This document shows, in pieces, positions 1-61,912 of a stretch of 61,912 nucleotides of DNA (positions within the stretch are counted from its first letter, which is position 1; every line of letters starts with the position of its first letter). The position numbers and the translations under genes were made by a program. The stretch covers positions 1-61,912 of the forward strand of contig CAYWEO010000006.1 of assembly GCA_964457855.1 (NCBI GenBank), in the 5' to 3' direction. This stretch comes from an uncultured Opitutales bacterium. Its GTDB lineage: Bacteria > Verrucomicrobiota > Verrucomicrobiia > Opitutales > CAYWEO01. The notes under the pieces are model-generated. The model searched no databases and was not told the DNA's origin. It worked only from the letters and a program-made list of their open reading frames with translations.

Positions 1-192
1 AAGCCCTTGGCAGTAAACAATTTCTTTCCGTTGTGCAATATGGCGATAAAAGGATCCTTCTTGGCGTTACACAGAGTTCAATCGAGTATTTGTGCACGCT
101 GCAATCGCCGGAGGAACATCCGCAAGAAATCGAAAAGGCGGATGCGGATAAGTTTCGGGCGTCCGTTGCGAACAAAAGTTAATGGTGGATAA
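1..192 (+). CDS. 3' end of an unidentified CDS entering from upstream (partial)
   Basis: Frame is open from base 1 to TAA at 190-192. The stop overlaps the ATG of the next gene (TAATG). Arg/Lys-rich tail with no recognisable family. Confidence 0.3.
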   Translation, partial: KPLAVNNFFPLCNMAIKGSFLALHRVQSSICARCNRRRNIRKKSKRRMRISFGRPLRTKVNGG

Positions 193-1856
193 TGGATACG
201 ATGGTTCAGGAATCGAGAAACGCCCGAGATGTCTTTAGTGTTGTGGCGCAACGAATTCCGGATCAATGTGCGGTAAAATTCCCTCAGCGCTCGTTAATTT
301 TACGGAAACTGTCCTATCGGGAGTCAACGTTTAGGGATTTGGAGATTCTCGTCCAACGAGTTGTGGTGTATTGCGCTCAAAAGGGACTTCAAAAGGGCGA
401 CCGCGTCCTTGTGGTACTAAAGCCGGGAGTTGAGCTAATGGCAACGATTTTTGCGCTTTTCAAGTTGGGTGCCATTCCCATCATTCTCGATTGTGGTATG
501 TCTATGAGAACGCTATTTAGTTGCGTAAAGCATTCTCAACCAACGGCATGGATCGGCTCCCAACTGCTTCATGCATTTTGCACCCTCTATCGATCGCCTT
601 TCGTCTCGATTAAACACTTTTTTGTTCCATCGCAACTATTTGCAGAACTTTCATCCGAGAAAGGGCTTCCCGAAGCGCAACTCCCTGATATCCAAAGCGA
701 AGACGTGGCAGCCATCGTGTTTACGTCCGGGTCAACCGGTCGTCCAAAGGGAGTTGTTTACAAGCACAAACACTTTCTGGCCCAACTCGATAGCTTGCGC
801 GATTTTTATCAGATTCATGTAGGCGAAGTCGACTTGCCGCTTTTGCCGATCTTCACACTGTTCAATCCCTGCCTAGGAATGACAACGGTTTTACCGGAAA
901 TCAATTTCAAAAAGCCCGCTAAACTGAACCCTCGCAAGGTCCTTCAGGCCATCCAGCAATGCGGCGTCACAAATGCCTTTGGAGCACCGGTTTTGTGGCA
1001 AAAAATCGTCGATTTTTGTGGGGAAAAGGGCGTACAATTGCCCTCATTAAAGCGTCTTTTCATCGCTGGAGCTTCCGTTCCTCCAAATCTTCTCGAGGGG
1101 TTAAAAAAAACCTTCCCCAATGCCGAAATTCACACGCCCTACGGAGCCACAGAGGCCCTCCCAATCGCTTCTTTTTCAGATCGCGAACTCCTCAACAAGG
1201 ACATCATTGAGCGAACGCTTTCCGGCCATGGAACTTGCGTCGGAAAGCCGTTACCTCAGAGAGAGATAGGAATTATTCCGATCGTTGACGGTGTTATTGC
1301 AAGCATTCAAGAGGTTGCCTTTTTACCAGAGAACCAAGTCGGCGAGATTGTCGTCAAGGGACCCGTTGTTACCGAAGCTTACGACCAGTTGATTGACGAG
1401 ACGCGCCTTGCAAAAATTCCCGCAGAAAACGGCGTTTTCTGGCACCGCATGGGCGACTTGGGCTATCTGGACTCTGCCGGCCGCCTTTGGTTCTGCGGAC
1501 GTAAAATCGAGCGCGTCGACGCTCCCGGTGGCACATTCTACACCGATTGCTGCGAAAACATCTTTAATCAACATCCTCAAATCAAACGTTCGGCCCTCAT
1601 CGCCCTCCGCATTTCCCATAATCTCTGCCTCCCAGCGATCGTCATCCAACCGAAATCTGCTTTCCAATCCCAACAGAGAAAAGGATTCTTTATCAACGAA
1701 TTGCACGCTTTTGCAAAAAAATTCCCCGTAACACGCAACATCGAACACTTCTTCCTCTGCGACAAATTCCCCGTCGATGTTCGCCATAACACCAAAATCC
1801 ATAGACTCAAAATGAGCCGTGTGTATTCGGATTGGTTTTTGCGGATTTTAAGGTAG
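192..1856 (+). CDS. AMP-dependent synthetase/ligase (acyl-CoA or fatty-acyl-AMP ligase family)
   Basis: Adenylation motifs are present: TSGSTGRPKGV, YGATE, and GDLGYLDSAGRLWFCGRK. Confidence 0.85.
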   Translation: MDTMVQESRNARDVFSVVAQRIPDQCAVKFPQRSLILRKLSYRESTFRDLEILVQRVVVYCAQKGLQKGDRVLVVLKPGVELMATIFALFKLGAIPIILDCGMSMRTLFSCVKHSQPTAWIGSQLLHAFCTLYRSPFVSIKHFFVPSQLFAELSSEKGLPEAQLPDIQSEDVAAIVFTSGSTGRPKGVVYKHKHFLAQLDSLRDFYQIHVGEVDLPLLPIFTLFNPCLGMTTVLPEINFKKPAKLNPRKVLQAIQQCGVTNAFGAPVLWQKIVDFCGEKGVQLPSLKRLFIAGASVPPNLLEGLKKTFPNAEIHTPYGATEALPIASFSDRELLNKDIIERTLSGHGTCVGKPLPQREIGIIPIVDGVIASIQEVAFLPENQVGEIVVKGPVVTEAYDQLIDETRLAKIPAENGVFWHRMGDLGYLDSAGRLWFCGRKIERVDAPGGTFYTDCCENIFNQHPQIKRSALIALRISHNLCLPAIVIQPKSAFQSQQRKGFFINELHAFAKKFPVTRNIEHFFLCDKFPVDVRHNTKIHRLKMSRVYSDWFLRILR

Positions 1857-1865
1857 AGGTAAGCA

Positions 1866-2185
1866 TTCGAAAACTTTTCTTATCCCGAGAAAAGAAATGG
1901 GACATCGAGCATGGCATCTCTTTCGAGCGGCGGGTGCGTTGCGCATCGGATCGCAAATTGCTTACGTATTTCTTATATACGCGCGCAATTTGCGCTCTCG
2001 CGCGCCTGCCCGTCATCTCGAAATAGGAGCCACGCTCGACGTCCCAACGTTTCCGAACCTTCAAAAGAAAAGCGATATCGGAAGGCATTTTTCCGGCACT
2101 ATGTGCCAGAAAAATGCCTTCCGAATAGGAGTTTTTTTGGAAAGGGTCCGGGAAAACCTATTTTTGTAAAAAATGGTTTTCCCGG
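1866..2185 (-). repeat. Tripartite hairpin mosaic, order H3-H2-H1 on the + strand, with H3 interrupted by L element copy L1
   Basis: H3 pieces lie at 1866-1898 and 2046-2057, H2 at 2078-2124 and H1 at 2148-2185. The conserved linkers CCTTCAAAAGAAAAGCGATA and ATAGGAGTTTTTTTGGAAAGGGT are present. Confidence 0.85.
1899..2045 (+). repeat. L element copy L1 (subfamily LC, about 147 nt long imperfect hairpin)
   Basis: The outer stem GGGACATCGAGCATGGCATCTCTTTCGAG pairs with CTCGAAATAGGAGCCACGCTCGACGTCCC. The basal loop is CGG opposite TCAT. The apex is GCAAATTGC-TTA-CGTAT..ATACG-CGC-GCAATTTGC. Confidence 0.85.
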
Positions 2186-2652
2186 CGGTTCCGATAAAGG
2201 CAAACCGAAAAATTGGCGTTGGACGTGATTGTTGACAGGAGGGTGAAGGCATCTTCGAAGGGGGGGAAGAAGGAGTCGCCGGGAGGGGTCTGGTGGACGG
2301 TTGTGAGGAAGAGGGTCTGGCAGTAGGGGAGGAGGCGGGAGTAGATTTCGCTTCCGCCGCAGACCCAAATGATTGGGTCGGAGAGGGTTTTGATGTCGGA
2401 GAGGGAGTGGAGGACGGTGACGTTGGGGATGGATAAAGATTGCCGCGAGAGGACGATTGTTTTGCGTCCTGGGAGCGGGAATCCGATGGATTCGAAGGTT
2501 TTTCTGCCCATGAGGAGGGTATGGCCGAGGGTCGTCTTTTTGAAAAAGGCGAGATCTTCGGGGATGTTCCATGGAATGCCTCCTTGGTAGCCGATGACGC
2601 GGTTTTGGGCCATAGCGGCGATGGCGTGGAGGGTTGGGGCGGCGGTTGTCAT
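2158..2652 (-). CDS. folA: Dihydrofolate reductase
   Basis: Carries the DHFR signature [43 protein letters not shown]. Its start overlaps the thyA stop (ATGA). The last 8 codons and the stop lie inside repeat hairpin H1. Confidence 0.9.
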
Positions 2653-3446
2653 ATCGCGATGGGGGCCCTGATGGCGGGTTGGGGGTTGTAGCCGACGATT
2701 TCGAAGTCCTCGAACACAAAATCATCGATGTTTTTGCGATTTGGGTTCAATTTTAATTTAGGCAGCTCGCGTGGCTGGCGTGAAAGTTGTTCGTTAACCG
2801 CTTCAATATGATTGAGATAGATGTGGGCATCCCCGAGCGTGTGGATGAATTCCTTCGGTTTGAGCCCGCAGACGTGCGCAATCATGGAAGTGAGGAGCGC
2901 GTAGGATGCAATGTTGAAGGGGACCCCGAGGAAGCAATCGGCGCTGCGTTGGTAAAGTTGGCAGCTGAGTTCTTTTTGCGTTGAAACGTAGAACTGGAAC
3001 AGCGCGTGGCAGGGGGGGAGGGCCATGCGAGGGATGTCGGTCGGATTCCACGCGGAAACGATGTGGCGGCGTCCAAAGGGGGCCTCGCGGATGCTTTTGA
3101 TCACCGCCGCGATTTGGTCGATGGCCTTCTCATCGTACGTTTGCCAGCGCCTCCACTGAGCTCCATAAACAGGGCCCAAATTCCCATCTTTATCGGCCCA
3201 CTCGTTCCAAATACTAACGCCATTTTCATTCAGGTACCGCACATTCGTATCGCCCTTAAGAAACCACAGCAGCTCGTGAAAAATCGACTTTATGTGCAGC
3301 TTTTTCGTCGTCAAAAGCGGAAAATACTCCCCAATCGGATAATGCGTCTGGACGCCAAACACGCCGATCGTCCCCGTTCCCGTGCGATCCGGACGTCGAT
3401 CGCCGTGTTCAAGAATGTGCTGTAGGAGTAGAAGGTAAGGTCTCAT
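2649..3446 (-). CDS. thyA: Thymidylate synthase (ThyA type)
   Basis: Carries the classic ThyA motifs DRTGTGT, LTTKK and the PPCH-type region [13 protein letters not shown]. The start was trimmed to the ATG at 3446 (MRPYLLL) because the longer ORF only reads through a repeat. Confidence 0.93.
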
Positions 3447-3476
3447 ATGTGAGGAGGGAAGGAGGGGATGGTTTTT

Positions 3477-3588
3477 CCGGAGAACCATTTTTTTGCAAAA
3501 AATTGGTTCTCCGGACCTCTCCAAAAAAAACTCTTATTCGAAAAGCATTTTTGCTGCAAGCAAAAATGCCTTTCGATATTTTTCCGAA
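3477..3588 (+). repeat. Tripartite hairpin mosaic, H1-H2 plus an H3 remnant
   Basis: H1 at 3477-3514 is CCGGAGAACCATTTTTTTGCAAAAAATTGGTTCTCCGG. H2 at 3538-3576 is TCGAAAAGCATTTTTGCTGCAAGCAAAAATGCCTTTCGA. A remnant TTTTTCCGAA follows. Confidence 0.85.
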
Positions 3589-3652
3589 AAAAGCAATTGA
3601 CGTTTTGAGCGAGAACTTGCTGGATAGTAAATGTGAGTTGATAGATTCGCTA

Positions 3653-3726
3653 GCGGGCGTAGTTTAATGGTAAAACGCCAGCCTTCCAAGCTGGACTCGT
3701 GGGTTCGATTCCCTCCGCCCGCACCA
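3653..3726 (+). tRNA. tRNA-Gly (anticodon UCC), CCA encoded
   Basis: The cloverleaf was folded by hand. The acceptor is GCGGGCG/CGCCCGC, the anticodon arm is CCAGC-CUUCCAA-GCUGG, the T loop is UUCGAUU, and the 3' end is ACCA. Confidence 0.9.
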
Positions 3727-3811
3727 ATGCGCACTCAAATGTCTTGAGGATCCCGTAGGTGTTTTTGCTGTTCCGCAATCAAGGCGTTCGCTATTGCTTC
3801 CTTATTTTTCT

Positions 3812-4954
3812 ATGAGATCATTGCTTTTAAAGATTTTTGCCCCACTTGCGGCTTTATTTGTTTTCTTTTGCGGGAATAGTTGGATGAACACGTTGGTTCC
3901 GTTAAAACTGCACTTGATGATCGGGGGTATGGGTTGGGTAGGCCTCTTAACGACAGCGTTTTATGCGGGATATGTTCTTAGCGCCTTTCGCATCAATCGG
4001 TTTATTATTCGTGCGGGATCTCTCGCAACGTATGCGATTTTTACGTGCTTGGTGCTGATCATAGCATTGACTTATACGATGTCCGCGAACCCTCTTCTTT
4101 GGGTCTTGGGACGCTTTGTAAACGGTTTTTGCGTCGCAACCATATGGATCGTGATCAAAAGCTGGTGTTTAGAAGTGGGAGGAAAAGAACGGCGTGGGCT
4201 TGCAATGGCTGCTTTCATGGGAACATTTAACAGCGCTCAGCTCGTTGCACAATATATGGTGCGCTACGAGACAATGAGCGACCATAAACCCTTCTGTGTC
4301 ATTGCGATTTTGATGGCTGCTTCCGTGATGACATTGTTTTTGTTGCGAGCGACCCCACCTGAATTTCACAGCACGCAATCCACTTTAAATTTGAGGAGTC
4401 TCTTTAAAATCTCTCGTGTGGGAGTGCTTGGTTGTTTGTTCAGTGGCATGTTGATGGGTGCCATGTATGGATTGCTGCCGTCCTGCATCCACGAGCTCGG
4501 CTTTGATACGAAGGGGGTTTCTTGGACGATGATGTTGGTCGTGTTCGGAGGTGTTCTTTTTCAGTTACCCATAGGGAAATTGGCCGATACGTTTCATGCG
4601 CGTTTTGTGTTGAGGTGGGTGACTATTTTTGCACTTTTGTCGAACGTGGTAGTTATTTTGACCCATGCTTCTCATTTCTTTTTCCCTCTCATCTGCTTGA
4701 TTGGAGGTTGCGGATTTGTGACGTACGCCCTCAGCATCAACCTGGGATGCGAGGCCGTTGAAGGAAAACACCTCGTCAGTGCAACGACGGGTCTCCTCGT
4801 CGTCTACGGACTCGGCGCCGCGATCGGCCCATTGCTGGCCTCCAGCGTCATCAAATTCGCGGGCCCCATCGGGATCTTTATGTTCTTCGCCTCCATGCTA
4901 GCCTTGACGCTCCTCGCCAGCATGACGCAAGGGCGTCGTCGTGCTTCGGCGTGA
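3812..4954 (+). CDS. MFS-type transporter (about 12 predicted TM segments)
   Basis: The protein is long and hydrophobic with MFS-like organisation. The start is either the ATG at 3812 or the TTG at 3794. Confidence 0.7.
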   Translation: MRSLLLKIFAPLAALFVFFCGNSWMNTLVPLKLHLMIGGMGWVGLLTTAFYAGYVLSAFRINRFIIRAGSLATYAIFTCLVLIIALTYTMSANPLLWVLGRFVNGFCVATIWIVIKSWCLEVGGKERRGLAMAAFMGTFNSAQLVAQYMVRYETMSDHKPFCVIAILMAASVMTLFLLRATPPEFHSTQSTLNLRSLFKISRVGVLGCLFSGMLMGAMYGLLPSCIHELGFDTKGVSWTMMLVVFGGVLFQLPIGKLADTFHARFVLRWVTIFALLSNVVVILTHASHFFFPLICLIGGCGFVTYALSINLGCEAVEGKHLVSATTGLLVVYGLGAAIGPLLASSVIKFAGPIGIFMFFASMLALTLLASMTQGRRRASA

Positions 4955-4964
4955 TGAAGAGGAG

Positions 4965-5023
4965 GAGAAAAAGGTTGCCGAACCCTCCAAAGAAAAGCGG
5001 TATTTTTACCCTTTTGGTAAAAA
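4965..5023 (-). repeat. Degenerate remnant of the tripartite mosaic (H3 half, linker, short hairpin)
   Basis: GAGAAAAAGGTTGCCGAA is followed by the linker CCCTCCAAAGAAAAGCGGTA and then the hairpin TTTTTACCCTTTTGGTAAAAA. Confidence 0.6.
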
Positions 5024-5227
5024 TGGAGCAAGTAAGGGTGAGGAAACTGCAAAGTAACTAAGGCAATTTCCTCACATCTTCTCGCTACTTCGTCAATGGA
5101 TCTTTACCCAGGGCATCGCGTTCTGCAGTTGCCTAATCTCTGCAGTGTCTATTTGAGGACAATCCAACGATAGATTTTGTAACAACTTGCAATTAGATAA
5201 TCCGTCTAGAAATGTTTTTAGGTGTGT

Positions 5228-5851
5228 TTAGCGACCTCCAACTGCGCTTTGGTAGAGTCTAAAAGTTTCTGCAAAGACTTGGAGTTGTTCATTAAAACGC
5301 TGTCTTTTACTGACATAAAGTCGCTGATTTGGGGAGTTCTTTAACTGCTGAATGAGGTTGAACTGAATTTCTAAATACCGCATGAACAACTTTGTTGTTA
5401 CATTTTCGAAATTGCCCAAGCCAGCTGTGCTTAAATTCGGCATGTTCACGGGAGGTAAGTTACGGTTGTTTATGAGCGCGGAAACTTGAGAGAAATACAT
5501 TCTGCTAATAGCTTGCATGATTTGGATTTCTTTGACAAAGGCTTGCAGGTGACGAGTATAAAATTGCGGATCAACTTCCCGGAATTGTTTGATGAAACTG
5601 TATTTTAGTTCTAAATATTCTCCCAAAGCCCTCGCGGACATTTCTTCTACATTACCAGGTTTGTTGGTATGTGCTCCGGGTTTGTCGGTATGCCCTCCTG
5701 GATGGACTTGGTTTCGAGAATCTCCAGAATTCGGCGGCCTTTGATCTGCCTGATTCCGATTGCTTACTTGATTTGCGTTTGTGCCAGACCTGTTCGTCCA
5801 TGGGGTTGGTTCGTTACCGCCTGAAGCGTTCGAACCAGCTGCGAGAATCAA
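5228..5851 (-). CDS. Hypothetical protein with a low-complexity N/P/G/H-rich N-terminus (orphan)
   Basis: ORF lies in a visibly AT-rich island. The long form starts with TTG. An alternative ATG at 5641 gives MSARALGEY. No family is recognisable. Confidence 0.45.
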   Translation of the reverse strand: MILAAGSNASGGNEPTPWTNRSGTNANQVSNRNQADQRPPNSGDSRNQVHPGGHTDKPGAHTNKPGNVEEMSARALGEYLELKYSFIKQFREVDPQFYTRHLQAFVKEIQIMQAISRMYFSQVSALINNRNLPPVNMPNLSTAGLGNFENVTTKLFMRYLEIQFNLIQQLKNSPNQRLYVSKRQRFNEQLQVFAETFRLYQSAVGGR

Positions 5852-6100
5852 CGTCGCGGTGAATAGTTTATAAGTTGTTTTTAAGAATTGTTTTAGTATT
5901 TTTATAGTGTGTTGTTTAATTGTGTGAGCTAAGCAGTGAAGCCGAGCGTCAATATCATTCTAAAATGATTTTTGAATTGCTGTCAAACGTATAAGGGTAG
6001 GGGGTGGTTTTCGGTCAAGGGAAAAGAAAGAGAGGGGAAAATTCCACTCTCTTTTACAGAGCTTGTAAAGCAAAACTTATCTTGTGAGCTTATTAAGGTG

Positions 6101-6616
6101 TCATTTTTTTGGAAAATAAGATATACCATTGAAAAGTACGCGAAATTTAACTTCGCTATTGTTTTCCATAAATTTAGCAATCCCTGACGCTGACACTTCT
6201 GTCCCTGTTAAAACAACAGTTTCTAATTTCTTAGAGTATTTGCTGCCAATTCTCCCCAAGATAGACAGGTCTATGCCTTTGCAATTTGTAAAGTTTATGT
6301 ATGCTAGGTCTTCGGGAAGAGGTATATCGAACATAACGTTCTTAGTTACAAAAGAACCTGTGACGTCCAAACCCCCCAAGTGCTTTATTAGTTGGACTGC
6401 TTTTTCTACGAAATAATCATTTCCTAGTTCGTTCGGGCAACAACTGAGATCGAGTATAGTTATATAATCTTTATTCTCCTTGATATAATCCATTGCCTCC
6501 TGGGATGTAGTGCCAGCCGCGGGTTTATAAGTCTCTGCATTTGCCGAGTAAATGGCGGCCACTGCCATAAGCGCTAAAATTAGCCCTTGTTTACAATTGG
6601 TGTATAGTTTTTTCAT
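6101..6616 (-). CDS. Secreted cysteine-type leucine-rich-repeat (RNI/FBXL-like) protein
   Basis: The signal peptide is MKKLYTNCKQGLILALMAVAAIYSANA. LRR units include LDLSCCPNEL, INFTNCKGIDLSIL and LETVVLTGTEVSASGI. Confidence 0.7.
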   Translation of the reverse strand: MKKLYTNCKQGLILALMAVAAIYSANAETYKPAAGTTSQEAMDYIKENKDYITILDLSCCPNELGNDYFVEKAVQLIKHLGGLDVTGSFVTKNVMFDIPLPEDLAYINFTNCKGIDLSILGRIGSKYSKKLETVVLTGTEVSASGIAKFMENNSEVKFRVLFNGISYFPKK

Positions 6617-6763
6617 AGAATTAATGTTGTGTTATGTTATATTAATTTTTTCGACATCAGCCAAAAAACCCATCATAGATCATAAGGTTTATGAAGACAA
6701 GCACCAAAATTAAGAAATCGCATAGTGTTGACAAGCTAAAAACAATGTTGTTTGTTAAACAGT

Positions 6764-7795
6764 ATGCTCTATAGATGGTTGAGTTATTTGACTAAGTTCT
6801 TTTCCAACGATATCGGAATTGATTTAGGGACGGCGAATACCCTCGTTTTCGTCAAGGATAAGGGAATCTTTCTGCGCGAACCGAGTGTAGTGGCCGTTTA
6901 CGCTGGGACAAAGAAGGTCAAAGCCGTTGGTATGGAAGCCAAACGGATGTTGGGACGAACGCCCGGGAATGTGACGGTGATTCGGCCCATGAAGGATGGT
7001 GTGATTGCTGATTTCGAGATTACGGAGGCGATGTTGCGGTATTTCATCAATAGAGTGACGCGTCACGCGAAATTTATTCCGCCACGCATCGTGATCGCCG
7101 TTCCGTCCGGTATCACAGAGGTGGAGCGTCGGGCGGTGCGGGAGTCTGCCATTCATGCGGGTGCGCGGGAAGTGTACCTCCTGCAAGAACCCATTGCCGC
7201 CGCGATTGGGGTGCAGTTGCCGATAGAAGAACCTGCTGCAAACATGATTGTTGACATCGGTGGTGGTACGACGGAGGTTGCGATCCTTTCGTTGGCGGGC
7301 GTCGTCTTTTCGAAGAGTTTGCGTGTCGGTGGTGACGAATTTGACATGGCCATTACGCATTACATGAAACGGCAGTACAATCTGGTCATCGGCGAACGGA
7401 TGGCGGAGGATATCAAAATTTCCCTCGGGTCCGCGATGCCTCTGGAAAAGGAACTGACTTTGGAGGTCAAAGGACGCGATTCCATTATCGGATTGCCGCG
7501 AACGGTGACGATTACGTCCGAGGAAATCCGGGAAGCCATGAGCGATACACTGAAGAGTATCGTTGACATGGTGAAGGGCTCCCTTGAACGCTGTCCGCCG
7601 GAATTGTCTGCAGACTTGGTCGATCGCGGGATTGTTTTGGCCGGAGGCGGGTCGTTGATTAGGCACATTGACCGCTTGATTAGTCAGGCGACGGAGCTGC
7701 CTGTTGTCGTGGCGGAAGATCCCTTAAGTGCTGTGGCGAACGGGACTGGAGCGGTGCTGCAGAATTTGAATTTCTGGTCAAACGAAGAGCGCTAG
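6764..7795 (+). CDS. mreB: Rod shape-determining actin homologue MreB
   Basis: Carries [14 protein letters not shown] and [10 protein letters not shown] plus the C-terminal region typical of MreB. An alternative TTG start lies at 6752. Confidence 0.95.
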
Positions 7796-7807
7796 AAACT
7801 ATTCGGT

Positions 7808-8641
7808 GTGTTGGGTCGCAAGCATTTCATCCGTGGTTTCATTTACTTAGGGGTTTTTGCGCTCGGTTGGTGGTTCTTATCGCTAGGCGTCAGGGCGGTT
7901 GTGCGGATCATTGCTTTTGAATTCCAATCTCCCGTTTGGTCCATGGCAAGCCGCGTGGAGGGCATTTGGGACTTTGTGACGTTTTCGCGATACTCGAAGG
8001 GGGAAATTTTCGAGAAATTCCGCGATTTAATGCAAGAAAACGCCTATAACAAGTTCCGCATCAAGGAGATGGAGGCGATAATACGCGAGCAGGAAGCTTT
8101 GTTGAAGTTCGCCCATGTGCTTAAACGAGAAAGTGGGTATCGTTACGAGGTAAGTCGAGTGATTTTACGTGAAATCGATGCCTGGAATCAGCAATTGGTG
8201 ATCGGTAAAGGACGTTTGCATGGAATTCGTGAAAATGCTGCTGTGATAGCGGATTTTTGGGTCGTCGGGCGCGTAAAGCATGTGTATTTGGCGACATCCG
8301 TTGTGGAATTGGTCAGTAGCGTTGGATTCCGTTTGATCGCGCAATTTGAGGGCGATGAGCGATCGGTTTTATACTATGGAATCGGCGGAAAATGGATCAG
8401 CGGTGGGTGTATGGGAGAGGTCAAGGAAGTCCCCCTGGAAATCGTTTTCAATGAGGGACATGCGAGACGTTTGGTGACGTCCTCCGTTGGAGGAATTTTT
8501 CCCGAAGGGTTGACTGTTGGGTGGGTAAACACGTTAACAAAGGATCCACAGGGGTTGTTTCAGAGCGGAGAGGTGTTGTTGCCCAAGCAGTTGGGTTCCG
8601 TGAGAGACGTTGCGGTATTGATGCCATTGTCCGAGAAATGA
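7808..8641 (+). CDS. mreC: Rod shape-determining protein MreC
   Basis: Lies directly after mreB. It has an N-terminal TM segment, a coiled segment, and a beta-rich C-terminal half typical of MreC. Confidence 0.8.
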   Translation: MLGRKHFIRGFIYLGVFALGWWFLSLGVRAVVRIIAFEFQSPVWSMASRVEGIWDFVTFSRYSKGEIFEKFRDLMQENAYNKFRIKEMEAIIREQEALLKFAHVLKRESGYRYEVSRVILREIDAWNQQLVIGKGRLHGIRENAAVIADFWVVGRVKHVYLATSVVELVSSVGFRLIAQFEGDERSVLYYGIGGKWISGGCMGEVKEVPLEIVFNEGHARRLVTSSVGGIFPEGLTVGWVNTLTKDPQGLFQSGEVLLPKQLGSVRDVAVLMPLSEK

Positions 8642-9159
8642 TGAGAAAACGTCCAGGATTGAAGATGTTGGTAATTACGTTTGCGAATGTTTTACTCCTG
8701 CTGGGCATGAATTTGCTAAACAGTGTCTTGTGCATTCGTGGGAAACAACTCGAATGGTGCGGATTTTGCATCATTTTCCCGGCATTTTACCTCCCGATTG
8801 GTTGGGGTCTAACGAGTGTTGGATTATTAGGACTGCTGTTGGACGTTTTCAAAGACGATGCGTATGGAATTTCGGCAATCTTGTTGATGATCAATCTGTT
8901 AATGCTGTTTTCCGTTCGTTACAACTTTTATGACAAAAGCGATGCGCAGTGTCTTTTTTTAGGCTTCCTATTCAACGGCTTATGGATCATGCAGAGAGAC
9001 GTTGTTCAAATGCTCCTTGCGGGGAAATGGGGCCCTTGGGGGTATTTTTTGACCAACGCCGCTTTTTCGCAATGCGCCATGTTGTTGATCGGTTGGGCAT
9101 TTTTTAAGTTGCAGAGATATTATTTGCGCCTCATTTTAGGGACTTACTGGGATAGATAG
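8638..9159 (+). CDS. mreD: Rod shape-determining protein MreD (polytopic membrane protein)
   Basis: The ATG at 8638 overlaps the mreC stop (ATGA). The protein is small and hydrophobic, in the canonical mreBCD position. Confidence 0.65.
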   Translation: MMRKRPGLKMLVITFANVLLLLGMNLLNSVLCIRGKQLEWCGFCIIFPAFYLPIGWGLTSVGLLGLLLDVFKDDAYGISAILLMINLLMLFSVRYNFYDKSDAQCLFLGFLFNGLWIMQRDVVQMLLAGKWGPWGYFLTNAAFSQCAMLLIGWAFFKLQRYYLRLILGTYWDR

Positions 9160-9162
9160 GTA

Positions 9163-9332
9163 TTCGGAAACTTTTCTTTTCCAGAGAAAAGAAGAAGTTT
9201 CCGAACCTTCAAAAGAAAAGCATATCGGAAGGCATTTTTTAGGCACGTAGTGCCACAAAAATGCCTTCCGAACGAGAGTTTTTTCAGGGGAGGTCCGGAG
9301 GGGGTTGTTTTTGCAAAAAATACCCCCTCCGG
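9163..9332 (-). repeat. Complete tripartite hairpin mosaic (H3-H2-H1 on the + strand)
   Basis: H3 lies at 9163-9205, H2 at 9225-9271 and H1 at 9295-9332. It fills the mreD-mrdA spacer. Confidence 0.9.
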
Positions 9333-9369
9333 AAATTTAACAACTGCATAACCTACCCAGCCTACGACC

Positions 9370-11238
9370 ATGGAATCCAAACGAGCTTTTGAGTCTTACC
9401 CCAAGGGGATGCCGCGCTTAGTGTTTTTTTACGCTTTGGTCGGTGGGTCGCTGTTGATTTTGTGGCTGGGGCTGTTTTGGAGGCAGGTGGTTTGCGGGAA
9501 AGTGTTTGATGATCAAGGGAAAGCGCAAAGTCTTAGGCGTATCGTGCTTGTGCCCTCCCGCGGAAAGATTTTTGACCGGAAAGGGCGTTTGTTGGCGGGA
9601 GATCGTCCACGTTATTCGGCGGTTATTTATTTGAACGAATTGAGGCCGGAATTTCGTGCTTTGTACGCGAAATCTGTAGAAAATTACCGACGTCTGAAGA
9701 AACCTTTCAGCAAGGATGAGTTGCAGTGGAGTGTGCGAAGGGACGTTGTTCAGCGGCACGTTGACGTGATGAATCGCCTCCTCAAAAAGCGCATACAAGT
9801 CGATAGCAAACGCATAGAGCTGCATTTTTCTCAGCGTTTGTTGCTGCCAATGAAGGTGTTAGAGGACCTTTCTGAAGACGATTATGCAAAGCTGATGACG
9901 CGGTTGCCGGCGGGGTCTCCGATCCAAATAGCCATTGATAGCGTCCGGTATTATCCCTATGGTTCTGCAGCCTGCCACGCGTTGGGATACGTCGTCAACG
10001 ATTCTGCCGATGCGGGGGATGGGGGTGAGGAAGATTTGATGACGTTTTCAGGCCAAGAAAGGGTTGGCAAAACGGGATTGGAGGCCTCCTTTGATTCCTG
10101 GCTACGCGGGACCAGCGGGGGCGAAATTTGGTTGGTGGACCCCTCTGGAATGCAATATGAACGTTTGTTGGCGATCAAGGCGCAGGCCGGCAGGGACCTT
10201 TATACGAGCCTCGATATTGACTCGCAGATTGCTTGCGAACGTGCGTTTGGAGACGAATGCGGCGCCATCGTGATGCTAAAGGTCGCAACGGGGGAAGTCT
10301 TAGCGATGGTAAGCAAGCCGGATTTTGACTTAAATGATTTGACTCCAAAGATTTCCAACAAGGTTTACGACGATATTTCAGAAAAGGGGGCTTGGATCAA
10401 TCGTGCCCTCCAAGGACTTTATCCGCCCGCGTCACCCTTCAAACTCGTTGCGACAACGGCGATGCTGCGGAAAGGTGTTGTTGACGAGAGTAGTTTTGTT
10501 GAATGCACGGGCGGATACGAGGTGGGCGATCGGACATTCCACTGCCATCGGCTTAGCGGACACGGTTTCGTGAAGCTAAAGGAGGCGATTCAGTTGAGCT
10601 GCAATCCCTTTTACTACAAATATGCCCTGCGCTGCGGCCCGAGAGACATTTGCGCTGAAGCAAAGGCGTTCGGGTTCGATAAACCCACCGGCATTGAACT
10701 CCCGTTCGAGGCCCACAGAATGTTGGTTCCAGACCCCGATTGGAAGATGCTCAAAGGATTGGGTCGCTGGACGGATGGAGACACGGCGAATTTGGTCATC
10801 GGCCAAGGATTTACGCGCATCACTCCCCTCCAAATGGCGTGTTTTGTTGCTTCCATTGCACATCAAAAAATGCGCATAAAACCGACCATTTTACGCTGCG
10901 ACGGCCCTCAAACCGGCGATCAAGAACCGTTAGGCCTCAGCGCAGAAAAATACCAGGCGATCGTCAATGGAATGATCGGAAGCGTCGACGAAGGTACTGG
11001 CCAGCGCGCTCAGGTCGCCGGCCTCAACCTCGCCGGAAAAACAGGGACCGGTCAAATCCAGTTAGACCGCCCAGGCAAATTCAAAAATATCGCTTGGTTC
11101 GTCGGTTTTGCACCCGCTCAGGCCCCCGAAATCGCCCTCGTCATCCTCATCGAACGCAGCCCTGAGGGCTACGGCATCACCGGTGGCATGACCGCCTCGC
11201 CCATTGCACAGGCCATTTTACGTGATTGGGTGCAATAA
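9370..11238 (+). CDS. mrdA: Penicillin-binding protein 2 (elongasome transpeptidase)
   Basis: Has an N-terminal TM segment and the motifs SPFK (SxxK), SCN (SxN) and KTGT. It lies next to mreBCD. Confidence 0.9.
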   Translation: MESKRAFESYPKGMPRLVFFYALVGGSLLILWLGLFWRQVVCGKVFDDQGKAQSLRRIVLVPSRGKIFDRKGRLLAGDRPRYSAVIYLNELRPEFRALYAKSVENYRRLKKPFSKDELQWSVRRDVVQRHVDVMNRLLKKRIQVDSKRIELHFSQRLLLPMKVLEDLSEDDYAKLMTRLPAGSPIQIAIDSVRYYPYGSAACHALGYVVNDSADAGDGGEEDLMTFSGQERVGKTGLEASFDSWLRGTSGGEIWLVDPSGMQYERLLAIKAQAGRDLYTSLDIDSQIACERAFGDECGAIVMLKVATGEVLAMVSKPDFDLNDLTPKISNKVYDDISEKGAWINRALQGLYPPASPFKLVATTAMLRKGVVDESSFVECTGGYEVGDRTFHCHRLSGHGFVKLKEAIQLSCNPFYYKYALRCGPRDICAEAKAFGFDKPTGIELPFEAHRMLVPDPDWKMLKGLGRWTDGDTANLVIGQGFTRITPLQMACFVASIAHQKMRIKPTILRCDGPQTGDQEPLGLSAEKYQAIVNGMIGSVDEGTGQRAQVAGLNLAGKTGTGQIQLDRPGKFKNIAWFVGFAPAQAPEIALVILIERSPEGYGITGGMTASPIAQAILRDWVQ

Positions 11239-11310
11239 AGTATTCCGGAGGGGGTATTTTTTGCAAAAACAACCCCCTCGCAGTCTCCCCTGAAAAAACT
11301 CTTATTTGAC

Positions 11311-11434
11311 ACCGTAGCGATTTCGAGCGCTAGGGTTCCGTTACAGGAAAATTCCAACCCCATCACGTACGTTAGTACGCTCAGGGGTTAAAATTTTCCC
11401 GTAGCCGTCCCTATCATCTCGAACTTACTACGGT
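11311..11434 (+). repeat. L element copy L2 (subfamily LA)
   Basis: Sequence by helix: ACCGTAGCGATTTCGAG-CGC-TAGGG-TTCCG-TTACAGG...CC-ATCA-CGTAC-GTTA-GTACG-CTCA-GG...CCGTAG-CCGT-CCCTA-TCAT-CTCGAACTTACTACGGT. Confidence 0.9.
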
Positions 11435-11523
11435 GCCACACTTGAAGCTTCGGGAAAACTCCCCTTTTTTTGCTCAGCATGAGCAAAAAATATCGCTTTT
11501 CTTTGGAGGGTGCGGGAACCGTT

Positions 11524-11667
11524 GGGACCTCGGGCGTGGCTTCTCTTTCGAGATGATAGGCAGGCGACCAAGGTCGCAAATTGCGCGCGTATTGTAATAC
11601 GTAAGCAATTTGAGATCCGATGGGCAACGCACCTAGCGCTCGAAATAGATGCTACGCACGTGGTTCC
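11524..11667 (-). repeat. L element copy L3 (subfamily LC, opposite orientation)
   Basis: Reads GAG-ATGA-TAGG...GCAAATTGC-GCG-CGTAT-TGTA-ATACG-TAA-GCAATTTG...CCTA-GCG-CTC, with a 29-nt outer stem related to that of L1. Confidence 0.85.
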
Positions 11668-11784
11668 ATTCTTTTCTGATGATAAGAAAGTTTTCCGAAT
11701 TAGCTTTCCTTCTTCCCCTCCTCTAAAAACACGATTGACAGTGGGGGTAATTTATGGCTTCTTTATGAGTTTTCACCAAAAAGT

Positions 11785-12744
11785 ATGCGATTAAGGATTG
11801 AGCGGGCGTCGGAGTTTTTATTATTCGATTTATCGATTAGGGAGACCTCTTTGAAGGGGGTTTGGTACCTGTGTGTCTTGTATTTGGGGACGATTTTGTT
11901 GGCGGTGGGGGTGTCTCCTTGGATTTATTGGGCGATGCAGCTGTGGAGGGACTGGTTTCCGAACGACCTGAATCGTTATTTGTGCGGGAAGGATTTTATT
12001 GATTACTTTGAGCGCGTGAGGTGGATCGCGGTTTTGGTTTTTCTGCCGTGGTTGTTGAGGGCTTGCCGTGTTGGGTCGTTGAAGCGCTTGGGTGTGTGTT
12101 GGGAATGGAAGGCTTTTTGGCGTTATGGGCTTTTTGGCATTGGGATGTTGATCCTTTTGAGCCTTGCGCAGGGGTTTGCGGGAAAAGTCACGTTTACAGG
12201 GGGGCGGTTGGCGTCGTTGGTGAATTTCGTCTTAGCGGGCCTGATTTTGGGGTTTGTGGAGGAAGTGCTGTTTCGCGGGATCGTTCTGAGACTGTTTTAT
12301 TCGGCAACTAAGACTCCTTTGGTGGCGGCAGTATTGAGCGCATTATTGTTCGCCTACACGCACTTTAAGGCTCCCGTTGGGGGGCACGTCGGTCAAGTGC
12401 TTTGGAACAGCGCTGTTCCGGCGGGCATGCAAACGGTGTGGGGAATTTTCCAGTCCTTCGACTGCGTTTTGTTCATGAATTTATTTGGACTGGGTTTGTT
12501 TTTAAACCTGCTGTTCTTGAGAAAACGGACGTTGATTCCGTGCATTGCCTTCCATGCGGGAATCGTGTTTGCAATGTTGGCGTACAAGCGGTTTTTCCGT
12601 ATCGAAGTGATTGATTGGAAGGCGTTTTTGGGGTCTAATCGGGTGACAGATGCGTGGTTCGTGTTCGCCGTATGGGTGATTGGCATCAGCATTTTAATGT
12701 TCAAATTGGGGAAGGGTGGCCGTGAAAAAGTGGAGTTGGCTTAA
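11785..12744 (+). CDS. CPBP family intramembrane glutamic protease (CAAX protease-like)
   Basis: Carries the EExxxR motif (VEEVLFRG) and later His motifs (FAYTHF, AFHAG) in a polytopic membrane protein. Confidence 0.8.
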   Translation: MRLRIERASEFLLFDLSIRETSLKGVWYLCVLYLGTILLAVGVSPWIYWAMQLWRDWFPNDLNRYLCGKDFIDYFERVRWIAVLVFLPWLLRACRVGSLKRLGVCWEWKAFWRYGLFGIGMLILLSLAQGFAGKVTFTGGRLASLVNFVLAGLILGFVEEVLFRGIVLRLFYSATKTPLVAAVLSALLFAYTHFKAPVGGHVGQVLWNSAVPAGMQTVWGIFQSFDCVLFMNLFGLGLFLNLLFLRKRTLIPCIAFHAGIVFAMLAYKRFFRIEVIDWKAFLGSNRVTDAWFVFAVWVIGISILMFKLGKGGREKVELA

Positions 12745-13477
12745 GAAAATTGACGGGCTTTTGGACGCCATTTTCCCGAGGCATTGCATCCATTGCGGTC
12801 AGTGGATGGGAATGGGCGGGGATGGGCGGTATGTGTGCGCGAAGTGCCTTGCGCAATTGATTTCCATCGATCAGAGGAGCTGCGAGATTTGCGGTAAACC
12901 GCTTTTCGAGGGAGTGACGTTTGAGGGCGTCTGTTTGGATTGCCGTGAAGCGGATTTTCATTTTCAAAGAGGACGGTCTGCCTTTCTGCTAAAAGGCGTT
13001 GGACAGCGACTGATTCACGAACTAAAGTACCGAAAAGGGTGGTACTTAAAGACGGATTTCATGACTATTTTGAAGAAAATGGACAGCTTTTTAGATTTTT
13101 ATCGCGGGGTGACTTTGGTTCCGGTCCCTTTGCATGCGCAGAGGAAGCGAGAACGGGGGTTCAATCAGAGTGAGTGGATTGCGTCGTTATTGGCATCGAT
13201 TAATCCCGATTCCGCGGTTAAAAACATCCTGGAACGGACCAAAAAGACGTTGAGCCAAACGGGGTTGGAGCGTGAAGAGCGTTGTAAGAACGTTGAGGGA
13301 GCTTTTCGCCTGAAACCGGGAGAGAAAATTGACAAAGATCAACCCTATTGTTTGGTCGACGATGTCTATACAACTGGGGCAACAGTGAACGCTTGTGCTA
13401 AAGTGCTTGCTATTCGTGGAGCAAAGAGTATTTCAGTAATAACATTAGGTCGTAGCATGTATGGTATTCTTCAGTAA
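12716..13477 (+). CDS. ComF family protein (phosphoribosyltransferase domain)
   Basis: Has N-terminal Cys pairs (CIHCG, CAKC, CEICG, CLDC) and the PRTase motif [12 protein letters not shown]. Confidence 0.8.
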
Positions 13478-14312
13478 ACCAAAATATTCAACGGTAGACG
13501 TCAGGCGCAACACGATTCCTGAGGGATTGTGGACAAAGTGTCCGGCAACTGGCGAAATTATTTACAATCGCGATTTGGAGCAAAATTGGATGGTTGTGCC
13601 TGGAAGTCATTACCATTTTCCGTTGGACGCGTGCACAAGGATCCGTTTGATGATTGATGAGGGAACTTTCGAAGAGAAAGACGCTGAGTTAACTTCAATG
13701 GATCCGTTAAATTTTACGGCTACGGTCGCTTATCCTGAGAAAATTAAGGAATATCAGGCAAAAACGGGAATGCGGGATGCCGTTGTTACGGGACTTGGTA
13801 AAATCGATGGACGACTCATCAGCTTGGCGGTCATGGACTTTCGCTTCTTGGGGGCGAGCATGGGCAGCGTCGTTGGGGAAAAGATCACACGGAGTATCGA
13901 ACGCGCAACGGAGATGGGCCTACCGCTGGTGATCGTCAGTGCCTCGGGTGGTGCTCGCATGTACGAAGGAATTTTAAGCCTGATGCAGATGGCAAAGACG
14001 AGTGCGGCGCTGCAACGATTGAGCCGCAAGGGGTTGCCGTTTATTTCCATTTTAACGAACCCCACGATGGCTGGAGTCATGGCAAGCTTTGCGTCCTTAG
14101 GAGATCTCATTTTGGCGGAACCTGGCGCCTTGATCGGCTTTGCGGGGGCCCGCGTGATCAAGGAGACAACGCATCAGGACCTGCCGAAAAATTTCCAAAC
14201 GGCAGAATTCCTTCTCGAACACGGCCTGATCGATCAAGTAGTCTCGCGTCTTGAGCTCAAGAAACGCGTGAGTGGTTTTTTATCCGTTTTTCAATACCAT
14301 CGAAAACAGTGA
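13461..14312 (+). CDS. accD: Acetyl-CoA carboxylase carboxyltransferase beta subunit
   Basis: Shows AccD-like N-terminal and crotonase-fold motifs ([15 protein letters not shown]). The accD-folC synteny matches that in E. coli. Confidence 0.9.
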
Positions 14313-14321
14313 GGACGTAAA

Positions 14322-15689
14322 ATGCAAGTGGAGGAATGCATGCAAAATCGTGAGGCTTTAGAGGCTTTTTTGTACAGTTTGAGGCATCTTGGGGGCAGAT
14401 GTGCGCTCGACGGCATGGAAAGGCTCATGCGAGCTTTAGGGGATCCGCAAAAGCGTTACTTGGCCATTCACGTTGCTGGGACGAATGGAAAGGGGTCTGT
14501 TTGCGCGTTTTTGGAGTCCATTTATCGCCATGCGAGTTATAAGGTGGGCATGTACACCTCTCCGCATCTTGTTGCTATAGAAGAACGGATTCAAGTTAAT
14601 CGCGAACTCATTCCATGGGAACGACTAGCGTTGTATTGCCAAAAAATACAAAAAACTGTGGACGAGAACGGTTTAGAGACCCCATCGTTTTTCGAGTGGA
14701 TGACGGCAATCGCGTTTTTATATTTTGCCGACGAAGCCGTTGATATAGCGATCATTGAGGTCGGGATTGGGGGGCGCTTGGATGCCACGAATATCCTGGA
14801 TCCGGCGATTTCAGTGATCACGTCCATCGGATTGGATCATGTGGAGCTTTTAGGAAACACGACACGGGAAATTGCTCAGGAAAAGGGTGGAATTATTAAA
14901 CCTTGGAAACCCGTCGTATTGGGCAACCTAGATGAGGAATCTGAGGGAGTCATTCGTAAAATGGCGCAATCAATCAAGAGCACTGTACACACTGTCTACG
15001 AACGCTTTGGAGATGATATCGACGATTATCCAGTCGCATCTTTAGAGGGTGACCACCAACGTGAAAATGCTGCTGTTGCGCGATTAACGTGCGAAGTTCT
15101 ACGCAATCAGGTGTTTATCGGTGACGATGCTATCGAAAATGGTCTGAAAAATACGCTTTGGGACGGTCGTTGGCAGAGAATTTCCCTAAAAAATTCCGTA
15201 AAACTCATTTTGGACGGAACACACAACGAGTTGGGAATGATCTACTTAGAGCAATTGCTTAAAAAATGGACAAAACACCATCACGAAAAGCTAGTCATTA
15301 TTGTAGGCGTCCTTGGCGAGTTTCGTGCAAAGAGTTTGATCCCAAAGTTAGCGAAATACGCCAATGAGTTCATCTTCGTGCAGCCTAACAGCGAAAAGGC
15401 CCTAGACGGCAGCGCCTTACGAACATTGATTCCTCCTTACTTTAAAGGCAACGTTCGCGACGGTAACGTCGCTGAATTGTTTTCATCAAAAGGCTTCTTA
15501 GCCAACCCACACGAACCCATAACCGTCCTCGTTACGGGGTCTCTCTATCTCGTTGGCGACGTATTGACGGCCTTGATTTTGAGCGGCGAGTTCGTTGCGC
15601 ATCGGATCTTGATGCCATCACGTTTCCGGGAAACCCCCTTTTTTATAAAAAAGGGGGTTTCCCGGACCCTTCCGCCAAAAAACTCTTAA
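14322..15689 (+). CDS. folC: Folylpolyglutamate synthase / dihydrofolate synthase
   Basis: Carries the Mur-ligase P-loop HVAGTNGKGS and the FolC end motif VTGSLYLVGDVL. About 36 extra C-terminal codons and the stop are encoded by repeats L4, H1 and the linker. Confidence 0.9.
   Translation: MQVEECMQNREALEAFLYSLRHLGGRCALDGMERLMRALGDPQKRYLAIHVAGTNGKGSVCAFLESIYRHASYKVGMYTSPHLVAIEERIQVNRELIPWERLALYCQKIQKTVDENGLETPSFFEWMTAIAFLYFADEAVDIAIIEVGIGGRLDATNILDPAISVITSIGLDHVELLGNTTREIAQEKGGIIKPWKPVVLGNLDEESEGVIRKMAQSIKSTVHTVYERFGDDIDDYPVASLEGDHQRENAAVARLTCEVLRNQVFIGDDAIENGLKNTLWDGRWQRISLKNSVKLILDGTHNELGMIYLEQLLKKWTKHHHEKLVIIVGVLGEFRAKSLIPKLAKYANEFIFVQPNSEKALDGSALRTLIPPYFKGNVRDGNVAELFSSKGFLANPHEPITVLVTGSLYLVGDVLTALILSGEFVAHRILMPSRFRETPFFIKKGVSRTLPPKNS
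15574..15621 (+). repeat. L element copy L4 (truncated; 5' half only)
   Basis: GATTTTGAG-CGG-CGAG-TTCGTT-GCGC-ATCGGATCTTGATGCC-ATCACG is then cut off by H1. Confidence 0.8.
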
Positions 15690-15798
15690 TTCGGAAGGCA
15701 TTTTTTGGCACTTAGTGCCAAAAAATGCCTTCCGATATGACTTTTCTTTGAAAGGTTCGGAAAACGTTTCTTTTCTTCTGAAAAGAAACGTTTTCCGA
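15625..15798 (+). repeat. Complete tripartite hairpin mosaic (H1-H2-H3), a near-canonical copy
   Basis: H1 lies at 15625-15664, H2 at 15690-15734 and H3 at 15755-15798. All three are near-perfect palindromes. Confidence 0.92.
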
Positions 15799-15817
15799 AT
15801 ATTCCTTCCTCCCCCAA

Positions 15818-16531
15818 TCAAGGTCCGATCGTGAATTTGTAGGTGCCGGGGGATAGTTGGATATTTGGGGATGTTTGGAGGAAGGATTTGACAGCGGAGT
15901 CGATGGTCTCGATGCCGGAATGGGATTCTAGGATGATGTAGCGTTTCCCGTGGTTTTCGATGAGGGTGCCGATGATGGGTTTTTCCCAATAAGTTGTTTT
16001 TGACAGTACCGAGGCGGGGAAATGGAAGGTCATTTCGGTGGATTTGTTGGTGTCTGTGAACGTTAGGACGTGGTTTCTGGACGCAAGGGCAGTATTGATG
16101 GGGTAAGGATTTTGGCCGAAGATGGACAAGAAATTCCAATGGTGGTCGAGAAGATAGTTGGCGAGAGATGCGAAGTGGGGCCTTGAGGCCTTTTCTCCCA
16201 TCTTTTCTGGATGGAAGTGGCGAATGAGGAGGAGGGGCTTGGGGTAGTGAGAGTGCGTGAGGGCATGGAAGGTGTTTGCAATGTTGATCGCATTCGGGAC
16301 GTCATTGAGGGACGTTTGAATAAAAAGGGGGCTGAGGTCATTGAGGGCAGCCTGCTCGCTTTCAATGGAATCGGTTGAGAGGTCGATGAAAGTGATGAAT
16401 GCGGGGGCGTTGACGAGGGGTTTTGCTGGAGGATGGAGGGGGATCGTAAAGACGAGCCATGCGAGCAGAATGGAACCCATCGATGCTAACAGGCAAATCA
16501 GCGAATTTTTTAGAAATTTATGGCTTTTCAT
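15818..16531 (-). CDS. Membrane-anchored hypothetical protein, possibly a TonB-like partner of ExbBD
   Basis: Has an N-terminal TM segment. Lies downstream of exbB-exbD on the same strand. The C-terminal segment RYIILESHSGIETIDSAVKSFL loosely resembles a TonB C-terminal domain. No Pro-rich spacer is present. Confidence 0.4.
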   Translation of the reverse strand: MKSHKFLKNSLICLLASMGSILLAWLVFTIPLHPPAKPLVNAPAFITFIDLSTDSIESEQAALNDLSPLFIQTSLNDVPNAINIANTFHALTHSHYPKPLLLIRHFHPEKMGEKASRPHFASLANYLLDHHWNFLSIFGQNPYPINTALASRNHVLTFTDTNKSTEMTFHFPASVLSKTTYWEKPIIGTLIENHGKRYIILESHSGIETIDSAVKSFLQTSPNIQLSPGTYKFTIGP

Positions 16532-16604
16532 GGCTTTTGTTGGTTAATACGTCCAAATCCCGGGCGTGGCGTTTATTTCGAGGTCAATGAGCAAGCACAA
16601 ACCG

Positions 16605-16740
16605 CAGACAGTGCCGATTTTGAGATAACGAGCAGGCGCGTGATAATTTTAACCCCCGAGCGTACTGTAGTACGTGACGGGGTTGAAATTTGAGCGCAAC
16701 GAACTCGCCGCTCAAAATCGGCACTGTCTGGAGGCAAGGT
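16605..16740 (-). repeat. L element copy L5 (LB-type base, LA-type apex) with a perfect 20-bp outer stem
   Basis: CAGACAGTGCCGATTTTGAG pairs with CTCAAAATCGGCACTGTCTG. The basal loop is ATAA opposite CCG. An LC-like arm fragment lies at 16561-16582. The right arm supplies the last 5 codons and the stop of exbD. Confidence 0.88.
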
Positions 16741-17143
16741 GGACTTTGACGAAGCCCGCATCCCTTGCCTGAGAACACAGCGTCAACACTTGTTGTATGG
16801 AACAGGATTGGTCGCATTTGATTAGCAGGATTGGGTTGGCATTGTTGCGTTTTCCATGAAGGTATTTTTGAAGCGCGCTTGAGATGGAATTTGCATGATA
16901 TGTGTTGTCTTCAAATAAGATAGTGTCGGCGTTAATGATCGTGAGAACGCTGTCATAAAGGGTTCCTTGCAAATGCTGAGGGGAGGATGTCGTGGGGAGT
17001 TCTATTGACATTCCAGGGGCCATGAAAAGGCGATTTCCGAGAGCGTACAAGAGGATAACGATGAGGAAAACGTTGATGAAAGGAACGCAATCCCACGAGT
17101 TGTTTATTCGACGTTCGGGTAAATTGAGGAGATTGAGGAGCAT
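16712..17143 (-). CDS. exbD: Biopolymer transport protein ExbD/TolR family
   Basis: Has a single N-terminal TM segment (PFINVFLIVILL) and the size typical of ExbD/TolR. It follows exbB. Confidence 0.8.
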   Translation of the reverse strand: MLLNLLNLPERRINNSWDCVPFINVFLIVILLYALGNRLFMAPGMSIELPTTSSPQHLQGTLYDSVLTIINADTILFEDNTYHANSISSALQKYLHGKRNNANPILLIKCDQSCSIQQVLTLCSQARDAGFVKVHLASRQCRF

Positions 17144-17145
17144 GG

Positions 17146-17823
17146 TCAGACGTTACTTGGAGCAGAATTTTGTTTCAGTTCGTAAGCAAGAAAACCGAGA
17201 ATTTCGTGAGTCGCCCACTCCATGTCGTTGATTAATGCACGCAGACGGCCATTTAGGAAATAATGGACCAAGAATGTGATGCTGGAGATCGCGAGCCCTA
17301 AGAGTGTGCAAAGCAGTGCAGAATAGATGTTTGGCGCAAAGGACTGGATAGAAGAGTAAGGACCGAGCAGTTCGAGCTTCCAAAAGCCGTTGCATAACGC
17401 TAAGCAAGTTCCCGAGAGTCCTAAAAGAGGGGTGATTTTCGCAATGACGGCGATGGAACCGAGTCGGCGTTCTAACGTAAAGAGCTCAATGAGAGCGGTT
17501 TTTTGAATTTCGGAAAGAATTCGCTCGTTCGGTTCCTTACAATGCAAGAGAGCTGTTTTTGTGATTTTTGGAACGGATCCAGGAGTTTCCTGACAGAGCG
17601 TGATGGCTTCCAAGACGCGTTGTTTACTAAGGAGGTTTTTGATGCCCTCGAGAAAGTCGTAGGCCTTAATTTTCCCCTTGTGGAGGAACAAGAAACGCTC
17701 CAAAGAGAACACGAGGGCGAGGATTCCGAGGAAAAGGATCGGCCAAACGAAAGGGCCGCCTTTGACGAGCAACTGAAATAATGACATAGAAAATAATACA
17801 ATTAACTTGCTAATCGTGGACAA
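17146..17823 (-). CDS. exbB: MotA/TolQ/ExbB proton channel family protein
   Basis: Has three TM segments and the conserved C-terminal region LLGLSGTCLAL...ALLCTLLGL. Confidence 0.85.
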   Translation of the reverse strand: MSTISKLIVLFSMSLFQLLVKGGPFVWPILFLGILALVFSLERFLFLHKGKIKAYDFLEGIKNLLSKQRVLEAITLCQETPGSVPKITKTALLHCKEPNERILSEIQKTALIELFTLERRLGSIAVIAKITPLLGLSGTCLALCNGFWKLELLGPYSSIQSFAPNIYSALLCTLLGLAISSITFLVHYFLNGRLRALINDMEWATHEILGFLAYELKQNSAPSNV

Positions 17824-17874
17824 GTTTATTCATTATTAAATTTTCCGATATTTTAAAATTATTTTTTTGAATTT

Positions 17875-18189
17875 ATGCAAATAACAACAACATTACTCAT
17901 CGGTCAGGCTGCGACAGCAGGTGCAAATGGCGGTTTCTCATCTATATTGATGATAGGCTTATTTTTTCTCGCTTTCTGGTTCTTGATGATAGCGCCTCAA
18001 CGTAAACGTCAGAAGCTGCAGACAAAAATGCTGGCTGAATTGAAAATTGGTGATCCAGTGATGACGAGTGGTGGCATTTATGGTGTCATTATGAGTATAA
18101 AGGACGATCGTTTCGTGATCAAAACCTGCGATGAGACGAAATTTGAGATACAACGTTCTTTTGTTCAATCGAAAGTTGAAAAGAAGTAA
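17875..18189 (+). CDS. yajC: Preprotein translocase subunit YajC
   Basis: Carries the YajC signature MIAPQRKRQK...GDPVMTSGGIYGVI. It lies upstream of secDF. Confidence 0.85.
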   Translation: MQITTTLLIGQAATAGANGGFSSILMIGLFFLAFWFLMIAPQRKRQKLQTKMLAELKIGDPVMTSGGIYGVIMSIKDDRFVIKTCDETKFEIQRSFVQSKVEKK

Positions 18190-18210
18190 AATTGTGTTTT
18201 AATCGGTTTT

Positions 18211-20742
18211 ATGCAGAAAAGTTTGTTTGGAAAGGTTTTCGGCAAGATTGTCTTGTCTTTTGCCATTGCCGTTTGGGCAGTCGTCAGTTTGTTTCCTATA
18301 AAGGATCGCCCGTTTGATACGTTTATTCAATCGAAAGTTCAGGTCGATAAGCCGGAATTTTCGAAGATTTTTGCAAGAGCAAAGGAGTCCGTTGAAAAAG
18401 GAAAGTATCAGACCGTTTTTGTGGCCTTAAAGAAAATGGGCGAAGAGGAGAAGATCGATTACGCGAAATTTTTCCCTCAGATTCCTCTTGCAGACGTCAA
18501 AAACATCGTCCGTAAGAACGACATTTTGTTGAATGAGCTGTTAAGCCTGTCAAAAAGTCGCTTGAAGCAGGGTCTCGATTTGCAAGGAGGGGTCTCCTTT
18601 ACGCTGGCGTTGGATCCAGAAACTATTAAAGAGGATAATCGTTTTCAACGGCAAAGCAAGATGCACCAGGCCATCGATGTGATTAATCGTCGCATCAACG
18701 CTTTAGGTGTTACCGAGCCCATCATCCGCGCAAAAGGCGATCATGAGATAGAGGTGCAATTGCCGGGGGTTTCGACGCAAGAAAATCCGGAAATCGTGAG
18801 TGTTTTAAAGAAACCCGCGAAATTAGCTTTTCGTTTGGTGCATCCAACGTTGCAGCCGGGTAGGATTGCGAAAATCATGTATCCGCCTGGTTATGAAGTC
18901 CTTAACTTGACACGTGAGGACAAAACTGGGGCGATTATTGAAATACCCACGTTTGTGAAACGGCTTCCCGAAATGACCGGCAAAGGTGTCAAGAGTGCGC
19001 GTGTCGTCATCAATCCCTACGGTGGATATGAAGTGTCATTAACCTTCACAGATCATGGCACGCAAGCGTTTGCAGAAATTACAAAAAAGAATCTCCATCG
19101 TCAATTAGGCATCGTTTTGGATGGGAAATTATATTCGGATCCTGTGATCCAGTCCGAAATTACCAATGGGCATGCAAGCATTTCCGGAACATTTTCTCAA
19201 CGCGAGGCGATAGAATTGGCAAACGTTCTGAATAATCCCCTCGAGTTTGAGTTGCAGTTAAGAGAGATGTGCGAAGTGGGTCCTTCGTTGGCCAGCGACG
19301 CCCGTCACAGCGCGATCAATGCGTCCATATTAGGAGCCGGCGCGGTCATCGTTTTCATGATTGCTTATTACGCTGTTCCAGGAGTGATTGCGGTGGTCTC
19401 TGTTTTGCTTAACATCTTGATTGTGTTGGGCATTTTGATAGGTATCGGGGCCACAATGACGTTGCCGGGCGTCGCGGCGTTGGTGCTGACGGTCGGCATG
19501 GGAGTGGACTCCAATATTCTGATTTTCGAGCGCATGAAGGAGGAGTTGAAGCTTGGGAAAAGCCTTCCCGCGGCGTTATTGGCGGGCCACGAGCGAGCTT
19601 TTGCGACGATTTTGGATGCGAACCTAACGACACTATTGACGGCAGGAATTCTGATTTGGTTCGGAACGGGACCGATTAAAGGATTCGGTGTCGTGTTGGC
19701 GATTGGTATTTTTGCAACGATGTTTTGCGCTCTTGTCGTGAGTCGCGTGATTTTGGAGTGCCTTATCTATACAAATACGTTAAAAAATGCGTTCAAGTTC
19801 TGTTTATTTAAAGAAACGAAAATCAATTTTCTCAAGTATCAGAAGCCAGCCTTTTGGGGTTCCATTTTGATCGTTATTATCGGGCTTTTGAGTGTTTGGT
19901 TCAAAGGCGATAAGATTTACAGCATCGATTTCCTCGGTGGCGACGAAATGACCGTGGAATTTGTTAAAAAGTTGGACATCGGTCAAATTGAGCGTGTCGC
20001 GAAAGAAAAGAATTTAGGAGAAGTGATGCCCGTGTACCAAAAGTTGTTGGGGCAGAACAAGGAAATTTTAAAAATCCAGATCCAGGGAGGCAATAGCCGA
20101 ATCGTGATGGACGCCTTGAAAACTGCTTATCCGGAAGCTCAATTGAAGCTCGTCGGCGAGACTTCCATTGGAGCGACTGTTGGTTCACATGTCAAATGGA
20201 ACGCCTTCTGGTCCATTATTTTAGCGCTTCTGGGGATTTTAATTTACGTGGCTGTTCGATTTGAGATTGGTTACGGCATTGGAGCGATGATTTCCACGAT
20301 ACACGACGTTTTGATGACCATCGGTCTTTACGTCTTGATGGGGAAGCAGTTCAGTGCGCCCATGGTGGCGGCGGTCTTGATGATCATCGGGTACTCGATT
20401 AATGACACCATTGTCGTCTTTGACCGAATTCGCGAGGAGTTGCAGGTCAATCCGTTTATGAAGCTGGGGGATGTCATCAATTTGTCGGTCAATCGGACGC
20501 TTTCTCGAACGATTTTGACCAGCACGACGACGTTGATTAGCGCTTTGGGCCTGTATTTCTTCGGTTCAGGGGCGATCGAGGACTACGCGCTCATCTTCGT
20601 GATCGGCATCATTACCGGAACTTTTTCCTCCATTTTTATTGCGAGTCCTATCTTCTTTTGGTGGCACAAGGGGGAACGCCGCCACGTTGAAGAAAAGCAC
20701 GATCTTTTGCCGAAATACGAATGGGATGCGGGCAACAAATGA
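18211..20742 (+). CDS. secDF: Fused protein-export membrane protein SecD/SecF
   Basis: Has the periplasmic P1 domain (LGLDLQGGV) and two 6-TM blocks, with a SecF-like second half (IYSIDFLGG). Confidence 0.9.
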   Translation: MQKSLFGKVFGKIVLSFAIAVWAVVSLFPIKDRPFDTFIQSKVQVDKPEFSKIFARAKESVEKGKYQTVFVALKKMGEEEKIDYAKFFPQIPLADVKNIVRKNDILLNELLSLSKSRLKQGLDLQGGVSFTLALDPETIKEDNRFQRQSKMHQAIDVINRRINALGVTEPIIRAKGDHEIEVQLPGVSTQENPEIVSVLKKPAKLAFRLVHPTLQPGRIAKIMYPPGYEVLNLTREDKTGAIIEIPTFVKRLPEMTGKGVKSARVVINPYGGYEVSLTFTDHGTQAFAEITKKNLHRQLGIVLDGKLYSDPVIQSEITNGHASISGTFSQREAIELANVLNNPLEFELQLREMCEVGPSLASDARHSAINASILGAGAVIVFMIAYYAVPGVIAVVSVLLNILIVLGILIGIGATMTLPGVAALVLTVGMGVDSNILIFERMKEELKLGKSLPAALLAGHERAFATILDANLTTLLTAGILIWFGTGPIKGFGVVLAIGIFATMFCALVVSRVILECLIYTNTLKNAFKFCLFKETKINFLKYQKPAFWGSILIVIIGLLSVWFKGDKIYSIDFLGGDEMTVEFVKKLDIGQIERVAKEKNLGEVMPVYQKLLGQNKEILKIQIQGGNSRIVMDALKTAYPEAQLKLVGETSIGATVGSHVKWNAFWSIILALLGILIYVAVRFEIGYGIGAMISTIHDVLMTIGLYVLMGKQFSAPMVAAVLMIIGYSINDTIVVFDRIREELQVNPFMKLGDVINLSVNRTLSRTILTSTTTLISALGLYFFGSGAIEDYALIFVIGIITGTFSSIFIASPIFFWWHKGERRHVEEKHDLLPKYEWDAGNK

Positions 20743-20812
20743 GGCGTCGTTTGAATCGTTGTAGCGTTTGCTTTTGGCGGCCGATAGTGCTTCATTTTCA
20801 AGGGGTTAGCGT

Positions 20813-22528
20813 ATGAAATGGGTTTGTCGGCAAGTTTCCGAGACGGCGGTTAAGGCTTTGCAAGAGGCTCTCTCGATTTCGGAGACCCTCGCGTGTCTCT
20901 TGGTCGAAAATTCGATTACGGATCCCGAGGAAGCCGCTTCATTTTTGAATCCCCGTTTGGCGTATTTAAAGGATCCCCTCATCATTCATGGCCTTTCGGA
21001 AGTCGTTGATCGCCTATTTCAGGCGCGCGAAAAGAAGGAAAAAGTCGTTGTTCTTGGCGATTATGACGTCGACGGTTTGACGAGCGTTGCGCTAATGACG
21101 CTTATTTTGCGCCAGCTGGACATCGATGTTACGTATTTTGTTCCCAATCGTTTTGATGACGGTTATGGCTTATCGCGCTCGGTTGTAGAGAAAATCCTTA
21201 AAGAAATGGTTCCCAACGTCTTCATTGCGCTGGATTGCGGGACGAATTCTTTGAGCGAAATCGAATTATTGCAACGTCACAATGTCGATGTCATTGTCGT
21301 CGATCATCATAGCAACAGTTGCGGAGAATTACCGAAGTGCTTGATAGTCAATCCACACGCGTATCCCGACATCGACACCGCAGATGCACGTAGATTGTGT
21401 TCCGTCGGTCTCGTGTTCAAGTTGGCTCATGGGATTTTAAAGAAGCTGAAAACGATCAACCCCGAGTTGGCTTATCGCATAAAATTGAGGGAATATTTGG
21501 ATCTCGTTGCCATGGGTACCGTTGCGGATCTCGTTCCCTTGCAAGGAGATAACAGGATTTTGACAAAGTTCGGCCTCGAGCTGCTTCCCGAAAGTCATTT
21601 GCCCGGCGTAAAAGCTCTCATCAAGGTGGCCGGTCTGCAGGACGGTCAGAAATTGATACCGGGCGACATTTCCTTTAAATTGGCGCCAAGAATCAACGTC
21701 AGCGGTCGGATTTCTGATGCGCATCTTCCGCTAAAAATGCTTCTGAGTGAGCAGTTTAGCGAAGCGTTTGGATGGGCTAAGGAGTTGGATATTTTGAACA
21801 AGAAGCGGCAATTCATTGAGCAGCAAATCGTTGAAGAAGCTTTGGGCATGATTGACCTGAAAGACATTCCCGCGGGTGTCGTTTTGTACTCGGAAAAATG
21901 GCATTCCGGCGTCGTAGGCATTGTTGCCGGCAAATTAGCCAAGCAATTCAACCGCCCAGTAGTCATTCTTGGCAGAGAGGGACACGTCGTCAAAGGGTCT
22001 GCGCGAGGGACCGGATTGTTCAATTTGGTCGGTATTTTGACCAAATGCAAGGATTTGCTCGAAACGTGGGGTGGGCATCCGCAAGCCGTTGGAGTGTCGC
22101 TACTTCCGGAGAATTTGGAGGCTTTTCGAGCGCAGTTCAGTCTCGCAGTCACCAAGCAGGGCGGTACTTCTGAACATACAGACATTGAGCTGCCGATTTC
22201 CCGCACGCTTTCTGTCGATGACGTTACCATGCAACTTTTCGACGAAATGGAAGTCATGCAACCCTTCGGCATTGGCAATCCGCAACCCGTTTTCGTCATT
22301 GAACACGTCATTTTACAGAAACCCGTCGAACTCTTCGGCGAAAATCGCGAACACGTCCGCTTTAAACTCAGCCTACCTGCAAGCGAATCCACTGGCGTCG
22401 TTGGCTGGAGGTTGCGTGACCCCTCCCTCCCCATCCACCAACCCGTCAGCCTAGCCGTCAAACTCTCCTGGAATTACTGGAACAGCCGCCGCTACCCGCA
22501 GCTAGAACTACTCGACTGGGCGCCGTAG
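20813..22528 (+). CDS. recJ: Single-stranded-DNA-specific exonuclease RecJ
   Basis: Carries the DHH motifs GDYDVDGLTS, DCG and VVDHH plus a DHHA1 region. The last three codons and the stop lie in the outer stem of L6. Confidence 0.9.
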   Translation: MKWVCRQVSETAVKALQEALSISETLACLLVENSITDPEEAASFLNPRLAYLKDPLIIHGLSEVVDRLFQAREKKEKVVVLGDYDVDGLTSVALMTLILRQLDIDVTYFVPNRFDDGYGLSRSVVEKILKEMVPNVFIALDCGTNSLSEIELLQRHNVDVIVVDHHSNSCGELPKCLIVNPHAYPDIDTADARRLCSVGLVFKLAHGILKKLKTINPELAYRIKLREYLDLVAMGTVADLVPLQGDNRILTKFGLELLPESHLPGVKALIKVAGLQDGQKLIPGDISFKLAPRINVSGRISDAHLPLKMLLSEQFSEAFGWAKELDILNKKRQFIEQQIVEEALGMIDLKDIPAGVVLYSEKWHSGVVGIVAGKLAKQFNRPVVILGREGHVVKGSARGTGLFNLVGILTKCKDLLETWGGHPQAVGVSLLPENLEAFRAQFSLAVTKQGGTSEHTDIELPISRTLSVDDVTMQLFDEMEVMQPFGIGNPQPVFVIEHVILQKPVELFGENREHVRFKLSLPASESTGVVGWRLRDPSLPIHQPVSLAVKLSWNYWNSRRYPQLELLDWAP

Positions 22529-22648
22529 TGATTTCGAGCGCTAGGGTTCCGTTACAAAAAGAATTTAATCCCATCACGTACTACAGTACGCTCAGGAATT
22601 AAATTTTTTTGTAGCCGTCCCTATCATCTCGAACTGACTACGGCGCCC
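22518..22648 (+). repeat. L element copy L6 (subfamily LA)
   Basis: Sequence by helix: GGGCGCCGTAGTGATTTCGAG-CGC-TAGGG-TTCCG-TTACA...CC-ATCA-CGTAC-TACA-GTACG-CTCA-GG...TGTAG-CCGT-CCCTA-TCAT-CTCGAACTGACTACGGCGCCC. Confidence 0.92.
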
Positions 22649-22676
22649 AATCGAGTAAAGGTTACGAAACAACACC

Positions 22677-22783
22677 TAGGAAGGCATTTTGCGGGCACGA
22701 AGTGCCAAAAAATGCCTTCCGAATAAGAGTTTTTTTGGAAAGGGTCCGGGAAAACCAATTTTTGCAAAAAATGGTTTTCCCGG
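22677..22783 (-). repeat. Partial tripartite mosaic (H2-H1 on the + strand)
   Basis: H2 lies at 22677-22722, followed by the linker ATAAGAGTTTTTTTGGAAAGGGT and H1 at 22746-22783. Confidence 0.88.
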
Positions 22784-22811
22784 TTACAACTCTTATGTTA
22801 TACTACCGATC

Positions 22812-25253
22812 ATGTTAAGCAAAGCTTGGTGGACGGGGTGGGGTGGTGGGATGGTGTGTTTGGAGGCGGATTGTGAGGGGGCGTTGCCGTGTTTTTCGTT
22901 GGGGGATGGCGGTGAGGTGGTTGAGGTTAAGCGAGCGGATCCGTGGGAGTTTGGGGCGCATGGGGGGTGTTTTATTGAGGGTAAGGATGTTTATTTCACG
23001 CTGAGTCGTGGGAATTTCCCCGAGTTGGTGGGGATTTCGGGATCTGGGAATGAAGGGGATGCGGACGCGTTTTACGTGGCAGGAAATTTCAATGATTGGG
23101 GGGCAGCCGTTGGGAAAGGCGAATGGAGGTTGATGCCAAAGGAAGTCAATGGGCGGCAATATCTGGCGTTGCGTGTGCCGGTGGAAAATCTTTTAAAATT
23201 TGGCGATGGAGTGAATTTTAAATTCGTGTCTGAGAGGTATTGTTGGTTAAATGCTCCGGAGGGGGGGGCGAATGGCGTAGCAGATGGCTTGGGAGGTCGC
23301 AATTTTCATCTCAGTTTTCGAAGAAGCGGGCGTCATGCGTTCAAATTTGAGGTTCAGTCGCCCGTTGATATCTGGGCAGAGCAGCGGCTCGTTTTGCATA
23401 GGAATGATGGTATAACTGAGTCTTTAGTCATTGATTATGAGCGATTTTTGCTCTCATTGCGGTCGTCAAAGCCATTGGGAGCAATCGTTGAAGGAGATCA
23501 AACAACATTCCGGCTGTTTGCGCCGAGAGCGGAGCGGGTGGGCGTTGCAGTTTTTAAGGTAGCGGAAACGGAAAGCGACCGAATTGAACTTCCATTGCAG
23601 CGTTCCGAAGACGGTGTTTGGGAGGGAAAGTATCCCAAAAATCTTGACGGATTCCGCTATTATTACACTGTCACAAGTGCTTGCAAGGGAGTGGATTCGC
23701 ATTTTGATGATCGGGTGAAAATTCTGGATCCCTACGCCCTAGCAACCGTGAGCCGTGAGGGGCCTGGAATCATTTTGGATTCGAAAAAGTTCCAAAATTT
23801 TGAGCAAAACGATCCCTTCGTTTCGCCAGCCTTACAGGATCTGGTTATAATGGAGTGCCACGTGCGCGATTTGTTGAATAAAGTGCCGGATTTGGCCGAT
23901 TCTGAGCGCCTGGGGTTTGTGGGACTGACGCGCTGGTTACGGTCATCAAGTACTTGCTATCTTTCGAACCTGGGTATCAATGCCGTTGAGCTGCAGCCAC
24001 TTCAGGATTTTGACAGCGTCAGCAGGGACACATACCATTGGGGTTACATGCCGATCAATTACTTTTGTCCGGCAAGGGATTACGCGACGCAGCCCGAAAA
24101 AGTGTCGCAAATCGTTGAATTGCAAGACTGTGTGAAGGCCTTCCATGAGCGAGGAATCGCCGTGATCGTGGATGTCGTTTACAACCACGTTGGAGATCCC
24201 AAACCACTGTTATGCATCGATAAGCGGTACTATTTTCATTGCATGCCAGAGGGGAAATTGACGAATTGGAGTGGCTGCGGCAACGACTTACGGACGCAGT
24301 CCCCCATGGTGCGTCGGTTGATTTTGGATAGCCTCCTCTATTGGGTAAAAACATTCCATGTGGACGGATTTCGTTTCGATTTGGCAGAGCTTTTAGGGAA
24401 AGAGCTTTTGTGCGAGATCGAGCGCGAGTTGCGAAAAGTAAGGCCTGGGATCATTTTGATCGCCGAACCCTGGAGTTTTCGTGCACACATGGGGATTTCG
24501 TTAAAAGATACTGAATTTTCCGTTTGGAACGACGGCTATCGCGATTTTGTCGCTCAATATGTCTGCGAAAAAGGGAATTCTGCCGGAATCCAATACTTTT
24601 TAGGTGGTTCCATCAAGCACTTAACGCGTTTCCCGACCCAAACGATCAACTACACCGAATCGCACGATGACCGCTGCTGGATCGACAAAATGACCGAGCG
24701 CTCTCACAATCGTGGAGACGCCTGGACAAAGCTGGATCGCCAGCGTACACACCTCATGTTCTCGATTTTATTCGCGTCGCTCGGCATTCCCATGATCGCC
24801 GCTGGTCAAGATTTCCTCAAATCCAAACACGGTGTCTCCAATACCTACCAAAACGGTGCACTCAACGCGCTCGACTACCTGCAAATTTTCCAATGCCCCT
24901 CCACTCACGACTACGTAAAAAATTGGATCGCGTTCCGTAAGTCGCTAATAGGTGGTCTTTTGCGCCTAGACAAACGCCCTTCAGATGGCTACCTAACGTT
25001 CTTCGAAGTCCCCGGAAAATCCTCCATCGGCGCCCTCTTTAACGCCGATCACTCTCTCGGCCCCCAACAAATCCTTTACGCCGTCAACCCTCACCACCAG
25101 GCCGTCTCTCTCCACCTCCCCGGCATCAATCCCGCAAACTTCACCCAAATCGCTGACCACGAACACTTCTCTCCAACAACCCCCTTCCCCTGGACGGCAG
25201 GTGCGTTGCACCTGCCGCCCGTCTCCTGCGGCCTGTTGACAAGGGTTTTATAA
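22812..25253 (+). CDS. GH13 alpha-1,6-glucosidase (pullulanase or glycogen-debranching type)
   Basis: Carries the GH13 regions DVVYNHV, GFRFDLA, AEPW and YTESHDD. The start was trimmed to the ATG at 22812 because upstream codons only read through H2/H1. Confidence 0.85.
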   Translation: MLSKAWWTGWGGGMVCLEADCEGALPCFSLGDGGEVVEVKRADPWEFGAHGGCFIEGKDVYFTLSRGNFPELVGISGSGNEGDADAFYVAGNFNDWGAAVGKGEWRLMPKEVNGRQYLALRVPVENLLKFGDGVNFKFVSERYCWLNAPEGGANGVADGLGGRNFHLSFRRSGRHAFKFEVQSPVDIWAEQRLVLHRNDGITESLVIDYERFLLSLRSSKPLGAIVEGDQTTFRLFAPRAERVGVAVFKVAETESDRIELPLQRSEDGVWEGKYPKNLDGFRYYYTVTSACKGVDSHFDDRVKILDPYALATVSREGPGIILDSKKFQNFEQNDPFVSPALQDLVIMECHVRDLLNKVPDLADSERLGFVGLTRWLRSSSTCYLSNLGINAVELQPLQDFDSVSRDTYHWGYMPINYFCPARDYATQPEKVSQIVELQDCVKAFHERGIAVIVDVVYNHVGDPKPLLCIDKRYYFHCMPEGKLTNWSGCGNDLRTQSPMVRRLILDSLLYWVKTFHVDGFRFDLAELLGKELLCEIERELRKVRPGIILIAEPWSFRAHMGISLKDTEFSVWNDGYRDFVAQYVCEKGNSAGIQYFLGGSIKHLTRFPTQTINYTESHDDRCWIDKMTERSHNRGDAWTKLDRQRTHLMFSILFASLGIPMIAAGQDFLKSKHGVSNTYQNGALNALDYLQIFQCPSTHDYVKNWIAFRKSLIGGLLRLDKRPSDGYLTFFEVPGKSSIGALFNADHSLGPQQILYAVNPHHQAVSLHLPGINPANFTQIADHEHFSPTTPFPWTAGALHLPPVSCGLLTRVL

Positions 25254-25256
25254 ATA

Positions 25257-25452
25257 TTCGGAAACTTTTCTTTTCAGAAGAAAAGAAGAAGTTTCCGAAC
25301 CTTCAAAAGAAAAGTCATATCGGAAGGCATTTTTTGGCACTCCGTGCCATAAAAATGCCTTCCGAACGAGAGTTTTTAAGGGGGAGGCCCGGAGGGGGTG
25401 CTTTTTGCAAAAAACACCCCCTCAGGGAAAAAGCACTTTGGCCCCCCTCCGG
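25257..25452 (-). repeat. Complete tripartite mosaic (H3-H2-H1) plus an extra H1 arm fragment
   Basis: H3 lies at 25257-25299, H2 at 25320-25365 and H1 at 25389-25426. An additional CCCCCCTCCGG arm lies at 25442-25452. Confidence 0.9.
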
Positions 25453-25515
25453 AAATAACCCAAACAAAGCTATTGTTTTTTGTGCGACAAACGTTAGATT
25501 GCTTTTACAGAGAAC

Positions 25516-26511
25516 ATGAGCCATCGATTTGCCATAGAGGTTTGCAATTTAACGAAGCGTTACGGTTCATTTAAGGCGATTGATGATTTGTCGTTTGCGA
25601 TTGAGCGTGGGGAGGTTGTGGGGTTCTTGGGGCCGAACGGGGCAGGGAAGAGCACGACATTGCGGATTTTAACGGGGTTGTTGGCGGCGTCATCGGGATC
25701 GGCGTCTGTTGCTGGGATATCGGTTGCGCGGTTTCCCGAGAGGGTAAAAGAGAGGGTGGGGTACCTCCCAGAGAATAACCCCTTGCCGGACAACATGAAA
25801 GTGATGGAGTACCTGCAATTTCGGGCCGCCTTGAAGGGGATTGCGAAGAAACGCATCAAGTCACGGGTGGAAAAAGTGTTAGAGCTTTGCGATTTGCATC
25901 GGAAGGCCTCAACGAAGCTGATTGGAACGTTGTCGAAGGGGTATCGACAGCGAGTGGGGATTGCGGAAGCGATTTTGGCCGAGCCAGAGGTGTTGATATT
26001 GGACGAGCCGACAATCGGGCTGGACCCTCATCAAATCATTGGTATGCGGCAGCTGATTGATCATTTACGCGGCAAAATGACGATGCTTTTTTCGAGTCAT
26101 ATCTTATCGGAAATCGAAGCAACGTGCTCGTCAATGATCATTATCCATCAAGGAAAAATCGTTGCGGACGGGAAACTGGAGGATTTACGTAAGCAGTTGG
26201 CGCCGAAGCAGAAGTGGCGTATGGTGGTTCCTACGGAATGTACTTCCATCGCGGAACAAACCCTTGAGAAAAATAACTGTAGTGTGTTCGATAAGAAGAC
26301 GTTAGAGGGAGCATCAGTGGAATTTCTCTTTGCGCCTAAGGAGACAGACGTGGATACTGGAAAATCGTTGGATGCTTGTGCTTTGTACAAAGAATTTTTG
26401 CAGAATCCCGGCATGCGTATCGAGGAGTGGGGGGTAGTCAGACCTAATTTGGAGTCGATTTTTCTTGAAGCGACGCAAGTTTATTGGAAAAAGGAGTTAG
26501 AGCTTCGTTAA
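25516..26511 (+). CDS. ABC transporter ATP-binding protein (ABC-2/GldA-like)
   Basis: Carries Walker A GPNGAGKST, the signature LSKGYRQR and Walker B LILDEP. Confidence 0.9.
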   Translation: MSHRFAIEVCNLTKRYGSFKAIDDLSFAIERGEVVGFLGPNGAGKSTTLRILTGLLAASSGSASVAGISVARFPERVKERVGYLPENNPLPDNMKVMEYLQFRAALKGIAKKRIKSRVEKVLELCDLHRKASTKLIGTLSKGYRQRVGIAEAILAEPEVLILDEPTIGLDPHQIIGMRQLIDHLRGKMTMLFSSHILSEIEATCSSMIIIHQGKIVADGKLEDLRKQLAPKQKWRMVVPTECTSIAEQTLEKNNCSVFDKKTLEGASVEFLFAPKETDVDTGKSLDACALYKEFLQNPGMRIEEWGVVRPNLESIFLEATQVYWKKELELR

Positions 26512-26536
26512 CGGCTTTTATGGGAATTTTTTTGCG

Positions 26537-27283
26537 ATGAGAGTTTTTTGGACATTGTGCAAACACGAGATGAAAAGCGTGCTGTTGAGTCCCGCATTTT
26601 ACGTGACGACGATGCTGTTCCTGTTGCTCATGGGTGGGTCTTACCTGTTGATTTTGATGGACTTTCTTGGGCATGAACAAGATGTTTTGCCGTCGATTGT
26701 GTTTTTTAAGTTTTTTTGGCTGCCACTGTTTTTCATGATTCCTCTTTTGACGATGCGGAGCTTTGCCGAGAGCAAGCAGTTGGGCATTTTGGAGTCTTTG
26801 CGGGCGACTCCCGCGTCGATGGGGGGGATCGTTTGGGCAAAATTCCTTTCTGCGTACGTATTTTACCTGTTTTTATGGGGGTTAACGCTCACATTTCCGT
26901 TTATCGTCAAATATTCCTTATCGACGGGCGCTGTGGATTCGCGCATCCTTGACGTAGGGTCTTGGGCCGGAGGATTTTTGTTTATCGCACTGAGCGGATT
27001 CTCCTTTATCGCGCTGGGCATTTTTACGAGTAGTTTAACGAAAAGTCAGCTGATTGCTGGGATTTTGTGCTTCTGTTTCCTCTTTGTGATTGTGGTTGGA
27101 GGGCGTGCATTGGTCGAGTGGCCCTTAATTCCAAACGGCGACATGCAGGGCTATTTTCAGGTATTTGACCATTTGGACGAGTTTAGTCGTGGGATGATCG
27201 ACACGCGTCCGTTTGTATTTTACATCAGTTTGGGCGTGTTGATTCTTCAGACAACAACAATTCTTTTGGAGGCCAATGATTAA
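26537..27283 (+). CDS. ABC-2 type permease (GldF-like)
   Basis: A six-TM protein lying immediately after the ATPase. Confidence 0.75.
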   Translation: MRVFWTLCKHEMKSVLLSPAFYVTTMLFLLLMGGSYLLILMDFLGHEQDVLPSIVFFKFFWLPLFFMIPLLTMRSFAESKQLGILESLRATPASMGGIVWAKFLSAYVFYLFLWGLTLTFPFIVKYSLSTGAVDSRILDVGSWAGGFLFIALSGFSFIALGIFTSSLTKSQLIAGILCFCFLFVIVVGGRALVEWPLIPNGDMQGYFQVFDHLDEFSRGMIDTRPFVFYISLGVLILQTTTILLEAND

Positions 27284-28769
27284 GAAACTTAAAGAGCACA
27301 ACGATTTTAAGTGGGTCCGTTGGTGGTCAAATGGCAATCGTTTTGTTCAGTTGATGCTCATCGTTGGCTTGCTGATCGGCTGTAACGTGTTGTCATTTCG
27401 TTACTATACGCGTAAGGATTTGACGGCGAATGGACGGTATTCGTTGAGTCCAGAAACTGTGGCGCATTTAAAACAAATCAAAAAGCAGCCCATCAATATC
27501 GTTGTGATTGGCGCTTGGCATTCGACCCAAGCGGGAGTAAAGACGTTTTACGAGGATGTCCGGCATTTGCTGAAAGAATTTGCCTATTGGGGACAGAAAG
27601 AGGCCGACTTGCCCTTAACCATTGAGTATGTGGATGTTTTTTTGCAGCGGAAACGCGTCGATGAGCTCGTTCAGCAGTATGGAGTGCAGAAGGAAAACGT
27701 TGTCATTGTCGCAAGCGGTGAGAAATTCCACTTGCTGGAGGCGGCAGATTTTTACATTTCCAACCGACAAAAAGTTGTTCAATTCCAAGGGGAAAACGTC
27801 CTAATGCGAGCCTTGCTGGACGTCGTTAGCGAAAAGAAGGTCAAAGTTTATTTTACCGATGGCCATGGAGAAATGGATCCTTTCAGCGCGGATGCGGTGC
27901 CTGGCTTGAGTCAGGTGCAAGAATGCCTCACACAGAGGAACTTAGCGGTTGAAAAGGTGAATCTTTTGTCGTCAAAAACGGTTCCCAGCGATTGCAATTT
28001 GCTCATCATTGCGGGTCCGCGGAAAGCGTTTTTGCCCGAGGAGGAGGAGGTTGTCAGGCGATTTGTTGAGGAAAGGCAGGGGCATTTGCTTGTGCTGCTC
28101 AATGCGATGACTCAGCACGGCCTCGATAACGTCTTTTTTGACTGCGGGATTTTGGCGGCGGATCGCGTCGTCGTCGATCCGGAAACGCGCAATAAAACGG
28201 TCCATGGAGACCTCATTGTGAAACGTTATGCGCAGCATCCCATCACGCAGATGTTGCTGGACACGCAGTTACCGACGTTGATGGGCCTTTGCCGGCCGAT
28301 TAGTGTAGACATCGGAGCCAATGCCGTTTCAGGGCGTTCCATTGTGCCGTTATTGTTCACAACTGACACTAGTTTTGCGAAAAAGCGTTATCAGGCGCTC
28401 GGAACTGCGTTAACCTTTGATCCTGAGGTGGATGTTAAAGGGCCCTTGCCGTTAGTTGTCTTGAGTGAGAAAACAACAAGCAATAAGTTGGGCTTAGCGA
28501 TTCCTGGAGAACGGGTTTTAGTGTTTGGCAACGCACAATTCATCGGAAATCGTCAAATCGGTGCTCTTGGGAACAAGTTGTTGCTCTTGAACAGCATGCA
28601 TTGGCTTTTAGAGGAAGTGTATCCCTTTCATGTCGCTCCGAAATCATTAACGGTTTTTCAGATGCAAGTTAGCAAGCGTGATTTGCTGTTGGCAGGTACG
28701 CACTTACTGATTTTACCTTTGATCTTAGGTGCGATGGGGATTTTTGTTTGTTTTCTACGGAGACGTTGA
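27276..28769 (+). CDS. ABC transporter auxiliary component (GldG-like)
   Basis: Has N- and C-terminal TM anchors. Carries the motifs NGRYSLSPETVAHLKQIKKQPINIVVI and YFTDGHGE, typical of the GldG/ABC_transp_aux family. It overlaps the permease gene by 8 nt. Confidence 0.72.
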   Translation: MIKKLKEHNDFKWVRWWSNGNRFVQLMLIVGLLIGCNVLSFRYYTRKDLTANGRYSLSPETVAHLKQIKKQPINIVVIGAWHSTQAGVKTFYEDVRHLLKEFAYWGQKEADLPLTIEYVDVFLQRKRVDELVQQYGVQKENVVIVASGEKFHLLEAADFYISNRQKVVQFQGENVLMRALLDVVSEKKVKVYFTDGHGEMDPFSADAVPGLSQVQECLTQRNLAVEKVNLLSSKTVPSDCNLLIIAGPRKAFLPEEEEVVRRFVEERQGHLLVLLNAMTQHGLDNVFFDCGILAADRVVVDPETRNKTVHGDLIVKRYAQHPITQMLLDTQLPTLMGLCRPISVDIGANAVSGRSIVPLLFTTDTSFAKKRYQALGTALTFDPEVDVKGPLPLVVLSEKTTSNKLGLAIPGERVLVFGNAQFIGNRQIGALGNKLLLLNSMHWLLEEVYPFHVAPKSLTVFQMQVSKRDLLLAGTHLLILPLILGAMGIFVCFLRRR

Positions 28770-28772
28770 ATT

Positions 28773-30602
28773 ATGCGGAGTTTAAAATTAACGGTTATTT
28801 TGTTGTGCCTGAACGGGATCGTGTTCAGCGCGATTTATTATTTCGAACACAAAACGCGAGAAGTGTCGACTTATAACGGAATTTTGAATTCTGGCATCAA
28901 GGAAGTGACTTTTCTTAAAGTATCTTCTAAGGGAACGAGTTACACATTGCAAGCAAGCGGAGATGGAGCTTGGGAGATGGCGTCTCCCGTTCAATGGCCA
29001 GCAAATCCCTTTGCGGTTCAAAAGATTTTGTCTCAATTGCAATTTCTGACGAAAAGTATCTCATTCCCCGTCAAAGAGTTAAAGGAAAAAGAACATGCCT
29101 TATCCGATTACGGTCTGGATCGGCCGGTCATCAGTGTGCAGTTTGGAGACAAAACGACGACAAAAGTGATTCATTTGGGGCAGTCCACGCAGGTCGGTGG
29201 GCATTTTTACGCGCTGGATCCCGCAAAAGAGAATATTTTGGTTGTCGATCAATTGTTTGTGGATGCGCTTTCTCAAGGTGTGGGGGATTTTATGGAGCGG
29301 CATGTTTTCCAAATTCCTCCATTTGAAGTGAAGTCGTTGAATATTAAGGCTGTTGACAATGTTGTGTTGTCTCTCGGAAAGAAAGAATCCGGCTGGCACA
29401 TGGAAGTTCCCATTCAAGTGCGCGTGAATGAGGACATGTTAAACACTCTTTTGGGTCAAATCACAAATACGTCCGTGGAGCGTTTTGTGGACGAAAAAGA
29501 GATTGATTTGGTGAAGTTTGGGTTGATGATTCCGCAAATAAAGTTGCAGGTTAAGGGCAATAAACGCGACGAAATTTTGTGGATCGGAAGCCCTGTCAGT
29601 GATGGAGTTAAGGAACCAACAGAGTGTTTTGCAAAGCTGGAAACGCGTCCAAGTGTATTCGTGATCAAAAATGGTTTGGTGGAGCATTTAAAGGACGGCC
29701 AAAGTCTTTTGCGCGAAAAAAAGCTCCTGTTTTTCGACAAAACGCACATTCTCGGGATCGAAATTGTGCGCGATCATAAGAAAATCACGTTACAAAAATT
29801 AGAAACTGGAAAGTGGCAAGTGCTTTATCCGGAGAATGGGAAAATGGAGTTCCTTCATGCCGATGATCGTGTGATTAATAGGCTATTTACGACGCTGGAA
29901 GATTTTCGAGCAGAACAGTTTGTGAACGATGCACCGTCGGCCGCAGATGTCCACAAATTCGGATTAGACAAGCCCAGTTGCGTGATTCGCTTATTCAATC
30001 ACGATGAAAAAAGTCTTTCTCTCGCAGAGGGTTCTGATGGTGGTTTGTACGCTAGGGTACAAGAGGAGCCTTTTGTCTACAAAGTTTCGAAAGCGTTTTT
30101 AGATCAATTCCCCTTGCAACCTTTTTATTACAGCGAGCGCGTTGTGTGGGATTTGCCTCAGGAGTCGGTTGTAGAAAGCATTGCCCTTCAAGATCTTAAG
30201 GACGGAAAACAGTTGTGGAATTTTTCTACCAGCAACCCAAAAGAAACGACTGATAACCATGAAAGCAGTCAAGATACTGCATTTAAAACCCATTTGTTGC
30301 AGACTATCAAACACTTAGACGTTGCTGAGGTGTTAGGTGTTTTTCATGAAAATGGGTACTTGTATGAGCAAAAGCAGTTGCATTGGAGGTATTTGCTGAA
30401 GGTAACCTATTTGGTGGAAAATGCTGTTGGGCAAGAGGAACATCGCGAAGAAGCACTTTACTTGACGGAACATTTTGGAGGCGATTTGCAAATAGGGGGT
30501 GTACGTGGTAAACGATTGGTATTCAAGCTTTCTAAGGATTGGATTGCGAATTTTATAAAATTGCTCGAAAGCACGGGTAAACCATTATCGACCAACAATT
30601 AA
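28773..30602 (+). CDS. N-terminally anchored periplasmic protein, DUF4340-like by position
   Basis: Has a single N-terminal TM segment. It occupies the slot after GldG that DUF4340 proteins usually occupy. The assignment rests on context only. Confidence 0.5.
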   Translation: MRSLKLTVILLCLNGIVFSAIYYFEHKTREVSTYNGILNSGIKEVTFLKVSSKGTSYTLQASGDGAWEMASPVQWPANPFAVQKILSQLQFLTKSISFPVKELKEKEHALSDYGLDRPVISVQFGDKTTTKVIHLGQSTQVGGHFYALDPAKENILVVDQLFVDALSQGVGDFMERHVFQIPPFEVKSLNIKAVDNVVLSLGKKESGWHMEVPIQVRVNEDMLNTLLGQITNTSVERFVDEKEIDLVKFGLMIPQIKLQVKGNKRDEILWIGSPVSDGVKEPTECFAKLETRPSVFVIKNGLVEHLKDGQSLLREKKLLFFDKTHILGIEIVRDHKKITLQKLETGKWQVLYPENGKMEFLHADDRVINRLFTTLEDFRAEQFVNDAPSAADVHKFGLDKPSCVIRLFNHDEKSLSLAEGSDGGLYARVQEEPFVYKVSKAFLDQFPLQPFYYSERVVWDLPQESVVESIALQDLKDGKQLWNFSTSNPKETTDNHESSQDTAFKTHLLQTIKHLDVAEVLGVFHENGYLYEQKQLHWRYLLKVTYLVENAVGQEEHREEALYLTEHFGGDLQIGGVRGKRLVFKLSKDWIANFIKLLESTGKPLSTNN

Positions 30603-30620
30603 AGACATTTTTAGGTTTCG

Positions 30621-33299
30621 ATGCGACGTTTTCTGACAGCTACTTTCAATTGCCTTTTGTTGGGAGTCGTTGGCTATCAACTCTATTTTGGGGTTCTTGG
30701 GAATACGTCTTGGATACGTTTATTGATGACAAAAGAGAGGGTTTTGGCGGAAATTCAGAACAAATTGCACTCTTTTCATGCAAAAGCAAATTTTTCGGAA
30801 ATGCTGTGGATTGGCAATCGCCATGTGCAATTTAGGGAGTTTTCTGTTGATTTACCGGGAGAGGATATCGGCAAATTGGCGTTTGAAAAAATCGATGTTT
30901 TTTTGGGACAATATGGGAAATTGAGGCAAATTTTCTTAAAAAATGGGTGTTTTGCGTTCCAAAATGGCCAAAATGGTACAAATGAGGTCATTATAAAAAA
31001 TGGTTCGTTGGTCATCGATATTGCGAAAAAAAAATGCAAAATCCAGCACTGTTCATTTGAGTTTTTTGGAATCCCTGTTGTGTTGTTGAGTCCATGCATA
31101 GTGGATGGGAAAATGCTCCCTTGGGGCGATTTTTTGCAGGAATTTCTCGAAGATTCAAGTCAAATGCTCCCACGGGTTAAGGAAGCTTGTTATCGCATGC
31201 AAGGAGCGTCTGTTGCGATTCGCGAATGGAATCCGCAAAAGATTTGCCTTCAATGTCTTGCGAAACGTCTGAATTCTCCGAACGTCTCTGGAGAGGATGT
31301 GCAATGCGATGTCGATGTGTCGATCATTCATAATCAAGGACTTTTGTGTTCTGTTAAGGGAAGGGGATGTAAGTTCCTATTGCGTGGCGTTTTGAACAAA
31401 AAGACGTTCCGGTGCAACGTCAATGAAGCTTGTTTTTCAGGAAGTTTTCCCGATTCACTCAATCGATGGGAAATGGTCGCTTGGACGTCAGGAAATCGGT
31501 ATGCGGGCAAAGCGATTGAACACATTTTCATCCACGCAGCTGCGAATGATAAAAAACGCAAGTTGTTGGTGCACTATGGCTTGCGTCATCGTCGAGACTT
31601 TTGGCTCAGGGGAAACCTGCGAAAGGCGCCTGTTGACGTCAATGCGAACAAAATACGCCAAAATACGTCAAAATTGATCGTTAATGTCGATGGAGAATGT
31701 TCCTTAGCGAGTATTTCTAACTATCTTCCCATCAATGATTTTTTTAATGAAGAATTAAAGCAAGTTACCCTAAAAGGTCCCTTATTTGTGAGAGGTAGCC
31801 TCCATCTGAACAACGGTGGTGTCGTCGTCCAAAAAGCCCATATGCAAGTTTCCACGCGGGGCGGGTGGTGGAGAAAACAAGGTGTTTTGGAGGCGTCTGC
31901 GGGCATTATCCTTAAGGGGCAAAGACTTACGGTGACAGATGCCACGTTTTACTTGAAGGCGCCTCAAGTTGCCCGCAAAGTCGTTCCAATTCCACACAAC
32001 AATACAAATCCAACAAAAATTACTTATGAGCACGATTTGCGGACACAAGTGGGGACTTTTTGGGTGCGAGGTGCTTTTAAGCACGATTGGCTCAATGATT
32101 ATTTGCCAGCTTGGTGGCAGGCTTATTGGAAAGACTTTCGTCTCACGCGGGATCCGATCGTCAATCTCTACGCAAAGGTTCCTTGGGAGGATGTGCAAAC
32201 ATTTTCTTTCTCTACGGAGGTGTTTGGGCAGTCGTTTATTTACAATAAGATTCCGATCAAAACTTTTTCCGGGACGATTTCTGGAGGGTCCTGGGGGGTA
32301 GAGAGTTTGAGGACGCGGATTGATTGCGAGCAAGGGGGACAAATTTTGGGTAAAATTCAGTGGTTTGTAGGCGGAAATCGGCCTTCAGTGAGCCGTTTTC
32401 AGGGGGATTTGCTGATGGGGTTAAGCGATCTCGAGACAGTGTTTGGCATGAAGCAGTTAGGGGCGATAAAAAGTTGGTTGGATTTGGGCAAAACGCGTCC
32501 CTGCATTCACTGCGCTTGGGAGCTTATGGGGGATGACTGGAAGAGACAAAAAATTGCCTTTTCTGGTCTCCTTCCGCGAGTAAATCTCTTTGAAGTGCCT
32601 TGCGAAAATGTCCGTTTTGGGGGAAATTTTCATGACAATCAGTGCACCGTGCAAACCTTTCAGGGGAATGTGCCGCCAAAAGGAACATTTCAGGCTTCCG
32701 GGATGTGCGGAAATGGAAAAGTGTTTCAAGGGAAGGTGTTACTGAATGATGTTGCTGCGAATCCCTTATTGGTGCGCTTTCAGAAAAGCAGTCATAAGAC
32801 GAATTTGGGTCTCTTGGATGCTGACTTTTCCCTCAGAGTCAATGACGGTAAGGATATCAAGGGGATGGCGAGTGAAGGAAAGTTTGCGTTGCATGCGGCT
32901 GACTTGGGGAATTTCTACCTTTTTGGAATGCTTTCCAAAATGCTCGGCAATATGTTTTTGAATTTTGGTGTGATGACCTTGGATCGAATAAAGTGCAATT
33001 TTGCTCTCAAAGAGGGTGTTTTGTCGTCCAACAATCTTGTCATCAAAGGCCCCAGTGTGAAGATAGCGGGAGGAGGGACCGTTGCGCTGGAAACGGGAGC
33101 TTTGGACATTAATTTGCACACGAGTCCCATGCAATTAGTTCCGATCTCCTTCGTTAGGAAGTTTTTAGACTTTGTTTTGCCAGTAAAGAATATTTTCGCG
33201 TTGAGTATCAGCTTGGAAGGGACGTTTAGTCAGCCCGAGTGGAAGGTGTATCCGAACCCTTTCCATCTTTTTGACAAGAATCATCAGAGCAAAAAGTGA
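30621..33299 (+). CDS. Large N-terminally anchored AsmA-like protein
   Basis: Has an N-terminal TM segment followed by a long beta-rich body. The C-terminal segment LKEGVLSSNNLVIKGPSVKIAGGGTVALETGALDINLH resembles the AsmA/TamB-type C-terminal module. Confidence 0.5.
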   Translation: MRRFLTATFNCLLLGVVGYQLYFGVLGNTSWIRLLMTKERVLAEIQNKLHSFHAKANFSEMLWIGNRHVQFREFSVDLPGEDIGKLAFEKIDVFLGQYGKLRQIFLKNGCFAFQNGQNGTNEVIIKNGSLVIDIAKKKCKIQHCSFEFFGIPVVLLSPCIVDGKMLPWGDFLQEFLEDSSQMLPRVKEACYRMQGASVAIREWNPQKICLQCLAKRLNSPNVSGEDVQCDVDVSIIHNQGLLCSVKGRGCKFLLRGVLNKKTFRCNVNEACFSGSFPDSLNRWEMVAWTSGNRYAGKAIEHIFIHAAANDKKRKLLVHYGLRHRRDFWLRGNLRKAPVDVNANKIRQNTSKLIVNVDGECSLASISNYLPINDFFNEELKQVTLKGPLFVRGSLHLNNGGVVVQKAHMQVSTRGGWWRKQGVLEASAGIILKGQRLTVTDATFYLKAPQVARKVVPIPHNNTNPTKITYEHDLRTQVGTFWVRGAFKHDWLNDYLPAWWQAYWKDFRLTRDPIVNLYAKVPWEDVQTFSFSTEVFGQSFIYNKIPIKTFSGTISGGSWGVESLRTRIDCEQGGQILGKIQWFVGGNRPSVSRFQGDLLMGLSDLETVFGMKQLGAIKSWLDLGKTRPCIHCAWELMGDDWKRQKIAFSGLLPRVNLFEVPCENVRFGGNFHDNQCTVQTFQGNVPPKGTFQASGMCGNGKVFQGKVLLNDVAANPLLVRFQKSSHKTNLGLLDADFSLRVNDGKDIKGMASEGKFALHAADLGNFYLFGMLSKMLGNMFLNFGVMTLDRIKCNFALKEGVLSSNNLVIKGPSVKIAGGGTVALETGALDINLHTSPMQLVPISFVRKFLDFVLPVKNIFALSISLEGTFSQPEWKVYPNPFHLFDKNHQSKK

Positions 33300-33367
33300 A
33301 AATTGGCTTTCGTTGGCCATTTTGGCCCATACAACCATTCAGCATAACCATCCACAATCTATATTCT

Positions 33368-34636
33368 ATGAAAACGAACTTATCTAAACAAATCATCATG
33401 GGAGCCGTTATTGCCGCCAACCTACTGTGCTCAGCAACGTACGGTATGAAAGAGAATAACAAGATCGAAAACGATAGCAAAATCGAGAATAACGAGCAGA
33501 AGTTTTCTGATGGAGATGACAATGAAGTCTATGGCCCGTGTAAGCGTGCTGGCGATAGCAAGGAGAGAAGCAACGAGGAAAAACTCCTTGATTGTGCAGA
33601 GAATTCCGATTTTCAAAAGCCATCCATTGTCTTCAATAGTGATGAATATCTTACTGTGAAATATGGCACAGATAAGTGCATTACAAAGCTATTGGAATCA
33701 GAACCTCGTATGAAAACACTTAAATGGATTCATGTCGAAAACTGCATACTGGTTGAAAAAAAAACGGTTAATCGCTTGGTTGAATGCTGTAAAAACTTGG
33801 TGCGTTTCGACATGATTTCTTGCACGACTACATTCTATGCGCTCAAGACCATCGTCAAGTGTTATCAAAACCTCCTTGTTATTTGGCTCATAAAAATGGA
33901 CATCCCAAACCAAGTTGCCGTCGCAATCGCCCATAGTTGCAAGTACCTGAGCTCGTTTTACGCGATCGAGACTGAAATTGACGATATCGGTTTCATTGAG
34001 ATAGCAAAACACTGCAAAGAGCTAAAACGCATCCACGTATCTCATAGCAAAGCAACAGACAATACTTTGATCGCTTTTTCAGAATGCACATCTCTGACAA
34101 TAGTTGATGCAGGTTCTTGCAATAAAATCAAAGGCCCGGGCGTCTCAGCGTTGATGAAAAATTGCTCAAATATCACCTATCTTAACGTTTGGTATAACGA
34201 CTTGAGTGAACAAGCTGTCATCGATATTGGAACGTATGGCAGGAATGTGAAGACACTTTACCTTGATCACTCTGATGGAGTCACCAATAAAAGCATCTTG
34301 GCTCTTGCTGGGTCGGTATCTTTGCAAGATCTCTCCCTGCAAGACTGCTGGCAAGTTTCCAACGAAGGCGTTATCAATGTAATCAAAAATTGCCCCATCA
34401 CTAGGCTCAACTTGTGTCTTTGTCGTAAAATAGACGATACAGTCATTGCAGCACTTGCGGAAAAGAATCAAATAGAAGATCTGAATATCTACTACTGTAA
34501 GAAAGTAACGAAAGAAGCAGTGAAAATGCTGACAAACTGCAGTAAATTAAAGCACATTCGTGTATCTTGTTCGGGAATAGACGATGAAGAAAGCATCAAG
34601 CGACTAAAAGAAGCTGGAATTGAGATCAAAAAATAG
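33368..34636 (+). CDS. Secreted eukaryote-like cysteine-type LRR (FBXL/RNI-like) protein
   Basis: The signal peptide is MKTNLSKQIIMGAVIAANLLCSATYG. About 10 repeats of roughly 26 aa follow, with the pattern C.nL..l.l..C..itD.g. (CKNLVRFDMISC, CKELKRIHVSHS, CSNITYLNVWYN, CPITRLNLCLCRKIDD). No F-box was seen. Confidence 0.8.
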   Translation: MKTNLSKQIIMGAVIAANLLCSATYGMKENNKIENDSKIENNEQKFSDGDDNEVYGPCKRAGDSKERSNEEKLLDCAENSDFQKPSIVFNSDEYLTVKYGTDKCITKLLESEPRMKTLKWIHVENCILVEKKTVNRLVECCKNLVRFDMISCTTTFYALKTIVKCYQNLLVIWLIKMDIPNQVAVAIAHSCKYLSSFYAIETEIDDIGFIEIAKHCKELKRIHVSHSKATDNTLIAFSECTSLTIVDAGSCNKIKGPGVSALMKNCSNITYLNVWYNDLSEQAVIDIGTYGRNVKTLYLDHSDGVTNKSILALAGSVSLQDLSLQDCWQVSNEGVINVIKNCPITRLNLCLCRKIDDTVIAALAEKNQIEDLNIYYCKKVTKEAVKMLTNCSKLKHIRVSCSGIDDEESIKRLKEAGIEIKK

Positions 34637-34860
34637 TAACGACACGGAGACGCCTTAATTGTACAGAAAATACTCGATTTTCGGCGTCTTGTAGCTGCTT
34701 ATCTTGCCGTCCTTCATCACTTTAACCGTTGTTCTGCGTTTATGTGATGGTTAAGGGCCTTCACAAAATAACAAACAATGAGAGAATTCGCTTGAAAATT
34801 GTTTGTCGTTACCTTACAAAGTTTATCTAAAGATCCTAAAAACTTGGAGGGTAATTAATT

Positions 34861-35340
34861 GTGAATATTAAAGACGTTAAAGACTTATTGCAGGTAATCA
34901 AAGACTTTGATCTCACTAAATTTGAAATTGCTGAAGGCGATTTTAAATTATCCATTGAACGTGGGCAAACTCACGTGCATGGTGCTGGTTCTGGAACCGC
35001 TCAGGCGAGTCCCGTTATTGTCTCGCATGGAATGGTAGCGCCGACATCGGTGAGTGCAGCGAATGCCGCCCAGCCAGTAGTGGAAGACCCCAATGTCGTG
35101 TACATCAAATCGCCCATCGTTGGGACGTTTTACCGTTCGCCATCGCCGGAAAGGCCGTCGTTTGTTGAGGTGAATTCGAAGGTGTCGCCCGATACGGTTG
35201 TGTGCATCATTGAGGCCATGAAAGTCATGAATGAAGTTCTTGCGGAAGTTAAGGGAACCATCGAAGAAATTCTCGTCGAGAGCGGAAAGCCCATCGAGTA
35301 TGGCCAACCACTGTTTAAGGTTAAGCTCGATAAAAACTAA
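34861..35340 (+). CDS. accB: Biotin carboxyl carrier protein of acetyl-CoA carboxylase
   Basis: Carries the biotinylation motif EAMKVMNEV. It uses a GTG start preceded by GGAGGG. Confidence 0.9.
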
Positions 35341-35360
35341 GAAAAGATCTTGAAATTACG

Positions 35361-36788
35361 ATGTTTCAGAAAATTTTAATCGCAAACCGAGGGGAAATTG
35401 CACTGCGCGTTGTTAGGGCCTGCAAGGAGTTGGGTATCAAGACGCTTGCTGTGTACTCTGAGGCAGATATCCAGTCCCTTCACGTCCAGCTTGCCGATGA
35501 GGCGATCTGCATTGGTCCGGCTTCGGCACAGGAGAGTTATCTGAAACCCCATCGTATCATCAGTGCAGCGGAAATTGCCGATGTCGATGCCATTCACCCC
35601 GGCTATGGATTTTTGTCGGAAAATGCTCGTTTCGCCGAGCAATGCGAAAGCTGTAACATCAAGTTTATTGGGCCGAAGTCCTCTGTGATCAGTCAGATGG
35701 GCGACAAGGCGCTTGCGAGGGCAATGGCACGTAAGGCAAAGGCACCCATTATTGTGGGCAGCGATGGCCCCGTCACGAGCGAGGAAGAGGGGCGTAAGTT
35801 GGCCAGTAAGATTGGATACCCCGTCATCATCAAGGCAGTAGGGGGAGGTGGAGGCCGTGGAATGCGTGTGGCCCATAACAGCGTTGCGTTTTCAAAGGAA
35901 TTCCATACCGCGCGTCTTGAGGCCGAAAAGTCCTTTAATAACAACGCCGTTTACATCGAGAAATTTATCGAAAATCCGCGGCACATCGAATTTCAAATTC
36001 TGGGCGATTCGCACGGGAAAGTGATCCATTTGGGCGAACGCGATTGTTCCATACAAAGGCGTTATCAAAAGCTGATTGAAGAGGGGCCGTCGCCGTTTTT
36101 AACCCCCAGTCTTCGGTCGGAAATGGGGAAAGTTGCGGTCAAAATTGCCGAGTCCTGTGGCTACGAAAACGCCGGTACCATCGAGTTTCTTGTGGATTCC
36201 AAAGGAAAATTCTACTTTATCGAGATGAACACGCGTATTCAAGTGGAACACGGTGTGACAGAAGAAATTACGGGCATTGATCTCGTTAAACAACAAATTT
36301 ATATCGCTGCCGGAGAACGCATTCAGTTTGATCAAAAAGATGTTAAAATCCAAAAACACGCGATCGAATGCCGCATTAACGCAGAAGATCCTACGCGTAA
36401 TTTTGCCCCTTCTCCAGGAACCATTCAGCTATACTACGCGCCAGGAGGTCACGGCGTGCGTGTCGATTCTCACGTTTATGGCGGCTACACAATTCCTTCG
36501 TTTTACGACAGCATGATTGGCAAATTGATCGCGTTTGGTCACGATCGCGTAACGGCCATTGATCGCATGTATCGTGCTCTGAGCGAATACATTATTCGCG
36601 GTGTTGCCACAACAATTCCGTTCTGCCAAGCGATTATGCGTGATCCCGTTTTTAGGCAAGGCAATGCAACGACCAAATATGTTGAGCAATTTATCGAGAG
36701 GAGTCCAAAAGAAGTCTTTCATCAAGAAGAATTTAACGTTGTAGAGAGGAAACATCATGAAGAGCGGAAAAAACGACAAAAAAAATGA
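35361..36788 (+). CDS. accC: Biotin carboxylase subunit of acetyl-CoA carboxylase
   Basis: Carries [11 protein letters not shown], the ATP-grasp motifs (GGGGRGMRV) and [10 protein letters not shown]. It has a short Lys/Arg-rich C-terminal tail. Confidence 0.95.
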
Positions 36789-37179
36789 AGTGAATCAAGC
36801 GGCTGGAGGCACGGGAGATATTAAGGTCAATCATGCCGTTGTAGGTAGCATCGTGCGACTTTCTGCACTGGAAGTTCAGGGTGTTTATTCCGTTGGCGGA
36901 GGGATTATTGACGGCATTACAGAAATATTCTCTAAAAGAGAGTCGGATCGTGGCGTTAAGATTTCAGAGGATGAGGATGGACGTTATGCTATCAACGTTA
37001 GAGTCATTCTTTTTTACGGTGTCGATATTGCCAAAGTTGCCTTGCAAATCCAACAAAATATTCGTACGCAAATCAAGCGGATGACGATGAAAGATGTTGC
37101 GAGCGTGGATATTATCGTTGATGGCATTAAAGTCGAAAACACGTCATCAAAAGGTGACTTGAATGAACCTTCTTCTTAG
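36757..37179 (+). CDS. Asp23/Gls24 family envelope stress protein
   Basis: Carries the Asp23-type segment [26 protein letters not shown]. It overlaps the accC end; an alternative GTG start lies at 36790. Confidence 0.8.
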
Positions 37180-37189
37180 GTAGATTGTT

Positions 37190-37759
37190 ATGAATCAAAT
37201 CAACTGGATGGAATTTTTGGAGAACGTAAAACAGCTGGCGCTTCAGCATCCTCGTGTGTCTGGAGTGTTATTGGGCGTTTTCGTCATCGTTTTAGTCGTT
37301 TGGTGGCGCTCTCGCTACATTAAAATCACAAAAGACTCGATGGGGTCCCTCAAGATTTCCAAAAAAGTGATCCGCGGGATGATTATCGAAACGTACAAGG
37401 GGATTGCTGGATTTAGGCGAACCCCCGTCGTTAAGGTGCGATTTTCGTGCGGGAAAATCCATTTCCGCCTTCGTGTGCAAATCGTCGATACTTGCAAAGT
37501 GAGCGAGTCCATTGAGGAGCTTCAACGGAAAATTTATGACCGCATGCAACACAGCTTTGGCGCCAATCGGGTCGGGAGTATCCATGTTCGTATCACGCGT
37601 TGCTTTTCATCCAATGCGAAGGTCGCTCAAATTGTCCAAGCGGTTACTCGAACGATTTCTAGAGAACCTTGCCGCAATTGTGATGGAAAACTGACGAGCG
37701 ATCGTAGTGGTTCTATCGAGGAAGTAGAGGCGTTTAAGGAATGGAAGTCCAAATGGTAG
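37190..37759 (+). CDS. Membrane-anchored hypothetical protein, possibly an AmaP-like Asp23 anchor
   Basis: Has an N-terminal TM segment (VLLGVFVIVLVVWW) and lies directly after the Asp23-family gene. The assignment rests on context. Confidence 0.4.
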   Translation: MNQINWMEFLENVKQLALQHPRVSGVLLGVFVIVLVVWWRSRYIKITKDSMGSLKISKKVIRGMIIETYKGIAGFRRTPVVKVRFSCGKIHFRLRVQIVDTCKVSESIEELQRKIYDRMQHSFGANRVGSIHVRITRCFSSNAKVAQIVQAVTRTISREPCRNCDGKLTSDRSGSIEEVEAFKEWKSKW

Positions 37760-37787
37760 GGGGCGGCAGCCTCAATTTTAAGCGCCT

Positions 37788-37936
37788 AAACCGTGCGAGG
37801 ACGTAGCGATTTCGAGCGCTAAGGTTCCGTTACAGAAGAAACTGAACCCCATCACGCATTTTAATGCGCTCAGGGGATTCAGTTTCTTCCGTAGCCGTCC
37901 TTATCATCTCGAACTTGCTACGTCCTCGCACGGTTT
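37788..37936 (+). repeat. L element copy L7 (LA variant with compensatory stem changes)
   Basis: The outer stem AAACCGTGCGAGGACGTAGCGATTTCGAG pairs with CTCGAACTTGCTACGTCCTCGCACGGTTT. P2 is TAAGG/CCTTA and the apical stem is CGCAT/ATGCG. The loops CGC, TCAT, ATCA and CTCA are unchanged. Confidence 0.9.
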
Positions 37937-37937
37937 T

Positions 37938-38073
37938 CCACCCTAAAAACTCTTAAATGCGGAAGGCATTTTTGATTGGCACTATAGTGCCAATCAAAAA
38001 TGCCTTCCGATACCGCTTTTCTTTGGAGGGTTCGGGAACCTTTTCTGTTCTCGCGAACAGAAAGGTTCCCGAA
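37938..38073 (+). repeat. Partial tripartite mosaic (linker-H2-linker-H3)
   Basis: H2 at 37959-38010 has a 3-bp-longer inner stem, GATTGGCAC/GTGCCAATC. H3 lies at 38031-38073. Confidence 0.88.
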
Positions 38074-38089
38074 ATTCCCTCTCCCAAAA

Positions 38090-38522
38090 ATACTTTGAAG
38101 CAGTTATAAGCCGGATTCTGTATATCGTTTCTAACGCGATACTACGTCCATTTATCTAGCAAAAGTTGCCCTTTGCTCCCTTCCCTTTGGAGGGGTGCGG
38201 CGTACCCGAAATCGATGAGCGGGCCGCTCGATTCCCTATTTCGCCTTGCACCGGATTGGGTTTTCAATGCCTTTGCGATTACTCACAAAGCGGGGAGCTC
38301 TTACCTCTCCTTTTCACCTTTTCTTAACGTGTTGATTATCACTAACTAACGCGCAAAGTAGTTTATTTTCTGTTGCACTTTCCGTAACCTTGGGATATTG
38401 CCCAAAGTTCCCTCATTTTTCATGAGGAATCCTGCCCTGTGGTGTCCGGACTTTCCTCTATGTTTTAGATGTTCCTTGCGAAAAATCACCCAACACAGCG
38501 AACGCACACTGCTTCAAAGCAC
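38090..38522 (-). ncRNA. rnpB: RNase P RNA, bacterial type A
   Basis: The reverse strand carries GAGGAAAGUCCGGACACC, ACGGAAAGUGCAACAGAAAAUA, GGUAAGAGCUC, AGAUAAAUGG and ACAGAAUCCGGCUUAUAA. P1 is formed by CUUUGAAGCAG (38519-38509) pairing with CUGCUUCAAAG (38103-38093). The region is ORF-free. Confidence 0.9.
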
Positions 38523-38544
38523 TGAGTATTTCCCCTGAAAAGCC

Positions 38545-39921
38545 TCAGCTTTGCAAGGTTAAAGTGTTCTTTTTTGGAAAAATCCGTTCAATGATTGTTT
38601 CAGAATGCCCATCCTGGAAAAAAACGTCCAATGTTTGCCCCTCAAGGAGTTGGTGAACGGACGTAACGCGACTGCCCTCAACGTCTTGCGCAAGGCAGTA
38701 ACCGCGTTTTAACGTGTTTTCGAAGTGGAGATGTTGAAAAACTTCCTTTTTTGACGCATACACAGAGCGTTTTTCCTCTTTTCCTTGCTCAATATTTTTT
38801 GTAAGAACGCTTTTTAGTGAGGTCAGGTTTTTGAAATGATCTGCAATCGCACGTTGCAAGGGAGCGACTTGAAAGCGGTTACGATGGGATTCCAACTGGA
38901 GCGCCTTCTTTTGATGGAACGCATCCCACTGACGTTGCAATTGACCCTGCAGATCATCGAGTTTGAGAGAAAAATATTCGATTTTCGCGACAGGACTGTT
39001 TTTAAGGAGTTGCTCACGAAGAATTTCCGCACCATGCTTCTTTTTTTGCAAATACTGGGTCATTTTTTCATCCAAACGATGCTCCAACGTTTGCAATTGC
39101 TGCAGGGCGTCGATGTAGTGACTAGAGATCCATTCCGCTGCAGCAGAAGGTGTCTCTGCCCTCAGATCGGCCGCAAAATCGCACAGCACGAAATCAATTT
39201 GATGCCCAATCGCCGAAATCGTTGGTAGAGTGCAGTTTGCGATCCTGCGCACAAGGGCCTCTTCGTTAAAACACCACAGATCTTCCAAACTCCCGCCGCC
39301 CCGCATGATTACGAGAAGATCGCAACCTCCAAACCGTTCCGCCTGGTTGATTTTCTCGATAATGTCCAAATGTGCCGAACTTCCCTGGACTTGGCAGGGA
39401 AAAAGCACGATCTCGCCCTTCCATTCGCGTCTCCTTAAAATCTCGATAAAATCTCTGATCGCGGCCCCAGTTGGCGACGTGACAACCGCGATTCGCTTCG
39501 GTAATGGGGGGATTGGTTTCTTCCTGTCGGCATCAAAAAGCCCTTCTCCCTGCAGCTTCTCCTTCAGCTTTTCGAATGTCTGCTGTAAGGCCCCTTTGCC
39601 GTCCTCAAGTACGTGCCTCCCAATGATTTGGAATTGCCCACGCGGTTCGTAAACACTGCTCTCTCCGTACAGCAAAATCTGATTGCCATCTTTTAGTACG
39701 TATTTTCCCGCAACGCCCTTGAAAAGCACGACCGACACCTGACTCCGCTCGTCTTTGATCGAAAAATACGCGTGACCACTCGACTGCTGTCTCAGATTCG
39801 AAATCTCCCCACGAATCCAACAACTCGGCACTTCTGCCTTCAAAAACGCATTAATGCGCTCAACAAACACCGAAACAGACAAAATTTCGCCATCTTTCGG
39901 GAAAAGTTCACTGGGTGACAT
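38545..39921 (-). CDS. xseA: Exodeoxyribonuclease VII large subunit
   Basis: Has an N-terminal OB fold (WIRGEISNLRQQSSGHAYFSIKD), a catalytic core (VVTSPTGAAIRD, RGGGSLEDL) and a long helical C-terminus. Confidence 0.9.
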   Translation of the reverse strand: MSPSELFPKDGEILSVSVFVERINAFLKAEVPSCWIRGEISNLRQQSSGHAYFSIKDERSQVSVVLFKGVAGKYVLKDGNQILLYGESSVYEPRGQFQIIGRHVLEDGKGALQQTFEKLKEKLQGEGLFDADRKKPIPPLPKRIAVVTSPTGAAIRDFIEILRRREWKGEIVLFPCQVQGSSAHLDIIEKINQAERFGGCDLLVIMRGGGSLEDLWCFNEEALVRRIANCTLPTISAIGHQIDFVLCDFAADLRAETPSAAAEWISSHYIDALQQLQTLEHRLDEKMTQYLQKKKHGAEILREQLLKNSPVAKIEYFSLKLDDLQGQLQRQWDAFHQKKALQLESHRNRFQVAPLQRAIADHFKNLTSLKSVLTKNIEQGKEEKRSVYASKKEVFQHLHFENTLKRGYCLAQDVEGSRVTSVHQLLEGQTLDVFFQDGHSETIIERIFPKKNTLTLQS

Positions 39922-39941
39922 GGTCCTACTTTAGTAAAAAT

Positions 39942-40057
39942 TGCGGAAACCATTTCTTTTCAGAAGAAAAGAAACGTGTTTCCGCGCCTTCCAAAGAAAA
40001 GTCGTATCAAAAGGCATCTTCATTTGGCCTTACAGGCCAAATGAAGATGCCTTTTGA
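39942..40057 (-). repeat. Partial tripartite mosaic (H3-linker-H2 on the + strand)
   Basis: H3 lies at 39942-39986. H2 at 40007-40057 has a divergent but self-complementary stem, AAAAGGCATCTTCATTTGGCC/GGCCAAATGAAGATGCCTTTT. Confidence 0.85.
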
Positions 40058-40140
40058 ATTAAAAGTTGTTAATGGGGAACGGCCCTGGAAATCACCTTTC
40101 GCCTTTAAACCGGCCTTGCTGATAAAAATGGCGTTGAGTG

Positions 40141-40258
40141 CGTCGATTTCGAGATGATAGGGACGGCTACAAAAAAATTTAATTCCTGAGCGTACTGTAG
40201 TACGTGATGGGATTAAATTTCTTTGTAACGGAACCCTAGCGCTCGAAATCGCTACGCA
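40141..40258 (-). repeat. L element copy L8 (subfamily LA, opposite orientation)
   Basis: Sequence by helix: GAG-ATGA-TAGGG-ACGG-CTACA...CC-TGAG-CGTAC-TGTA-GTACG-TGAT-GG...GTAAC-GGAA-CCCTA-GCG-CTC. The apex is nearly identical to the reverse complement of L6. Confidence 0.9.
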
Positions 40259-40501
40259 TCCTACGCCGATTTTACAAATGTTTCAAAAGTCTCTTACTAT
40301 GCCTATTCGCCTTCCTTTTTTTATTCAGCTTGTGCTTGTTCATCTTGAGCCTGCGCGTCTTTTTTAGGTTTCCCATAAATGTTATAAATATGTTATTTGT
40401 TTATATTTAACACTCTGATTTTCCGTTGGAAAGTAAAGCTTTTTTTAACAAGAAATAAAGTTCTTGAAGAATGCGTCAGAAGTTGCAGTGTTATTGGTGG
40501 T

Positions 40502-41581
40502 ATGAATGCATCTTTGGAGAGCGCTGGCTGTAGTCCCGCGTTGCCTGCGCGTAAGTCGTTGGTGTCGGTGAAGTTGCAGAGGCCGCTGATGGCTTTTGCG
40601 CCGATGAAAGGGTTTTCGAGCTTGTTTTTTCTAGAGATTTTGAATGAATACGGCCTGCCAGATGCGTTTTTCACGGAATTTTCTCGTGTGCATGCGACAT
40701 CGCGGCCGGAACAGTCTCTGCTGCAACTCGTTGAGCAAAAGGCGATTTCGTGTCCTGTCGTTGTTCAACTGATGGGGAACGATCCCGCGGCGCTTGCGAA
40801 TGCGGTTCGTCAATGGTCTCCGTACGGCATTGCAGGGATTGACTTTAATGTCGGTTGTCCCGTTCGCAGGATCTACAAAAAGGCCGTTGGCGGTGGGCTT
40901 TTGAAGGACCTTGCGCAACTGGGGGAAATTTTGGCGACCTTGCGTGAGGCGTTTACCGGCCACCTGAGCGTCAAGTTGCGCCCGGGGTTTGACGACACTC
41001 GGGGGTTCGGTGATTTGCTGGACGTTATTAGTCAAAACTCGATCGATCTCGTTAGTTTACATGCCAGGACCGTGAAAGAAGGTTACGGTAAAAACATTTC
41101 CTATGACGTTGTGAAGCAAGCCGTTAAGAGACTTCACTGCCCCGTTCTTGCCAATGGAGACATCACGTCAGTTACAAAGGCCCAACAGGTGATTGCAATG
41201 ACATCGTGTGCAGGCGTAATGATTGGGCGTTCTGCGATCAGAAATCCCTGGATTTTCGCGCAATTACGGGCCATTTTTGAGAATAAAGAGCCCTATTTGC
41301 CAACATTTAAGGACGTTCGTGGCTACATCCATCGATTGCACGAAAAAATGGGTTCCGCTTACCAAGATCCCGTCAGGCAACTCAATGCCCTGAAAAGCTT
41401 TGCGAACTTTATCGGCCAGGGAATCGATCCCAAAGGGCAGTTTTTGCAAGACATGCGCAGAACACAGTCATTGCGCGAATTTTCGGCCGTCTGTGACCGC
41501 TTCCTGTCCAACTCCCCCGCAACCCCCTTCCCCCCAGAACCCTACCCAAACGTACTCGCCCTACCCAACAAGGAATGTTGA
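40502..41581 (+). CDS. tRNA-dihydrouridine synthase
   Basis: Carries the Dus motifs LMAFAPMKGFS, GIDFNVGCP and SLHART. The start was trimmed to the ATG at 40502. Confidence 0.85.
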   Translation: MNASLESAGCSPALPARKSLVSVKLQRPLMAFAPMKGFSSLFFLEILNEYGLPDAFFTEFSRVHATSRPEQSLLQLVEQKAISCPVVVQLMGNDPAALANAVRQWSPYGIAGIDFNVGCPVRRIYKKAVGGGLLKDLAQLGEILATLREAFTGHLSVKLRPGFDDTRGFGDLLDVISQNSIDLVSLHARTVKEGYGKNISYDVVKQAVKRLHCPVLANGDITSVTKAQQVIAMTSCAGVMIGRSAIRNPWIFAQLRAIFENKEPYLPTFKDVRGYIHRLHEKMGSAYQDPVRQLNALKSFANFIGQGIDPKGQFLQDMRRTQSLREFSAVCDRFLSNSPATPFPPEPYPNVLALPNKEC

Positions 41582-41605
41582 ATCATGAAATTTTTATATA
41601 AGCTA

Positions 41606-41773
41606 CCGGAGGGGGTATTTTTTGCAAAAACAACCCCCTCCGGACCTCCCCCGAAAAAACTCTCATTCGGAAGGCATTTTTTTGCCATGCTGGCGAAAAA
41701 ATGCCTTCCGATACCGCTTTTCTTTGGAGGGTTCGGGAACCTTTTGTTTTCATGGAAAACAAAGGTTCCCGAA
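41606..41773 (+). repeat. Complete tripartite mosaic (H1-H2-H3)
   Basis: H1 lies at 41606-41643, H2 at 41667-41711 and H3 at 41732-41773. The H2 loop contains the in-frame ATG at 41687. Confidence 0.9.
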
Positions 41774-43459
41774 TTATTTCTTCTCCTCCTGCCCTACCTT
41801 CTTCTAATTGCGTGGGTGGTTGTTGGTCTTACGGGGCATCATCCGTGGAAGCCGGACGAGGCATATACATTGGGGCTCGTGAATCACATCGCGAAGACGG
41901 GGGACTGGGTGGTGCCAACGCTTGCAGGGGAACCGTTTATGGAAAAACCTCCGTTGTTTTTTATGACTGCAGCGTTTTTCGCAAAAACGTTCTCGAAATG
42001 GTGTTTTTTTCATGATGCTGCGCGCTTGGCTGCTGGATTTTTTTCAAGTATTCTACTCATTGCGGTCGGATTGACAGCGAAGAAAATTTTTGGGAAGGGG
42101 AGGGCGCTTTTTGCCGCTCTGCTCTTGGCGGGGTGTCCGGCGGCCCTCGTCCACTGTCATCAGCTAATTACCGATGTTGCTCTGATTGCGGGAATTGCGA
42201 TCGCTCTCTACGGAGGGTGTTGTATCGCCGAGAAAGGGATGCGCGGGCCTTTTTTCTTGGGTTCTGGAGTCGGTATCGCCTTCTTATCCAAGGGGTTGCT
42301 GGCTCCAGGACTCCTGGGAATTACTTGCATAGCGCTCTTTCTGTTGCGTCCATACCGCTCAAAGCAATACGCAAAAAACCTGCTGTTTGCCGTTGTTTTT
42401 GCGCTCCCATGGCTGCTGATTTGGCCTTACGCGTTATATCAACGATCTCCGCAGCTCTTCCATGAATGGTTTTGGGTGCAGAACATTGGGCGTTACTTCG
42501 GTTTGATGACGGCGGTGTCTGCGATTAAAGACCCGTTTTTCTACAATTTGATCGGCTTGTGGCCCTTCTTCCCGGCGGTGGTCTGCGCGGCGGTGGTTTT
42601 TTGTAAACGGCATAAAAATATCCTGCAAAACGTTCCCATGCAATGGGTTCTAGGCTATTTTGTCGTCTGCCTAACGGTGTTGAGTCTGTCGAGACATGGA
42701 CGGCAATTGTATGCACTTCCCCTCGGGCTACCGCTTGCGATTTTGGGGAGTGAAGCGGCGTTTTGTTGTTTCGAACGTTTGAAAAAGTGGAGCGGTTTAT
42801 TTAAGTGTTTGATGATCAGCATCTTCGGAATCGTTGCGTTCGGAACCTGGCTGACTTGGATCGGCTGTCTCTTGGAGTGGCCTATCGCGTTTTTATTGGG
42901 ATTCCAGGAAACATTTGCGCCCGGTTATGTGTTCGAATTCGAGGGGTTGTTTGTGGGAACGGCGTTGTTTGTGACGATTTTATGGCTCATCATTAACCTA
43001 TTTTCCCGTCCCAACATTATCACAGCCTGGACGAGTGGCGTAACGTTGACGTGGTCCCTCGTCATGACACTTTGGCTGCCCTTCATCGACTACGGGAAGG
43101 GGTACAGCAGAGTGATGCCGGAAATGGCGACACATTTCCCGAAAAACACCCTCGTTATGAGCTACCGTTTGGGCGAACCGCAAAGGGCGCTTTTTGATTA
43201 TTATTGTCCGGGAAAATTGGCGCATCGCATCGAAAATCCGGCATTTTGGCAGCAATTACGGCCCGAATGGGGAAGTTTTTCGGGAAATGACCCCTTAAAA
43301 CGCTTTTTTCAGCTAAAAATGCCTCCGCACACGTGTTTGCTGATTCAAGGAGTTTGGCGGCATCCACCGGATTTCATGCCGGCTTTGTGGCGACTCATTT
43401 GGGAAGGAGCGAGACCGGCGGATGATGGCGAGCACTTTTGGCTGTTTGAGAAGATGTAG
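41687..43459 (+). CDS. GT39/GT83-type (ArnT/PMT-like) membrane glycosyltransferase
   Basis: Carries the DE motif and loop HHPWKPDEAYTLGLVNHIAKTGDWVVPTLAGEPFMEKPPLFF, followed by many TM segments. The start is uncertain: the in-frame ATGs at 41585 and 41687 both lie in or before the repeat, and the first start codon after the repeat (GTG at 41816) would truncate TM1. Confidence 0.75.
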   Translation: MLAKKCLPIPLFFGGFGNLLFSWKTKVPELFLLLLPYLLLIAWVVVGLTGHHPWKPDEAYTLGLVNHIAKTGDWVVPTLAGEPFMEKPPLFFMTAAFFAKTFSKWCFFHDAARLAAGFFSSILLIAVGLTAKKIFGKGRALFAALLLAGCPAALVHCHQLITDVALIAGIAIALYGGCCIAEKGMRGPFFLGSGVGIAFLSKGLLAPGLLGITCIALFLLRPYRSKQYAKNLLFAVVFALPWLLIWPYALYQRSPQLFHEWFWVQNIGRYFGLMTAVSAIKDPFFYNLIGLWPFFPAVVCAAVVFCKRHKNILQNVPMQWVLGYFVVCLTVLSLSRHGRQLYALPLGLPLAILGSEAAFCCFERLKKWSGLFKCLMISIFGIVAFGTWLTWIGCLLEWPIAFLLGFQETFAPGYVFEFEGLFVGTALFVTILWLIINLFSRPNIITAWTSGVTLTWSLVMTLWLPFIDYGKGYSRVMPEMATHFPKNTLVMSYRLGEPQRALFDYYCPGKLAHRIENPAFWQQLRPEWGSFSGNDPLKRFFQLKMPPHTCLLIQGVWRHPPDFMPALWRLIWEGARPADDGEHFWLFEKM

Positions 43460-43535
43460 GCCATTTTCAGAGAGTTGTGTGATTTTTTAGCTTTCTTGGC
43501 TTGATTAACGTCTTGGAAGGTCATAAACTGAAACT

Positions 43536-45086
43536 ATGAGCGTATCGAATGTAAGCAAGGCGAGTGGGGGTTTTGATGTTCAAAGAACAGAGGTAGAGAA
43601 GACTCAAAATCAAGAGCAGAAGAAAGTCTTTAACGAACGCAAGAATGACAGCGAAAACGCACCAATTGCTCAGGAAGCGCAGGCGAAAGAAAATACGCCT
43701 TTGCATGATCGTAAGGTGCTTACTGTGAAAAATATGATGGATTTTGTTAGCTTTGGTGCCACAAAAGCATTTAGGCACAAGAATCGCAAAAATTTCCCCG
43801 AATTCTTCAAAGCACTCAAGGGCTCCCGAGAGGAGCTGCAAGGGAAGATAGGTGCAGCCAAAAAGGATCTCGAGGGTGCCCGGAAGGAGCTGAAAGAGAA
43901 AACAGATGAAGCCAAAAAGCATCCTCTGCTTAGCAAGATGGCCAAAAGCAAGCTGGAAGCGGAAATATACACAGCTGAGAAGAATCTTGAACTCAAAGCT
44001 AACGTCAAAAATAGTCTCGAAAAGGATCTCAAGCAGCTTTCCGATTTATGGAACAAAACCGATTTCGATTTGGGCAAGGATTCTAAAAGCGCCCTTAATG
44101 TGGAGTGCTTTAGAAAAAAAATCTTTGAGGATTTTGGGCAACGAGACAAGTTTTTAACCAACAAGCAAATGGAAGAGAACTTTGGCGAGGGTAATCTAGC
44201 AGCAAATTTCGCCACCCCGGAACGTACGTTAAAGATCCCCAAATTTTTGAATTCCCTCAGCTCCATACAAGGGACTGTGGAAGATATCCAAAAAAAGAAT
44301 TTGAAAGGGGCAAATGTCGATGAATTAATAGAATGTAAGAAGCACGTAACATCGTATCAAAAAGAAGTTGGCGACATTCAAAACAAATATGAAGCGGTTA
44401 AACAAGATGCCAAAGATATAGCCGATAACTTTGAAAAAGGTGCGTACAACGTTGCTGATGCCATTGAATTACAGAAGAACGATAGCGGGAAATGGGAGTT
44501 GAAGTTTACGAAACCCCAGACCGATCAGAAGGGTGTATTGAAGAATGTGAATAAGGCGATCGAATGGAGCGAAAACCATCAAAATCAGGTAGAGTGCAAA
44601 GGTAAGTCCGTTGCTAACGTTTCACAGCAAATAGAAGTGACCAAAAATGCACTCGATAGTTTAGCAGGAGAACTGACAAATTTGATTGAGAAAAATCCGC
44701 CAAAGCCGAAACCGCCATCGCTACCGCCATCGCCACCCAAAGACTATCTGCCAAAAACTCCTCTGACCCTCGATTTGATGCGCAGCGGTGTTAAGGATGT
44801 GATAGATGACATCGCTAAAAAGCTCCCAAAAGGGAGTGATGAGGGGATAGATCAGTTTTTAAAAGAGAATAGTTTGGAAAATTTAGAGAAGCTAAGTGAT
44901 CACTTGGATCAGTTGAGAAAAAACGTGGACAAGGTAAAGACAGGATTCACAGAAACAACAAAAACAAAAGATGTTGAACGCGAAATAAAAAGGGCGGAGA
45001 GCAAAATAGACGGGCTAAAAACTACAATAAACGCGCTAAAAGAAATGAAGAAAGATAGGATGCAGCAAACGACAAAATCTCAATAA
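43536..45086 (+). CDS. Lys/Glu-rich coiled-coil protein with a proline-rich segment (orphan)
   Basis: The ORF encodes 516 aa with long heptad-like K/E/L stretches and the segment PPKPKPPSLPPSPPKDYLPKTP. It has no signal peptide and no recognisable family. Confidence 0.55.
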   Translation: MSVSNVSKASGGFDVQRTEVEKTQNQEQKKVFNERKNDSENAPIAQEAQAKENTPLHDRKVLTVKNMMDFVSFGATKAFRHKNRKNFPEFFKALKGSREELQGKIGAAKKDLEGARKELKEKTDEAKKHPLLSKMAKSKLEAEIYTAEKNLELKANVKNSLEKDLKQLSDLWNKTDFDLGKDSKSALNVECFRKKIFEDFGQRDKFLTNKQMEENFGEGNLAANFATPERTLKIPKFLNSLSSIQGTVEDIQKKNLKGANVDELIECKKHVTSYQKEVGDIQNKYEAVKQDAKDIADNFEKGAYNVADAIELQKNDSGKWELKFTKPQTDQKGVLKNVNKAIEWSENHQNQVECKGKSVANVSQQIEVTKNALDSLAGELTNLIEKNPPKPKPPSLPPSPPKDYLPKTPLTLDLMRSGVKDVIDDIAKKLPKGSDEGIDQFLKENSLENLEKLSDHLDQLRKNVDKVKTGFTETTKTKDVEREIKRAESKIDGLKTTINALKEMKKDRMQQTTKSQ

Positions 45087-45111
45087 ATGGAACCTATGCA
45101 AAAGAACCTAT

Positions 45112-45729
45112 TTAAGGAACGTAAACAATCGTTTTAGTTTCCAAAAAGGGAGCGTTCAGTAGCTTATCTAAATGGAAAGTTTGTTTGTCCGTAGGCCGCA
45201 AAGGCTTCCTTTCTTCAACATCGGTACTGCTTCCCGTATAATAAAAAATGCCGTTTGCGAGGGCGTGACGATGGGTTCGCGAGAGCATCCCTCGCGTCCA
45301 CTGGAGGAACGTGGGTAAAGGGGCCACTGCGCGTCCGAGGATAAAATCGAAGTTCTCGTGGAGGTCCTCAACTCGGATTTGCAGCGTACGGATGTTCTTC
45401 AGTCCCAGTTCGTGAGCCATATCCTCAACGGCGCGTATTTTTTTGCCAACGGAATCGATTAAGTAGAACATCGCCTCGGGAAACGCGATTGCCAACGGGA
45501 TGCCCGGGAGGCCTCCACCAGTACCGACGTCCAGAATCTTTGCATTGGGTTGGAATCGAATGATTTTCGTCAACGCCAAACTCGCGACAATATGGCGGGT
45601 TTCAACCTGTTCGATGTCATTGCGAGAGACCAAGTTAAGCTTAGAATTCCAGTCACGCAACAGGGTCGCATAAGTGCGCAATAAGACCACTTGGGGTTCA
45701 GACAATTCTGGGAAAAATGTTTGGATCAT
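45112..45729 (-). CDS. rsmG: 16S rRNA (guanine527-N7)-methyltransferase
   Basis: Carries the SAM motif ILDVGTGGGLPGIPLAI and has GidB-like length. Confidence 0.9.
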   Translation of the reverse strand: MIQTFFPELSEPQVVLLRTYATLLRDWNSKLNLVSRNDIEQVETRHIVASLALTKIIRFQPNAKILDVGTGGGLPGIPLAIAFPEAMFYLIDSVGKKIRAVEDMAHELGLKNIRTLQIRVEDLHENFDFILGRAVAPLPTFLQWTRGMLSRTHRHALANGIFYYTGSSTDVEERKPLRPTDKQTFHLDKLLNAPFLETKTIVYVP

Positions 45730-45874
45730 ACAGTCGTTTTTTAAGAGAAGATTATTTGGATTTTAATTCCTTTATTTTTTTAATCATTTAGTATCAGATT
45801 TTGATTGATTATACCAGTAGGGATTATAGGAAATTACTATGCAATGTTTTAAAAGGAAATTTACTTAGCGCGCT

Positions 45875-46645
45875 ATGGAAGAGAAGGCCCCTCTGATCCA
45901 AGTGGAGAATCTGCAAAAAAGTTACGACGACGTTCCTGTTTTGAGAGGAATTAATGTCTGTATCGAGCGGGGCGATCTCGTGTCCGTCATCGGGCCATCG
46001 GGGTGCGGCAAATCCACCTTTTTGCGGTGTTTGAATTGCCTGGAAGTGCTTGACTGCGGCAGCATTACGATCGATGGCATCCATCTCAGTCGTAAAAATG
46101 CGGACATCGATGTGGATAAGCATTTTCAGGAAAAAGCCCATCGGCTTCGGCAGCACGTGGGTATGGTTTTTCAATCCTTTAACTTGTTCCCACACAAGAC
46201 CTTACTGCAGAATGTGATGATGGCGCCCATGGTGGTCAAAAAAATGAGCCGTCAAGATGGGGAAGATTGGGCAATGAAGTTCATTCAAAAGGTTGGTCTG
46301 CAAAGCTTTAGCCATCGCTATCCCTACAGTTTGTCGGGCGGACAAAAACAACGTGCCGCAATCGCTCGGGCTCTCGCCATGAACCCGAAAGTCATGCTCT
46401 ACGATGAACCCACATCATCTATTGACCCCGAACGCGTCGACGAGGTTCTCCAAGTCATGCGCGACCTCGACGCAGAGGGCATGACACAAATTATCGTGAC
46501 CCACGAAATGCGTTTCGCAAAAGATGCCTCAGACTATATCATTTACATGGAGCATGGCGAATTCATTGAGATTTCCGACGAAGATGAAATTTTTATCTCT
46601 CCGAAAGATGAGAGAACGCGTCGATTTTTAAAACATTTTATGTAA
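45875..46645 (+). CDS. Polar amino acid ABC transporter ATP-binding protein
   Basis: Carries Walker A GPSGCGKST, the signature LSGGQKQR and Walker B MLYDEPTS, in a GlnQ/ArtP-like layout. Confidence 0.9.
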   Translation: MEEKAPLIQVENLQKSYDDVPVLRGINVCIERGDLVSVIGPSGCGKSTFLRCLNCLEVLDCGSITIDGIHLSRKNADIDVDKHFQEKAHRLRQHVGMVFQSFNLFPHKTLLQNVMMAPMVVKKMSRQDGEDWAMKFIQKVGLQSFSHRYPYSLSGGQKQRAAIARALAMNPKVMLYDEPTSSIDPERVDEVLQVMRDLDAEGMTQIIVTHEMRFAKDASDYIIYMEHGEFIEISDEDEIFISPKDERTRRFLKHFM

Positions 46646-46648
46646 TCG

Positions 46649-48250
46649 TTGGAGTTGGATTGGAAAATGGGGAAATTTTTTTGGATTTTGTCGGTAATTG
46701 TCAGCCTGGGAACGGGCTTAGCTAAAACCGCGACTGCTGATACGGCTCTGAATGAAGGTGCGGAAAGCATCACGTTATCCGCCGACACGGAATCTGGCGC
46801 GCCTTTTATTTTTTACGATCCCAATGATCCCGCGAAACTCACCGGATTTGAATGGGACATTTGGCAGGCCATTGCGCGGATTCTGAAGGTTCAGACCCAC
46901 TTTTGCCAGAATGATTGGGATACGTTAATTCCGGGTCTGCAGAGAAACGTCTGCCGCGTTGCCATTAACGGCATTGATGAAAAGGATATTTCGGAAAACA
47001 AACGGAAAATCGTTGCGACGTCGATACCTTATTACGTCACAAGCCTACGTCTAGCCGTTCGCAAAAACGAGACGCGCATCCGTTCCCTCGCGGATTGCCG
47101 GGAAAGAACGATCGGAGTGTTTAAAAAATCGACGGTTGTTGAGAACTTATTGCGTTCAGTCGACGGCGTTGTGGTTAAAACTTATGGCGACGAGATTAAT
47201 GCCTATTCTGACCTGGAAAATGGCCGCTTAGACGCCGTTTTATTCGATTTTCCGAGCGCTTTATACTATTCCGCCGCCAACACGCGGGTGCGTTTGCTGC
47301 AAGAAGACATCGGGAAATTGCGGTACGTGATTCTTGTTCGTGCAGAGGATCTTGTGTTGCGGGATTCCATCAATCAGGCGCTGGAAACCCTCAAAACGAC
47401 GGGTGAATGGAAAGCTATTCTGGCGCGCTGGAATCTCTGGAATGCCGACATGGCACAATACTTGAATGACTCTTCTGTTACAAAAACACAACCCGTTGAG
47501 TACGAAAAGTTTCTGAGCGCGTTGCAAAAACAGCGTTCGTGGCAGGGAAAAATGCTCCTGTATGCGAAATTTCTTCCAGCCTTAGGGAGAGCTGCAGTCA
47601 AAACGATGGAGATTTCTTTGTTTGCGATGTTGATAGCCATTGGCTTAGGACTGATGATCGCTGTTGCGCACGAATACGGACCGCGCCCAGTGAAGATTTT
47701 GTCGACCATCTACGTGGAAACCGTTCGTGGGACGCCGTTGCTGATCCAGATTCTGTTCGTATTCTACGGTTTACCCCTTATCGGACAAGCACTTCCGGAA
47801 AATTGGCAGTTTTTCCAGGGACTCTTCAACCTCTCTCCGTTTTTGGCCGGCGTTATCGCGTTGGGGATTAATTACTCCGCCTACGAAGCTGAAAATTACC
47901 GCGCAGGACTGATGTCGATCCCTGATGGCCAAATCGAGGCTGCTCAGGCGCTCGGCATGACGCATTTCCAAGGACTTCGGTATGTCATCATCCCCCAAGC
48001 CTTTCGGCTCGTCGTTCCGCCCGTAACGAACGATTTCATCTCTCTCATCAAGGATTCTTCGCTGGTTTCCATCATCACGATCGTGGAATTGACCAAAACA
48101 TACCAGCAATTGGCGACCACCTACTACGACTACTTCGGAACCGGCCTCCTCGTCGCTGCCTTATATCTGCTGCTCGGCCTCCCCTTCGTCCGCATCTCCA
48201 AGTGGGTCGAGGGGAGGCTGTCGTTGGAACGGAAGAGGAAGCGGAAGTAA
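46649..48250 (+). CDS. Fused family-3 solute-binding protein and His/Glu/Gln/Arg-type permease
   Basis: The N-terminal half is SBP_bac_3-like (PFIFYD...GFEWDIW). The C-terminal half carries the permease EAA region (EAAQALGMTHFQGLRYVIIPQA). Confidence 0.85.
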   Translation: MELDWKMGKFFWILSVIVSLGTGLAKTATADTALNEGAESITLSADTESGAPFIFYDPNDPAKLTGFEWDIWQAIARILKVQTHFCQNDWDTLIPGLQRNVCRVAINGIDEKDISENKRKIVATSIPYYVTSLRLAVRKNETRIRSLADCRERTIGVFKKSTVVENLLRSVDGVVVKTYGDEINAYSDLENGRLDAVLFDFPSALYYSAANTRVRLLQEDIGKLRYVILVRAEDLVLRDSINQALETLKTTGEWKAILARWNLWNADMAQYLNDSSVTKTQPVEYEKFLSALQKQRSWQGKMLLYAKFLPALGRAAVKTMEISLFAMLIAIGLGLMIAVAHEYGPRPVKILSTIYVETVRGTPLLIQILFVFYGLPLIGQALPENWQFFQGLFNLSPFLAGVIALGINYSAYEAENYRAGLMSIPDGQIEAAQALGMTHFQGLRYVIIPQAFRLVVPPVTNDFISLIKDSSLVSIITIVELTKTYQQLATTYYDYFGTGLLVAALYLLLGLPFVRISKWVEGRLSLERKRKRK

Positions 48251-48592
48251 GGGGGGCTCGCAATCGTTCGGCTTGCCAGTCTATCCCGTTGAGGAACAAT
48301 TCAAATCAGGGGGGGGACGGTAAAAGAGAAATCGCCGCGGTCAACTAAGGCCCCGCCGCGCCTCCCCCCGGCCACCTCGATTCGACGGCCGCCACGGCTA
48401 TTTTGAGGGAGTTTTTGGAGAGGGGAGAGGGAATAGTTATTGCATCTTATTGATCATTGTTCTTAATTCATCCATTTTAGTTTTTATTTTTCCCTCGTTT
48501 ATGCTTTTAATATTAAATTTATTATTAATAAAAAAATCAATCTTTTGAATCATATTGAAATACAAATTTTCCATATCTTGATGATACCATGT

Positions 48593-49123
48593 TCACTTAA
48601 ATTCATTGTTCATTATTTTGTTTCCACCAAAAGTGGTCGCGTAGGCCACGTTTTTTATAAAAGTGGCAAATGTTCTAAATAATGCTTGAGGTTCCTCATC
48701 TTTTATTTTTTCAAGCCCTTTTGCATCTTGCATCAGCAACTTTTGTTTTACACTACTTCCTGCTTTTTGGATGATTGTGTCAGTAAAAGGAGCAAGTGAT
48801 GCCCGCTTGTTGATTATGTCCTCGATTTTCTGTTGCTTAAGTTGATCGTCATTAACAAGGGCATAAGCTTCTGCATACTGTTGAAGAAGATAAATGAAAT
48901 GCCAAGTTCCACTGACTACGTACCATGCAGCGTCCTTTTTAGACAAAGAGCTACAAACAGGGGCATTTTGAGGAGAATATGGGTTATTAATATCAAAGGA
49001 GCCACTATTGTTCATAAAGGGGCCATTATTATTAATCATCCCATTTACAGATGCAAAATTCACGAGAACCACGAAACATGCTACGCGCAGCATGGCATAC
49101 CTTTGAGCACTTTTAATTTTCAT
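48593..49123 (-). CDS. Secreted hypothetical protein (orphan, AT-rich island)
   Basis: Has a signal-like N-terminus (MLRVACFVVLVNFASVNG). No family is recognisable. Confidence 0.45.
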   Translation of the reverse strand: MKIKSAQRYAMLRVACFVVLVNFASVNGMINNNGPFMNNSGSFDINNPYSPQNAPVCSSLSKKDAAWYVVSGTWHFIYLLQQYAEAYALVNDDQLKQQKIEDIINKRASLAPFTDTIIQKAGSSVKQKLLMQDAKGLEKIKDEEPQALFRTFATFIKNVAYATTFGGNKIMNNEFK

Positions 49124-49149
49124 AATACATTACACTTTTTGATTAAATT

Positions 49150-50214
49150 TCACTTCTTGGTTGTTTCATTAAGGCCAAAGTTAAAATTAAAGCTGAAATT
49201 ATCATCATTATTATTATCATTAAAACCATTCCCTGATTTCTTCAAATTATTGCTAATGATTTCTAATTCCTTGTTTGATCGTGCTTCTGATTTCTGCACT
49301 TGTTTGTACTGAGCTTCCACTATTTTTTCATCAATTTCTTTATAGCACTCATTTATTTTTTCATTTCGCGTGACCTCAAAAACAAATTTTACAAGCTTAG
49401 AGAAATCTGAAACGAGTACACTAGGATTTAGCAGGCTTAAGCCATTACAAGATTGCATCATCTTGCATTTCTTTTGAACGAGCCCTTTACTAGTTGTCGA
49501 TTCAATGTCGCACGCTGCTATCGCATTTTCTGTAGCTACAAAAGATACTAAGCTTGTTCCCCATTTTTTGAACACCTCGAGTGTTTCATTGGTATCCGAC
49601 GACTTATCGTATTGATCGCTGTACTTATCTAGTAAGCCAATCAAGTAATCAATAGCATCCTTAAAATAAGTAACACTATCACCGTTGTAAGCTTTATACT
49701 GGGGAATTTCCTTTGCTATCGTTTTGTTAGCAAAGATTTCATTCTCTATCTTTTCATTTTTTTGATCACCATTAGTGGTGAGCAGCATATTTTGACTATT
49801 ACCATTGGCAAACGAGGAGACGTCCAGCTCGATCTTATTCGTTGTCGATTTCACATCTTGGTCGGAAGAGTTTAACGTATTTGTTAAATAGCTTATAACA
49901 CCCATGCGAGTATCCTTATCTGCCATCCGCAACAAACTAATCATAGCGTTCGAAAACAGATAAAGACTGTCTAGAAAGGTGGGTTGATTGTTAAAGTTGC
50001 TCAATGTTTTAAGATTAAGGAGATTTTTAAAGGGGTCCTCCTTCTCTTTTTCATTTTTAGGGATTTCATTTTCCTTGAGATTATTTTTCTCTATCATCCC
50101 CAAAACCGACGTGTACAGTCCAGACACAGCGAAAAGCGTTAAGCAAAACACTTGAGTCATCATTTTCGAACGTATTTTTAACGCATTCACAAATGTATTT
50201 AATTTCTTTACCAT
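49150..50214 (-). CDS. Secreted Asn/Lys-rich hypothetical protein (orphan, AT-rich island)
   Basis: The ATG at 50214 is preceded by GAAGG. It has a signal-like segment (MMTQVFCLTLFAVSGLYTSVLG). The longer ORF extends to 50307. Confidence 0.45.
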   Translation of the reverse strand: MVKKLNTFVNALKIRSKMMTQVFCLTLFAVSGLYTSVLGMIEKNNLKENEIPKNEKEKEDPFKNLLNLKTLSNFNNQPTFLDSLYLFSNAMISLLRMADKDTRMGVISYLTNTLNSSDQDVKSTTNKIELDVSSFANGNSQNMLLTTNGDQKNEKIENEIFANKTIAKEIPQYKAYNGDSVTYFKDAIDYLIGLLDKYSDQYDKSSDTNETLEVFKKWGTSLVSFVATENAIAACDIESTTSKGLVQKKCKMMQSCNGLSLLNPSVLVSDFSKLVKFVFEVTRNEKINECYKEIDEKIVEAQYKQVQKSEARSNKELEIISNNLKKSGNGFNDNNNDDNFSFNFNFGLNETTKK

Positions 50215-50375
50215 ATAAAACCTTCTGTTGGATTTTAATAACATTACTAAACTGAACCCGAGGTTCAATTCAAGGAGAGTGAAAATATTTTCTCTCTCCA
50301 ATGTCAAGAAGAAAGAAATCTTTTTTGAAAAACTAATCTAAGAAGCTGAATATCAACGAATAAAATCTCATGCGT

Positions 50376-50891
50376 TCACCCCTTCCAGAGCCTCAAAGTA
50401 CCCGCGTGGCAGAGGGCGGCGGCGGCGGCATCGGATTCGTCGTGAGGGAGGGGGTCTGGTAGGAGGAGGATGTCCATGACCATTTTAGTCATTTGTTCCT
50501 TGCTGGCACGGCCGAAACCCACGACCGCTTGCTTGATGCGTAGGGGAGGGTATTCCGCGATGGGCAACTGCGCTAAACTCGCCGGAAGAATCGCGGCTGC
50601 TCGAGCGGCTCCCAAAATTTGCGCCGTACGCACGTTTTGGACGAAAATCGGTTGTTCAATCGCGATGTGCGTGATTGGATATGACTTTATCAGCCCTTCG
50701 ATCGTTTGAAAAATCGTTGCAAGGCAATAAGAAAAGGATTGTTTGGCGGGAATTTTGATCGTTTGCGAAAAATGCAGCCGTAAACTGGAATTTTGTGAGG
50801 AAGCTGGTGAAAATTCCATAACAGCGACTCCCGTCCCGCGCAAACTGGAATCGATCCCCAAAATAATGGCTTTTTGTGCGATAGGATACAC
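50376..50891 (-). CDS. ruvC: Crossover junction endodeoxyribonuclease RuvC
   Basis: Carries ILGIDSSLRGTG, IAIEQPIF and the C-terminal HDESDAAAAALCH. A GTG start at 50891 was chosen to give a canonical length; the ORF extends to 51008. Confidence 0.8.
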   Translation of the reverse strand: MYPIAQKAIILGIDSSLRGTGVAVMEFSPASSQNSSLRLHFSQTIKIPAKQSFSYCLATIFQTIEGLIKSYPITHIAIEQPIFVQNVRTAQILGAARAAAILPASLAQLPIAEYPPLRIKQAVVGFGRASKEQMTKMVMDILLLPDPLPHDESDAAAAALCHAGTLRLWKG

Positions 50892-51016
50892 GATCTCCTG
50901 CAGATTTTTTTGCAGGGACTCGTCTGAACAGCCGTGCGTTTTCTGCGAATTCTGCGAACTTTCCGACAGGAGATGCTTTGTCCAAAGTGCTCGCCGAGAC
51001 CGACCCATAAACGGTT

Positions 51017-51766
51017 TTATCGACGAGGAATGACCAACTGCTTGCCGATTTTCAGGCTGCTCGGGCTCGGAAGGACGTTGCGATTCGCTTGAAAAATATC
51101 CTTCCAGCGATGCGGCGTTCCATACACTTTTTCACTAATCCGCGAAAGTGTATCGCCTGCTTCGACAACGTACTTTGCTTCAACGTGATTTCTTACGCTC
51201 GTTTCGGACATGTTTTTTGGCAAACCGTAAGGCGCGCGAGAAGTTGTTCTCTGAGATGACGACGATGATTGCGATTGCTTTAAACGTTGTTGTAAATCAG
51301 CAACTTGCGCTTTCAACGATGTATTTTCGTCGCGAATTTGCTGGAGCGTCTGCACGAAATTCGCTTGTACTGCTGGATTGTCAGACAAAAGATTCCCTGG
51401 CAACTGCCGTAAGAAGGCTTTTTTCGCGGTTTCGATCATTTGAAAAACGGTTTTTACCTGCGGCGAATCGGGCAAAATCATGACGTATTGACGAAAATGA
51501 TAAATCGCCAAAATGGGGTCGTTGTAAACGCTGAGATAAAGTTGCCCTGCCTCTAAATGCGATTCTGGGGCAGAGTCACGCTTTGCGATGACCTTCAAAA
51601 ATGCTGACAAAGCGGCGTCATATTGGCCCTCTTTAATCAGTTGCTGTGCAGCGAGAAAGCGACTATCTTCCTTTTCGGCGATGCTTTTGAAATGTTTTGT
51701 TTCGCAACCACAAAGAGCGATCAGAAGAAAGCCGATAACAAAAAGCTTATGGAAAAGTTGATTCAT
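51017..51766 (-). CDS. Lipoprotein with a helical/TPR-like region and a C-terminal LysM domain
   Basis: Has the lipobox LIALCGC. The LysM segment is YVVEAGDTLSRISEKVYGTPHRWKDIFQANRNVLPSPSSLKIGKQLVIP. The start was trimmed because the longer ORF runs over the tRNA. Confidence 0.75.
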   Translation of the reverse strand: MNQLFHKLFVIGFLLIALCGCETKHFKSIAEKEDSRFLAAQQLIKEGQYDAALSAFLKVIAKRDSAPESHLEAGQLYLSVYNDPILAIYHFRQYVMILPDSPQVKTVFQMIETAKKAFLRQLPGNLLSDNPAVQANFVQTLQQIRDENTSLKAQVADLQQRLKQSQSSSSSQRTTSRAPYGLPKNMSETSVRNHVEAKYVVEAGDTLSRISEKVYGTPHRWKDIFQANRNVLPSPSSLKIGKQLVIPRR

Positions 51767-51819
51767 AAAAAACCACCGAAAAACCACCCAATCAAGGCAC
51801 TTTAAACCTATAATCGCAA

Positions 51820-51894
51820 TGGTACCCCCACGGAGAATCGAACTCCGATTTTCGGAATGAGAATCCGATGTCCTAACCGTTAGACGATGAGGGC
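51820..51894 (-). tRNA. tRNA-Glu (anticodon CUC), CCA encoded
   Basis: Hand-folded structure: GCCCUCA-UC-GUCU-AACGGUUA-GGAC-A-UCGGA-UUCUCAU-UCCGA-AAAU-CGGAG-UUCGAUU-CUCCG-UGGGGGU-A-CCA. Position 1-72 would be a G-U pair. Confidence 0.85.
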
Positions 51895-51996
51895 TCACCG
51901 TTTAATGAAGGTAAATCATCCATGATTTGTGAGCCCTTTGTCAAGGATTTATGATGGTTGTCATAAATTTTCCCCGCTGTGTTGGGTAGTTTTTTT

Positions 51997-52168
51997 CCGG
52001 GAAACCCCCTTTTTTATAAAAAAGGGGGTTTCCCGGACCCTTCCCCCTAAAAATTTTTATTCGGAAGGCATTTTTATGGCACGTAGTGCCAAAAAATGCC
52101 TTCCGATATGCTTTTCTTTTGAAGGTTCGGAAACTTCTTCTTTTCTCTGGAAAAGAAAAGTTTCCGAA
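51997..52168 (+). repeat. Complete tripartite mosaic (H1-H2-H3)
   Basis: H1 lies at 51997-52036, H2 at 52061-52106 and H3 at 52126-52168. Confidence 0.92.
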
Positions 52169-52186
52169 AAAATTCCCCCTCTCCTC

Positions 52187-52996
52187 CTAAAAATTTATGA
52201 GGCTGTCGTAAAAAACCTTCTCTAAAAACAGACCTTTTGCGGGAGCTGCGGAGAGGGTGGCGAGGCGTTGGTGCGTTTCCAGCATCGTTTTGACGTCCCC
52301 GAGCGTGAGTTTTTGACAACCGACGTCAACGAGAGTGGCCACCAAGAATCGTGCCATTTTGTACAGAAAGCCGTTGGCCTCCAACACGATTGATATCTTT
52401 TGGGTTCCAGGCGATTGCGTTGAAAACGGATCGGACTGCGGGTTGTTAACGGTTTCTTCTGGAACGATGACGTCCAATTTCCGTAACGTTTTTACCGCAC
52501 GCTCTTCAGAACCATCATTCCGCAGGGCCCGGAACGCCGAAAAATCGTGCGTCCCAACCAACAATTCAGCCGCCTTTCTCATCAGCCCAATATCGTAAGC
52601 GCGATTCGGCAGGCGCCACCCATAACGGCTCTCGTGCGGAAGCGGTTTTGCCAAAAACAAATGATAGGCATACCGCTTCCCCGTTGCAGAAAAACGTGAG
52701 TGGAAATCGTCCGCCACCTCCTCAACGCTTCTCATGGAAATTGCTTCCGGCAGACACGATTGCAGCGCACGCAACAAATACGCCGGCGGATGTGCCCAAT
52801 CGGCATCAAAATGAAAAACCTGCTCAATCGCATGCACTCCTGCATCCGTCCGCCCGCTGCTGTGGATCCTTACCGGCTCCTTAAAGATCCCCCTCAATCG
52901 CTTTTCAATCGCATCCTGTATCGTCGCGACCCCCACCTGGCTCTGCCACCCGCAAAAGTCGGTTCCGTCATAGGCACATGTACATTTCCAACGCAT
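52187..52996 (-). CDS. truA: tRNA pseudouridine(38-40) synthase
   Basis: Carries YDGTDFCGWQSQ and the catalytic GRTDAGVHA. The start was trimmed to the ATG at 52996 because upstream codons read through H3. Confidence 0.9.
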   Translation of the reverse strand: MRWKCTCAYDGTDFCGWQSQVGVATIQDAIEKRLRGIFKEPVRIHSSGRTDAGVHAIEQVFHFDADWAHPPAYLLRALQSCLPEAISMRSVEEVADDFHSRFSATGKRYAYHLFLAKPLPHESRYGWRLPNRAYDIGLMRKAAELLVGTHDFSAFRALRNDGSEERAVKTLRKLDVIVPEETVNNPQSDPFSTQSPGTQKISIVLEANGFLYKMARFLVATLVDVGCQKLTLGDVKTMLETHQRLATLSAAPAKGLFLEKVFYDSLINF

Positions 52997-53004
52997 GATA
53001 AAAT

Positions 53005-53136
53005 TTCGGGAACCTTTCTGTTCCGCGAACAGAAAAGGTTCCCGAACCCTCCAAAGAAAAGCGGTATCCCCCATAAAAATTTTTAGGGGGAAGGGTCCGT
53101 GAAACCCCCTTTTTTATAAAAAAGGGGGTTTCACGG
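53005..53136 (-). repeat. Tripartite mosaic lacking H2 (H3-linkers-H1 on the + strand)
   Basis: H3 lies at 53005-53046. Both linkers are present and directly abutting. H1 at 53097-53136 carries a compensatory pair, CCGTGAAA...TTTCACGG. Confidence 0.88.
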
Positions 53137-53147
53137 CTTTCCTTAAG

Positions 53148-54023
53148 TCATGGTTTCACCCACATCACATTATTTTTAAAGTCAAAAAATACTGGGTGTT
53201 CTTTGAAAAAGCTTGAGCCAATGAGTCCATCAAAGGGGAACTCACTTTTTTGAATAAAGAATTCGGTTTTTGGGAATGGTTGATCGCACACCGTGAAGGT
53301 AGTTGTTTCAAAGGATTGGTAGGGCGGATCGCCTTTAATCGTTGCAATTTTCCCCTCTGTGAGAACTTTTGCGGTTGATTTCATGATCGAGTGGTTCGCA
53401 CCCGTATCCCACACAAGTTTCGTAGTAACACCGTTAATGTTAGCGACGATAATTCCATCAGTAGACACAGGCATACGTATCCAGTTTTTGACATTGTATT
53501 GATGGGGATATGCGCCCAATGGTATTAAAATAGCCCGCGAGGATGGATAATCGACCAAAACATTGAACTGACGCAGAAAATCTAAACCGAGGACGCCATT
53601 TTTAGCGGCTTCGAACCAGATAAATCCTTCGTCGTAATGCCCTCCCCATAATTTGTCCATCAACTGACAGGGTATGTTGCGCAGAGTTTTATGACCGATT
53701 TTAAGCTCAGGAATTGTATAAACTTTGAGACAGGTTTCTTTGCCAGTATCGTCATGAAAACAAGCTTTTTCATTCGTAGGCAACAGCTTTAATTCTAACT
53801 TTTTTACAATTTCTTGACTCAAAGCAATTGATGTGCGGGATGCTCCATTATCAAATATAACAGGAATCGAATGCCCTTGAATTTCAATGGCTACCACCGG
53901 GAATCCTTGTTGCGACAGCTCGATCGGTAAAACGATTTCACCACGACTTCTCACCCGAGGCACAATGAAAATCCCAACCACCACCAGTAGTAAAAGGCTA
54001 ATAATAATTTGATGTTTTTTCAT
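53148..54023 (-). CDS. Membrane-anchored protein with two retropepsin-like aspartic protease lobes
   Basis: Has an N-terminal TM segment. Lobe 1 carries VIFDNGASRTSI and GVLGLDFLRQF. Lobe 2 carries LVWDTGANHSIM and GLIGSSFFKEH. Confidence 0.65.
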   Translation of the reverse strand: MKKHQIIISLLLLVVVGIFIVPRVRSRGEIVLPIELSQQGFPVVAIEIQGHSIPVIFDNGASRTSIALSQEIVKKLELKLLPTNEKACFHDDTGKETCLKVYTIPELKIGHKTLRNIPCQLMDKLWGGHYDEGFIWFEAAKNGVLGLDFLRQFNVLVDYPSSRAILIPLGAYPHQYNVKNWIRMPVSTDGIIVANINGVTTKLVWDTGANHSIMKSTAKVLTEGKIATIKGDPPYQSFETTTFTVCDQPFPKTEFFIQKSEFPFDGLIGSSFFKEHPVFFDFKNNVMWVKP

Positions 54024-54054
54024 AATAACATGCAGATATATTCGGAAGCTCTCA

Positions 54055-54894
54055 TCATAAACCCCCAAAGAACTTTAAGCTATTTCTCGTCACCTGCGAG
54101 CAAAAAGTGGCGTCGGTGGTGTTGAGGAATTTTGCGCAGAAGGTAGCCGTGTGGCGGAGGAAGGCGGGTCGGTTTTCTTGGCCACGGAGGGGCTCTGGGG
54201 ATAGGTAGGGAGCATCGGTTTCGATGAGGATGTTGTTGGGGTTAAGGATCTTAAGGGCCTCGCGGACGCTGTGGGCGTTTTTGAACGTAACGATGCCGCT
54301 GAAAGAAACTTTGGCGTTGCGTTCTTGGAGTTGTTTTGCATCGTCTGGGGAACCGGAAAAGCAGTGGAAGACAACGCGTTGCCAATCGAATCCAGTGGAT
54401 TCGATGACTTGAACGCAGTCTTTGAATAAATGTCTACAATGGACGATGATAGGCAGATTAAGTTCCCTGGCCAGAAGAAGTTGCTGTCGAAAGGATTCCA
54501 TACGCCAAATGAGGGTCTTTTCGGCTTCAATGGGATTGTTTGGTAGCTGAGTCGCATCAAGTCCTGTTTCGCCGATGGCCTTGATGGGAGATTTTCGAGC
54601 CAAAATGGAGAGCTCCTCGATCGCCTTTTCCCAATACGCATCGACTTCGCAGGGATGGAGTCCGAGAGTGCAGTGAATATTCGGCAATTTTGCTTCATTT
54701 TCAGAAGAAATTTCCTGACAATTCGGATTTTGCGCATTGGTTGCTAATTGCAAATGAATCGGCCAATCCGTCGGGTGCGTCCCAACCGTAACGATGTCGC
54801 TAACGCCATTCGCTGTCGCCTCCTTAAGGACCTCCCGCAAAGTCCCCTTGTGGACGTAGTGTTCTAAATGACAGTGGGTGTCGATGATAAGCAT
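54055..54894 (-). CDS. tatD: TatD family metal-dependent hydrolase/DNase
   Basis: Starts MLIIDTHCHL and carries the later motifs ETGLD, HCR, FHCFSG and ETDAPYL. The long ORF N-terminus was rejected because it covers only repeats and overlaps another gene. Confidence 0.9.
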   Translation of the reverse strand: MLIIDTHCHLEHYVHKGTLREVLKEATANGVSDIVTVGTHPTDWPIHLQLATNAQNPNCQEISSENEAKLPNIHCTLGLHPCEVDAYWEKAIEELSILARKSPIKAIGETGLDATQLPNNPIEAEKTLIWRMESFRQQLLLARELNLPIIVHCRHLFKDCVQVIESTGFDWQRVVFHCFSGSPDDAKQLQERNAKVSFSGIVTFKNAHSVREALKILNPNNILIETDAPYLSPEPLRGQENRPAFLRHTATFCAKFLNTTDATFCSQVTRNSLKFFGGL

Positions 54895-54942
54895 AAAACA
54901 AACGGTAATCGTAGGAGACGTTGGTAGTGGAGCAATTAAAAA

Positions 54943-55170
54943 TTCGGAAAACTTTCTTTTCAGAAGAAAAGAAACGTTTTCCGAACCTTTCAAAGAAAAG
55001 TCATATCGAAAGGCATTTTTGTTCGGACTTATGGTCCGAACAAAAATGCCTTTCGAATTGAGAGTTTTTAAGGGGGAGGTCCGGAGGGGGTGCTTTTTGC
55101 AAAAAACACCCCCTCCGGCAGGTAAGCACCCCGGGAAACCCACTTTTTTATAAAAAAGTGGGTTTCCCGG
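54943..55170 (-). repeat. Tripartite mosaic with duplicated H1 (H3-H2-H1b-H1a on the + strand)
   Basis: H3 lies at 54943-54985. H2 at 55006-55056 has the inner stem GTTCGGAC/GTCCGAAC. One H1 lies at 55081-55118 and a second H1 at 55131-55170. Confidence 0.9.
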
Positions 55171-55525
55171 AGAGATTTGGCTTATCGATAATAAGACCCT
55201 GCAGCCATGAGAAGACTTTTTTGAGTTGGAAGGTAGGTTGTTTTTTGAGGAGGTCGACGATGTGTTCGGTGAAGTCTTGGGGTTCGTAGTTAGCGGTTTC
55301 GAGGAGAAAGAGGACGACGGCGTCGCGATGGATCCAATAGGATTTACGTTTTTCTTCGCCTTTTTTTGCTCGGCCGTTGGAGGCATGACCGAGGATTTTT
55401 TGGTTATCGAAGCAATCTCGGACATATTGGTCGCTTTTCCCGATGACCGCGGCGACCTCTTTTGGGGAGAACCATTCTTTATTTTGAGGTAAATTAAAAT
55501 TGAATTGTTGGGGATATTGAGTCAT
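55148..55525 (-). CDS. Small helix-turn-helix DNA-binding protein (excisionase/MerR-like HTH)
   Basis: The segment FSPKEVAAVIGKSDQYVRDCF is HTH-like. The last codons and the stop lie inside hairpin H1 at 55131-55170. Confidence 0.5.
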   Translation of the reverse strand: MTQYPQQFNFNLPQNKEWFSPKEVAAVIGKSDQYVRDCFDNQKILGHASNGRAKKGEEKRKSYWIHRDAVVLFLLETANYEPQDFTEHIVDLLKKQPTFQLKKVFSWLQGLIIDKPNLSGKPTFL

Positions 55526-55676
55526 AGAGCACCAACCATTATACTGTAAATGCGATTTTCCGTCAATGATTTCCTGAAAGTTCGTTGCAAAGAATCGCTG
55601 AAAAAGTCAGGAAATTTTTCTGACTTGCGTTTTTTAACGTGATGTTTAGAGTGAAGTGAGTTATTATTTATGTATT

Positions 55677-56963
55677 ATGGAAAAAGTTGAAAATGAAGAT
55701 ACGGTTGAAAATGAAAGTGCAGATGAAAGCGCAGATGCGACTGAAAGTACAGATGTGAAGGAATGGGAGGTGAAGCGGGTTGCCATTTTGACGGCCGGCG
55801 GGATTGCGCCGTGTTTGGCTGCTACTGTAGGTGCTCTGATCGAGCGTTACGCAGAGATCGATTCGAAAATTGAAATCCTGTGCTATAGAAATGGCTATCA
55901 CGGTTTGTTGTTGGGGCACAGCGTCTTAGTGAATGACGTTGTGAGACGTCAAGCCCATATTTTGCAGGGTTTTGGAGGAAGTCCGATCGGGAATAGCCGC
56001 GTTAAATTGACGAATGCGGCGGATTGCGTGAAAAAGGGGTTGATCAAAGAGAAAGAGAATCCCTTGAAAGTGGCCGCGGAGCAGCTGATGAAGGATAAGG
56101 TTGATGTCCTGCATGTGATTGGTGGTGATGACACGAATACAACGGCTGCGGATTTAGCTAAGTACTTGAAGGAGAGCGCTTACGAGCTGTGTGTCGTTGG
56201 TCTGCCAAAAACGGTTGATAACGACATTTATCCCATCAAACAAACTCTGGGCGCTCATACCGCTGCCGTCCAAGGAGCTCGTTTTTTCGAAAACATTGTG
56301 GCTGAGCAAAGTGCTAACCCCAACATGCTGATCGTCCATGAAGTGATGGGGAGGCATTCTGGCTGGCTAACATTTGCGACCGCTCAATATTACCATAAAG
56401 AGCTGTGGGCGAAGAAGATTTTTCTTCCTGAACTCGGATTCCATAAGGAACTTTACGCGATTCACGGGATGTTTGTTCCAGAGGTGACAATCGATATTCC
56501 TGCCGAGGCAGCCCGTTTAAAGGCGACCATGAAAAAGTACGGTTGTGTCAACATTTTTGTGAGCGAAGGTGCTGGCATCCAAGACATTCTTGCGATGATG
56601 GAACGCAATCGCGACCCCATACCGGTCGACGCCTTTGGACACGTCAAATTAGACGCGATCAACCCAGGAAAATGGTTCGGCGACCAGTTCGGGAAAATGA
56701 TCGGAGCCAGTAAAATTTTGGTCCAAAAAAGTGGCTATTTTGCCCGTTCAGCACCCGCGGAGCTCACCGATATCCGCCTCATCCAATCCATGGTGGACAG
56801 CGCCGTTGCTTCCGCTCTCAAAGGCGAATCCGGCGTCATTGGTCACGACATAGAAAGAAATAACCAACTCCGCTGCATAGAGTTCGACCGCGTCAAAGGC
56901 GGTAAGGTCCTCGATGTGACTGATCCGGAATACAAAGACTTTATGAAGGAGATAGGGGGGTAG
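55677..56963 (+). CDS. 6-phosphofructokinase family enzyme (PPi- or ATP-dependent)
   Basis: Carries GGDDTNT, PKTVDNDI and EVMGRHSGW. The phosphoryl donor cannot be decided by eye. Confidence 0.88.
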   Translation: MEKVENEDTVENESADESADATESTDVKEWEVKRVAILTAGGIAPCLAATVGALIERYAEIDSKIEILCYRNGYHGLLLGHSVLVNDVVRRQAHILQGFGGSPIGNSRVKLTNAADCVKKGLIKEKENPLKVAAEQLMKDKVDVLHVIGGDDTNTTAADLAKYLKESAYELCVVGLPKTVDNDIYPIKQTLGAHTAAVQGARFFENIVAEQSANPNMLIVHEVMGRHSGWLTFATAQYYHKELWAKKIFLPELGFHKELYAIHGMFVPEVTIDIPAEAARLKATMKKYGCVNIFVSEGAGIQDILAMMERNRDPIPVDAFGHVKLDAINPGKWFGDQFGKMIGASKILVQKSGYFARSAPAELTDIRLIQSMVDSAVASALKGESGVIGHDIERNNQLRCIEFDRVKGGKVLDVTDPEYKDFMKEIGG

Positions 56964-56968
56964 TTTTT

Positions 56969-57142
56969 CCGGGAAACCCCCTTTTTTATAAAAAAGCGGG
57001 TTTCCCGGACCCTTCTCACTAAAAATTTTCGTTCGGAAGGCATTTTTTCAGCACGTAGTGCTAAAAAAATGCCTTCCGATACCGCTTTTCTTTTGAAGGT
57101 TCGGAAACTTTTTCTTTTCTCGTGAAAAGAAAAGTTTCCGAA
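56969..57142 (+). repeat. Complete tripartite mosaic (H1-H2-H3)
   Basis: H1 lies at 56969-57008, H2 at 57032-57079 and H3 at 57100-57142. Confidence 0.92.
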
Positions 57143-57162
57143 ATTATTTTATTTTATACCCC

Positions 57163-57621
57163 CTACCTTCCAAAAAATCGTTCTACAGCGTCGGTAAAGA
57201 TCGCAGGCGGTCGGACGGGGCGGTGGAGGTGGTTGATAAAGCCGTGGGAGATGGTGCCTGTTGCGAGGAGGTCGTTGTTACGGAGGACCTTATAGTGGAC
57301 TTGGTAGCGGGCCTTTGGGGGTTCGAGGATGGCAGCCTCGATGATGATGCGATCGTCGAAAAAGGCAGGTTTTTTGTATTGGATGTTAACCTCGAGGACG
57401 GGGCAGTGGAGACCCATAGCGTTGATGGAGGCGTAGGGGCAATGAATGTCGTCAAGGAGTTGAATACGAGCGACTTCGAACCAATTCACGTAGTGGCTGT
57501 GATGAACGACGCCCATGGCATCCGTTTCAACGTAGCGCACGCGGAGAGGAGTCTGCGAGGTGATTGCAGGAGCAAGCGCTTGCGAAGCGATCTCGGGGAT
57601 GTGGTTTTGTGGAGCGGTCAT
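57163..57621 (-). CDS. 4HBT/YbgC-type acyl-CoA thioesterase
   Basis: Carries the hot-dog fold motif RVRYVETDAMGVVHHSHYVNWFEVAR. Its ATG overlaps the atpC stop (ATGA). Confidence 0.85.
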   Translation of the reverse strand: MTAPQNHIPEIASQALAPAITSQTPLRVRYVETDAMGVVHHSHYVNWFEVARIQLLDDIHCPYASINAMGLHCPVLEVNIQYKKPAFFDDRIIIEAAILEPPKARYQVHYKVLRNNDLLATGTISHGFINHLHRPVRPPAIFTDAVERFFGR

Positions 57622-58043
57622 GAAGAATGGGGCTTGTTTTTAAGCAATTCTTGCAGAACGGTAAAGCGGAGATTCGATTCAAGCCGTTCGAGTTCAGCGG
57701 GATCAACGGGAACCTGTTTTTTCGATTCCTGCAAAGCCTTTTCCGCACGTGTGCGAGCTTCCTGAATGGTTGAAATATCCGTGCGTTGGACGTCGACCGC
57801 CGCCTCAACGAGCAGCGAAACGCGGTCCCCAATTACCTGAAAAAACCCCTGATCAATCGCAATGCAGTGCTCCCGCTTGCACTCCTCAAAGGCCCTAATG
57901 GCGCCAGGGGCAACCATTCCCAGCAGGGGAATATGCCCAGGCAAGACCTGAATTTCGCCCTCAGTGGTCGGGAAAGACGCGCACGCAACTTTCTCATTGA
58001 AAACAACTTTCTCCGGCGTGATGATTTCTAGTGTTAGTGACAT
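57618..58043 (-). CDS. atpC: F1 ATP synthase epsilon subunit
   Basis: Carries LTLEIITPEKVVF...EGEIQVLPGHIPLL and has a helical C-terminus. Confidence 0.9.
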   Translation of the reverse strand: MSLTLEIITPEKVVFNEKVACASFPTTEGEIQVLPGHIPLLGMVAPGAIRAFEECKREHCIAIDQGFFQVIGDRVSLLVEAAVDVQRTDISTIQEARTRAEKALQESKKQVPVDPAELERLESNLRFTVLQELLKNKPHSS

Positions 58044-58070
58044 ATAATAGGCAAGTTAGGGTGGTGGTGA

Positions 58071-58238
58071 CCTGGAAAACCATTTTTTGCAAAAATTAGT
58101 TTTCCAGGGCCCTTTCCAAAAAAACTCTCGTTTCGGAAGGCATTTTTTGGCACGTAGTGCCAGAAAAATGCCTTCCGATATGCTTTTCTTTGAAGGGTCC
58201 GGGAAACTTTCTTTTCGAAGAAAAGAAAGTTTCCCGGA
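58071..58238 (+). repeat. Complete tripartite mosaic (H1-H2-H3) inside the atpD-atpC spacer
   Basis: H1 at 58071-58108 has CCTGG...CCAGG ends. H2 lies at 58132-58178 and H3 at 58198-58238. Confidence 0.9.
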
Positions 58239-58255
58239 AAAACATCCTCCTTATT

Positions 58256-59814
<1,559 letters not shown>

Positions 59815-59840
59815 TCGTAAGATTTGTTAAAAATAAGGTA

Positions 59841-59946
59841 TTGGAAGGCATTTTTGGGCCTGCAAGGCATAAAAATGCCTTCCGAATAAGAGTTTTTTTG
59901 GAAAGGGTCCGGGAAAACCAATTTTTGCAAAAAATGGTTTTTCCGG
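59841..59946 (-). repeat. Partial tripartite mosaic (H2-H1 on the + strand) in the atpG-atpD spacer
   Basis: H2 at 59841-59885 has a degenerate inner stem. It is followed by the linker ATAAGAGTTTTTTTGGAAAGGGT and H1 at 59909-59946. Confidence 0.85.
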
Positions 59947-59974
59947 TATCTCATCCACAAAATCATCTCTAAAA

Positions 59975-60865
59975 TTAATTTTCATGTTGGCTAGCGGAGA
60001 TTTCGACGATTTCTTGGGTGATGGAGCTTTGGCGGGCCTTATTGAATTCGAGGGTGAGGTCGTCGAGGATTGTTTCGGCATTGTCTGTGGCGGCTTTCAT
60101 GGCGACCATGCGGGCACTGTGTTCGGAAGCCTTTGTTTCGAGGAGGATTTGGTAGAGGGCCTTTTTGAGGAAGAGGAGGGGGAGTTGGTCGAGAATGGCC
60201 TGAGGCCCGGGTTCCATGAGCATGGGACGCGGGTCTGGAGAGGGGAGATTGCGCGATTCGAAGTTCTTGAATTGTTCCTCCAAATGCTCATGGAAGTGCT
60301 GCATGGGGAGAAGATTTTGCAGCGAAGTTTCTTGAACAAGGACGTTTTTGAAGCGTGGAAAGAGGATTTCGACGGTATCGATTTCACCACTTTTGAAGGC
60401 ATCTACGACGAATTCTGCGATTTTTTGGACGTCAGAGAAGTGCACAGTATCGGGTACGCAGAATTGACCTAAGACGTTGCAGTGCATGCGCGAAAGATAC
60501 TGCATGGGCTTGTTTCCAACGACGATAAACCGCGATTCTTGCGGATGCAGGAGGTGAATTTGCTTGTAAAGGTTCTGGTTGAGCGTCCCGCAGAGGCCCT
60601 TATCGGTTCCGATGACCAAAATCCCACGATGCACGATTGGCCGCTCTTCAAAAAATGGGTGATTGATCCGAATTTCCTGCAAATCGATCTGCTTCGCCAA
60701 TGACCCAATGATCTCCGCGAGCAAAAGATTGTACGGACGACCCGATAACGCCGCGTTCTGCGCCCTTTTCATCTTCGACGCCGCAACTAAATGCATCGCA
60801 CGCGTAATCTGAGCGGTATTCCTGATGGCTCTGATGCGATGTTTAATCTCTCTTAAACCTTTCAT
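59975..60865 (-). CDS. atpG: F1 ATP synthase gamma subunit
   Basis: Starts MKGLREIKHRIRAIRNTAQITRAMHLVAASKM and has a conserved C-terminus (ITQEIVEI). The start was trimmed to 60865 because upstream codons read through L10. Confidence 0.9.
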   Translation of the reverse strand: MKGLREIKHRIRAIRNTAQITRAMHLVAASKMKRAQNAALSGRPYNLLLAEIIGSLAKQIDLQEIRINHPFFEERPIVHRGILVIGTDKGLCGTLNQNLYKQIHLLHPQESRFIVVGNKPMQYLSRMHCNVLGQFCVPDTVHFSDVQKIAEFVVDAFKSGEIDTVEILFPRFKNVLVQETSLQNLLPMQHFHEHLEEQFKNFESRNLPSPDPRPMLMEPGPQAILDQLPLLFLKKALYQILLETKASEHSARMVAMKAATDNAETILDDLTLEFNKARQSSITQEIVEISASQHEN

Positions 60866-60873
60866 ATCGTTGT

Positions 60874-60993
60874 AAGCGCGTCGATTTTGAGCGGCGAGTT
60901 CGTTGCGCTCGGCCTCAATGCCATCACGTACGTTAGTACGCTCAGGCATCTCGTTCTCGCGCGCCTGCTCGTCATCTCAAAATCGAAGCGCTT
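60874..60993 (+). repeat. L element copy L10 (subfamily LB), 9 nt upstream of the atpG start
   Basis: It is almost identical to L9 in the core. The outer stem AAGCGCGTCGATTTTGAG pairs with CTCAAAATCGAAGCGCTT. Confidence 0.9.
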
Positions 60994-61017
60994 CCTCGTT
61001 AAAAAATTGAAAATTTT

Positions 61018-61053
61018 GGAAAACTTTATCTTTGTAAAGAATGGGTTTCCCGG
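61018..61053. repeat. Degenerate solitary H1-like hairpin
   Basis: GGAAAACTTTATCTTTGTAAAGAATGGGTTTCCCGG is an imperfect palindrome with an H1-type 3' arm. Confidence 0.5.
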
Positions 61054-61065
61054 AACTTGAGCGAC

Positions 61066-61219
61066 GAAAAGACGGCATCTATTTTGAGATGACGAGCAGG
61101 CGCGCGAGGTCGATTGGAGACCATCCAATCCCCCAATTCCTGAGCGTACTGACGTACGTGATGGAATTGAGATCCGATGCGCAACGAACTCGCCGCTCAA
61201 AATAGATGCCGTCTTTTTC
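61066..61219 (-). repeat. L element copy L11 (subfamily LB, opposite orientation, longer apical arm)
   Basis: The 23-bp outer stem GAAAAGACGGCATCTATTTTGAG pairs with CTCAAAATAGATGCCGTCTTTT(T)C. The core reads GAG-ATGA-CGAG-CAGG-CGCGC...CC-TGAG-CGTAC-TGAC-GTACG-TGAT-GG. The right end overlaps the atpA stop codon. Confidence 0.9.
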
Positions 61220-61912
61220 ATTGGACGGTTGTTAGGGTTGTCTTCCATGCCGTTAGTGTCGCGCGGAGGGTTTCTTCAAATTCTTTAGTGATTTCTTTTT
61301 TCGTATAGAGTTCGAGGAGAACGGGTTGGGCGGATTCTTGGAGGTAGGTTTCCATGTGCCTTGCGGTTTCGAGGGTTTTGGGAATGGCGATGTCGTCGAA
61401 AAACTTATTTTGCAGGGCCCAAATGAGAATGATTTGGATTTCGACGGCTTTTGGACTAGAAATGGGTTGTTTGAAGAGTTCAACGATGCGTCCTCCGCGT
61501 TCTAGCTGACTCTTTGTCGCGGAATCGAGGTCTGCGCCGAATTGGGCGAAAGCGGCGAGCTCGTAGTACTGGGCCATTTCGAGTTTTAAGCGACCGGCCA
61601 CCTGCTTGAGAGCCTTTATCTGGGCGGCAGAACCGACGCGAGAAACGGAGGGTCCAATCGCGATTGCGGGGCGAATTCCCTTATTAAAAAGGTCGGTTTC
61701 GAGGAAAATCTGGCCGTCCGTGATGGAAATGACGTTTGTGGGGATGTAAGCGGAAATGTCGCCCGCCTGAGTCTCGATGATGGGTAGGGCGGTGAGAGAG
61801 CCGTTTCCGCAAGCGGCGCTCAAACGTGCGGAACGTTCCAACAAGCGTGAGTGTAGGTAAAAAATGTCGCCCGGATAGGCCTCGCGTCCGGAGGGTCGCT
61901 TCAAAACGAGGG
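61218..61912 (-). CDS. atpA: F1 ATP synthase alpha subunit (C-terminal part; the gene continues beyond the window)
   Basis: Carries [49 protein letters not shown] and [10 protein letters not shown]. Confidence 0.95.

Follow-up and report, generated by a model that had tools for sequence, protein, structure and literature searches.

Nested palindromic repeats in an uncultured Opitutales bacterium: a long hairpin element lodged in one arm of an array hairpin and probably copied together with it

The DNA analyzed here (the window) is a 61,912-nucleotide stretch of contig CAYWEO010000006.1 (assembly GCA_964457855.1) from an uncultured Opitutales bacterium. At two distant loci in the window, a hairpin designated as H3 is split by a palindromic element designated as LC, at the same spot and in the same relative orientation, as the initial annotation had described. 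This nesting is far beyond chance, and the genome contains 7 full LC-in-H3 composites and ~9 partial copies or deletion footprints (~16 loci together). The annotation had offered two options, targeted insertion of LC into H3 or copying of a composite of both. The genome-wide data favor copying, whereas repeated insertion into ordinary H3 hairpins found no support. The nested composite was probably propagated as a unit by homology-driven copying between arrays and then shuffled and eroded. There is also support for the more general reading, in which these elements are products of mobility or recombination and not static regulatory hairpins.

The composites of the two loci (1866–2057 on the plus strand and 11511–11699 on the minus strand), when oriented alike, align end to end with ~81–85% identity, and blastn matched one to the other with E values of 1e-52 to 1e-54. 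Their parts are listed in Table 1. At both loci, LC, the long hairpin, separates the distal part of the H3 3′ arm (GAAAAGAA..) from the basal part (..GTTYCCG) and is located in the same orientation on the side of H3 that adjoins the array linker. The exact limits of LC correspond to a length of 144–147 nt. The start of locus 2 had been placed at 11503, which includes 8 nt of the array linker; H3 itself ends at 11511. The T preceding LC and the A following it are a mutual pair and are jointly changed to C..G in one genomic copy, indicating that both bases belong to the insert. The array of locus 1 is located between the convergent genes for an AMP-binding enzyme and thyA, and a 164-aa ORF intervenes on the thyA side of the array. 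This ORF (2158–2652, minus strand), which is upstream of thyA on that strand, is probably folA as judged by size and position alone. Its 3′ end is inside the hairpin hp3 of the array, and its last codons or stop codon are apparently supplied by the repeat. As a taxonomic marker, thyA was uninformative, with 60–67% identity to sequences of several phyla, Verrucomicrobiota among them. The array of locus 2 is located between the PBP2 gene and an Rce1-like gene. A motif resembling a hammerhead (CTGATGA...GAAA) is present in the locus 2 H3 loop, but it was rejected because other copies do not have it.

Table 1 Coordinates of the two nested loci, of intact H3 modules in the window, and of the LC-in-H3 composites and their remnants in the genome. 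Plain coordinates refer to the window; contigs of the genome are designated by C and a number (C6 is the contig of the window).
Feature	Position	Strand	Remark
Locus 1, H3 basal 5′ arm	1866–1874	+	starts 9–10 nt past the stop codon (1854–1856) of the AMP-binding enzyme gene
Locus 1, distal H3 hairpin	1875–1897	+	marker A at 1882 in a 5′ arm that is otherwise pyrimidine-only
Locus 1, LC element	1898–2046	+	147-nt imperfect hairpin (1899–2045) with T/A closing pair 1898/2046
Locus 1, H3 basal 3′ arm	2047–2057	+	
Locus 1, array linker	2058–2079	+	comes after H3 in all arrays; T-rich tail of hp2 on the minus strand
Locus 1, hairpin hp2, type a	2078–2124		intrinsic-terminator-like on the minus strand
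Locus 1, hairpin hp3	2146–2186		
Locus 2, H3 basal 5′ arm and distal hairpin	11668–11699	-	marker A; oriented toward the 5′ side of the Rce1-like gene, which starts at 11785
Locus 2, LC element	11524–11667	-	144 nt; nearest relative is the copy on contig C3 (6–8% divergence)
Locus 2, H3 basal 3′ arm	11511–11523	-	H3 subtype unlike that of the 5′ arm
Locus 2, array linker	11490–11510	-	
Locus 2, hairpin hp2, type b	11466–11490		terminator-like for the upstream PBP2 gene
Locus 2, second L-family element of another subfamily, same array	11312–11437		
Locus 2, hairpin hp3	11245–11285		after the PBP2 stop codon (11236–11238)
Intact H3 and linker without LC (comparator)	9160–9231	+	
Other intact H3 and linker in the window	25254–25326, 54941–55012	+	
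Other intact H3 and linker in the window	15729–15804, 38004–38077, 41705–41776, 52100–52172, 57073–57145	-	
Full composites	C6:1866, C6:11699, C41:2188, C3:56418, C26:142, C4:17480, C10:27134		
Partial copy	C2:85671		H3 left half and LC left arm, then break
Partial copies	C26:3444, C3:68282–68500, C2:21917–22130, C8:10324–10540, C21:9806, C2:10011, C2:48225		right end of LC kept, continuing into H3 right arm and linker
Footprints	C1:55613, C11:27477, C23:11069		composite-type H3 left half and first 4–5 nt of LC

H3 is not free-standing and forms the first module of an array with the order H3, a fixed purine-rich linker, hp2, a second linker, and hp3. In the genome (1.08 Mb in 43 contigs), an HMM of H3 plus linker detected 186 intact modules, along with 23 right halves; the overall number of arrays is ~190, and intact LC-free modules of H3 and linker number ~170–190. 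Arrays and L elements (the repeat family that includes LC, see below) make up at least 2.3% of this reduced genome and adjoin many gene ends. Because 25 of the 86 contig ends fall in or beside H3 or L repeats, these repeats break the assembly, and all counts of composites and repeats given here are lower bounds. The H3 modules are divided into four subtypes, in which both basal arms and the linker vary together. The subtypes comprise 62, 35, 17, and 11 copies (examples in the window are 9160–9231, 38004–38077, 54941–55012, and 58172–58241). The basal stem differs between them and the adjacent linker changes in a mirror-like manner: the 3′ arm ends in T(m-1)C(n), and C(n)T(m-1) comes after an intervening GAA or GGA. 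This pattern could be due to plain descent of four subfamilies or to a pyrimidine mirror repeat with a role of its own, e.g., as triplex-prone DNA.

In 76 of 176 arrays, H3 begins at a median of 9 nt past the stop codon of a long ORF, and hp2 with its linker, when read from hp3 toward H3, is similar to an intrinsic terminator. A probable role of the array is to terminate transcription in both directions. In a set of 400 genomes from the order, H3-type arrays were found only in G026, a member of another family, which has many copies of the H3–linker–hp2 architecture with a different sequence and compensated changes (array loci L002, L004, L008, L010, and L012), and no L or LC. The presence of the array in a genome without L indicates that the array is older or more widespread than the invasion of L, and the array may be functional. 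A protein-based metagenome scan detected no relative, and nothing with the junction pattern was found in metagenome contigs.

LC belongs, as a subfamily, to the abundant L repeat; nhmmer located L at ~112 loci with a cutoff of E ≤ 1e-3 and at 148 with E ≤ 1. L has a conserved core of ~100 nt, and its outer stems vary between copies yet still pair. The LC apex is of two kinds, which cut across the groups of outer stems. Rfam 15 contained no matching family at the gathering threshold, and its E-value mode gave only chance microRNA-precursor-like matches on hp2. At least 13 L copies begin directly 3′ of a tRNA gene in one orientation relative to the tRNA (e.g., C9:8804, C5:927, C5:448, C14:12729, C14:23766, C1:51847, C27:3306, and C4:45286), and their outer stems start at or just past the CCA or discriminator region.

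Other nestings involving L were also observed. A third level of nesting is formed by a small hairpin, whose flanks are conserved and whose stem varies, in the right arm of L, always at the same position. This hairpin was found in at least 9 L copies of differing outer stems and contexts (61074–61210 on the minus strand of the window, C14:10525, C3:11035, C5:562, C1:97116, C10:10995, C19:4796, C26:3452, and C8:10356), several of which have lost the normal L apex by deletion. In a second recurrent composite, present in ~9 arrays, the usual hp2 is replaced by an L whose outer stem is of the GGA(C/G)GGCC type. This L always occupies the same place in the array, flanked by the hp3-side linker and by a short hairpin of a T-run and an A-run, hp2 type b (C14:7481–7592, C10:27376–27492, C19:4660–4796, C20:2370–2485, C20:6397–6518, C3:11035–11168, and C14:10525–10675). 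The LC composites C6:11699, C4:17480, and C10:27134 each share an array with an hp2 of type b and an additional L element; in the C10 array, this element is the copy of the second composite on that contig.

Tabulation of the LC contexts in the genome agreed with the proposed tie between LC and H3 for every LC-type copy. An LC-type outer stem was not found outside H3 anywhere in the genome, and no other L subfamily was found inside H3. A core-less “socket” hairpin with the LC outer-stem sequence was looked for and not found. The junction and the orientation relative to the linker are identical in all composites, partial copies, and footprints. Removal of the insert regenerates a sequence that also occurs among intact H3 copies, without any duplicated bases, and LC therefore has no target-site duplication. 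In the footprints C1:55613 and C11:27477, the sequence passes straight into the linker after the LC start, and the junctions fit deletions between direct repeats of 3–4 nt. C23:11069, in which a short stretch resembling the LC left arm is followed by the H3 3′ arm and the linker, fits such a deletion only roughly.

The alignments of the full composites begin at −15 to +6 nt from the H3 base in 21 of 21 pairs, and the 1.5 kb around them contains nothing that matches except other arrays. A segmental duplication is ruled out by this start at the H3 base and by the unrelated flanks, and the left edge corresponds to the limit of array homology. The two loci in the window likewise share no flank identity beyond the repeat array; the two findings that the annotation had named as refuting its claim, LC copies with no association to H3 and extended flank identity, were thus both absent. 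The LC copies form three sister pairs with divergences of 0.08 (c2–c4), 0.09 (c3–c6), and 0.14 (c1–c7). In the H3 left half (30–32 nt), the same three pairs differ at 1, 4, and 5 positions by edit distance vs 6–9 for the others. A Mantel test of LC against the H3 left half gave r = 0.66 with an exact p of 0.002 (10 of 5040 permutations were as good), a test of low power on only 7 full copies that are not independent. In addition, the pyrimidine 5′ arm of the distal H3 carries a marker A in 10 of 11 copies of the composite lineage vs 2 of 169 intact H3 hairpins; the script had flagged 5 intact copies, 3 of which were anchoring errors, and the Fisher value of 4e-12 uses the uncorrected 5. The shared genealogy and the private marker indicate that the composite was copied as a unit, rather than by repeated entry of LC into random H3 hairpins. 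C23:5398, an LC-free copy with the composite-type arm and marker A, may represent a clean loss of LC.

A common genealogy of LC and its host was thus seen for the left half of H3, but not for its right half and the linker (r = −0.41 against LC). The hp2 type (a or b) differs inside each sister pair. At locus 2, the 5′ arm is from one H3 subtype and the 3′ arm and linker are from another, and the hairpin is therefore recombinant. Furthermore, the cores of three partial composites are nearest to ordinary non-LC L copies elsewhere in the genome (0.04–0.10). The mismatch of the right side, hp2, apex, and cores with the LC genealogy indicates that the repeats behave as concentric and serial modules that exchange by recombination.

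These observations can be combined in the following scheme. A long palindromic L copy would have lodged in the H3 3′ arm of one array lineage with no target duplication. The H3 left half and LC were then copied as one unit to other array sites, as shown by their co-inheritance and by a left boundary that falls sharply at the H3 base. Ectopic gene conversion or replication template switching between arrays would, we infer, be the most likely route, not a site-specific transposase. Later exchange among repeats would have replaced the right side (H3 3′ arm, linker, and hp2) and sometimes the inner L core or apex, and deletions mediated by short repeats would have removed LC from some copies, leaving footprints. 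The copying mechanism is deduced from the sequences of seven full copies in a single genome.

Some features fit this scheme less well. The composites are on three H3 subtypes, and the basal arms and linker match in 6 of 7, the pattern expected of independent insertion into different resident H3 hairpins; unit copying needs either a few founding events or conversion tracts that happened to keep the arm matching. The apparent breakpoint at locus 2, within ~4 nt of the LC end, is awkward for simple homologous conversion from an LC-free partner. These mostly matching arms and linkers, together with the identical junction and orientation in all copies, would be explained if LC were a non-autonomous mobile element that targets one position in the H3 3′ arm and had inserted many times independently. 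The clean junction without target duplication resembles that of single-strand HUH-type transposition, other fixed-position nestings are present here (the small hairpin in L and L in arrays, as described above), and REP sequences are known as insertion targets (PMC1525189). However, the H3 left half shares the LC genealogy, the lineage-private marker is nearly missing from the pool of possible targets, and LC was found neither outside H3 nor as a core-less socket hairpin. Y1/RAYT (PF01797), IS110 (PF01548), DDE_Tnp_1 (PF01609), and rve (PF00665) had no match in the assembly, with positive results for control genomes; the search covered these four families in a 92.7% complete assembly, and a transposase could sit in the unassembled 7% or belong to another family. 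Many independent insertions are therefore unlikely, and site-specific insertion of LC may still account for one or a few founding events. Structure-guided building of hairpins within hairpins is a more tentative idea that we regard as quite unlikely; LC-in-H3 would then be a true targeted insertion, via either a hairpin- or cruciform-specific recombinase or a replication-templated process of inserting and swapping concentric palindrome shells. Nesting at a fixed position occurs at three levels (the small hairpin in the L right arm, L in the H3 arm or array position, and H3 in the array), with no target duplication at any of them and none of the four searched transposase families.

The composite might also be a functional variant of the terminator array under selection, e.g., a three-way-junction RNA or a protein-binding DNA structure. 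LC pairing is kept, and 14 of 51 pairs have changes on both sides in the alignment of only seven full composites. The folding z-scores are −12 (locus 1) and −9 (locus 2), the arrays are located at gene ends with terminator-like hairpins, and the H3–linker–hp2 architecture is conserved in another family (G026). DNA palindromes, however, are also expected to show compensated stems, and wobble pairing on one strand or the other does not account for the mismatches seen in four copies. With respect to neighboring genes, the orientation is variable: a gene end precedes 4 of 11 copies, whereas 5 of 11 are directed toward a gene start. The LC of locus 2 lies beyond the terminator-like hairpin of the upstream gene. 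With the distal H3 hairpin degraded in composites, LC being lost by deletion, and no Rfam match, we consider this explanation improbable. A segmental duplication or an assembly artefact of this repeat-rich metagenome-assembled genome might be suspected from the 43 contigs and the many contig ends in or beside repeats, but it is barely credible for flanks that are unrelated from the first base beyond H3 and for seven copies that are 6–31% divergent and lie beside different genes.

Small palindromic repeats are common in bacteria, and the route by which they spread is often unclear, especially without a transposase. The LC insertion is a natural tag for tracing the history of such a repeat, as half of the surrounding H3 hairpin travels with it and the shared sequence ends exactly where array homology ends. 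Such behavior points to copying between dispersed arrays by the cell’s own recombination or replication machinery, and the same exchanges likely drive rearrangements and rewrite the 3′ ends of genes. For annotation, the LC and H3 loci are repeat DNA, and neither genes nor riboswitches.

Among known systems, the arrays are comparable to BIMEs, mosaic elements of REP palindromic units in enterobacteria and pseudomonads (PMC3333891, PMC2817692). Both consist of hundreds of short hairpin units with fixed linkers in modular intergenic arrays at gene ends, their modules reassort between copies, and target duplication is absent. The palindromic units and fixed linkers that define such mosaic arrays are present here in 186 intact modules of four subtypes. 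In contrast to BIMEs, there is no sequence similarity, and a RAYT gene flanked by REPs was not found, as the genome has no match to PF01797 (Y1/RAYT). Moreover, a 147-nt palindrome is nested here in one arm of a unit, and the nested form itself was propagated. The BOX, RUP, and SPRITE repeats of pneumococci are similar in that they cluster together and appear to be old bursts that are now decaying (PMC3049150). Nestings are described as sporadic there (PMC3049150), whereas one nesting with a single junction recurs ~16 times here and is inherited as a unit. RUP has TIRs related to those of IS630-Spn1 (PMC3049150), and no partner IS was found here.

IS1397, ISPpu9, and other insertion sequences insert at defined positions of REP palindromes (PMC1525189, PMC12288879) and thus resemble LC as mobile DNA at one defined position inside a repeated extragenic hairpin. 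They are, however, autonomous, with a transposase gene of their own, and their insertions into REP copies are independent of each other, while LC encodes nothing and half of the host hairpin is co-inherited with the insert, which does not agree with independent insertion. ERIC, IRU, and RU-1 are also imperfect palindromes of ~100–150 nt at gene ends with a conserved core (PMC3184786), but the outer stems of L are specific to copies or lineages. A blastn search (word size 11) of LC (1899–2045) and another L copy, L015, against 5,426 complete E. coli genomes gave no match at E ≤ 10. A TA target duplication is listed for ERIC-type MITEs (PMC3184786); no direct TA repeat flanks LC, whose outer bases, a left T and a right A, are paired and covary. 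LC shares the generic features of MITEs in being short, non-coding, and multicopy with inverted ends (~16 LC-derived loci), while it has no target duplication, and no cognate transposase or IS was found among the four families searched in the 92.7% complete assembly. Membership in the families of REP/BIME with RAYT, ERIC, or REP-targeting IS is not supported. Mosaic bacterial repeats are already known, and LC-in-H3 is a new example in a lineage without close sequenced relatives.

Follow-up and report, generated by a model that had tools for sequence, protein, structure and literature searches.

Nearly all of the longer gene spacers in the window (the whole stretch of DNA that was analysed, 62 kb of an uncultured Verrucomicrobia bacterium) are occupied by two families of repeats, A and B, which together make up 6.7% of the sequence and extend into essential operons. 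The A unit is probably a lineage-specific, non-coding and non-autonomous dispersed palindromic repeat of the REP/BIME/BOX class. It measures ~ 175 nt, follows the order H1, linker 1, H2, linker 2, H3 (three hairpins joined by two linkers), and is present at 17 clear loci and as one degenerate remnant. What is new is a sequence family within a well-known kind of repeat (REP/BIME, BOX, ERIC), not a new type of system.

Architecture of the A unit

The three palindromes and both linkers that the first-pass annotation had described were found exactly so at 15625-15799, and this index unit, when folded as RNA, forms three perfect hairpins (-103 kcal/mol, z = -15.3). Family sequence is present at all 18 of the positions that had been listed, at 61018 only as a degenerate H1-like remnant; the loci comprise nine full units, two that are full but split by another repeat, five partial units, one fragment and the remnant (Table 1). 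The module order is constant in all oriented copies, the stems are 17-24 bp long (in hairpins of 38-54 nt, many of them perfect), and similarity between copies ends sharply at the base of H1 and at the base of H3. The feet of all three hairpins read TCCGG/TTCGG, with 8-9 nt common to the three, and those of H1 and H3 are alike in inverted orientation. With up to two mismatches allowed, the H2 arm TTCGGAAGGCATTTTT has 25 matches, in ~ 13 hairpins (0.22 expected by chance; 0 of 100 shuffles), while the H1a arm has 12 (2.0 expected) and the H3 arm 5 (0.07 expected).

The variants of the H2 inner stem that had been noted at 55006, 40007 and 37959 were correct upon checking of the sequences. Variants of H1 exist as well, but they form three subtypes, each paired with its own linker 1, rather than the scheme proposed earlier. 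All 17 loci and the remnant are extragenic, i.e. they lie in spacers or overlap only the last codons of an ORF; the FolC ORF (14322-15689), for example, reads through H1 of the index unit and finds its TAA stop in linker 1.

Table 1. Positions of A and B repeats in the window
Feature	Position	Strand	Remarks
Index A unit, full, H1a	15625-15799	+	H1a 15625-15666, linker 1 15667-15689, H2 15690-15736, linker 2 15737-15755, H3 15756-15799
Full A unit, H1b	9162-9334	-	between mreD-like ORF and pbp2, antisense to transcription
Full A unit, H1b	25256-25427	-	starts 3 nt past pullulanase stop at 25253
Full A unit, diverged	39942-40100	-	divergent xseA/dus spacer; H2 arms TCAAAAGGCATCTTC / GAAGATGCCTTTTGA
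Full A unit, H1b, linker 2/H3 type iii	41606-41773	+	24 nt past dus stop
Full A unit, H1a	51996-52168	+	between tRNA-Glu and truA 3' end
Full A unit, H1b	54941-55118	-	divergent tatD/pfp spacer; H2 inner stem GTTCGGAC/GTCCGAAC
Solo H1a hairpin	55131-55170	.	12 nt from unit 54941-55118
Full A unit, H1a	56968-57142	+	between convergent pfp and thioesterase genes
Full A unit, H1c	58071-58238	+	atpD-atpC spacer, antisense to operon
Split A unit, H1c	1866-2185	-	H3 left arm broken after ...AAACGTT by B3 palindrome (1900-2045)
A unit split twice, H1b	11244-11699	+	B1 (11312-11437) after linker 1; B3 (11524-11667) in H3 left arm
Internal-deletion derivative of A	3476-3586	+	H1 variant, linker 1, H2 variant, then only end of H3 (TTTTCCGAA)
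Partial A unit (H1c, linker 1, H2 only)	22677-22783	-	B1 unit (22509-22657) in place of linker 2 and H3
Partial A unit (linker 1, H2, linker 2, H3)	37937-38074	+	H2 inner stem GATTGGCAC/GTGCCAATC; B1 (37788-37936) in place of H1
Partial A unit (H1a, linker 1, linker 2, H3)	53004-53136	-	GGGG substitutes for H2
Partial A unit (H1c, linker 1, H2)	59840-59946	-	atpG-atpD spacer, sense to operon; adjoins B2 (59692-59810)
A fragment (linker 2 and H3 left arm only)	4966-5007	-	
Degenerate H1-like remnant (…ATGGGTTTCCCGG)	61018-61053	.	atpA-atpG spacer, between two inverted B2 units
B1 unit, representative of family B	22509-22657	.	long imperfect palindrome
B copy	11312-11437		
B copy	37788-37936		
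B copy	40148-40256		
B copy	16615-16720		
B copy	59692-59810		
B copy	60877-60990		
B copy	61083-61213		
B half copy	15564-15623		
B3 copy	1900-2045		
B3 copy	11524-11667		

Oriented descent, mosaicism and paired stems

Once the copies are oriented by their linkers, small asymmetries fall on a constant arm, as had been claimed: the left arm of H3 carries an extra base in 9 of 11 copies and the right arm never does, and both the AT/CA mismatch of H1b and the T.T mismatch of H1c are one-armed. Because these bulges and mismatches sit on the same arm in all copies, the A copies are descendants of one oriented element. Their modules recombine between copies, the H1 subtype and the linker 2/H3 subtype assorting independently; copies 9162 and 51996, for instance, are 57% identical over H1 and linker 1 versus 98% over linker 2 and H3. 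These module identities, together with the deletion derivatives and the nested insertions, bear out the mosaic behaviour that had been proposed.

The units also decay by deletion and are themselves struck by family B. The copy at 3476, rightly listed as partial, is an internal deletion, since it retains the last 9 nt of H3. Missing and interrupted modules are indeed seen, but most of the 'interrupted' copies are explained by the B family, which had been overlooked. No two A copies in the window are identical, and there is therefore no evidence of recent activity. Outside the window, unit 51996-52168 is matched at 100% identity by another locus (L189, 834-1006), with similarity stopping exactly at the base of H1; an assembly join is the more likely origin of this junction, rather than a real rearrangement.

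The stems remain paired despite their divergence. In H2, 96.6% of positions are paired and 12 of 24 pairs are altered on both sides, compared to 3.0 ± 1.4 in shuffles (0 of 500 matched the 12) and 1-2 in slid controls; compensated changes affect 19 of the 53 pairs in the entire unit, and other loci, L193 and L194, add more double-sided variants. The maintained pairing that was offered as evidence of hairpin selection is thus real, but the covariation can be read in ways other than selection. Stem changes comprise 17 double-sided ones and only 2 G.U cells, and insertions are symmetric in both arms, a pattern that is explained no less well by a need for Watson-Crick pairing, or by concerted correction between the two arms, than by compensatory evolution in steps. 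G.T and A.C mismatches number 6 and 8, respectively, with no preference for either strand. As changes in both arms vastly outnumber wobble intermediates, the family is a natural test case for compensatory selection versus arm-to-arm correction in palindromes. Pairing between linker 1 (CCTCC) and linker 2 (GGAGG) was considered by eye and rejected, the linker subtypes not covarying.

A second palindromic family

Family B consists of single imperfect palindromes of 110-150 nt, which lie beside and inside A units as nested insertions. Its B3 members break the left arm of H3 at the same position in copies 11244-11699 and 1866-2185. As assessed by folding, every complete B1 or B2 copy is closed by its own copy-specific outer stem of 8-17 bp, even inside the atp operon. 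If these outer stems arise at insertion (as an inverted target duplication) and are not pre-existing terminators, they would represent a new outcome of transposition.

Of the two families, B is the one that more closely resembles ERIC/IRU, which are ~ 127-bp imperfect palindromes of Enterobacteria, and the Correia/NEMIS elements of Neisseria, which carry 26-bp terminal repeats and TA duplications. Both are intergenic repeats with long hairpins that are co-transcribed with genes and are targets of RNase E or RNase III. Neither of them has copy-specific outer stems like those of B, and ERIC is a single palindrome compared to three in A. A and B together might constitute a hairpin-based mobile system undescribed in PVC bacteria, built of untagged palindromes with very long stems that some enzyme propagates as folded single strands, with B landing at or creating hairpin apices and with complementarity between arms upheld, in both families, by copying of one arm from the other. 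As a whole, this scenario is quite unlikely.

Genomic placement

That the A copies are insertions is seen from the relatives, whose orthologous spacers are short and hold no repeat. In the window the atpA-atpG, atpG-atpD and atpD-atpC spacers measure ~ 350, 290 and 212 nt and are packed with repeats, compared to 15-25, 26-40 and 24-70 nt in the closest relatives (AtpD 80-81% identical); among the listed matches in the reference-genome collection, AtpD relatives are ~ 65-69% identical, belong to many phyla and were of no use for taxonomy, and an exact search with the AtpD of the window found no entry. Strong hairpins occur at 5.2 per 10 kb here, at 0-1.8 in the relatives and at 1.0 in 1.36 Mb of diverse loci. 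The relatives use ordinary terminators (A-tract, stem, T-tract). Where repeat blocks adjoin gene 3' ends, all of them lie between -27 and +28 nt of the stop, and REPs have likewise been reported near gene 3' ends (PMC3733652).

This tight placement could mean that the units are host-selected, cis-acting RNA cassettes, i.e. hairpins set behind genes for termination, 3'-end protection or processing between cistrons by RNase III or RNase E, and kept by function rather than mobility. The very stable RNA fold and the pairing kept despite sequence change would suit such a role, as would the presence of repeats in every atp operon spacer of the window, where differences in mRNA stability between segments could adjust the ratios of subunits; moreover, REP, ERIC and Correia elements have known effects of this kind on transcripts (PMC3049150; PMC3733652). 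Nevertheless, a functional origin seems unlikely. No stem is followed by a U-tract, only one A hairpin was called terminator-like, and the region is in fact poorer in terminator-like sites than its shuffles (8 versus 15.5). According to a tally of linker orientations against the ORF list, five A copies in co-directional spacers are antisense to transcription and four are sense, and three copies (3476, 39942 and 54941) lie in divergent, promoter-side spacers. Others are internal to essential operons, among them those of atp and mre-pbp2, in which a terminator would do damage. In the relatives, spacers of 15-70 nt with ordinary terminators suffice. Truncated, deleted and interrupted copies are common, and the stems have neither the G.U excess nor the strand bias that selection at the RNA level would give. 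Intrinsic (Rho-independent) terminators were rejected on the same features, namely the lack of U-tracts and the copies inside operons and divergent spacers. The inserted stems probably do serve as 3' stabilisers or RNase processing sites, though as a side effect and not as the reason for their existence.

Distribution and search for a mobilising enzyme

Further A copies, located with translated-repeat probes, adjoin dnaA, pyrH/frr, tpiA/pgk, a PPDK gene and a tRNA on contigs of at least five other metagenomes, apparently from the same organism; copies are also present on three NCBI contigs (11, 69 and 185 kb). The JGI samples that apparently contain the organism are 3300045131, 3300044990, 3300077323, 3300077324 and 3300019788. 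CRISPR arrays, integron attC arrays, pairs of DNA uptake sequences and an assembly artefact were dismissed because of the housekeeping-gene context, the fixed module order and the recurrence in independent metagenomes. Empty-site polymorphism between strains was not seen.

In agreement with the novelty claimed for the unit, database searches returned no relatives. The exact H2 hairpin had no match in 185,579 reference genomes, and a relaxed H2 core hit 103 loci in JGI metagenome contigs, all of them single unrelated hairpins. Profiles of A and B run with nhmmer against 2.26 Mb of fetched loci (including those of the relatives) found nothing real, and blastn against PLSDB plasmids gave no match to the repeat. 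At Rfam 15 gathering scores only RNase P RNA and two tRNAs passed, while permissive E-values gave only generic hairpin (miRNA precursor) models, far below gathering scores. The last result also bears on whether each unit is an independently transcribed, structured small RNA belonging to a multicopy gene family. The covarying three-hairpin structure and the defined orientation of the unit could be expected of such genes, yet this is extremely improbable: besides the lack of an Rfam match, sigma-70-like promoter matches are at background (10 versus 8.9 expected) with none conserved at the 5' edge of the unit, perfect 20-bp palindromes are identical on both strands, truncation or interruption affects many copies, and a small-RNA family with a copy every ~ 3.4 kb would have no precedent.

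The absence of a transposase from the window, as first reported, holds for the ~ 45 ORFs examined there, and no transposase of any kind, Y1_Tnp included, was found among the 9 ORFs on extra contigs either (~ 77 kb in total, i.e. 62 + ~ 15 kb). Target-site duplications were present at 0 of the 9 full window copies, and the additional full copy known from L191 and L192 has none either. Complementarity between left and right flanks amounts to -14.5 kcal/mol, compared to -13.7 for non-cognate and -14.9 for random pairs, and outer terminal repeats or flank complementarity were rejected for A, there being no excess over these controls. The left flanks are unrelated, and upstream of the left end no tetra- or pentanucleotide is conserved as a target.

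These results weigh against the view of A as a classical MITE, an IS shortened by deletion whose terminal inverted repeats (TCCGGGAAAC ... GTTTCCGAA) are recognised by the DDE transposase that mobilises it. A length of ~ 175 nt, A/T-rich flanks, strong folding and intergenic spread are what such an element would display, the internal-deletion derivative at 3476-3586 keeps both ends, and the foot of H1 resembles the inverted foot of H3. However, the putative terminal repeats are only the 8-9 nt that all three hairpin feet share, neither target-site duplications nor cognate flank complementarity were found, no IS or DDE transposase is encoded in the ~ 77 kb, and free reassortment of modules is atypical of MITEs, making this origin decidedly unlikely.

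Comparison with known repeats

REP/BIME elements are known from Enterobacteria and Pseudomonas, with RAYT/TnpAREP, REPINs and super-families defined by GTAG or CGTC (PMC3333891, PMC3116915, PMC3733652). Like A, they are high-copy extragenic palindromes whose hairpins form mosaics in a fixed arrangement with conserved linkers; they are found in operons, between convergent genes and no more than ~ 20 nt from the 3' ends of ORFs, sometimes supply the stop codon, make no target duplication and occur as several families per genome. Their enzyme is the product of a single-copy gene encoded elsewhere, as may also hold for A, although no RAYT was seen in the ~ 77 kb, and a precedent exists within the Verrucomicrobia, where Opitutus terrae carries several coexisting REP families (PMC3733652). 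A differs in lacking GTAG or CGTC at the feet of its hairpins and in having near-perfect stems of 17-24 bp, compared to imperfect REP stems of 5-13 bp in whole units of 20-40 bp. Three different hairpins in one fixed order replace the alternating Y and Z units, and since each is a full palindrome, the head-to-head and tail-to-tail dimer logic of REPs is inapplicable. A GTAG head for A was rejected, since enrichment of the motif in the stretch 10-28 nt upstream of H1 is only weak (5 occurrences versus 1.2 expected, in 4 of 16 flanks).

The BOX elements of Streptococcus pneumoniae and S. suis (boxA-boxB(n)-boxC) are likewise composite repeats with a fixed module order from which modules are missing or recombined, and in pneumococci they are co-located and nested with RUP and SPRITE (PMC3049150), as A is with B. 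Strong folding, lineage restriction, the creation of spurious ORFs and the modification of gene ends are also shared, and BOX has been regarded as a parasite that moves slowly today (PMC3049150), which adds to the likeness. BOX nevertheless folds mainly through pairing of boxA with boxC, whereas the modules of A each fold on themselves, and its middle module is amplified in tandem, unlike that of A. BOX is an analogue only, its sequences being presumably unrelated to A; membership of A in BOX proper is very unlikely because the phylum is different and H2 is absent from the 185,579 genomes.

Non-autonomous elements derived from IS200/IS605 have subterminal hairpins and neither terminal repeats nor duplications (PMC6006769). 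A resembles them in its differing left and right end hairpins and in the apparent lack of terminal inverted repeats and the lack of duplication, and the bulged base on one arm, a strand-specific asymmetry, could mark the active strand. It departs from them in its extra central hairpin, in having no conserved 5' target and in lacking tnpA or tnpB remnants. Eight copies in the window are on the plus strand versus nine on the minus strand, under a uniformly positive GC skew, which does not fit a lagging-strand bias of the IS608 type.

Proposed origin and implications

The repeat of the REP/BIME/BOX class favoured here would descend from one oriented ancestor of ~ 175 nt, with three long hairpins and two linkers, that was copied into many intergenic sites of a Verrucomicrobiota genome, preferably a few bases from gene 3' ends. 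We infer its mobility rather than demonstrate it, because no mobilising enzyme is encoded in the 62 kb plus ~ 15 kb searched. Spread may have depended on an enzyme from another locus whose substrate is the hairpin folded from a single strand; a Y1/HUH enzyme (RAYT or IS200/IS605-like), or one of another type that leaves no duplication, is put forward tentatively. The lack of a GTAG/CGTC foot tag and of a 5' target tetranucleotide, as well as stems longer than those of REP, count against the favoured explanation, as do the even split of orientations and the lack of identical copies and of empty-site polymorphism. Complementarity would be kept because the hairpin, and not its sequence, is recognised, and/or through correction of arm against arm by intrastrand template switching, and the inserted stems of 17-24 bp would be co-transcribed with the neighbouring genes.

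The A family extends the REP/BIME/BOX class with a dense and well-structured example from a poorly sampled Verrucomicrobiota lineage (closest AtpD ~ 81% identical), and such mosaics need not bear the GTAG or CGTC tags that are used for finding them. The repeats also create spurious ORFs and shift annotated gene ends, as for FolC, a DHFR-like ORF, TatD and AtpG. Furthermore, they break metagenome assemblies, as several metagenome contigs end inside a unit.

Structure and orientation of the A unit

The three near-perfect palindromes and two non-palindromic linkers described in the first-pass annotation are present as claimed, as seen at 15625-15799. Within the window, the H2 arm TTCGGAAGGCATTTTT is matched 25 times with at most two mismatches (~13 hairpins; 0.22 matches expected), the H1a arm 12 times (2.0 expected) and the H3 arm five times (0.07 expected), and of the 32 strong hairpins that an unbiased scan of the 61.9 kb returned, nearly all are of the H1, H2 or H3 types. 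Linker 2 (GCTTTTCTTTGRAGG), present ~14 times in the window, sets the orientation of each copy, and alignment of the oriented copies gives a single ~175-nt unit (the A unit) in the order H1, linker 1, H2, linker 2, H3. Family sequence was recovered at all 18 positions listed earlier (18/18). Nine of them hold a full unit, two a full unit that another repeat interrupts, and five a partial unit; the last two are a small fragment and a degenerate remnant. The view of the repeat as one oriented element is likewise correct, since asymmetries keep to the same arm once the linkers orient the copies: 9 of 11 copies have the extra H3 base in the left arm, none in the right, and the AT/CA mismatch of H1b and the T.T mismatch of H1c each occupy a constant arm in all linker-oriented copies.

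H1 occurs as three subtypes, a (CCGGGAAACCCCC-T6ATAA6-), b (CCGGAGGGGGT-) and c (CCGGGAAAACC-), each paired with its own linker 1 subtype; H2 has conserved outer arms of 16 nt and a core that is variable yet always self-complementary, and H3 comes in several subtypes. The three hairpins share one format (TYCGGRAA, a few bases, a T-run, the loop, an A-run and TTYCCGRA) and may be diverged copies of a single ancestral hairpin. Similarity between copies extends precisely to the bases of H1 and H3 and no further, and at these ends neither a target-site duplication nor a conserved flanking target was found. Complementarity between the left and right flanks was no higher than in controls (i.e. no cognate pairing), and the flanks follow a compositional trend only, the left being G-rich and the right having a C/T-rich tail. 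This tail follows H3 in most copies (e.g. TTCCTTCCTCCCCC or CCCCTACCTTCC), and a similar CCYTCCCC motif lies in linker 1, 3' of H1.

Modules do reassort among A units: between the units starting at 9161 and 51994, H1 plus linker 1 is 57% identical and linker 2 plus H3 98%, and between those at 15623 and 54939 the values are 60% and 95%.

Repeat copies and RNA genes, in window coordinates unless a metagenome locus or contig carrying further copies (L number) is named
Feature	Coordinates	Strand	Remark
A fragment	4966-5007		small
A remnant	61018-61053		degenerate
A deletion derivative	53004-53136		GGGG in place of H2
A deletion derivative	3476-3586		segment between H2 and final 9 nt of H3 missing
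C/T-rich tail	15800-15815		
C/T-rich tail	41774-41800		
C/T-rich tail	52169-52190		
C/T-rich tail	57143-57170		
C/T-rich tail	11700-11725		
C/T-rich tail	38075-38090		
B copy	1900-2045		
B copy	11312-11437		
B copy	11524-11667		
B half copy	15564-15623		
B copy	16615-16720		outer stem
B copy	22509-22657		outer stem
B copy	37788-37936		outer stem
B copy	40148-40256		
B copy	59692-59810		outer stem
B copy	60877-60990		outer stem
B copy	61083-61213		outer stem
B copy	L191 1-105		contig end
B copy	L193 1027-1140		
B copy with outer stem	L193 1012-1157		
B copy	L193 1348-1420		
B copy	L194 1489-1594		
Contig-end unit	L190 1-86		
Contig-end unit	L194 1-115		
Contig-end unit	L195 1-92		
Contig-end unit	L196 1-97		
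RNase P RNA, class A	38091-38517	-	218.9 bits
tRNA-Gly(TCC)	3653-3726	+	
tRNA-Glu(CTC)	51820-51894	-	

Insertion and placement

The atp operon provides the clearest comparison with relatives. Its atpA-atpG spacer measures about 350 nt in the window and 15-25 nt in the closest relatives, the atpG-atpD spacer about 290 nt and 26-40 nt, and the atpD-atpC spacer 212 nt and 24-70 nt, respectively. Every atp spacer in the window is filled by A units and/or units of a second palindromic family, B, and no A or B copies were found in the relatives' loci. Strong hairpins number 5.2 per 10 kb in the window versus 0-1.8 in the relatives, where they are unique A-tract/stem/T-tract terminators. Judged from these spacer comparisons, the A and B copies are insertions.

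Self-comparison delimits 22 repeat intervals, which add up to 4,152 nt and cover 6.7% of the window. Repeats occupy ~20 of the ~29 spacers of at least 50 nt (tabulated from the ORF and repeat lists), the empty ones being mostly short, and all blocks that face a gene 3' end are positioned between -27 and +28 nt relative to the stop. Convergent gene pairs hold five units, divergent pairs three and co-directional pairs 9-10, with five units antisense and four sense to transcription in the last group; overall, 8 units are in plus versus 9 in minus orientation, and GC skew is uniformly positive across the window. This placement agrees with the distribution reported for REPs relative to genes (PMC3733652).

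The second family

B is an imperfect palindrome of 110-150 nt, in which conserved segments (GATTTYGAGCG..., ATCACGTAC-N4-GTACGCTCAGG and ...CATCTCRAA) are partly mismatched and variable segments are paired. It has at least three subtypes, and the B1 core starts with CGTAG and ends with CTACG. Copies lie both next to A units and nested within them: two A units have the left H3 arm interrupted by B3 at the identical point, and B1 interrupts another A unit 3' of linker 1.

Around every complete B1 or B2 copy lies a complementary outer stem, 8-17 bp long and specific to that copy. Some stems have A-tract/T-tract flanks resembling native terminators, such as, in the window, AAACCGTGCGAGGA-[B]-TCCTCGCACGGTTT and, 3' of a tRNA in L193, AAACCCGCGAAGAGAGC-[B]-GCTCTCTTCGCGGGTTT; others lie within the atp operon, where the relatives' spacers cannot fit a hairpin. 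Either B targets the apices of hairpins (REPs inserted within palindromes are known; PMC3733652), or the flank becomes palindromic during or after insertion, for instance by its duplication in inverted orientation.

Stem covariation

In nine full A units, 19 of 53 predicted pairs retain pairing via two-sided changes. Among 14 H2 copies, 96.6% of cells are paired and double-sided changes affect 12 of 24 pairs, versus 3.0±1.4 in shuffles (0/500 of which match the observed number) and 1-2 in a control with the partner column slid. These copies hold 17 double-change cells and only two G.U cells. Mismatches occur in similar numbers as G.T (6) and as A.C (8). Variants include symmetric insertions in both arms (e.g. 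GAT...ATC at 37958) and double-sided arm changes at L193 (TCGGCAGGCA/TGCCTGCCGA) and L194 (TCGAAATGCA/TGCATTTCGA).

The pattern is compatible with a requirement for Watson-Crick pairing in a folded single strand, and also with concerted arm-to-arm correction by intrastrand template switching, a process known from quasipalindromes (PMC7202029). Both fit at least as well as stepwise compensation at the RNA level.

Distribution beyond the window

The exact H2 hairpin is absent among 185,579 species-representative genomes, a relaxed H2 core retrieved only unrelated single hairpins from JGI metagenome contigs, and PLSDB plasmids gave no match. Because gene callers often make spurious ORFs over such repeats, protein translations of the A unit were used as probes for these ORFs, and the 11 proteins recovered represent further copies, from JGI samples 3300045131, 3300044990, 3300077323, 3300077324 and 3300019788, one ENA contig and NCBI contigs of 11, 69 and 185 kb. 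The contigs read as DNA have a G+C content of 40-52%, most near the window's 47%, and on them A and B units adjoin dnaA, pyrH/frr, tpiA/pgk, a PPDK gene and a tRNA. Copies of the family are thus spread over the whole genome of this organism and recur in independent samples.

Contigs of the organism often start or end within an A or B unit, and the repeats therefore fragment short-read assemblies. Locus L189 matches the window with 100% identity at 834-1184, a stretch that starts with the first base of H1 and runs through truA, and is unrelated to it at 1-833. The left flank of L189 recurs on the NCBI 11-kb contig (protein-probe match P0122), but joined to a unit of a different H3 subtype. The simplest reading takes the L189 junction for a probable assembly join across the common H1a-linker 1-H2 segment, and possibly it is a real recombinant.

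Assignment of the A family

The A units do not behave as canonical terminators: a U-tract follows no stem, only one A hairpin was called terminator-like, the region has 8 terminator-like sites versus 15.5 in shuffles, and units lie within essential operons and on promoter sides. Promoter enrichment at A units was not found. No Rfam family was assigned to the unit, which differs from a classical MITE in having neither a duplication nor real terminal repeats, and from tagged REPs in having no GTAG or CGTC tag. The claim that transposases are missing from the window holds for every type among its ~45 ORFs. In architecture and behaviour the A unit is like REP/BIME mosaics and BOX-type composite repeats. 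The A family is a real, sequence-novel and lineage-specific dispersed repeat. It does not qualify as a tagged REP, a MITE, a terminator or an Rfam family, and we therefore file it under the general kind of non-autonomous intergenic palindromic mosaics, outside any named family. Its mobilising enzyme and any RNA-level function are putative.

Neighbouring genes

The window is a chromosomal housekeeping stretch with genes for an acyl-CoA ligase, thyA, mreBC, pbp2, accD, folC, exbBD, yajC, secDF, recJ, pullulanase, accBC, RNase P RNA, xseA, dus, gidB, ruvC, truA, tatD, PPi-dependent phosphofructokinase and atpAGDC. AtpD has its best homologues at 77-81% identity, in entries named Verrucomicrobia, Opitutales or Puniceicoccales; the organism is therefore an uncultured Verrucomicrobiota without a close sequenced relative.

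Several gene models run into repeats. The FolC ORF (14322-15689) continues ~39 codons beyond its domain, crossing half a B unit and then H1, until a TAA in linker 1 ends it. A DHFR-like ORF (2158-2652) terminates within H1c, the stop codons of RecJ and pullulanase overlap with repeat ends, and the ORFs of TatD (54055-55425), AtpG (59975-60949) and pullulanase (22689-25253) have a spurious upstream extension through repeats. ORF 51017-51898 is over-extended, being called across tRNA-Glu.

The tightly packed operons at 25.5-37.8 kb carry no repeats. A repeat-free operon of 11 kb (26537-33299) encodes an ABC transporter with auxiliary proteins (ABC_transp_aux, DUF4340), as well as a protein of 892 aa whose only match, to YhdP, is faint. 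At 48000-50400, adjoining a repeat-free convergent spacer of 342 nt, G+C is 39.5% versus ~47%; the minus-strand ORFs 48593-49123 and 49150-50307 have no convincing Pfam match there (the sole one, for the latter, has E = 0.028, far under threshold), and this stretch may be foreign DNA. Leucine-rich-repeat proteins are encoded in the window (33296-34636) and on L190 of the same organism (799-1362), and, speculatively, these proteins and the repeat proliferation may hint at a host-associated lifestyle.

Follow-up and report, generated by a model that had tools for sequence, protein, structure and literature searches.

The L elements of the window

The analysed window, a stretch of 61,912 nt from an uncultured Opitutales bacterium, contains ten full copies and one truncated copy of one long-hairpin element, designated L. 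The L elements form a genuine family of intergenic DNA repeats that had not been catalogued before, and the window organism is a Puniceicoccales/Opitutales-like verrucomicrobium. The copy under study, L6, lies at the end of recJ: its outer stem P0 reaches 22509 and 22657, and on the + strand recJ ends inside the 5' arm of P0, which takes in the gene's final codons and its TAG stop codon (22526–22528). Homology of the product continues to residue D568 in an alignment to a solved RecJ, while direct look-up of the recJ product of the window retrieved no record. The first-pass annotation had listed eleven copies, one of them truncated, and all eleven positions hold L, as given below with scores from a covariance model built from the same ten full copies.

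L1, 1899–2045, - strand: subfamily LC, 92.0 bits; embedded within a hairpin of another repeat family, in its 3' arm
L2, 11310–11436, - strand: subfamily LA, 114.0 bits
L3, 11524–11667, + strand: subfamily LC, 91.9 bits; about 100 nt from L2 and inverted relative to it
L4, 15566–15623, - strand: truncated copy; + strand 5' half, stopping within the apical stem
L5, 16605–16730, + strand: subfamily LB, 114.2 bits; between exbD and a 237-aa ORF on the - strand
L6, 22509–22657, - strand (the better-folding B strand): copy of the first-pass annotation, 122.3 bits; core 22521–22646
L7, 37788–37936, - strand: subfamily LA, 110.5 bits; 22-bp outer stem, then TTTT
L8, 40130–40267, + strand: subfamily LA, 106.9 bits; in the divergent xseA/dus spacer
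L9, 59693–59814, - strand: subfamily LB, 102.2 bits; in the atpG–atpD spacer, with the atpD start codon 10 nt downstream
L10, 60873–60994, - strand: subfamily LB, 103.0 bits; in the atpA–atpG spacer
L11, 61066–61216, + strand: subfamily LB with an extra side hairpin, 100.4 bits; in the opposite orientation to L10, beginning 1–4 nt past the atpA stop codon

The ten full copies score 92–122 bits, and a covariance-model search of the window, even with filters off, found no further true copy, the leftover matches being generic hairpins from other repeat families. L has undergone a burst in this genome, its 11 copies within 62 kb lying in both orientations. L9 and L10 share 93% identity, the differences in their outer stems being compensated, and L8 is 97% complementary to L6 across 77 nt. 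Another repeat harbours two of the copies, which were duplicated along with their flanks, and the flanks of L1 are homologous to those of L3. Insertion into the loops of older hairpins was rejected as a general rule, as the LC copies occupy the arm of the host hairpin. L4 ends once the 5' half of its apical stem is complete, at the point where sequence of a different repeat family sets in, and contains the exact 3' (B-strand) motif CGCTCAAAAT at 15576–15585; it sits within an extended Mur-ligase ORF (14322–15689, identified by Pfam on the ORF), which extends onward through repeats. The exbD stop codon falls in P1 of L5. The 237-aa ORF between the convergent copies L4 and L5 was considered as a transposase and rejected, as it has no Pfam match, an N-terminal hydrophobic stretch and nothing transposase-like.

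L is flanked by an assortment of unrelated housekeeping genes (atp, pheST, pil, recJ, mur and similar). The atpA–atpG and atpG–atpD spacers, about 355 and 291 nt long in the window, measure only 3 and 9 nt in the closest relatives, which lack L. At 3–9 nt, the operon-internal atp spacers that in the window hold L9–L11 are in these relatives too short for a pre-existing hairpin, which likewise speaks against insertion into hairpin loops as a general rule. The database gene call for atpG includes about 30 codons taken from L10.

Secondary structure and covariation

The stretch 22518–22648 folds to -62.8 kcal/mol, compared with -28.0 ± 3.3 kcal/mol in 200 shuffles (z = -10.55; 0/200 as good). Its main parts, as read on the + strand, are as follows.

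22531–22541, + strand: 5' strand of helix P1, ATTTCGAG, then the conserved CG(C)
22573–22594, + strand: apex, consisting of the ATCA loop, CGTAC stem, TACA tetraloop, GTACG stem and CTCA loop
22624–22627: TCAT, on the partner side of P1
22628–22633: CTCGAA, the partner of P1

Most of the architecture proposed earlier was correctly read on the drawn strand, including P1 as TTCGAG/CTCGAA or TTTGAG/CTCAAA, the first loop as CGN opposite TCAT, and the apical stems CGTAC, CGCAT and CGTAT, and the listed P2 variants are all present. The 4x4 loop of ATCA opposite CTCA was also read correctly, except that the LC copies (1899 and 11524) lack it; one of these two has a 7-nt apical loop. More fully, P1 is ATTTYGAG/CTCRAAAT or covarying variants thereof, and pairing extends 8–22 bp farther outward into outer stems which are self-complementary but unique to each copy.

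Among the ten window copies, 86.2% of cells pair, compared with 73.5% after shuffling, and both sides change in 26 of the 52 pairs. Four of five compensation measures were matched by 0/500 shuffles, while the count of further pair types was within the chance level (193/500), and slid controls gave 0.07–0.10 versus 0.388. Compensated changes also occur in seven copies from six foreign contigs. In an anchor-based alignment of 29 copies, 84% of cells pair (61% shuffled), with both-sided change in 21 of 23 pairs. The compensated helices around fixed loops described in the first-pass annotation are therefore borne out in the window, in the foreign copies and in the 29-copy alignment. The concern that the compensation reflected only three founder subfamilies is removed, since copies from Candidatus Lloydbacteria, Harrisonbacteria and other contigs covary independently. 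The secondary structure of L is under selection.

Folding strand and conserved core

The B strand, which is the reverse complement of the + drawing, gives the more stable fold in 15 of a first 17 copies and in all nine further copies (24/26 overall), with a mean difference of -7.1 kcal/mol under RNA parameters (Wilcoxon p = 8e-5) and -3.3 kcal/mol under DNA parameters (p = 0.001). It also carries an invariant wobble pair, and the strand drawn in the earlier annotation is thus the one that folds less well. On the B strand, the P1 region of L6 reads GAG-A-UG / CG-CUC, comprising a bulged A, a U.G wobble and a G-C pair. This core above P1 is invariant among the 29 copies (U.G in 29/29, bulged A in 29/29, G-C in 28/29), and the pairs neighbouring the bulged A and the U.G covary. 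The 4x4 loop of L6 becomes UGAG/UGAU (tandem G.A) on this strand, and the apical GUAY..RUAC stem is retained in the copies from ultra-small (CPR) bacteria. Among variable pairs on the B strand, G.U (38) exceeds A.C (27) only modestly, and a strand-biased C-to-T mutation pressure may therefore be at work; GC skew in the CPR loci is uninformative on replication direction.

The invariant wobble and the tandem G.A on the B strand are typical of functional RNAs and are consistent with L copies being independent small-RNA genes transcribed from this strand. The copies, however, take up the whole of spacers such as pheS–pheT and pilB–pilC, so that neither a promoter nor a terminator would fit, inspection by eye reveals nothing conserved and promoter-like in the flanks or inside L, and 11 copies lie within 62 kb, all of which makes small-RNA genes a very improbable explanation.

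L may also be a passive palindrome with no recognising factor, in which template switching (quasipalindrome correction) keeps and extends self-complementarity and recombination produces duplicates. The copy-specific yet self-complementary outer stems agree with such a process, as do the inclusion of native recJ codons in the stem of L6 and the compensation even between 93% identical copies. Template correction would, however, erase asymmetric loops, and the fixation of the bulged A, the U.G, the AACG zone and the apical GUAY stem amid change, in 29 copies from two phyla, thus argues against it and renders a passive palindrome improbable.

Copies in CPR bacteria

The L family spans two phyla, occurring in the verrucomicrobium of the window and in unrelated CPR bacteria, and is thus more than a local set of three subfamilies. 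A metagenome scan detected L in one contig only, and one Logan contig stops about 20 nt inside L. A phage origin was considered and rejected: two pattern scans of viral contigs were empty save for one match (L009), which the covariance model rejects.

In the pil loci of Lloydbacteria, L shows insertion/loss polymorphism among close relatives. The orthologous pilB–pilC junction is filled with L in loci L004, L014, L015 and L020, empty (18–28 nt) in L012, L016, L018 and L019, and occupied by a different hairpin in L013; a metagenome-assembled genome with the empty site carries L elsewhere, as L001 and L012 belong to the same assembly. Sites also turn over, the element after pilC being wholly different between strains with 98% identical PilC. 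An AATGA target-site duplication suspected at the pilB/pilC site was rejected, as the orthologous L020 copy does not reproduce it. The sites S1, S3 and S4 are filled in every Lloydbacteria lineage examined, at 73 to 98% PilC identity. All 19 copies in the Lloydbacteria pil loci are gene-sense, and the foot of the hairpin lies -11 to +3 nt from the upstream stop codon. In CPR genomes, L thus behaves as an insertion and also as a long-resident gene-end element.

The Lloydbacteria locus has a gene-L-gene-L layout in a single orientation, resembling an integron-like cassette system in which L would be an attC-like site and a tyrosine recombinase would recombine the folded antisense ('bottom') strand. 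The architecture parallels attC in its conserved outer helix, unpaired spacer, short variable helix with extrahelical bases and terminal arm of 60–140 nt. As in attC, it is the structure and not the sequence that is conserved, unpaired or extrahelical bases mark out the active strand, the strand that folds better runs antisense to the genes, and the elements have a variable terminal arm and are of comparable size. L differs from attC in its core sequence: the R''/R' box (RYYYAAC...GTTRRRY) is absent, as P1 differs and complementarity runs 8–22 bp past the conserved helix. Instead of promoterless cassettes arrayed beside intI, the neighbours are housekeeping operons and genes (atp, pheST, pil, recJ and mur), no integrase is seen, and the window copies occur in both orientations. 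A cassette recombination site is, in our view, highly unlikely.

L might instead be a cis-acting RNA module at gene ends, transcribed within the mRNA in the orientation of the earlier drawing and sitting right behind the stop codon, where a conserved protein or nuclease would bind the fixed loops in mRNA to terminate, process or protect the transcript, the copies having spread as a useful module or L having been domesticated after invasion. REP stabilisers and the RNase III sites of phage T7 are models for hairpins that protect or process transcripts. The uniform gene-sense placement near stop codons and the occupancy of S1, S3 and S4 despite the streamlining of CPR genomes point to such a module, as do the loop motifs conserved across phyla and the orientation over all loci (about 15 copies gene-sense, 4 antisense). 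Orthologous copies also change in place in compensated, wobble-preserving ways (2 compensated pairs, 1 broken double, 9 wobble-preserving singles and 7 breaking singles), although in-place compensatory evolution was set aside as a line of evidence because its signal is weak. In 24 of 26 copies, however, the sense strand forms the weaker fold of the two, antisense wobble pairs turn into A.C mismatches in mRNA (7 versus 0 in S3_L012), no consistent U-tract follows the hairpin, and Rfam has no match. Three or four window copies are moreover antisense, two of them within the atp operon, and the presence or absence of a copy at S2 and the wholesale replacement at S3 in near-identical strains fit mobility better. 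A cis-acting RNA is regarded as the main rival explanation, possible but rather doubtful.

A candidate mobile element

The best explanation, in which we place about even confidence, is that L is a non-autonomous REPIN/MITE-like element recognised as a folded single strand. L would be a non-coding DNA palindrome of 100–150 nt entering short spacers at gene boundaries, and its gain, loss and replacement would be driven by a putative trans-acting, structure-specific enzyme encoded outside the window. This enzyme, which may be a dedicated one (possibly HUH/RAYT-like), would read L as a folded single strand, probably in a single-stranded DNA intermediate. The predicted recognition determinants are the few positions that never covary, namely the bulged A, the U.G (T.G) wobble and the G-C pair directly above P1, the irregular GGC / GYAACG zone, and the apical GUAY..RUAC stem, while the helices would drift by compensated changes because pairing alone is needed. 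The strand required to fold would be the reverse complement of the earlier drawing. As the B strand forms the stronger hairpin, insertions placing the weaker strand in mRNA would be better tolerated, which would explain the gene-sense bias. Speaking for a mobile element are the repeat behaviour in the window (copy number, truncation, nesting and the enlarged atp spacers), the gain, loss and replacement seen in CPR loci, the selected structure with its invariant irregularities, the strand asymmetry, the unrelated flanking genes and the precedent of REP and REPIN hairpins.

No transposase, HUH (including RAYT, a Y1 HUH), recombinase, reverse-transcriptase or integrase gene was found in the 62-kb window (Pfam, ORFs of at least 90 aa), and none of these genes was found in the inspected CPR loci. 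L lacks terminal inverted repeats accompanied by a target-site duplication, as the ends differ between copies and no consistent direct repeat flanks them, and a search for solitary half-sites flanking a window gene returned exact motif matches only inside known copies. The HUH-type mobilisation suggested earlier is only an analogy: no HUH gene appears in the Pfam scan of the window, and few of the defining REP and IS200 features are seen. As stated previously, RNA and single-stranded DNA are inseparable from the sequence alone. Three further points run against a mobile element. S1, S3 and S4, always filled, in one orientation and abutting the stop codon, look more like sites of a retained functional element than of a parasite in a streamlined genome. 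REP-RAYT systems are normally lineage-specific, whereas the L motif is cross-phylum. The G.U excess on the B strand is modest, so that a strand-biased mutation pressure may be involved.

More speculatively, and in our estimation improbable though worth stating, L may represent an undescribed system common to Verrucomicrobiota and Patescibacteria, in which a conserved factor would read the bulged-A/U.G (T.G) motif and the apical GUAY stem on a folded single strand at stop codons. The copies would then be either new single-strand hairpin recombination or transposition sites, analogous to attC/REP and served by their own enzyme, or a new kind of gene-end 'punctuation' RNA of streamlined genomes that would have escaped into a verrucomicrobium and amplified there.

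If L is mobile, it would be a hairpin repeat for which a verrucomicrobium and CPR bacteria share the recognition motif, implying horizontal spread of a structure-specific enzyme or use of a universal host enzyme, and many gene ends of ultra-small CPR genomes would tolerate or use such elements. If L instead has a function at gene ends, Patescibacteria would gain their first intergenic punctuation signal defined by sequence; the boundaries of transcription units in this group are, to our knowledge, essentially uncharacterised. Either way, L breaks assemblies and misleads gene callers.

Comparison with known RNAs and repeat families

A search of the window with Rfam 15 (4227 families) at the gathering score identifies only RNase P and two tRNAs, and the nine CPR loci yield only a tRNA. 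At E <= 10, L6 and L9–L11 give only sub-threshold matches of miRNA-precursor-type hairpins, in line with the earlier statement that L is no recognised named RNA. K-turn, box C/D (TIGR-Tas), hairpin-ribozyme loops, group II intron domain V, the 11-nt tetraloop receptor, loop E and SRP/6S RNA were compared by eye and rejected, as no motif matches the conserved positions and CPR copies lack most of the candidate features. A K-turn or box C/D-like (TIGR-type) motif is specifically contradicted by the UGAG/UGAU loop, which is symmetric, bulge-free and missing from most CPR copies. L also differs from intrinsic terminators, with a T-run only after L7, L8 and L11 and none after the CPR copies inspected. 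The intercistronic RNase III hairpins of phage T7 are, like L, repeated and sense, with conserved internal loops and a position just past stop codons; they are much shorter and restricted to one phage genome, and differ from L, which folds better on the antisense strand.

Compared with the ends of IS200/IS605 elements and PATEs, L is one continuous hairpin rather than a left and a right end, and tnpA/tnpB are absent from the window. L has features in common with hairpin-forming bacterial MITEs (ERIC/IRU, Correia/CREE, RUP and Rickettsia RPE), which are imperfect palindromes of 100–160 nt at gene boundaries, are transcribed together with neighbouring genes in either orientation, and may provide stop codons or C-terminal extensions, as do L4, L5 and L6. 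L differs from them in lacking both conserved terminal inverted repeats and a target-site duplication, its ends being copy-specific and its internal loops being the conserved part.

L most resembles the REP/REPIN-type mobile palindromes. GTAG REPs are abundant in Opitutus terrae, also of the Verrucomicrobia (PMC3733652). REP palindromes bear a conserved GTAG (or CGTC) tag at their foot; the four LA copies carry CGTAG/CTACG at the foot of their conserved part and L3 has it too, but it is absent from the LB copies, L1 and the CPR copies read. L differs from REP/REPINs in that its halves are not clear palindromes, inspection revealing only weak, copy-specific pairings of 3–5 bp which are not kept in CPR copies, and in that its recognition motif is common to two phyla, whereas REP-RAYT pairs are confined to lineages. 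In REPIN hairpins the ends are conserved and the spacer commonly changes in a compensatory way (PMC3116915); L likewise has conserved 5' and 3' regions while its middle and outer stems covary, and both are intergenic non-coding hairpins of about 70–150 nt in which compensation keeps the middle paired (PMC3116915). The E. coli REP needs a conserved mismatch bulge and is bound strand-specifically, as single-stranded DNA, by TnpAREP (PMC8266576), and the conserved mismatches and bulges of L may similarly be needed for strand-specific recognition of the folded strand. L and REP/REPINs further share mosaics with other repeats, a position after genes and long persistence in lineages.

Copies and fold of the L element

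Copy L6 (22518–22648) folds as a single long, irregular hairpin with an energy of −62.8 kcal/mol, as compared with −28.0 ± 3.3 kcal/mol for its shuffles (z = −10.55). The first-pass annotation claimed eleven copies of this long-hairpin repeat (L1–L11), and the same element is present at all eleven positions, seven read along + and four along − as that annotation orients them; its helix and loop details are likewise right for the strand drawn. A covariance model trained on the ten complete copies scores these at 92–122 bits and, with all filters off, finds no further true L copy in the window, its other matches there being generic hairpins from different repeat families. The remaining copy is truncated.

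15566–15623: truncated copy L4, breaking off in the apical stem where another repeat starts

On the B strand, the reverse complement of the strand drawn, the positions just above the basal helix P1 hold an unpaired A, then a U·G wobble (29/29 copies) and a G-C pair (28/29), while the drawn strand has a bulged U and a C·A mismatch there. Two zones are semi-conserved, namely the irregular zone GGC / GYAACG and the apical stem GUAY-loop-RUAC. Of the 17 copies first compared, 15 fold more stably on the B strand; the mean advantage is −7.1 kcal/mol under RNA parameters (Wilcoxon p = 8e-5) and −3.3 kcal/mol under DNA parameters (p = 0.001). Nine further copies from CPR genomes (ultra-small bacteria including Candidatus Lloydbacteria and Harrisonbacteria) all favor the B strand, by 4 to 25 kcal/mol, and are richer in G·U pairs on it (45 vs 18). 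As the excess of G·U over A·C at variable pairs of the B strand is modest (38 vs 27), conserved wobbles and the tandem G·A loop account for part of the asymmetry; strand-biased mutation pressure may also be a source, the skews in the CPR loci being uninformative on this point.

Genomic context in the window

The scanned ORFs of the window are all housekeeping genes (atp, mreBC, PBP2, mur, secDF, recJ, accBC, xseA, dus, ruvC and others), with no transposase, recombinase or reverse transcriptase among them. The atp operon houses L9–L11, and its atpA-atpG and atpG-atpD spacers measure ~355 and 291 nt, as against 3 and 9 nt, without L, in the nearest relatives. L9 and L10 share 93% identity, their outer-stem differences being compensated, and the arms of L6 and L8 show 97% complementarity across 77 nt. 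L1 and L3 each sit within a hairpin arm of another repeat family, the composite being duplicated. Past its conserved part the outer stem differs in every copy, yet is self-complementary. In L6 it takes in the TAG stop and last codons of recJ, which were aligned to solved RecJ structures as far as D568, and the exbD stop codon lies inside P1 of L5.

Two gene calls run into L copies. The last Pfam domain of the Mur-ligase ORF 14322–15689 ends at residue 388, and the ORF continues to 455 aa via truncated L4 into the next repeat; this C-terminal extension appears to be encoded by repeats. The database atpG call (59975–60949, − strand; 324 aa) starts inside L10, while homologues have 291–299 aa and align from ~30 codons downstream of that start, and L10 probably misleads start-codon calling.

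The intergenic DNA of the window is mostly nested hairpin repeats. A second mosaic system, more abundant than L, comprises three linked hairpins around GGAAGGCATTTTT...AAAAATGCCTTCC, occupies most larger intergenic spacers, interleaved with L copies, and includes distant copies with arms up to 100% complementary.

Stretches of the second repeat system
1: 2044–2188
2: 3475–3580
3: 9157–9340
4: 15623–15801
5: 22687–22786
6: 25251–25430
7: 37941–38076
8: 39938–40050
9: 41600–41780
10: 51994–52170
11: 53000–53136
12: 54937–55170
13: 56966–57145
14: 58065–58240
15: 59828–59949
16: 61014–61054

Three RNA genes were also identified.

3653–3726, +: tRNA-Gly(UCC)
38091–38517, −: bacterial class A RNase P RNA (218.9 bits)
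51820–51894, −: tRNA-Glu(CUC)

ORF 51017–51898, overlapping tRNA-Glu(CUC), is probably spurious. A 306-aa ORF (53148–54068, − strand) contains retropepsin-like aspartyl-protease domains (gag-asp_proteas, Asp_protease_2 and a weak RVP match) and is flanked by housekeeping genes.

Covariation and distribution

Compensated helix changes, previously claimed between copies, are seen in the ten full window copies, in seven foreign copies and in 29 copies from two phyla. The window copies pair in 86.2% of cells (73.5% when shuffled), with both-sided change in 26 of 52 pairs and register-shifted controls of 0.07–0.10 vs 0.388; four of five covariation measures are matched by 0/500 shuffles, while the count of further pair types shows no excess over chance (193/500).

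An exact pattern from conserved loop and P1 positions, searched in 185,579 species genomes, matches once in each of five, three labeled Candidatus Lloydbacteria or Harrisonbacteria and two merely 'bacterium'; it has one match in metagenomes and none in viral contigs. The PGK adjoining one foreign copy has its relatives in Harrisonbacteria/Patescibacteria and the PilC adjoining another in Lloydbacteria. The window is verrucomicrobial: its AtpG shares 55–60% identity with proteins of Puniceicoccales, Opitutales and Lentimonas, with nothing closer in the database. L is confined neither to this contig nor to three founder subfamilies.

The foreign copies keep the architecture with almost wholly different helices. 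Seven of them (six contigs), aligned by covariance model, pair in 83.1% of cells (63.5% shuffled), with both-sided change in 33/51 pairs and 65 further pair types (40.8 ± 3.8 shuffled), and no shuffle matches any measure. Founder subfamilies are therefore not the sole source of the compensation, as independent foreign copies covary too.

The basal part (12 nt of outer stem, 8 nt of P1 and the first loop) was also aligned by sequence anchors only, so that the alignment is not fitted to structure, giving 29 copies from both phyla, ungapped after MAFFT. Pairing reaches 84.4% of cells (60.6% shuffled), with both-sided change in 21/23 pairs, all five measures matched by 0/500 shuffles, and slid controls of 0.10–0.16 vs 0.622, though P1 and the inner part of the outer stem are only partly independent of this test, the anchors having been chosen with a pairing score. 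P1 alternates among GAG/CUC, GGG/CCC, UCG/CGA and flipped A/U tracts. No Rfam family matches L.

Sites and turnover in CPR genomes

The Lloydbacteria pil locus contains diverged L copies at five sites, as found by the covariance model with filters off.

S0: after pilM
S1: after the mshE-like ATPase gene
S2: between pilB and pilC
S3: after pilC
S4: before ligA

All 19 pil-locus copies are gene-sense (the mRNA carries the drawn strand), with the hairpin foot −11 to +3 nt from the final nucleotide of the preceding stop codon in 19/19. Such strict adjacency to stop codons, the consistent orientation and the fact that sites stay occupied over long times although CPR genomes are streamlined would suit a cis-acting gene-end RNA, the main rival explanation. 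It is the less probable reading; against it stand the weaker folding of the sense strand, the lack of a consistent U-tract, the antisense copies within the atp operon, and the turnover of L.

S2 is filled with L in four of the contigs compared (L004, L014, L015 and L020) and empty (18–28 nt) in four others (L012, L016, L018 and L019); an assembly with empty S2 has L elsewhere. As the L004 and L020 copies have similar outer stems, L may have been lost from some of the empty sites, which would then not be the ancestral state. One Lloydbacteria strain (contig L013) has at S2 (3204–3303) a 100-nt hairpin unrelated to L, with repeated GTAG / CTAC-rich units, and the junction is thus a hotspot at which two or more hairpin families occur. 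At S3, elements of strains with 98% identical PilC have only motif positions in common, and stems differ largely between strains with 94% identical PilC. This divergence is far past point-mutation drift and therefore indicates replacement between close strains. The alignable orthologous pairs show two compensated pairs and one broken double change, while single changes comprise nine that keep pairing via a B-strand wobble and seven that break it, a small sample suggestive of in-place compensation.

Copies at other loci
pheS-pheT spacer
rpmA-pgk spacer
upstream of map
nusA-ppa spacer

Contig L006 (2337–2588) has two L copies side by side in tandem, and L020 (5609–5990) has degenerate partial copies behind its S2 copy. 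A conserved non-coding stretch of ~300 nt downstream of the S3 copy (L004 7100–7400, L013 4700–4960, L014 1720–1940), containing e.g. ...TTCGAGCGAAAGGTGCTTTTTCAAAAACCTC... and ...CGTTATCCACAG.GGGCC.CCAC..., matches nothing in Rfam and could be a further structured element. L011 (Logan contig, 1–106), a short-read assembly of the Harrisonbacteria locus, stops ~20 nt into the hairpin, which suggests that L palindromes fragment assemblies.

Proposed nature of L

L is probably a family in which copies are gained, lost and replaced, and whether they spread or persist would depend on the folding of one strand and its recognition at a handful of irregular positions. This is argued by the many contexts, the occurrence in either orientation, near-identical copies of recent origin, truncated and nested copies, the widening of operon spacers, orthologous sites that are filled, empty or refilled with a different copy, patchiness in two phyla, stems covarying round fixed bulges and mismatches, and a strand asymmetry independent of local transcription direction. 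As REP/REPIN elements behave likewise with the RAYT transposase, a REPIN/MITE-like non-autonomous element mobilized in trans is the best reading, to which we give an even chance. It would imply a single-stranded-DNA intermediate and a trans-acting enzyme, and the gene-sense bias could represent counter-selection of the stronger hairpin in mRNA. Less likely are a palindrome that is passively kept up through template switching, a cassette system resembling that of attC sites, and copies acting as antisense small-RNA genes.

Comparison with known systems

In REPINs the ends are conserved, and in the spacer between them 'compensatory changes ... are common' (PMC3116915). The E. coli REP depends on its conserved mismatch bulge and is processed as ssDNA in a strand-specific manner (PMC8266576). 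Membership of L in REP/REPIN is not established: a hairpin with conserved ends is shared, the halves of L are not palindromes, the GTAG tag occurs only in the four copies of window subfamily LA and in L3, and no RAYT gene is among the scanned ORFs of the window. Integron attC sites and IS200/IS605 ends also behave much like L; by the criteria tested, L is neither an attC site nor a classical MITE nor an intrinsic terminator. No description of L was found in full-text literature on CPR or Verrucomicrobia intergenic hairpin repeats. L is rated among the bacterial intergenic palindromic repeats, within which its distinguishing marks are a recognition motif that is kept from one phylum to the other, conserved parts that are internal irregularities instead of termini, and its siting at stop codons.

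Follow-up and report, generated by a model that had tools for sequence, protein, structure and literature searches.

ERIC (IRU) elements, which are classed as MITEs, form a single long imperfect hairpin of ~127 bp. They lack a transposase gene of their own and are located between genes, where they adjoin or overlap stop codons. They are widely used as typing targets, and to our knowledge it has not been established how they spread. De Gregorio et al. reportedly found in 2005 that the ERICs of Yersinia show orientation-dependent placement near stop codons. The elements have been described as restricted to Enterobacteriaceae and Vibrionaceae, with roughly 30 copies per Escherichia coli genome (PMC10969869), and they are reported to duplicate TA (PMC3184786). 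For Yersinia, orientation effects have been reported (PMC3184786, PMC10969869). A role in mRNA stability or processing has also been proposed there.

Several other systems resemble them in part. REPINs are likewise hairpin-forming, non-autonomous repeats of ~100 nt, but consist of REP doublets and are mobilized by RAYT transposases. Group IIC introns insert next to terminators, which would give flanks that are self-complementary in a similar way to those described below. Insertion sequences that target the hairpins of REP sequences (IS1397/ISKpn1 and IS621) are known and would also leave copy-specific self-complementary flanks (PMC3184786); these hairpin-targeting elements are, however, autonomous and have defined target families. 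Finally, template switching at quasipalindromes gives reverse-complement copies, fixes mismatches in a single event, and can lengthen inverted repeats (PMC8794818, PMC13100816, PMC3820800, PMC7202029). It can create perfect stems and correct the pairing of existing ones (PMC8794818, PMC13100816, PMC3820800). The process is known from single loci and from RNA genes, but not for the ends of a dispersed repeat family.

Here we describe a family of repeats, termed L, in 61,912 nt of contig CAYWEO010000006.1 from an uncultured Opitutales bacterium (assembly GCA_964457855.1), which we refer to as the window. An earlier note on this DNA claimed that each L copy has a different outer sequence whose two sides pair with each other. 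The pairing is real and far beyond chance, but its origin differs between copies: in most it belongs to the element, and in a few the helix runs on into the DNA of the host locus.

Kinship with ERIC elements

L copies were collected by a search for TTTYGAG...CTCRAAA and by inspection of every match to GATTTYGAG, a core motif that occurs 13 times in the window against 2.8 expected occurrences. This gave ten full copies and one truncated copy, or ~1 per 5.6 kb. A covariance model, R1, was built from the ten full window copies alone. R1 matches the ERIC copy between ybhJ and ybhI of E. coli over its full length with 28.3 bits (locus L099, 270–376). Elements from metagenomes score 30–60 bits and two elements adjoining recJ in a distant relative, Verrucomicrobia bacterium GWF2_51_19, score 25 and 20.7 bits, whereas the best background match in 1.45 Mb of unrelated bacterial loci reaches 14.6 bits. 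Because the model matches ERIC in this way, we regard L as an ERIC-like (IRU-type), MITE-like foldback repeat, an imperfect palindrome of 100–120 nt.

The two kinds of element are of similar length and share the inner end TTYGAG...CTYRAA, a central hairpin of the form GAGC(G/T)TAC-N4-GTA(C/A)GTGA with the same flanking loop, and conserved AGGCG and ACG(C/A)AAC blocks, and L has the same intergenic habit, proximity to stop codons, and lack of its own transposase. L differs from ERIC in its host, which is deep-branching verrucomicrobial (Opitutae-like) and thus outside the Enterobacteriaceae and Vibrionaceae, in its density, in having no consistent TA duplication, and in its terminal helix, which is variable and in some copies reaches into host sequence. 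This growth of the helix into host sequence is the unusual part of L. The elements share inverted-repeat ends without an internal transposase gene with MITEs in general; they are too short to encode a protein, no ORF of the window contains a transposase domain, and the 62 kb include no RAYT or Y1 transposase gene. They are set apart from REPINs by not being REP doublets and by their sequence kinship to ERIC, and a GTAG-like motif is found in one of their subfamilies (subfamily 2) only. We found no earlier account in the literature of ERIC elements in Verrucomicrobiota, and L adds a new and dense verrucomicrobial form to the ERIC-type repeats.

When metagenome contigs were scanned for the 23-nt pattern of the centre, 18 loci were returned, at least 12 of which have a full-length L relative directly past a stop codon. 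In eight contigs the relatives follow a ~1000-aa protein ending in ...DCEACQ*, which we presume, from its C-terminal residues alone, to resemble the large subunit of ribonucleotide reductase (nrdA-like); one of these contigs carries a Pseudomonas sRNA. Other relatives follow proteins ending in ...GVKKASW* and ...ADAMLAQGLY*, which from the C-terminal residues alone we take to be ribosomal protein S14 and, possibly, glutamate dehydrogenase, respectively. None of the 18 loci lies on a contig of the organism studied here. Its nearest relatives are Puniceicoccales/Opitutae metagenome-assembled genomes (AtpG 58%, RecJ 48%): AtpG identity did not exceed 58% in a genome scan, 48% was the highest RecJ identity among 5.8 billion proteins, and motif searches together with the L model found no L copy in 80 AtpG loci.

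At Rfam gathering thresholds, neither an L copy nor a metagenome relative has a match. In E-value mode only plant and animal miRNA precursors were returned, and we consider these matches spurious, of a sort that any long hairpin tends to attract. From the sequence alone, the central UGAG...UGAU loop was also considered as a kink-turn or box C/D-like motif, a reading that was dropped since the 3-nt bulge is absent. A reading as an integron attC site was dropped too, as L does not match the R'/R'' consensus.

Folding, copies, and placement

The minimum-free-energy fold of each of the ten full copies is a single long imperfect hairpin. The core measures 98–121 nt, or 120–154 nt when the terminal helix is counted, and its asymmetric internal loops are conserved and give the element an orientation, from the A end (TTTYGAGCGGCGAGTTCGTTGCGC) to the B end (GCGCGCCTGCTCGTCATCTCRAAA). 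At the centre is the hairpin CCTGAGCGTAC-N4-GTACGTGATGG, as read on the B-to-A strand, which is also the strand with the more stable fold in nine of the ten copies (G·U versus C·A asymmetry). The core covaries, with double changes at 14 of 29 predicted pairs among the ten copies. The copies fall into two main subfamilies, one with GCGGCGAG... and one with GCGCTAGGGTTCCGTTAC..., and a longer variant at 1921 and 11546.

Three copies lie within the atp operon. L11 (61066–61219, minus strand; core 61082–61202; 100.4 bits) adjoins the stop codon of atpA (TGA, minus strand, 61218–61220) and has its A end (TTTTGAGCGGCGAG...) on the right side. Its terminal helix is formed by GAAAAGACGGCATCTA (61066–61081) and TAGATGCCGTCTTTTTC (61203–61219), with TTTTGAG...CTCAAAA just inside, and it is the only copy with an additional internal hairpin of roughly 25 nt (about 61108–61133). 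L10 (60874–60993, plus strand; core 60885–60982; 107 bits), in which AAGCGCGTCGA (60874–60884) pairs with TCGAAGCGCTT (60983–60993) with one mismatch, lies upstream of atpG, whose start codon (60865, minus strand) is 8 nt away. L9 (59693–59814, plus strand; core 59705–59802; 109.9 bits) is 93% identical to L10 and sits upstream of atpD, at a distance of 9 nt from the start codon (59683, minus strand); its helix joins TGACCGCTTCGA (59693–59704) to TTGAAGCGGTCA (59803–59814) through 11 of 12 possible pairs.

L5 (16605–16730, minus strand; core 16618–16717; 103 bits) has a terminal helix of CAGACAGTGCCGA (16605–16617) and TCGGCACTGTCTG (16718–16730), which together with the TTTTGAG end makes a perfect helix of 20 bp. 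The gene exbD (minus strand) terminates in the right arm and core end of this copy, which include its five final codons and the stop codon. L6 occupies 22509–22657 (plus strand; core 22532–22634; arms 22509–22531 and 22635–22657). L7 (37788–37936, plus strand; core 37810–37914; arms 37788–37809 and 37915–37936; 96.4 bits) begins 28 nt past the stop codon of an ORF at 37190–37759, and the copy named after position 40147 (40130–40267, minus strand; core 40147–40248; 107.2 bits) is located in the divergent xseA-dus intergenic region. The 11321 copy (11306–11438, plus strand; core 11321–11424; 101.4 bits) belongs to subfamily 2, has the arms TTGACACCGTAGCGA and TTACTACGGTGCCA, and lies downstream of a PBP2-like gene. 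The 11546 copy (11524–11667, minus strand; core 11546–11645; 93.7 bits) and the 1921 copy (1899–2045, plus strand; core 1921–2023; 94.6 bits) each have outer arms of 22 nt, GGGACCTCGGGCGTGGCTTCTC and TAGATGCTACGCACGTGGTTCC in the former and GGGACATCGAGCATGGCATCTC and TAGGAGCCACGCTCGACGTCCC in the latter, and the arms of the two copies are homologous. The truncated copy (15564–15623, plus strand) has kept its arm on the A side, TTGACGGCCTTGA, as well as the first half of the core, and is interrupted at 15623/15625 by a palindrome from a different repeat family; a Mur-ligase/FolC-like ORF (14322–15689) reads through it.

All 11 copies are at gene boundaries, being either intergenic or covering just the last codons of a gene, and seven directly follow a gene end. 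The A end points toward the nearest coding sequence in every case: the seven copies just past a stop codon run A-to-B in the transcript, and the four just before a start codon run B-to-A (two-sided binomial probability about 0.001). Past the upstream stop codon, the relatives from metagenomes and the ERIC copy of E. coli are oriented in the same way. This bias recalls the orientation effects in Yersinia mentioned above, and points to selection or an insertion bias that is linked to transcription.

Terminal helices and their extension into host DNA

The six arm pairs listed in the earlier note (L5, L6, L7, L9, L10, and L11) are all present, and the four full copies that it did not list (cores 1921–2023, 11321–11424, 11546–11645, and 40147–40248) likewise have pairing flanks. 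To score the pairing, the right flank was reverse-complemented and locally aligned with the left flank. Nine of the ten full copies score 9–20, compared to 5.1 ± 1.3 for 5000 random placements, 0.02–1.3% of which reach such values; each of the nine surpasses at least 98.6% of the random placements. In L9, the remaining copy, the score was low with the right boundary set too far out, and 11 of 12 positions pair at the corrected boundary. When the six aligned subfamily-1 ends are taken together, 88.6% of the cells are paired versus 33–42% with a slid partner, and 13 of 22 pairs have changed on both sides, a result that none of 500 shuffles attained.

The outer stems had been regarded as flanks outside the element, and this holds for L6 and L7. 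Those of L5, L9, L10, and L11, however, are the terminal inverted repeat of the element itself. Together with the arm of the truncated copy they align to a common GACnGCnTCGA, and three elements of GWF2_51_19 (the two that R1 matches and another with a weaker score, 10.9 bits) are flanked by AAGACCG...CGGTCTT, which is resembled by AAGACGG in L11, TTGACCG in L9, TTGACGG in the truncated copy, and CAGACAG in L5. It is this homology between copies, along with the match to the GWF2_51_19 termini, that assigns the stems to the element. The terminal helix measures ~11 nt in subfamily 1 (GACnGCnTCGA), 8 nt in subfamily 2 (CGTAGYGA), and ~25 nt in the 1921 and 11546 pair. The claim that every copy has a different outer sequence was therefore overstated, as several copies share arms: the 1921 and 11546 copies have about 25 nt of outer arm in common at ~80% identity. 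It is borne out beyond the CGTAG of L6 and the 40147 copy, where the flanks are unrelated.

Differences between copies in the terminal helix are mainly mirrored substitutions. The outer stems of L9 and L10, for example, differ by two mirrored pairs and by one uncompensated mismatch in L10, and almost no other uncompensated intermediates are seen. Other, unrelated palindrome families in the window have perfect stems of 19–25 bp with mirrored substitutions (53097, 55131, 40007, and 55006), including 24 bp at 40007 and 23 bp at 55006. For L5, L9, L10, and L11, this mirrored variation is consistent with both of the first explanations offered in the earlier note, selection with rapid co-evolution of the arms and homogenization of one arm by the other. 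A direct target-site duplication is not visible at any copy, including at the true element ends, which lie outside the core. TA is present on both core flanks in L11 only, the other copies having CGA/TCG or TC/TA.

In L6, in L7, and weakly in the 40147 copy, the helix runs 5–15 bp further into locus-specific host DNA. The element-borne end of L6 is CGTAGTGA (22524–22531), and beyond it TACTCGACTGGGCGC (22509–22523) pairs with GCGCCCAATCGAGTA (22643–22657) at 14 of 15 positions. The left arm encodes the RecJ C-terminus ...LLDWAP (ELLDW), for which homologues read ELIDW(R), and the sole mismatch of the extension is a synonymous difference in the Asp codon (GAC versus GAT). Since this arm encodes a conserved C-terminus, it is ancestral coding DNA and cannot have come with the element. 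The overlaps with coding sequence noted earlier are both as described: the recJ stop codon TAG (22526–22528) lies inside the left arm of L6 and is provided by its CGTAG end, while the exbD stop codon TGA (minus strand, 16712–16714) lies in the CTCAAAA end of L5 and is likewise supplied by the element, through its TTTTGAG end, with the last codons in the outer arm.

In L7, the element-borne end (AGGA)CGTAGCGA is extended by AAACCGTGCG(AGGA) paired with (TCCT)CGCACGGTTT, a helix of 10–14 bp with no mismatches that is followed by TTTT. The flanks of the 40147 copy, GGCGTTGAGTGCGTCGA and TCGCTACGCATCCTACGCC, pair imperfectly, at 9 of 14 positions past CGTAG, and with a 2-nt deletion. The core of this copy is 97% identical to that of L6 (22532), and homology between the two ends at CGTAG on one side and at CTCGAA on the other. 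The flanks past CGTAG are unrelated between the two loci, yet at each locus they are complementary to each other. At the junction of element and host, the helix is unbroken and no leftover loop bases are present. The extension is sporadic, occurring in about three of the ten window copies, in none of those of subfamily 1, and in none of the three GWF2_51_19 copies. L5, L9, L10, the copies at 1921 and 11546, and those of GWF2_51_19 have either no inverted flank or one of no more than 2 bp.

Origin of the mirrored arms and of the extension

We favor, with somewhat less than even confidence, a model in which sporadic template switching within the hairpin at replication made both the mirrored arms and the helix extension. 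The nascent strand would occasionally switch template inside the L hairpin, as in the quasipalindrome process. A switch within the helix would transfer a new mutation in one arm to its partner, resulting in a mirrored change in one step. A switch primed on the terminal helix and overrunning its end would replace one flank by a reverse-complement copy of its counterpart, thus lengthening the helix. Where one flank is coding, as in recJ, the only survivors would be events that copied the coding sequence onto the non-coding side, and the internal loops of the core may be kept because variants that lose them stop propagating. Such switching would account for the mirrored changes, for the scarcity of uncompensated intermediates, and for the continuous extension past the 5-bp terminal helix. 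We infer the switch step, its direction, and the histories of the loci from the 11 copies. Several observations argue against the model. The conserved asymmetric loops of the core have been homogenized in no copy, including a GAT versus AAG/CAG mismatch that adjoins the terminal helix on its inner side in subfamily 2, so the copying process must be local or opposed by selection. Furthermore, the 40147 copy has a young-looking core beside a decayed flank helix (9 of 14), a pattern that fits a pre-existing imperfect palindrome better than recent copying. L7 and L11 look like terminators, and the window encodes XseA and RecJ, exonucleases that limit template-switch-type mutation in E. coli, so that no repair defect is evident.

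The pattern at 40147 is what would be expected if L inserted into the dyad of palindromes or terminator hairpins that were already there, such that the locus-specific arms in L6, in L7, in the 40147 copy, and possibly in L11 are older than the insertions; a young core would then simply sit in a natural imperfect target. We consider this rather unlikely overall, although there is more that speaks for it. Seven of the 11 copies directly follow a gene end, L7 (AAACCGTGCG...CGCACGGTTTT) and L11 (GAAAAAGACGG...CCGTCTTTTTC) resemble bidirectional A-tract/stem/T-tract terminators past stop codons, a few L-free A/T-tract hairpins exist (3545, 5002, and 11466), one hypothetical empty-site join gives recJ the natural-looking tail DWAPRPIE*, and insertion sequences that target REP hairpins provide a precedent (PMC3184786). 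The look of an intrinsic terminator, a GC-rich stem with a T-run past a gene, is shared by L7 and L11 but not by L5, L6, L9, L10, or the 40147 copy. However, no gene end in the window has a plain GC-stem and T-run terminator, the four matches to that pattern being intragenic. The continuous pairing at the junctions would moreover require perfect palindromes without a loop, which in the window are found in repeat families only; the few unique hairpins with a perfect stem of at least 9 bp (again 3545, 5002, and 11466) all have non-palindromic loops. For L6, this origin would need a near-perfect palindrome of 31 bp as the target, within conserved recJ codons, and the recJ ends of the nearest relatives (loci L101 and L102) have no hairpin over the LIDW codons, a weak comparison given that both are distant. 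Finally, the locus-specific helix is missing in most copies and in all three from GWF2_51_19. Targeting can therefore not be obligate, and the arrival of an untargeted insertion exactly at a dyad centre is very unlikely.

If the hairpin were needed as RNA or as a transposition substrate, selection alone could have kept only those point mutations that were compensated. The non-random orientation, with the A end toward the closest coding sequence in all 11 copies, and the better fold of one strand in nine of ten would suit such a function, and the orthologous elements past the ...DCEACQ* gene of different species have different yet paired stems. Compensatory changes have also been reported to be common in REPINs (PMC3116915). 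Selection of this kind explains the variation of the element-borne helix, but not the locus-specific extension: it cannot make 14–15 bp of perfect complementarity to unique host DNA or to constrained codons, as in L6 and L7, and mirrored double changes between copies that differ by 2–7%, with almost no uncompensated intermediates, would call for very strong selection on each intergenic copy. As a complete account we regard it as improbable. The near-perfect inverted flanks of L6 and L7 and the lack of an evident direct target-site duplication at any copy would be natural if the insertion reaction itself inverted and duplicated the target flank, as a foldback or inverted target-site duplication, which the earlier note had also proposed. 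This is disfavored by the sporadic nature of the extension, which is absent or at most 2 bp in most window copies and in the three GWF2_51_19 copies, varies from 0 to 15 bp in length, and differs even within the youngest pair (14 of 15 in L6 versus 9 of 14 in the 40147 copy), as well as by the TA duplication reported for ERIC elements (PMC3184786). We hold this origin to be highly improbable.

The dense verrucomicrobial family, together with the related single copies past conserved genes in Pseudomonas-like contigs, suggests a much wider and older ERIC superfamily. Because L elements supply stop codons and alter the C-termini of proteins, as for recJ, exbD, and the FolC-like ORF, annotators should know of them. 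The mirrored arms and the helix over the recJ codons offer a concrete case for weighing selection against copying as the force behind perfect bacterial repeat hairpins. In its general form, the template-switching model would make ERIC-type hairpins seeds of palindrome growth, which repeatedly write reverse-complement copies of adjacent host sequence, ends of essential genes included, onto the opposite flank and keep their arms matched without selection, a possibility that we put forward with considerable doubt. If true, the L family would be a natural, genome-wide reporter of template-switch mutation, and a source of new structures at the 3' ends of genes.

Orientation of the L copies

The ERIC-like hairpin repeat L has two distinguishable ends, A and B, set by its asymmetric internal loops. 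In all 11 copies of the window (from 1899-2045 to 61066-61219), the A end (TTTYGAGCGGCGAG...) points toward the nearest coding sequence. Seven copies lie directly 3' of a stop codon and are read A-to-B in the transcript, and the other four lie just 5' of a start codon and are read B-to-A, with the copies L9 and L10 only 8-9 nt from the start codons of atpD and atpG. The same orientation past a stop codon is found in the metagenome loci L082-L098 and in the ERIC copy at ybhI-ybhJ of E. coli.

Irregular copies and a second repeat family

Most other intergenic regions of the window hold a second repeat family, which is larger and composite (2044-2188, 9157-9335, 15623-15801, 22687-22786, 25251-25430, 37941-38076, 39938-40078, 41606-41778, 51994-52171, 54937-55121, 56966-57145, 58065-58238, and 59837-59949). 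Its members have up to three hairpins separated by conserved linkers, in the layout ...AAAAGAAAAG...CGGAAGGCATTTTT[apex hairpin]AAAAATGCCTTCCG...TCCGGGAAACC..., and their stems are perfect over 19-25 bp, the copies differing from each other through substitutions mirrored on both arms. Intergenic DNA totals 8.8 kb in the window, and L and the composite repeats together take up a large part of it. In the 15564-15689 region, a palindrome of the composite family breaks off the truncated L copy at 15623/15625, either as a nested insertion or as a replacement. A Mur-ligase/FolC-like ORF (14322-15689) continues through both the truncated L and the adjoining palindrome, and its final ~40 codons therefore appear to be repeat-derived.

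Copy L11 carries an additional internal hairpin (...GTCGATTGGAGACCATCCAATCCCCC..., about 61108-61133), at a position where the other L copies have none (a column gap in alignment A2). Immediately to the left of L5, a degenerate piece at 16551-16604, reading CCCGGGCGTGGCGTTTA TTTCGAG GTCAATGAGCAAGCAC, resembles the B end of an L element that has the arm of the long variant, and it may have been left behind by an older L copy. Among the RNA genes of the window are a class A RNase P RNA (38091-38517, minus strand, 218.9 bits) and two tRNA genes (3653-3723, plus strand; 51823-51894, minus strand); the RNase P RNA gene is separated at its 3' end from the ORF at 37190-37759 by L7 and one composite repeat.

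Related elements in other genomes

The lineage of the window is isolated. The best match of AtpG, from a metagenome-assembled Puniceicoccales genome, is 58% identical (GTDB, one genome per species), and that of RecJ is 48% identical among 5.8 billion proteins. The gene neighbourhood partly resembles those of two distant relatives, Verrucomicrobia bacterium GWF2_51_19 (L101) and L102, in secDF-recJ and in the AMP-binding, Rce1-like, and thyA genes. In L101, 21 kb around recJ hold three ERIC-like elements (2964-3067, 7777-7887, and 9017-9128), all flanked by AAGACCG...CGGTCTT, with mirrored changes immediately inside these ends (TGCAAAATAG versus TGTAAAATGG); in none of the three does the helix run on into locus-specific host DNA.

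Among the metagenome contigs, eight (L082, L083, L085, L086, L087, L089, L092, and L095), from several different high-GC species, share one site, with an ERIC-like element 10-25 nt past the stop codon of a ~1000-aa protein ending in ...PDCEACQ*, presumably nrdA-like going by its C-terminal residues only. The Pseudomonas P15 sRNA is present on one of these contigs as well. Stem sequences vary between species yet remain paired, which suggests a long-lived and possibly functional 3'-UTR element.
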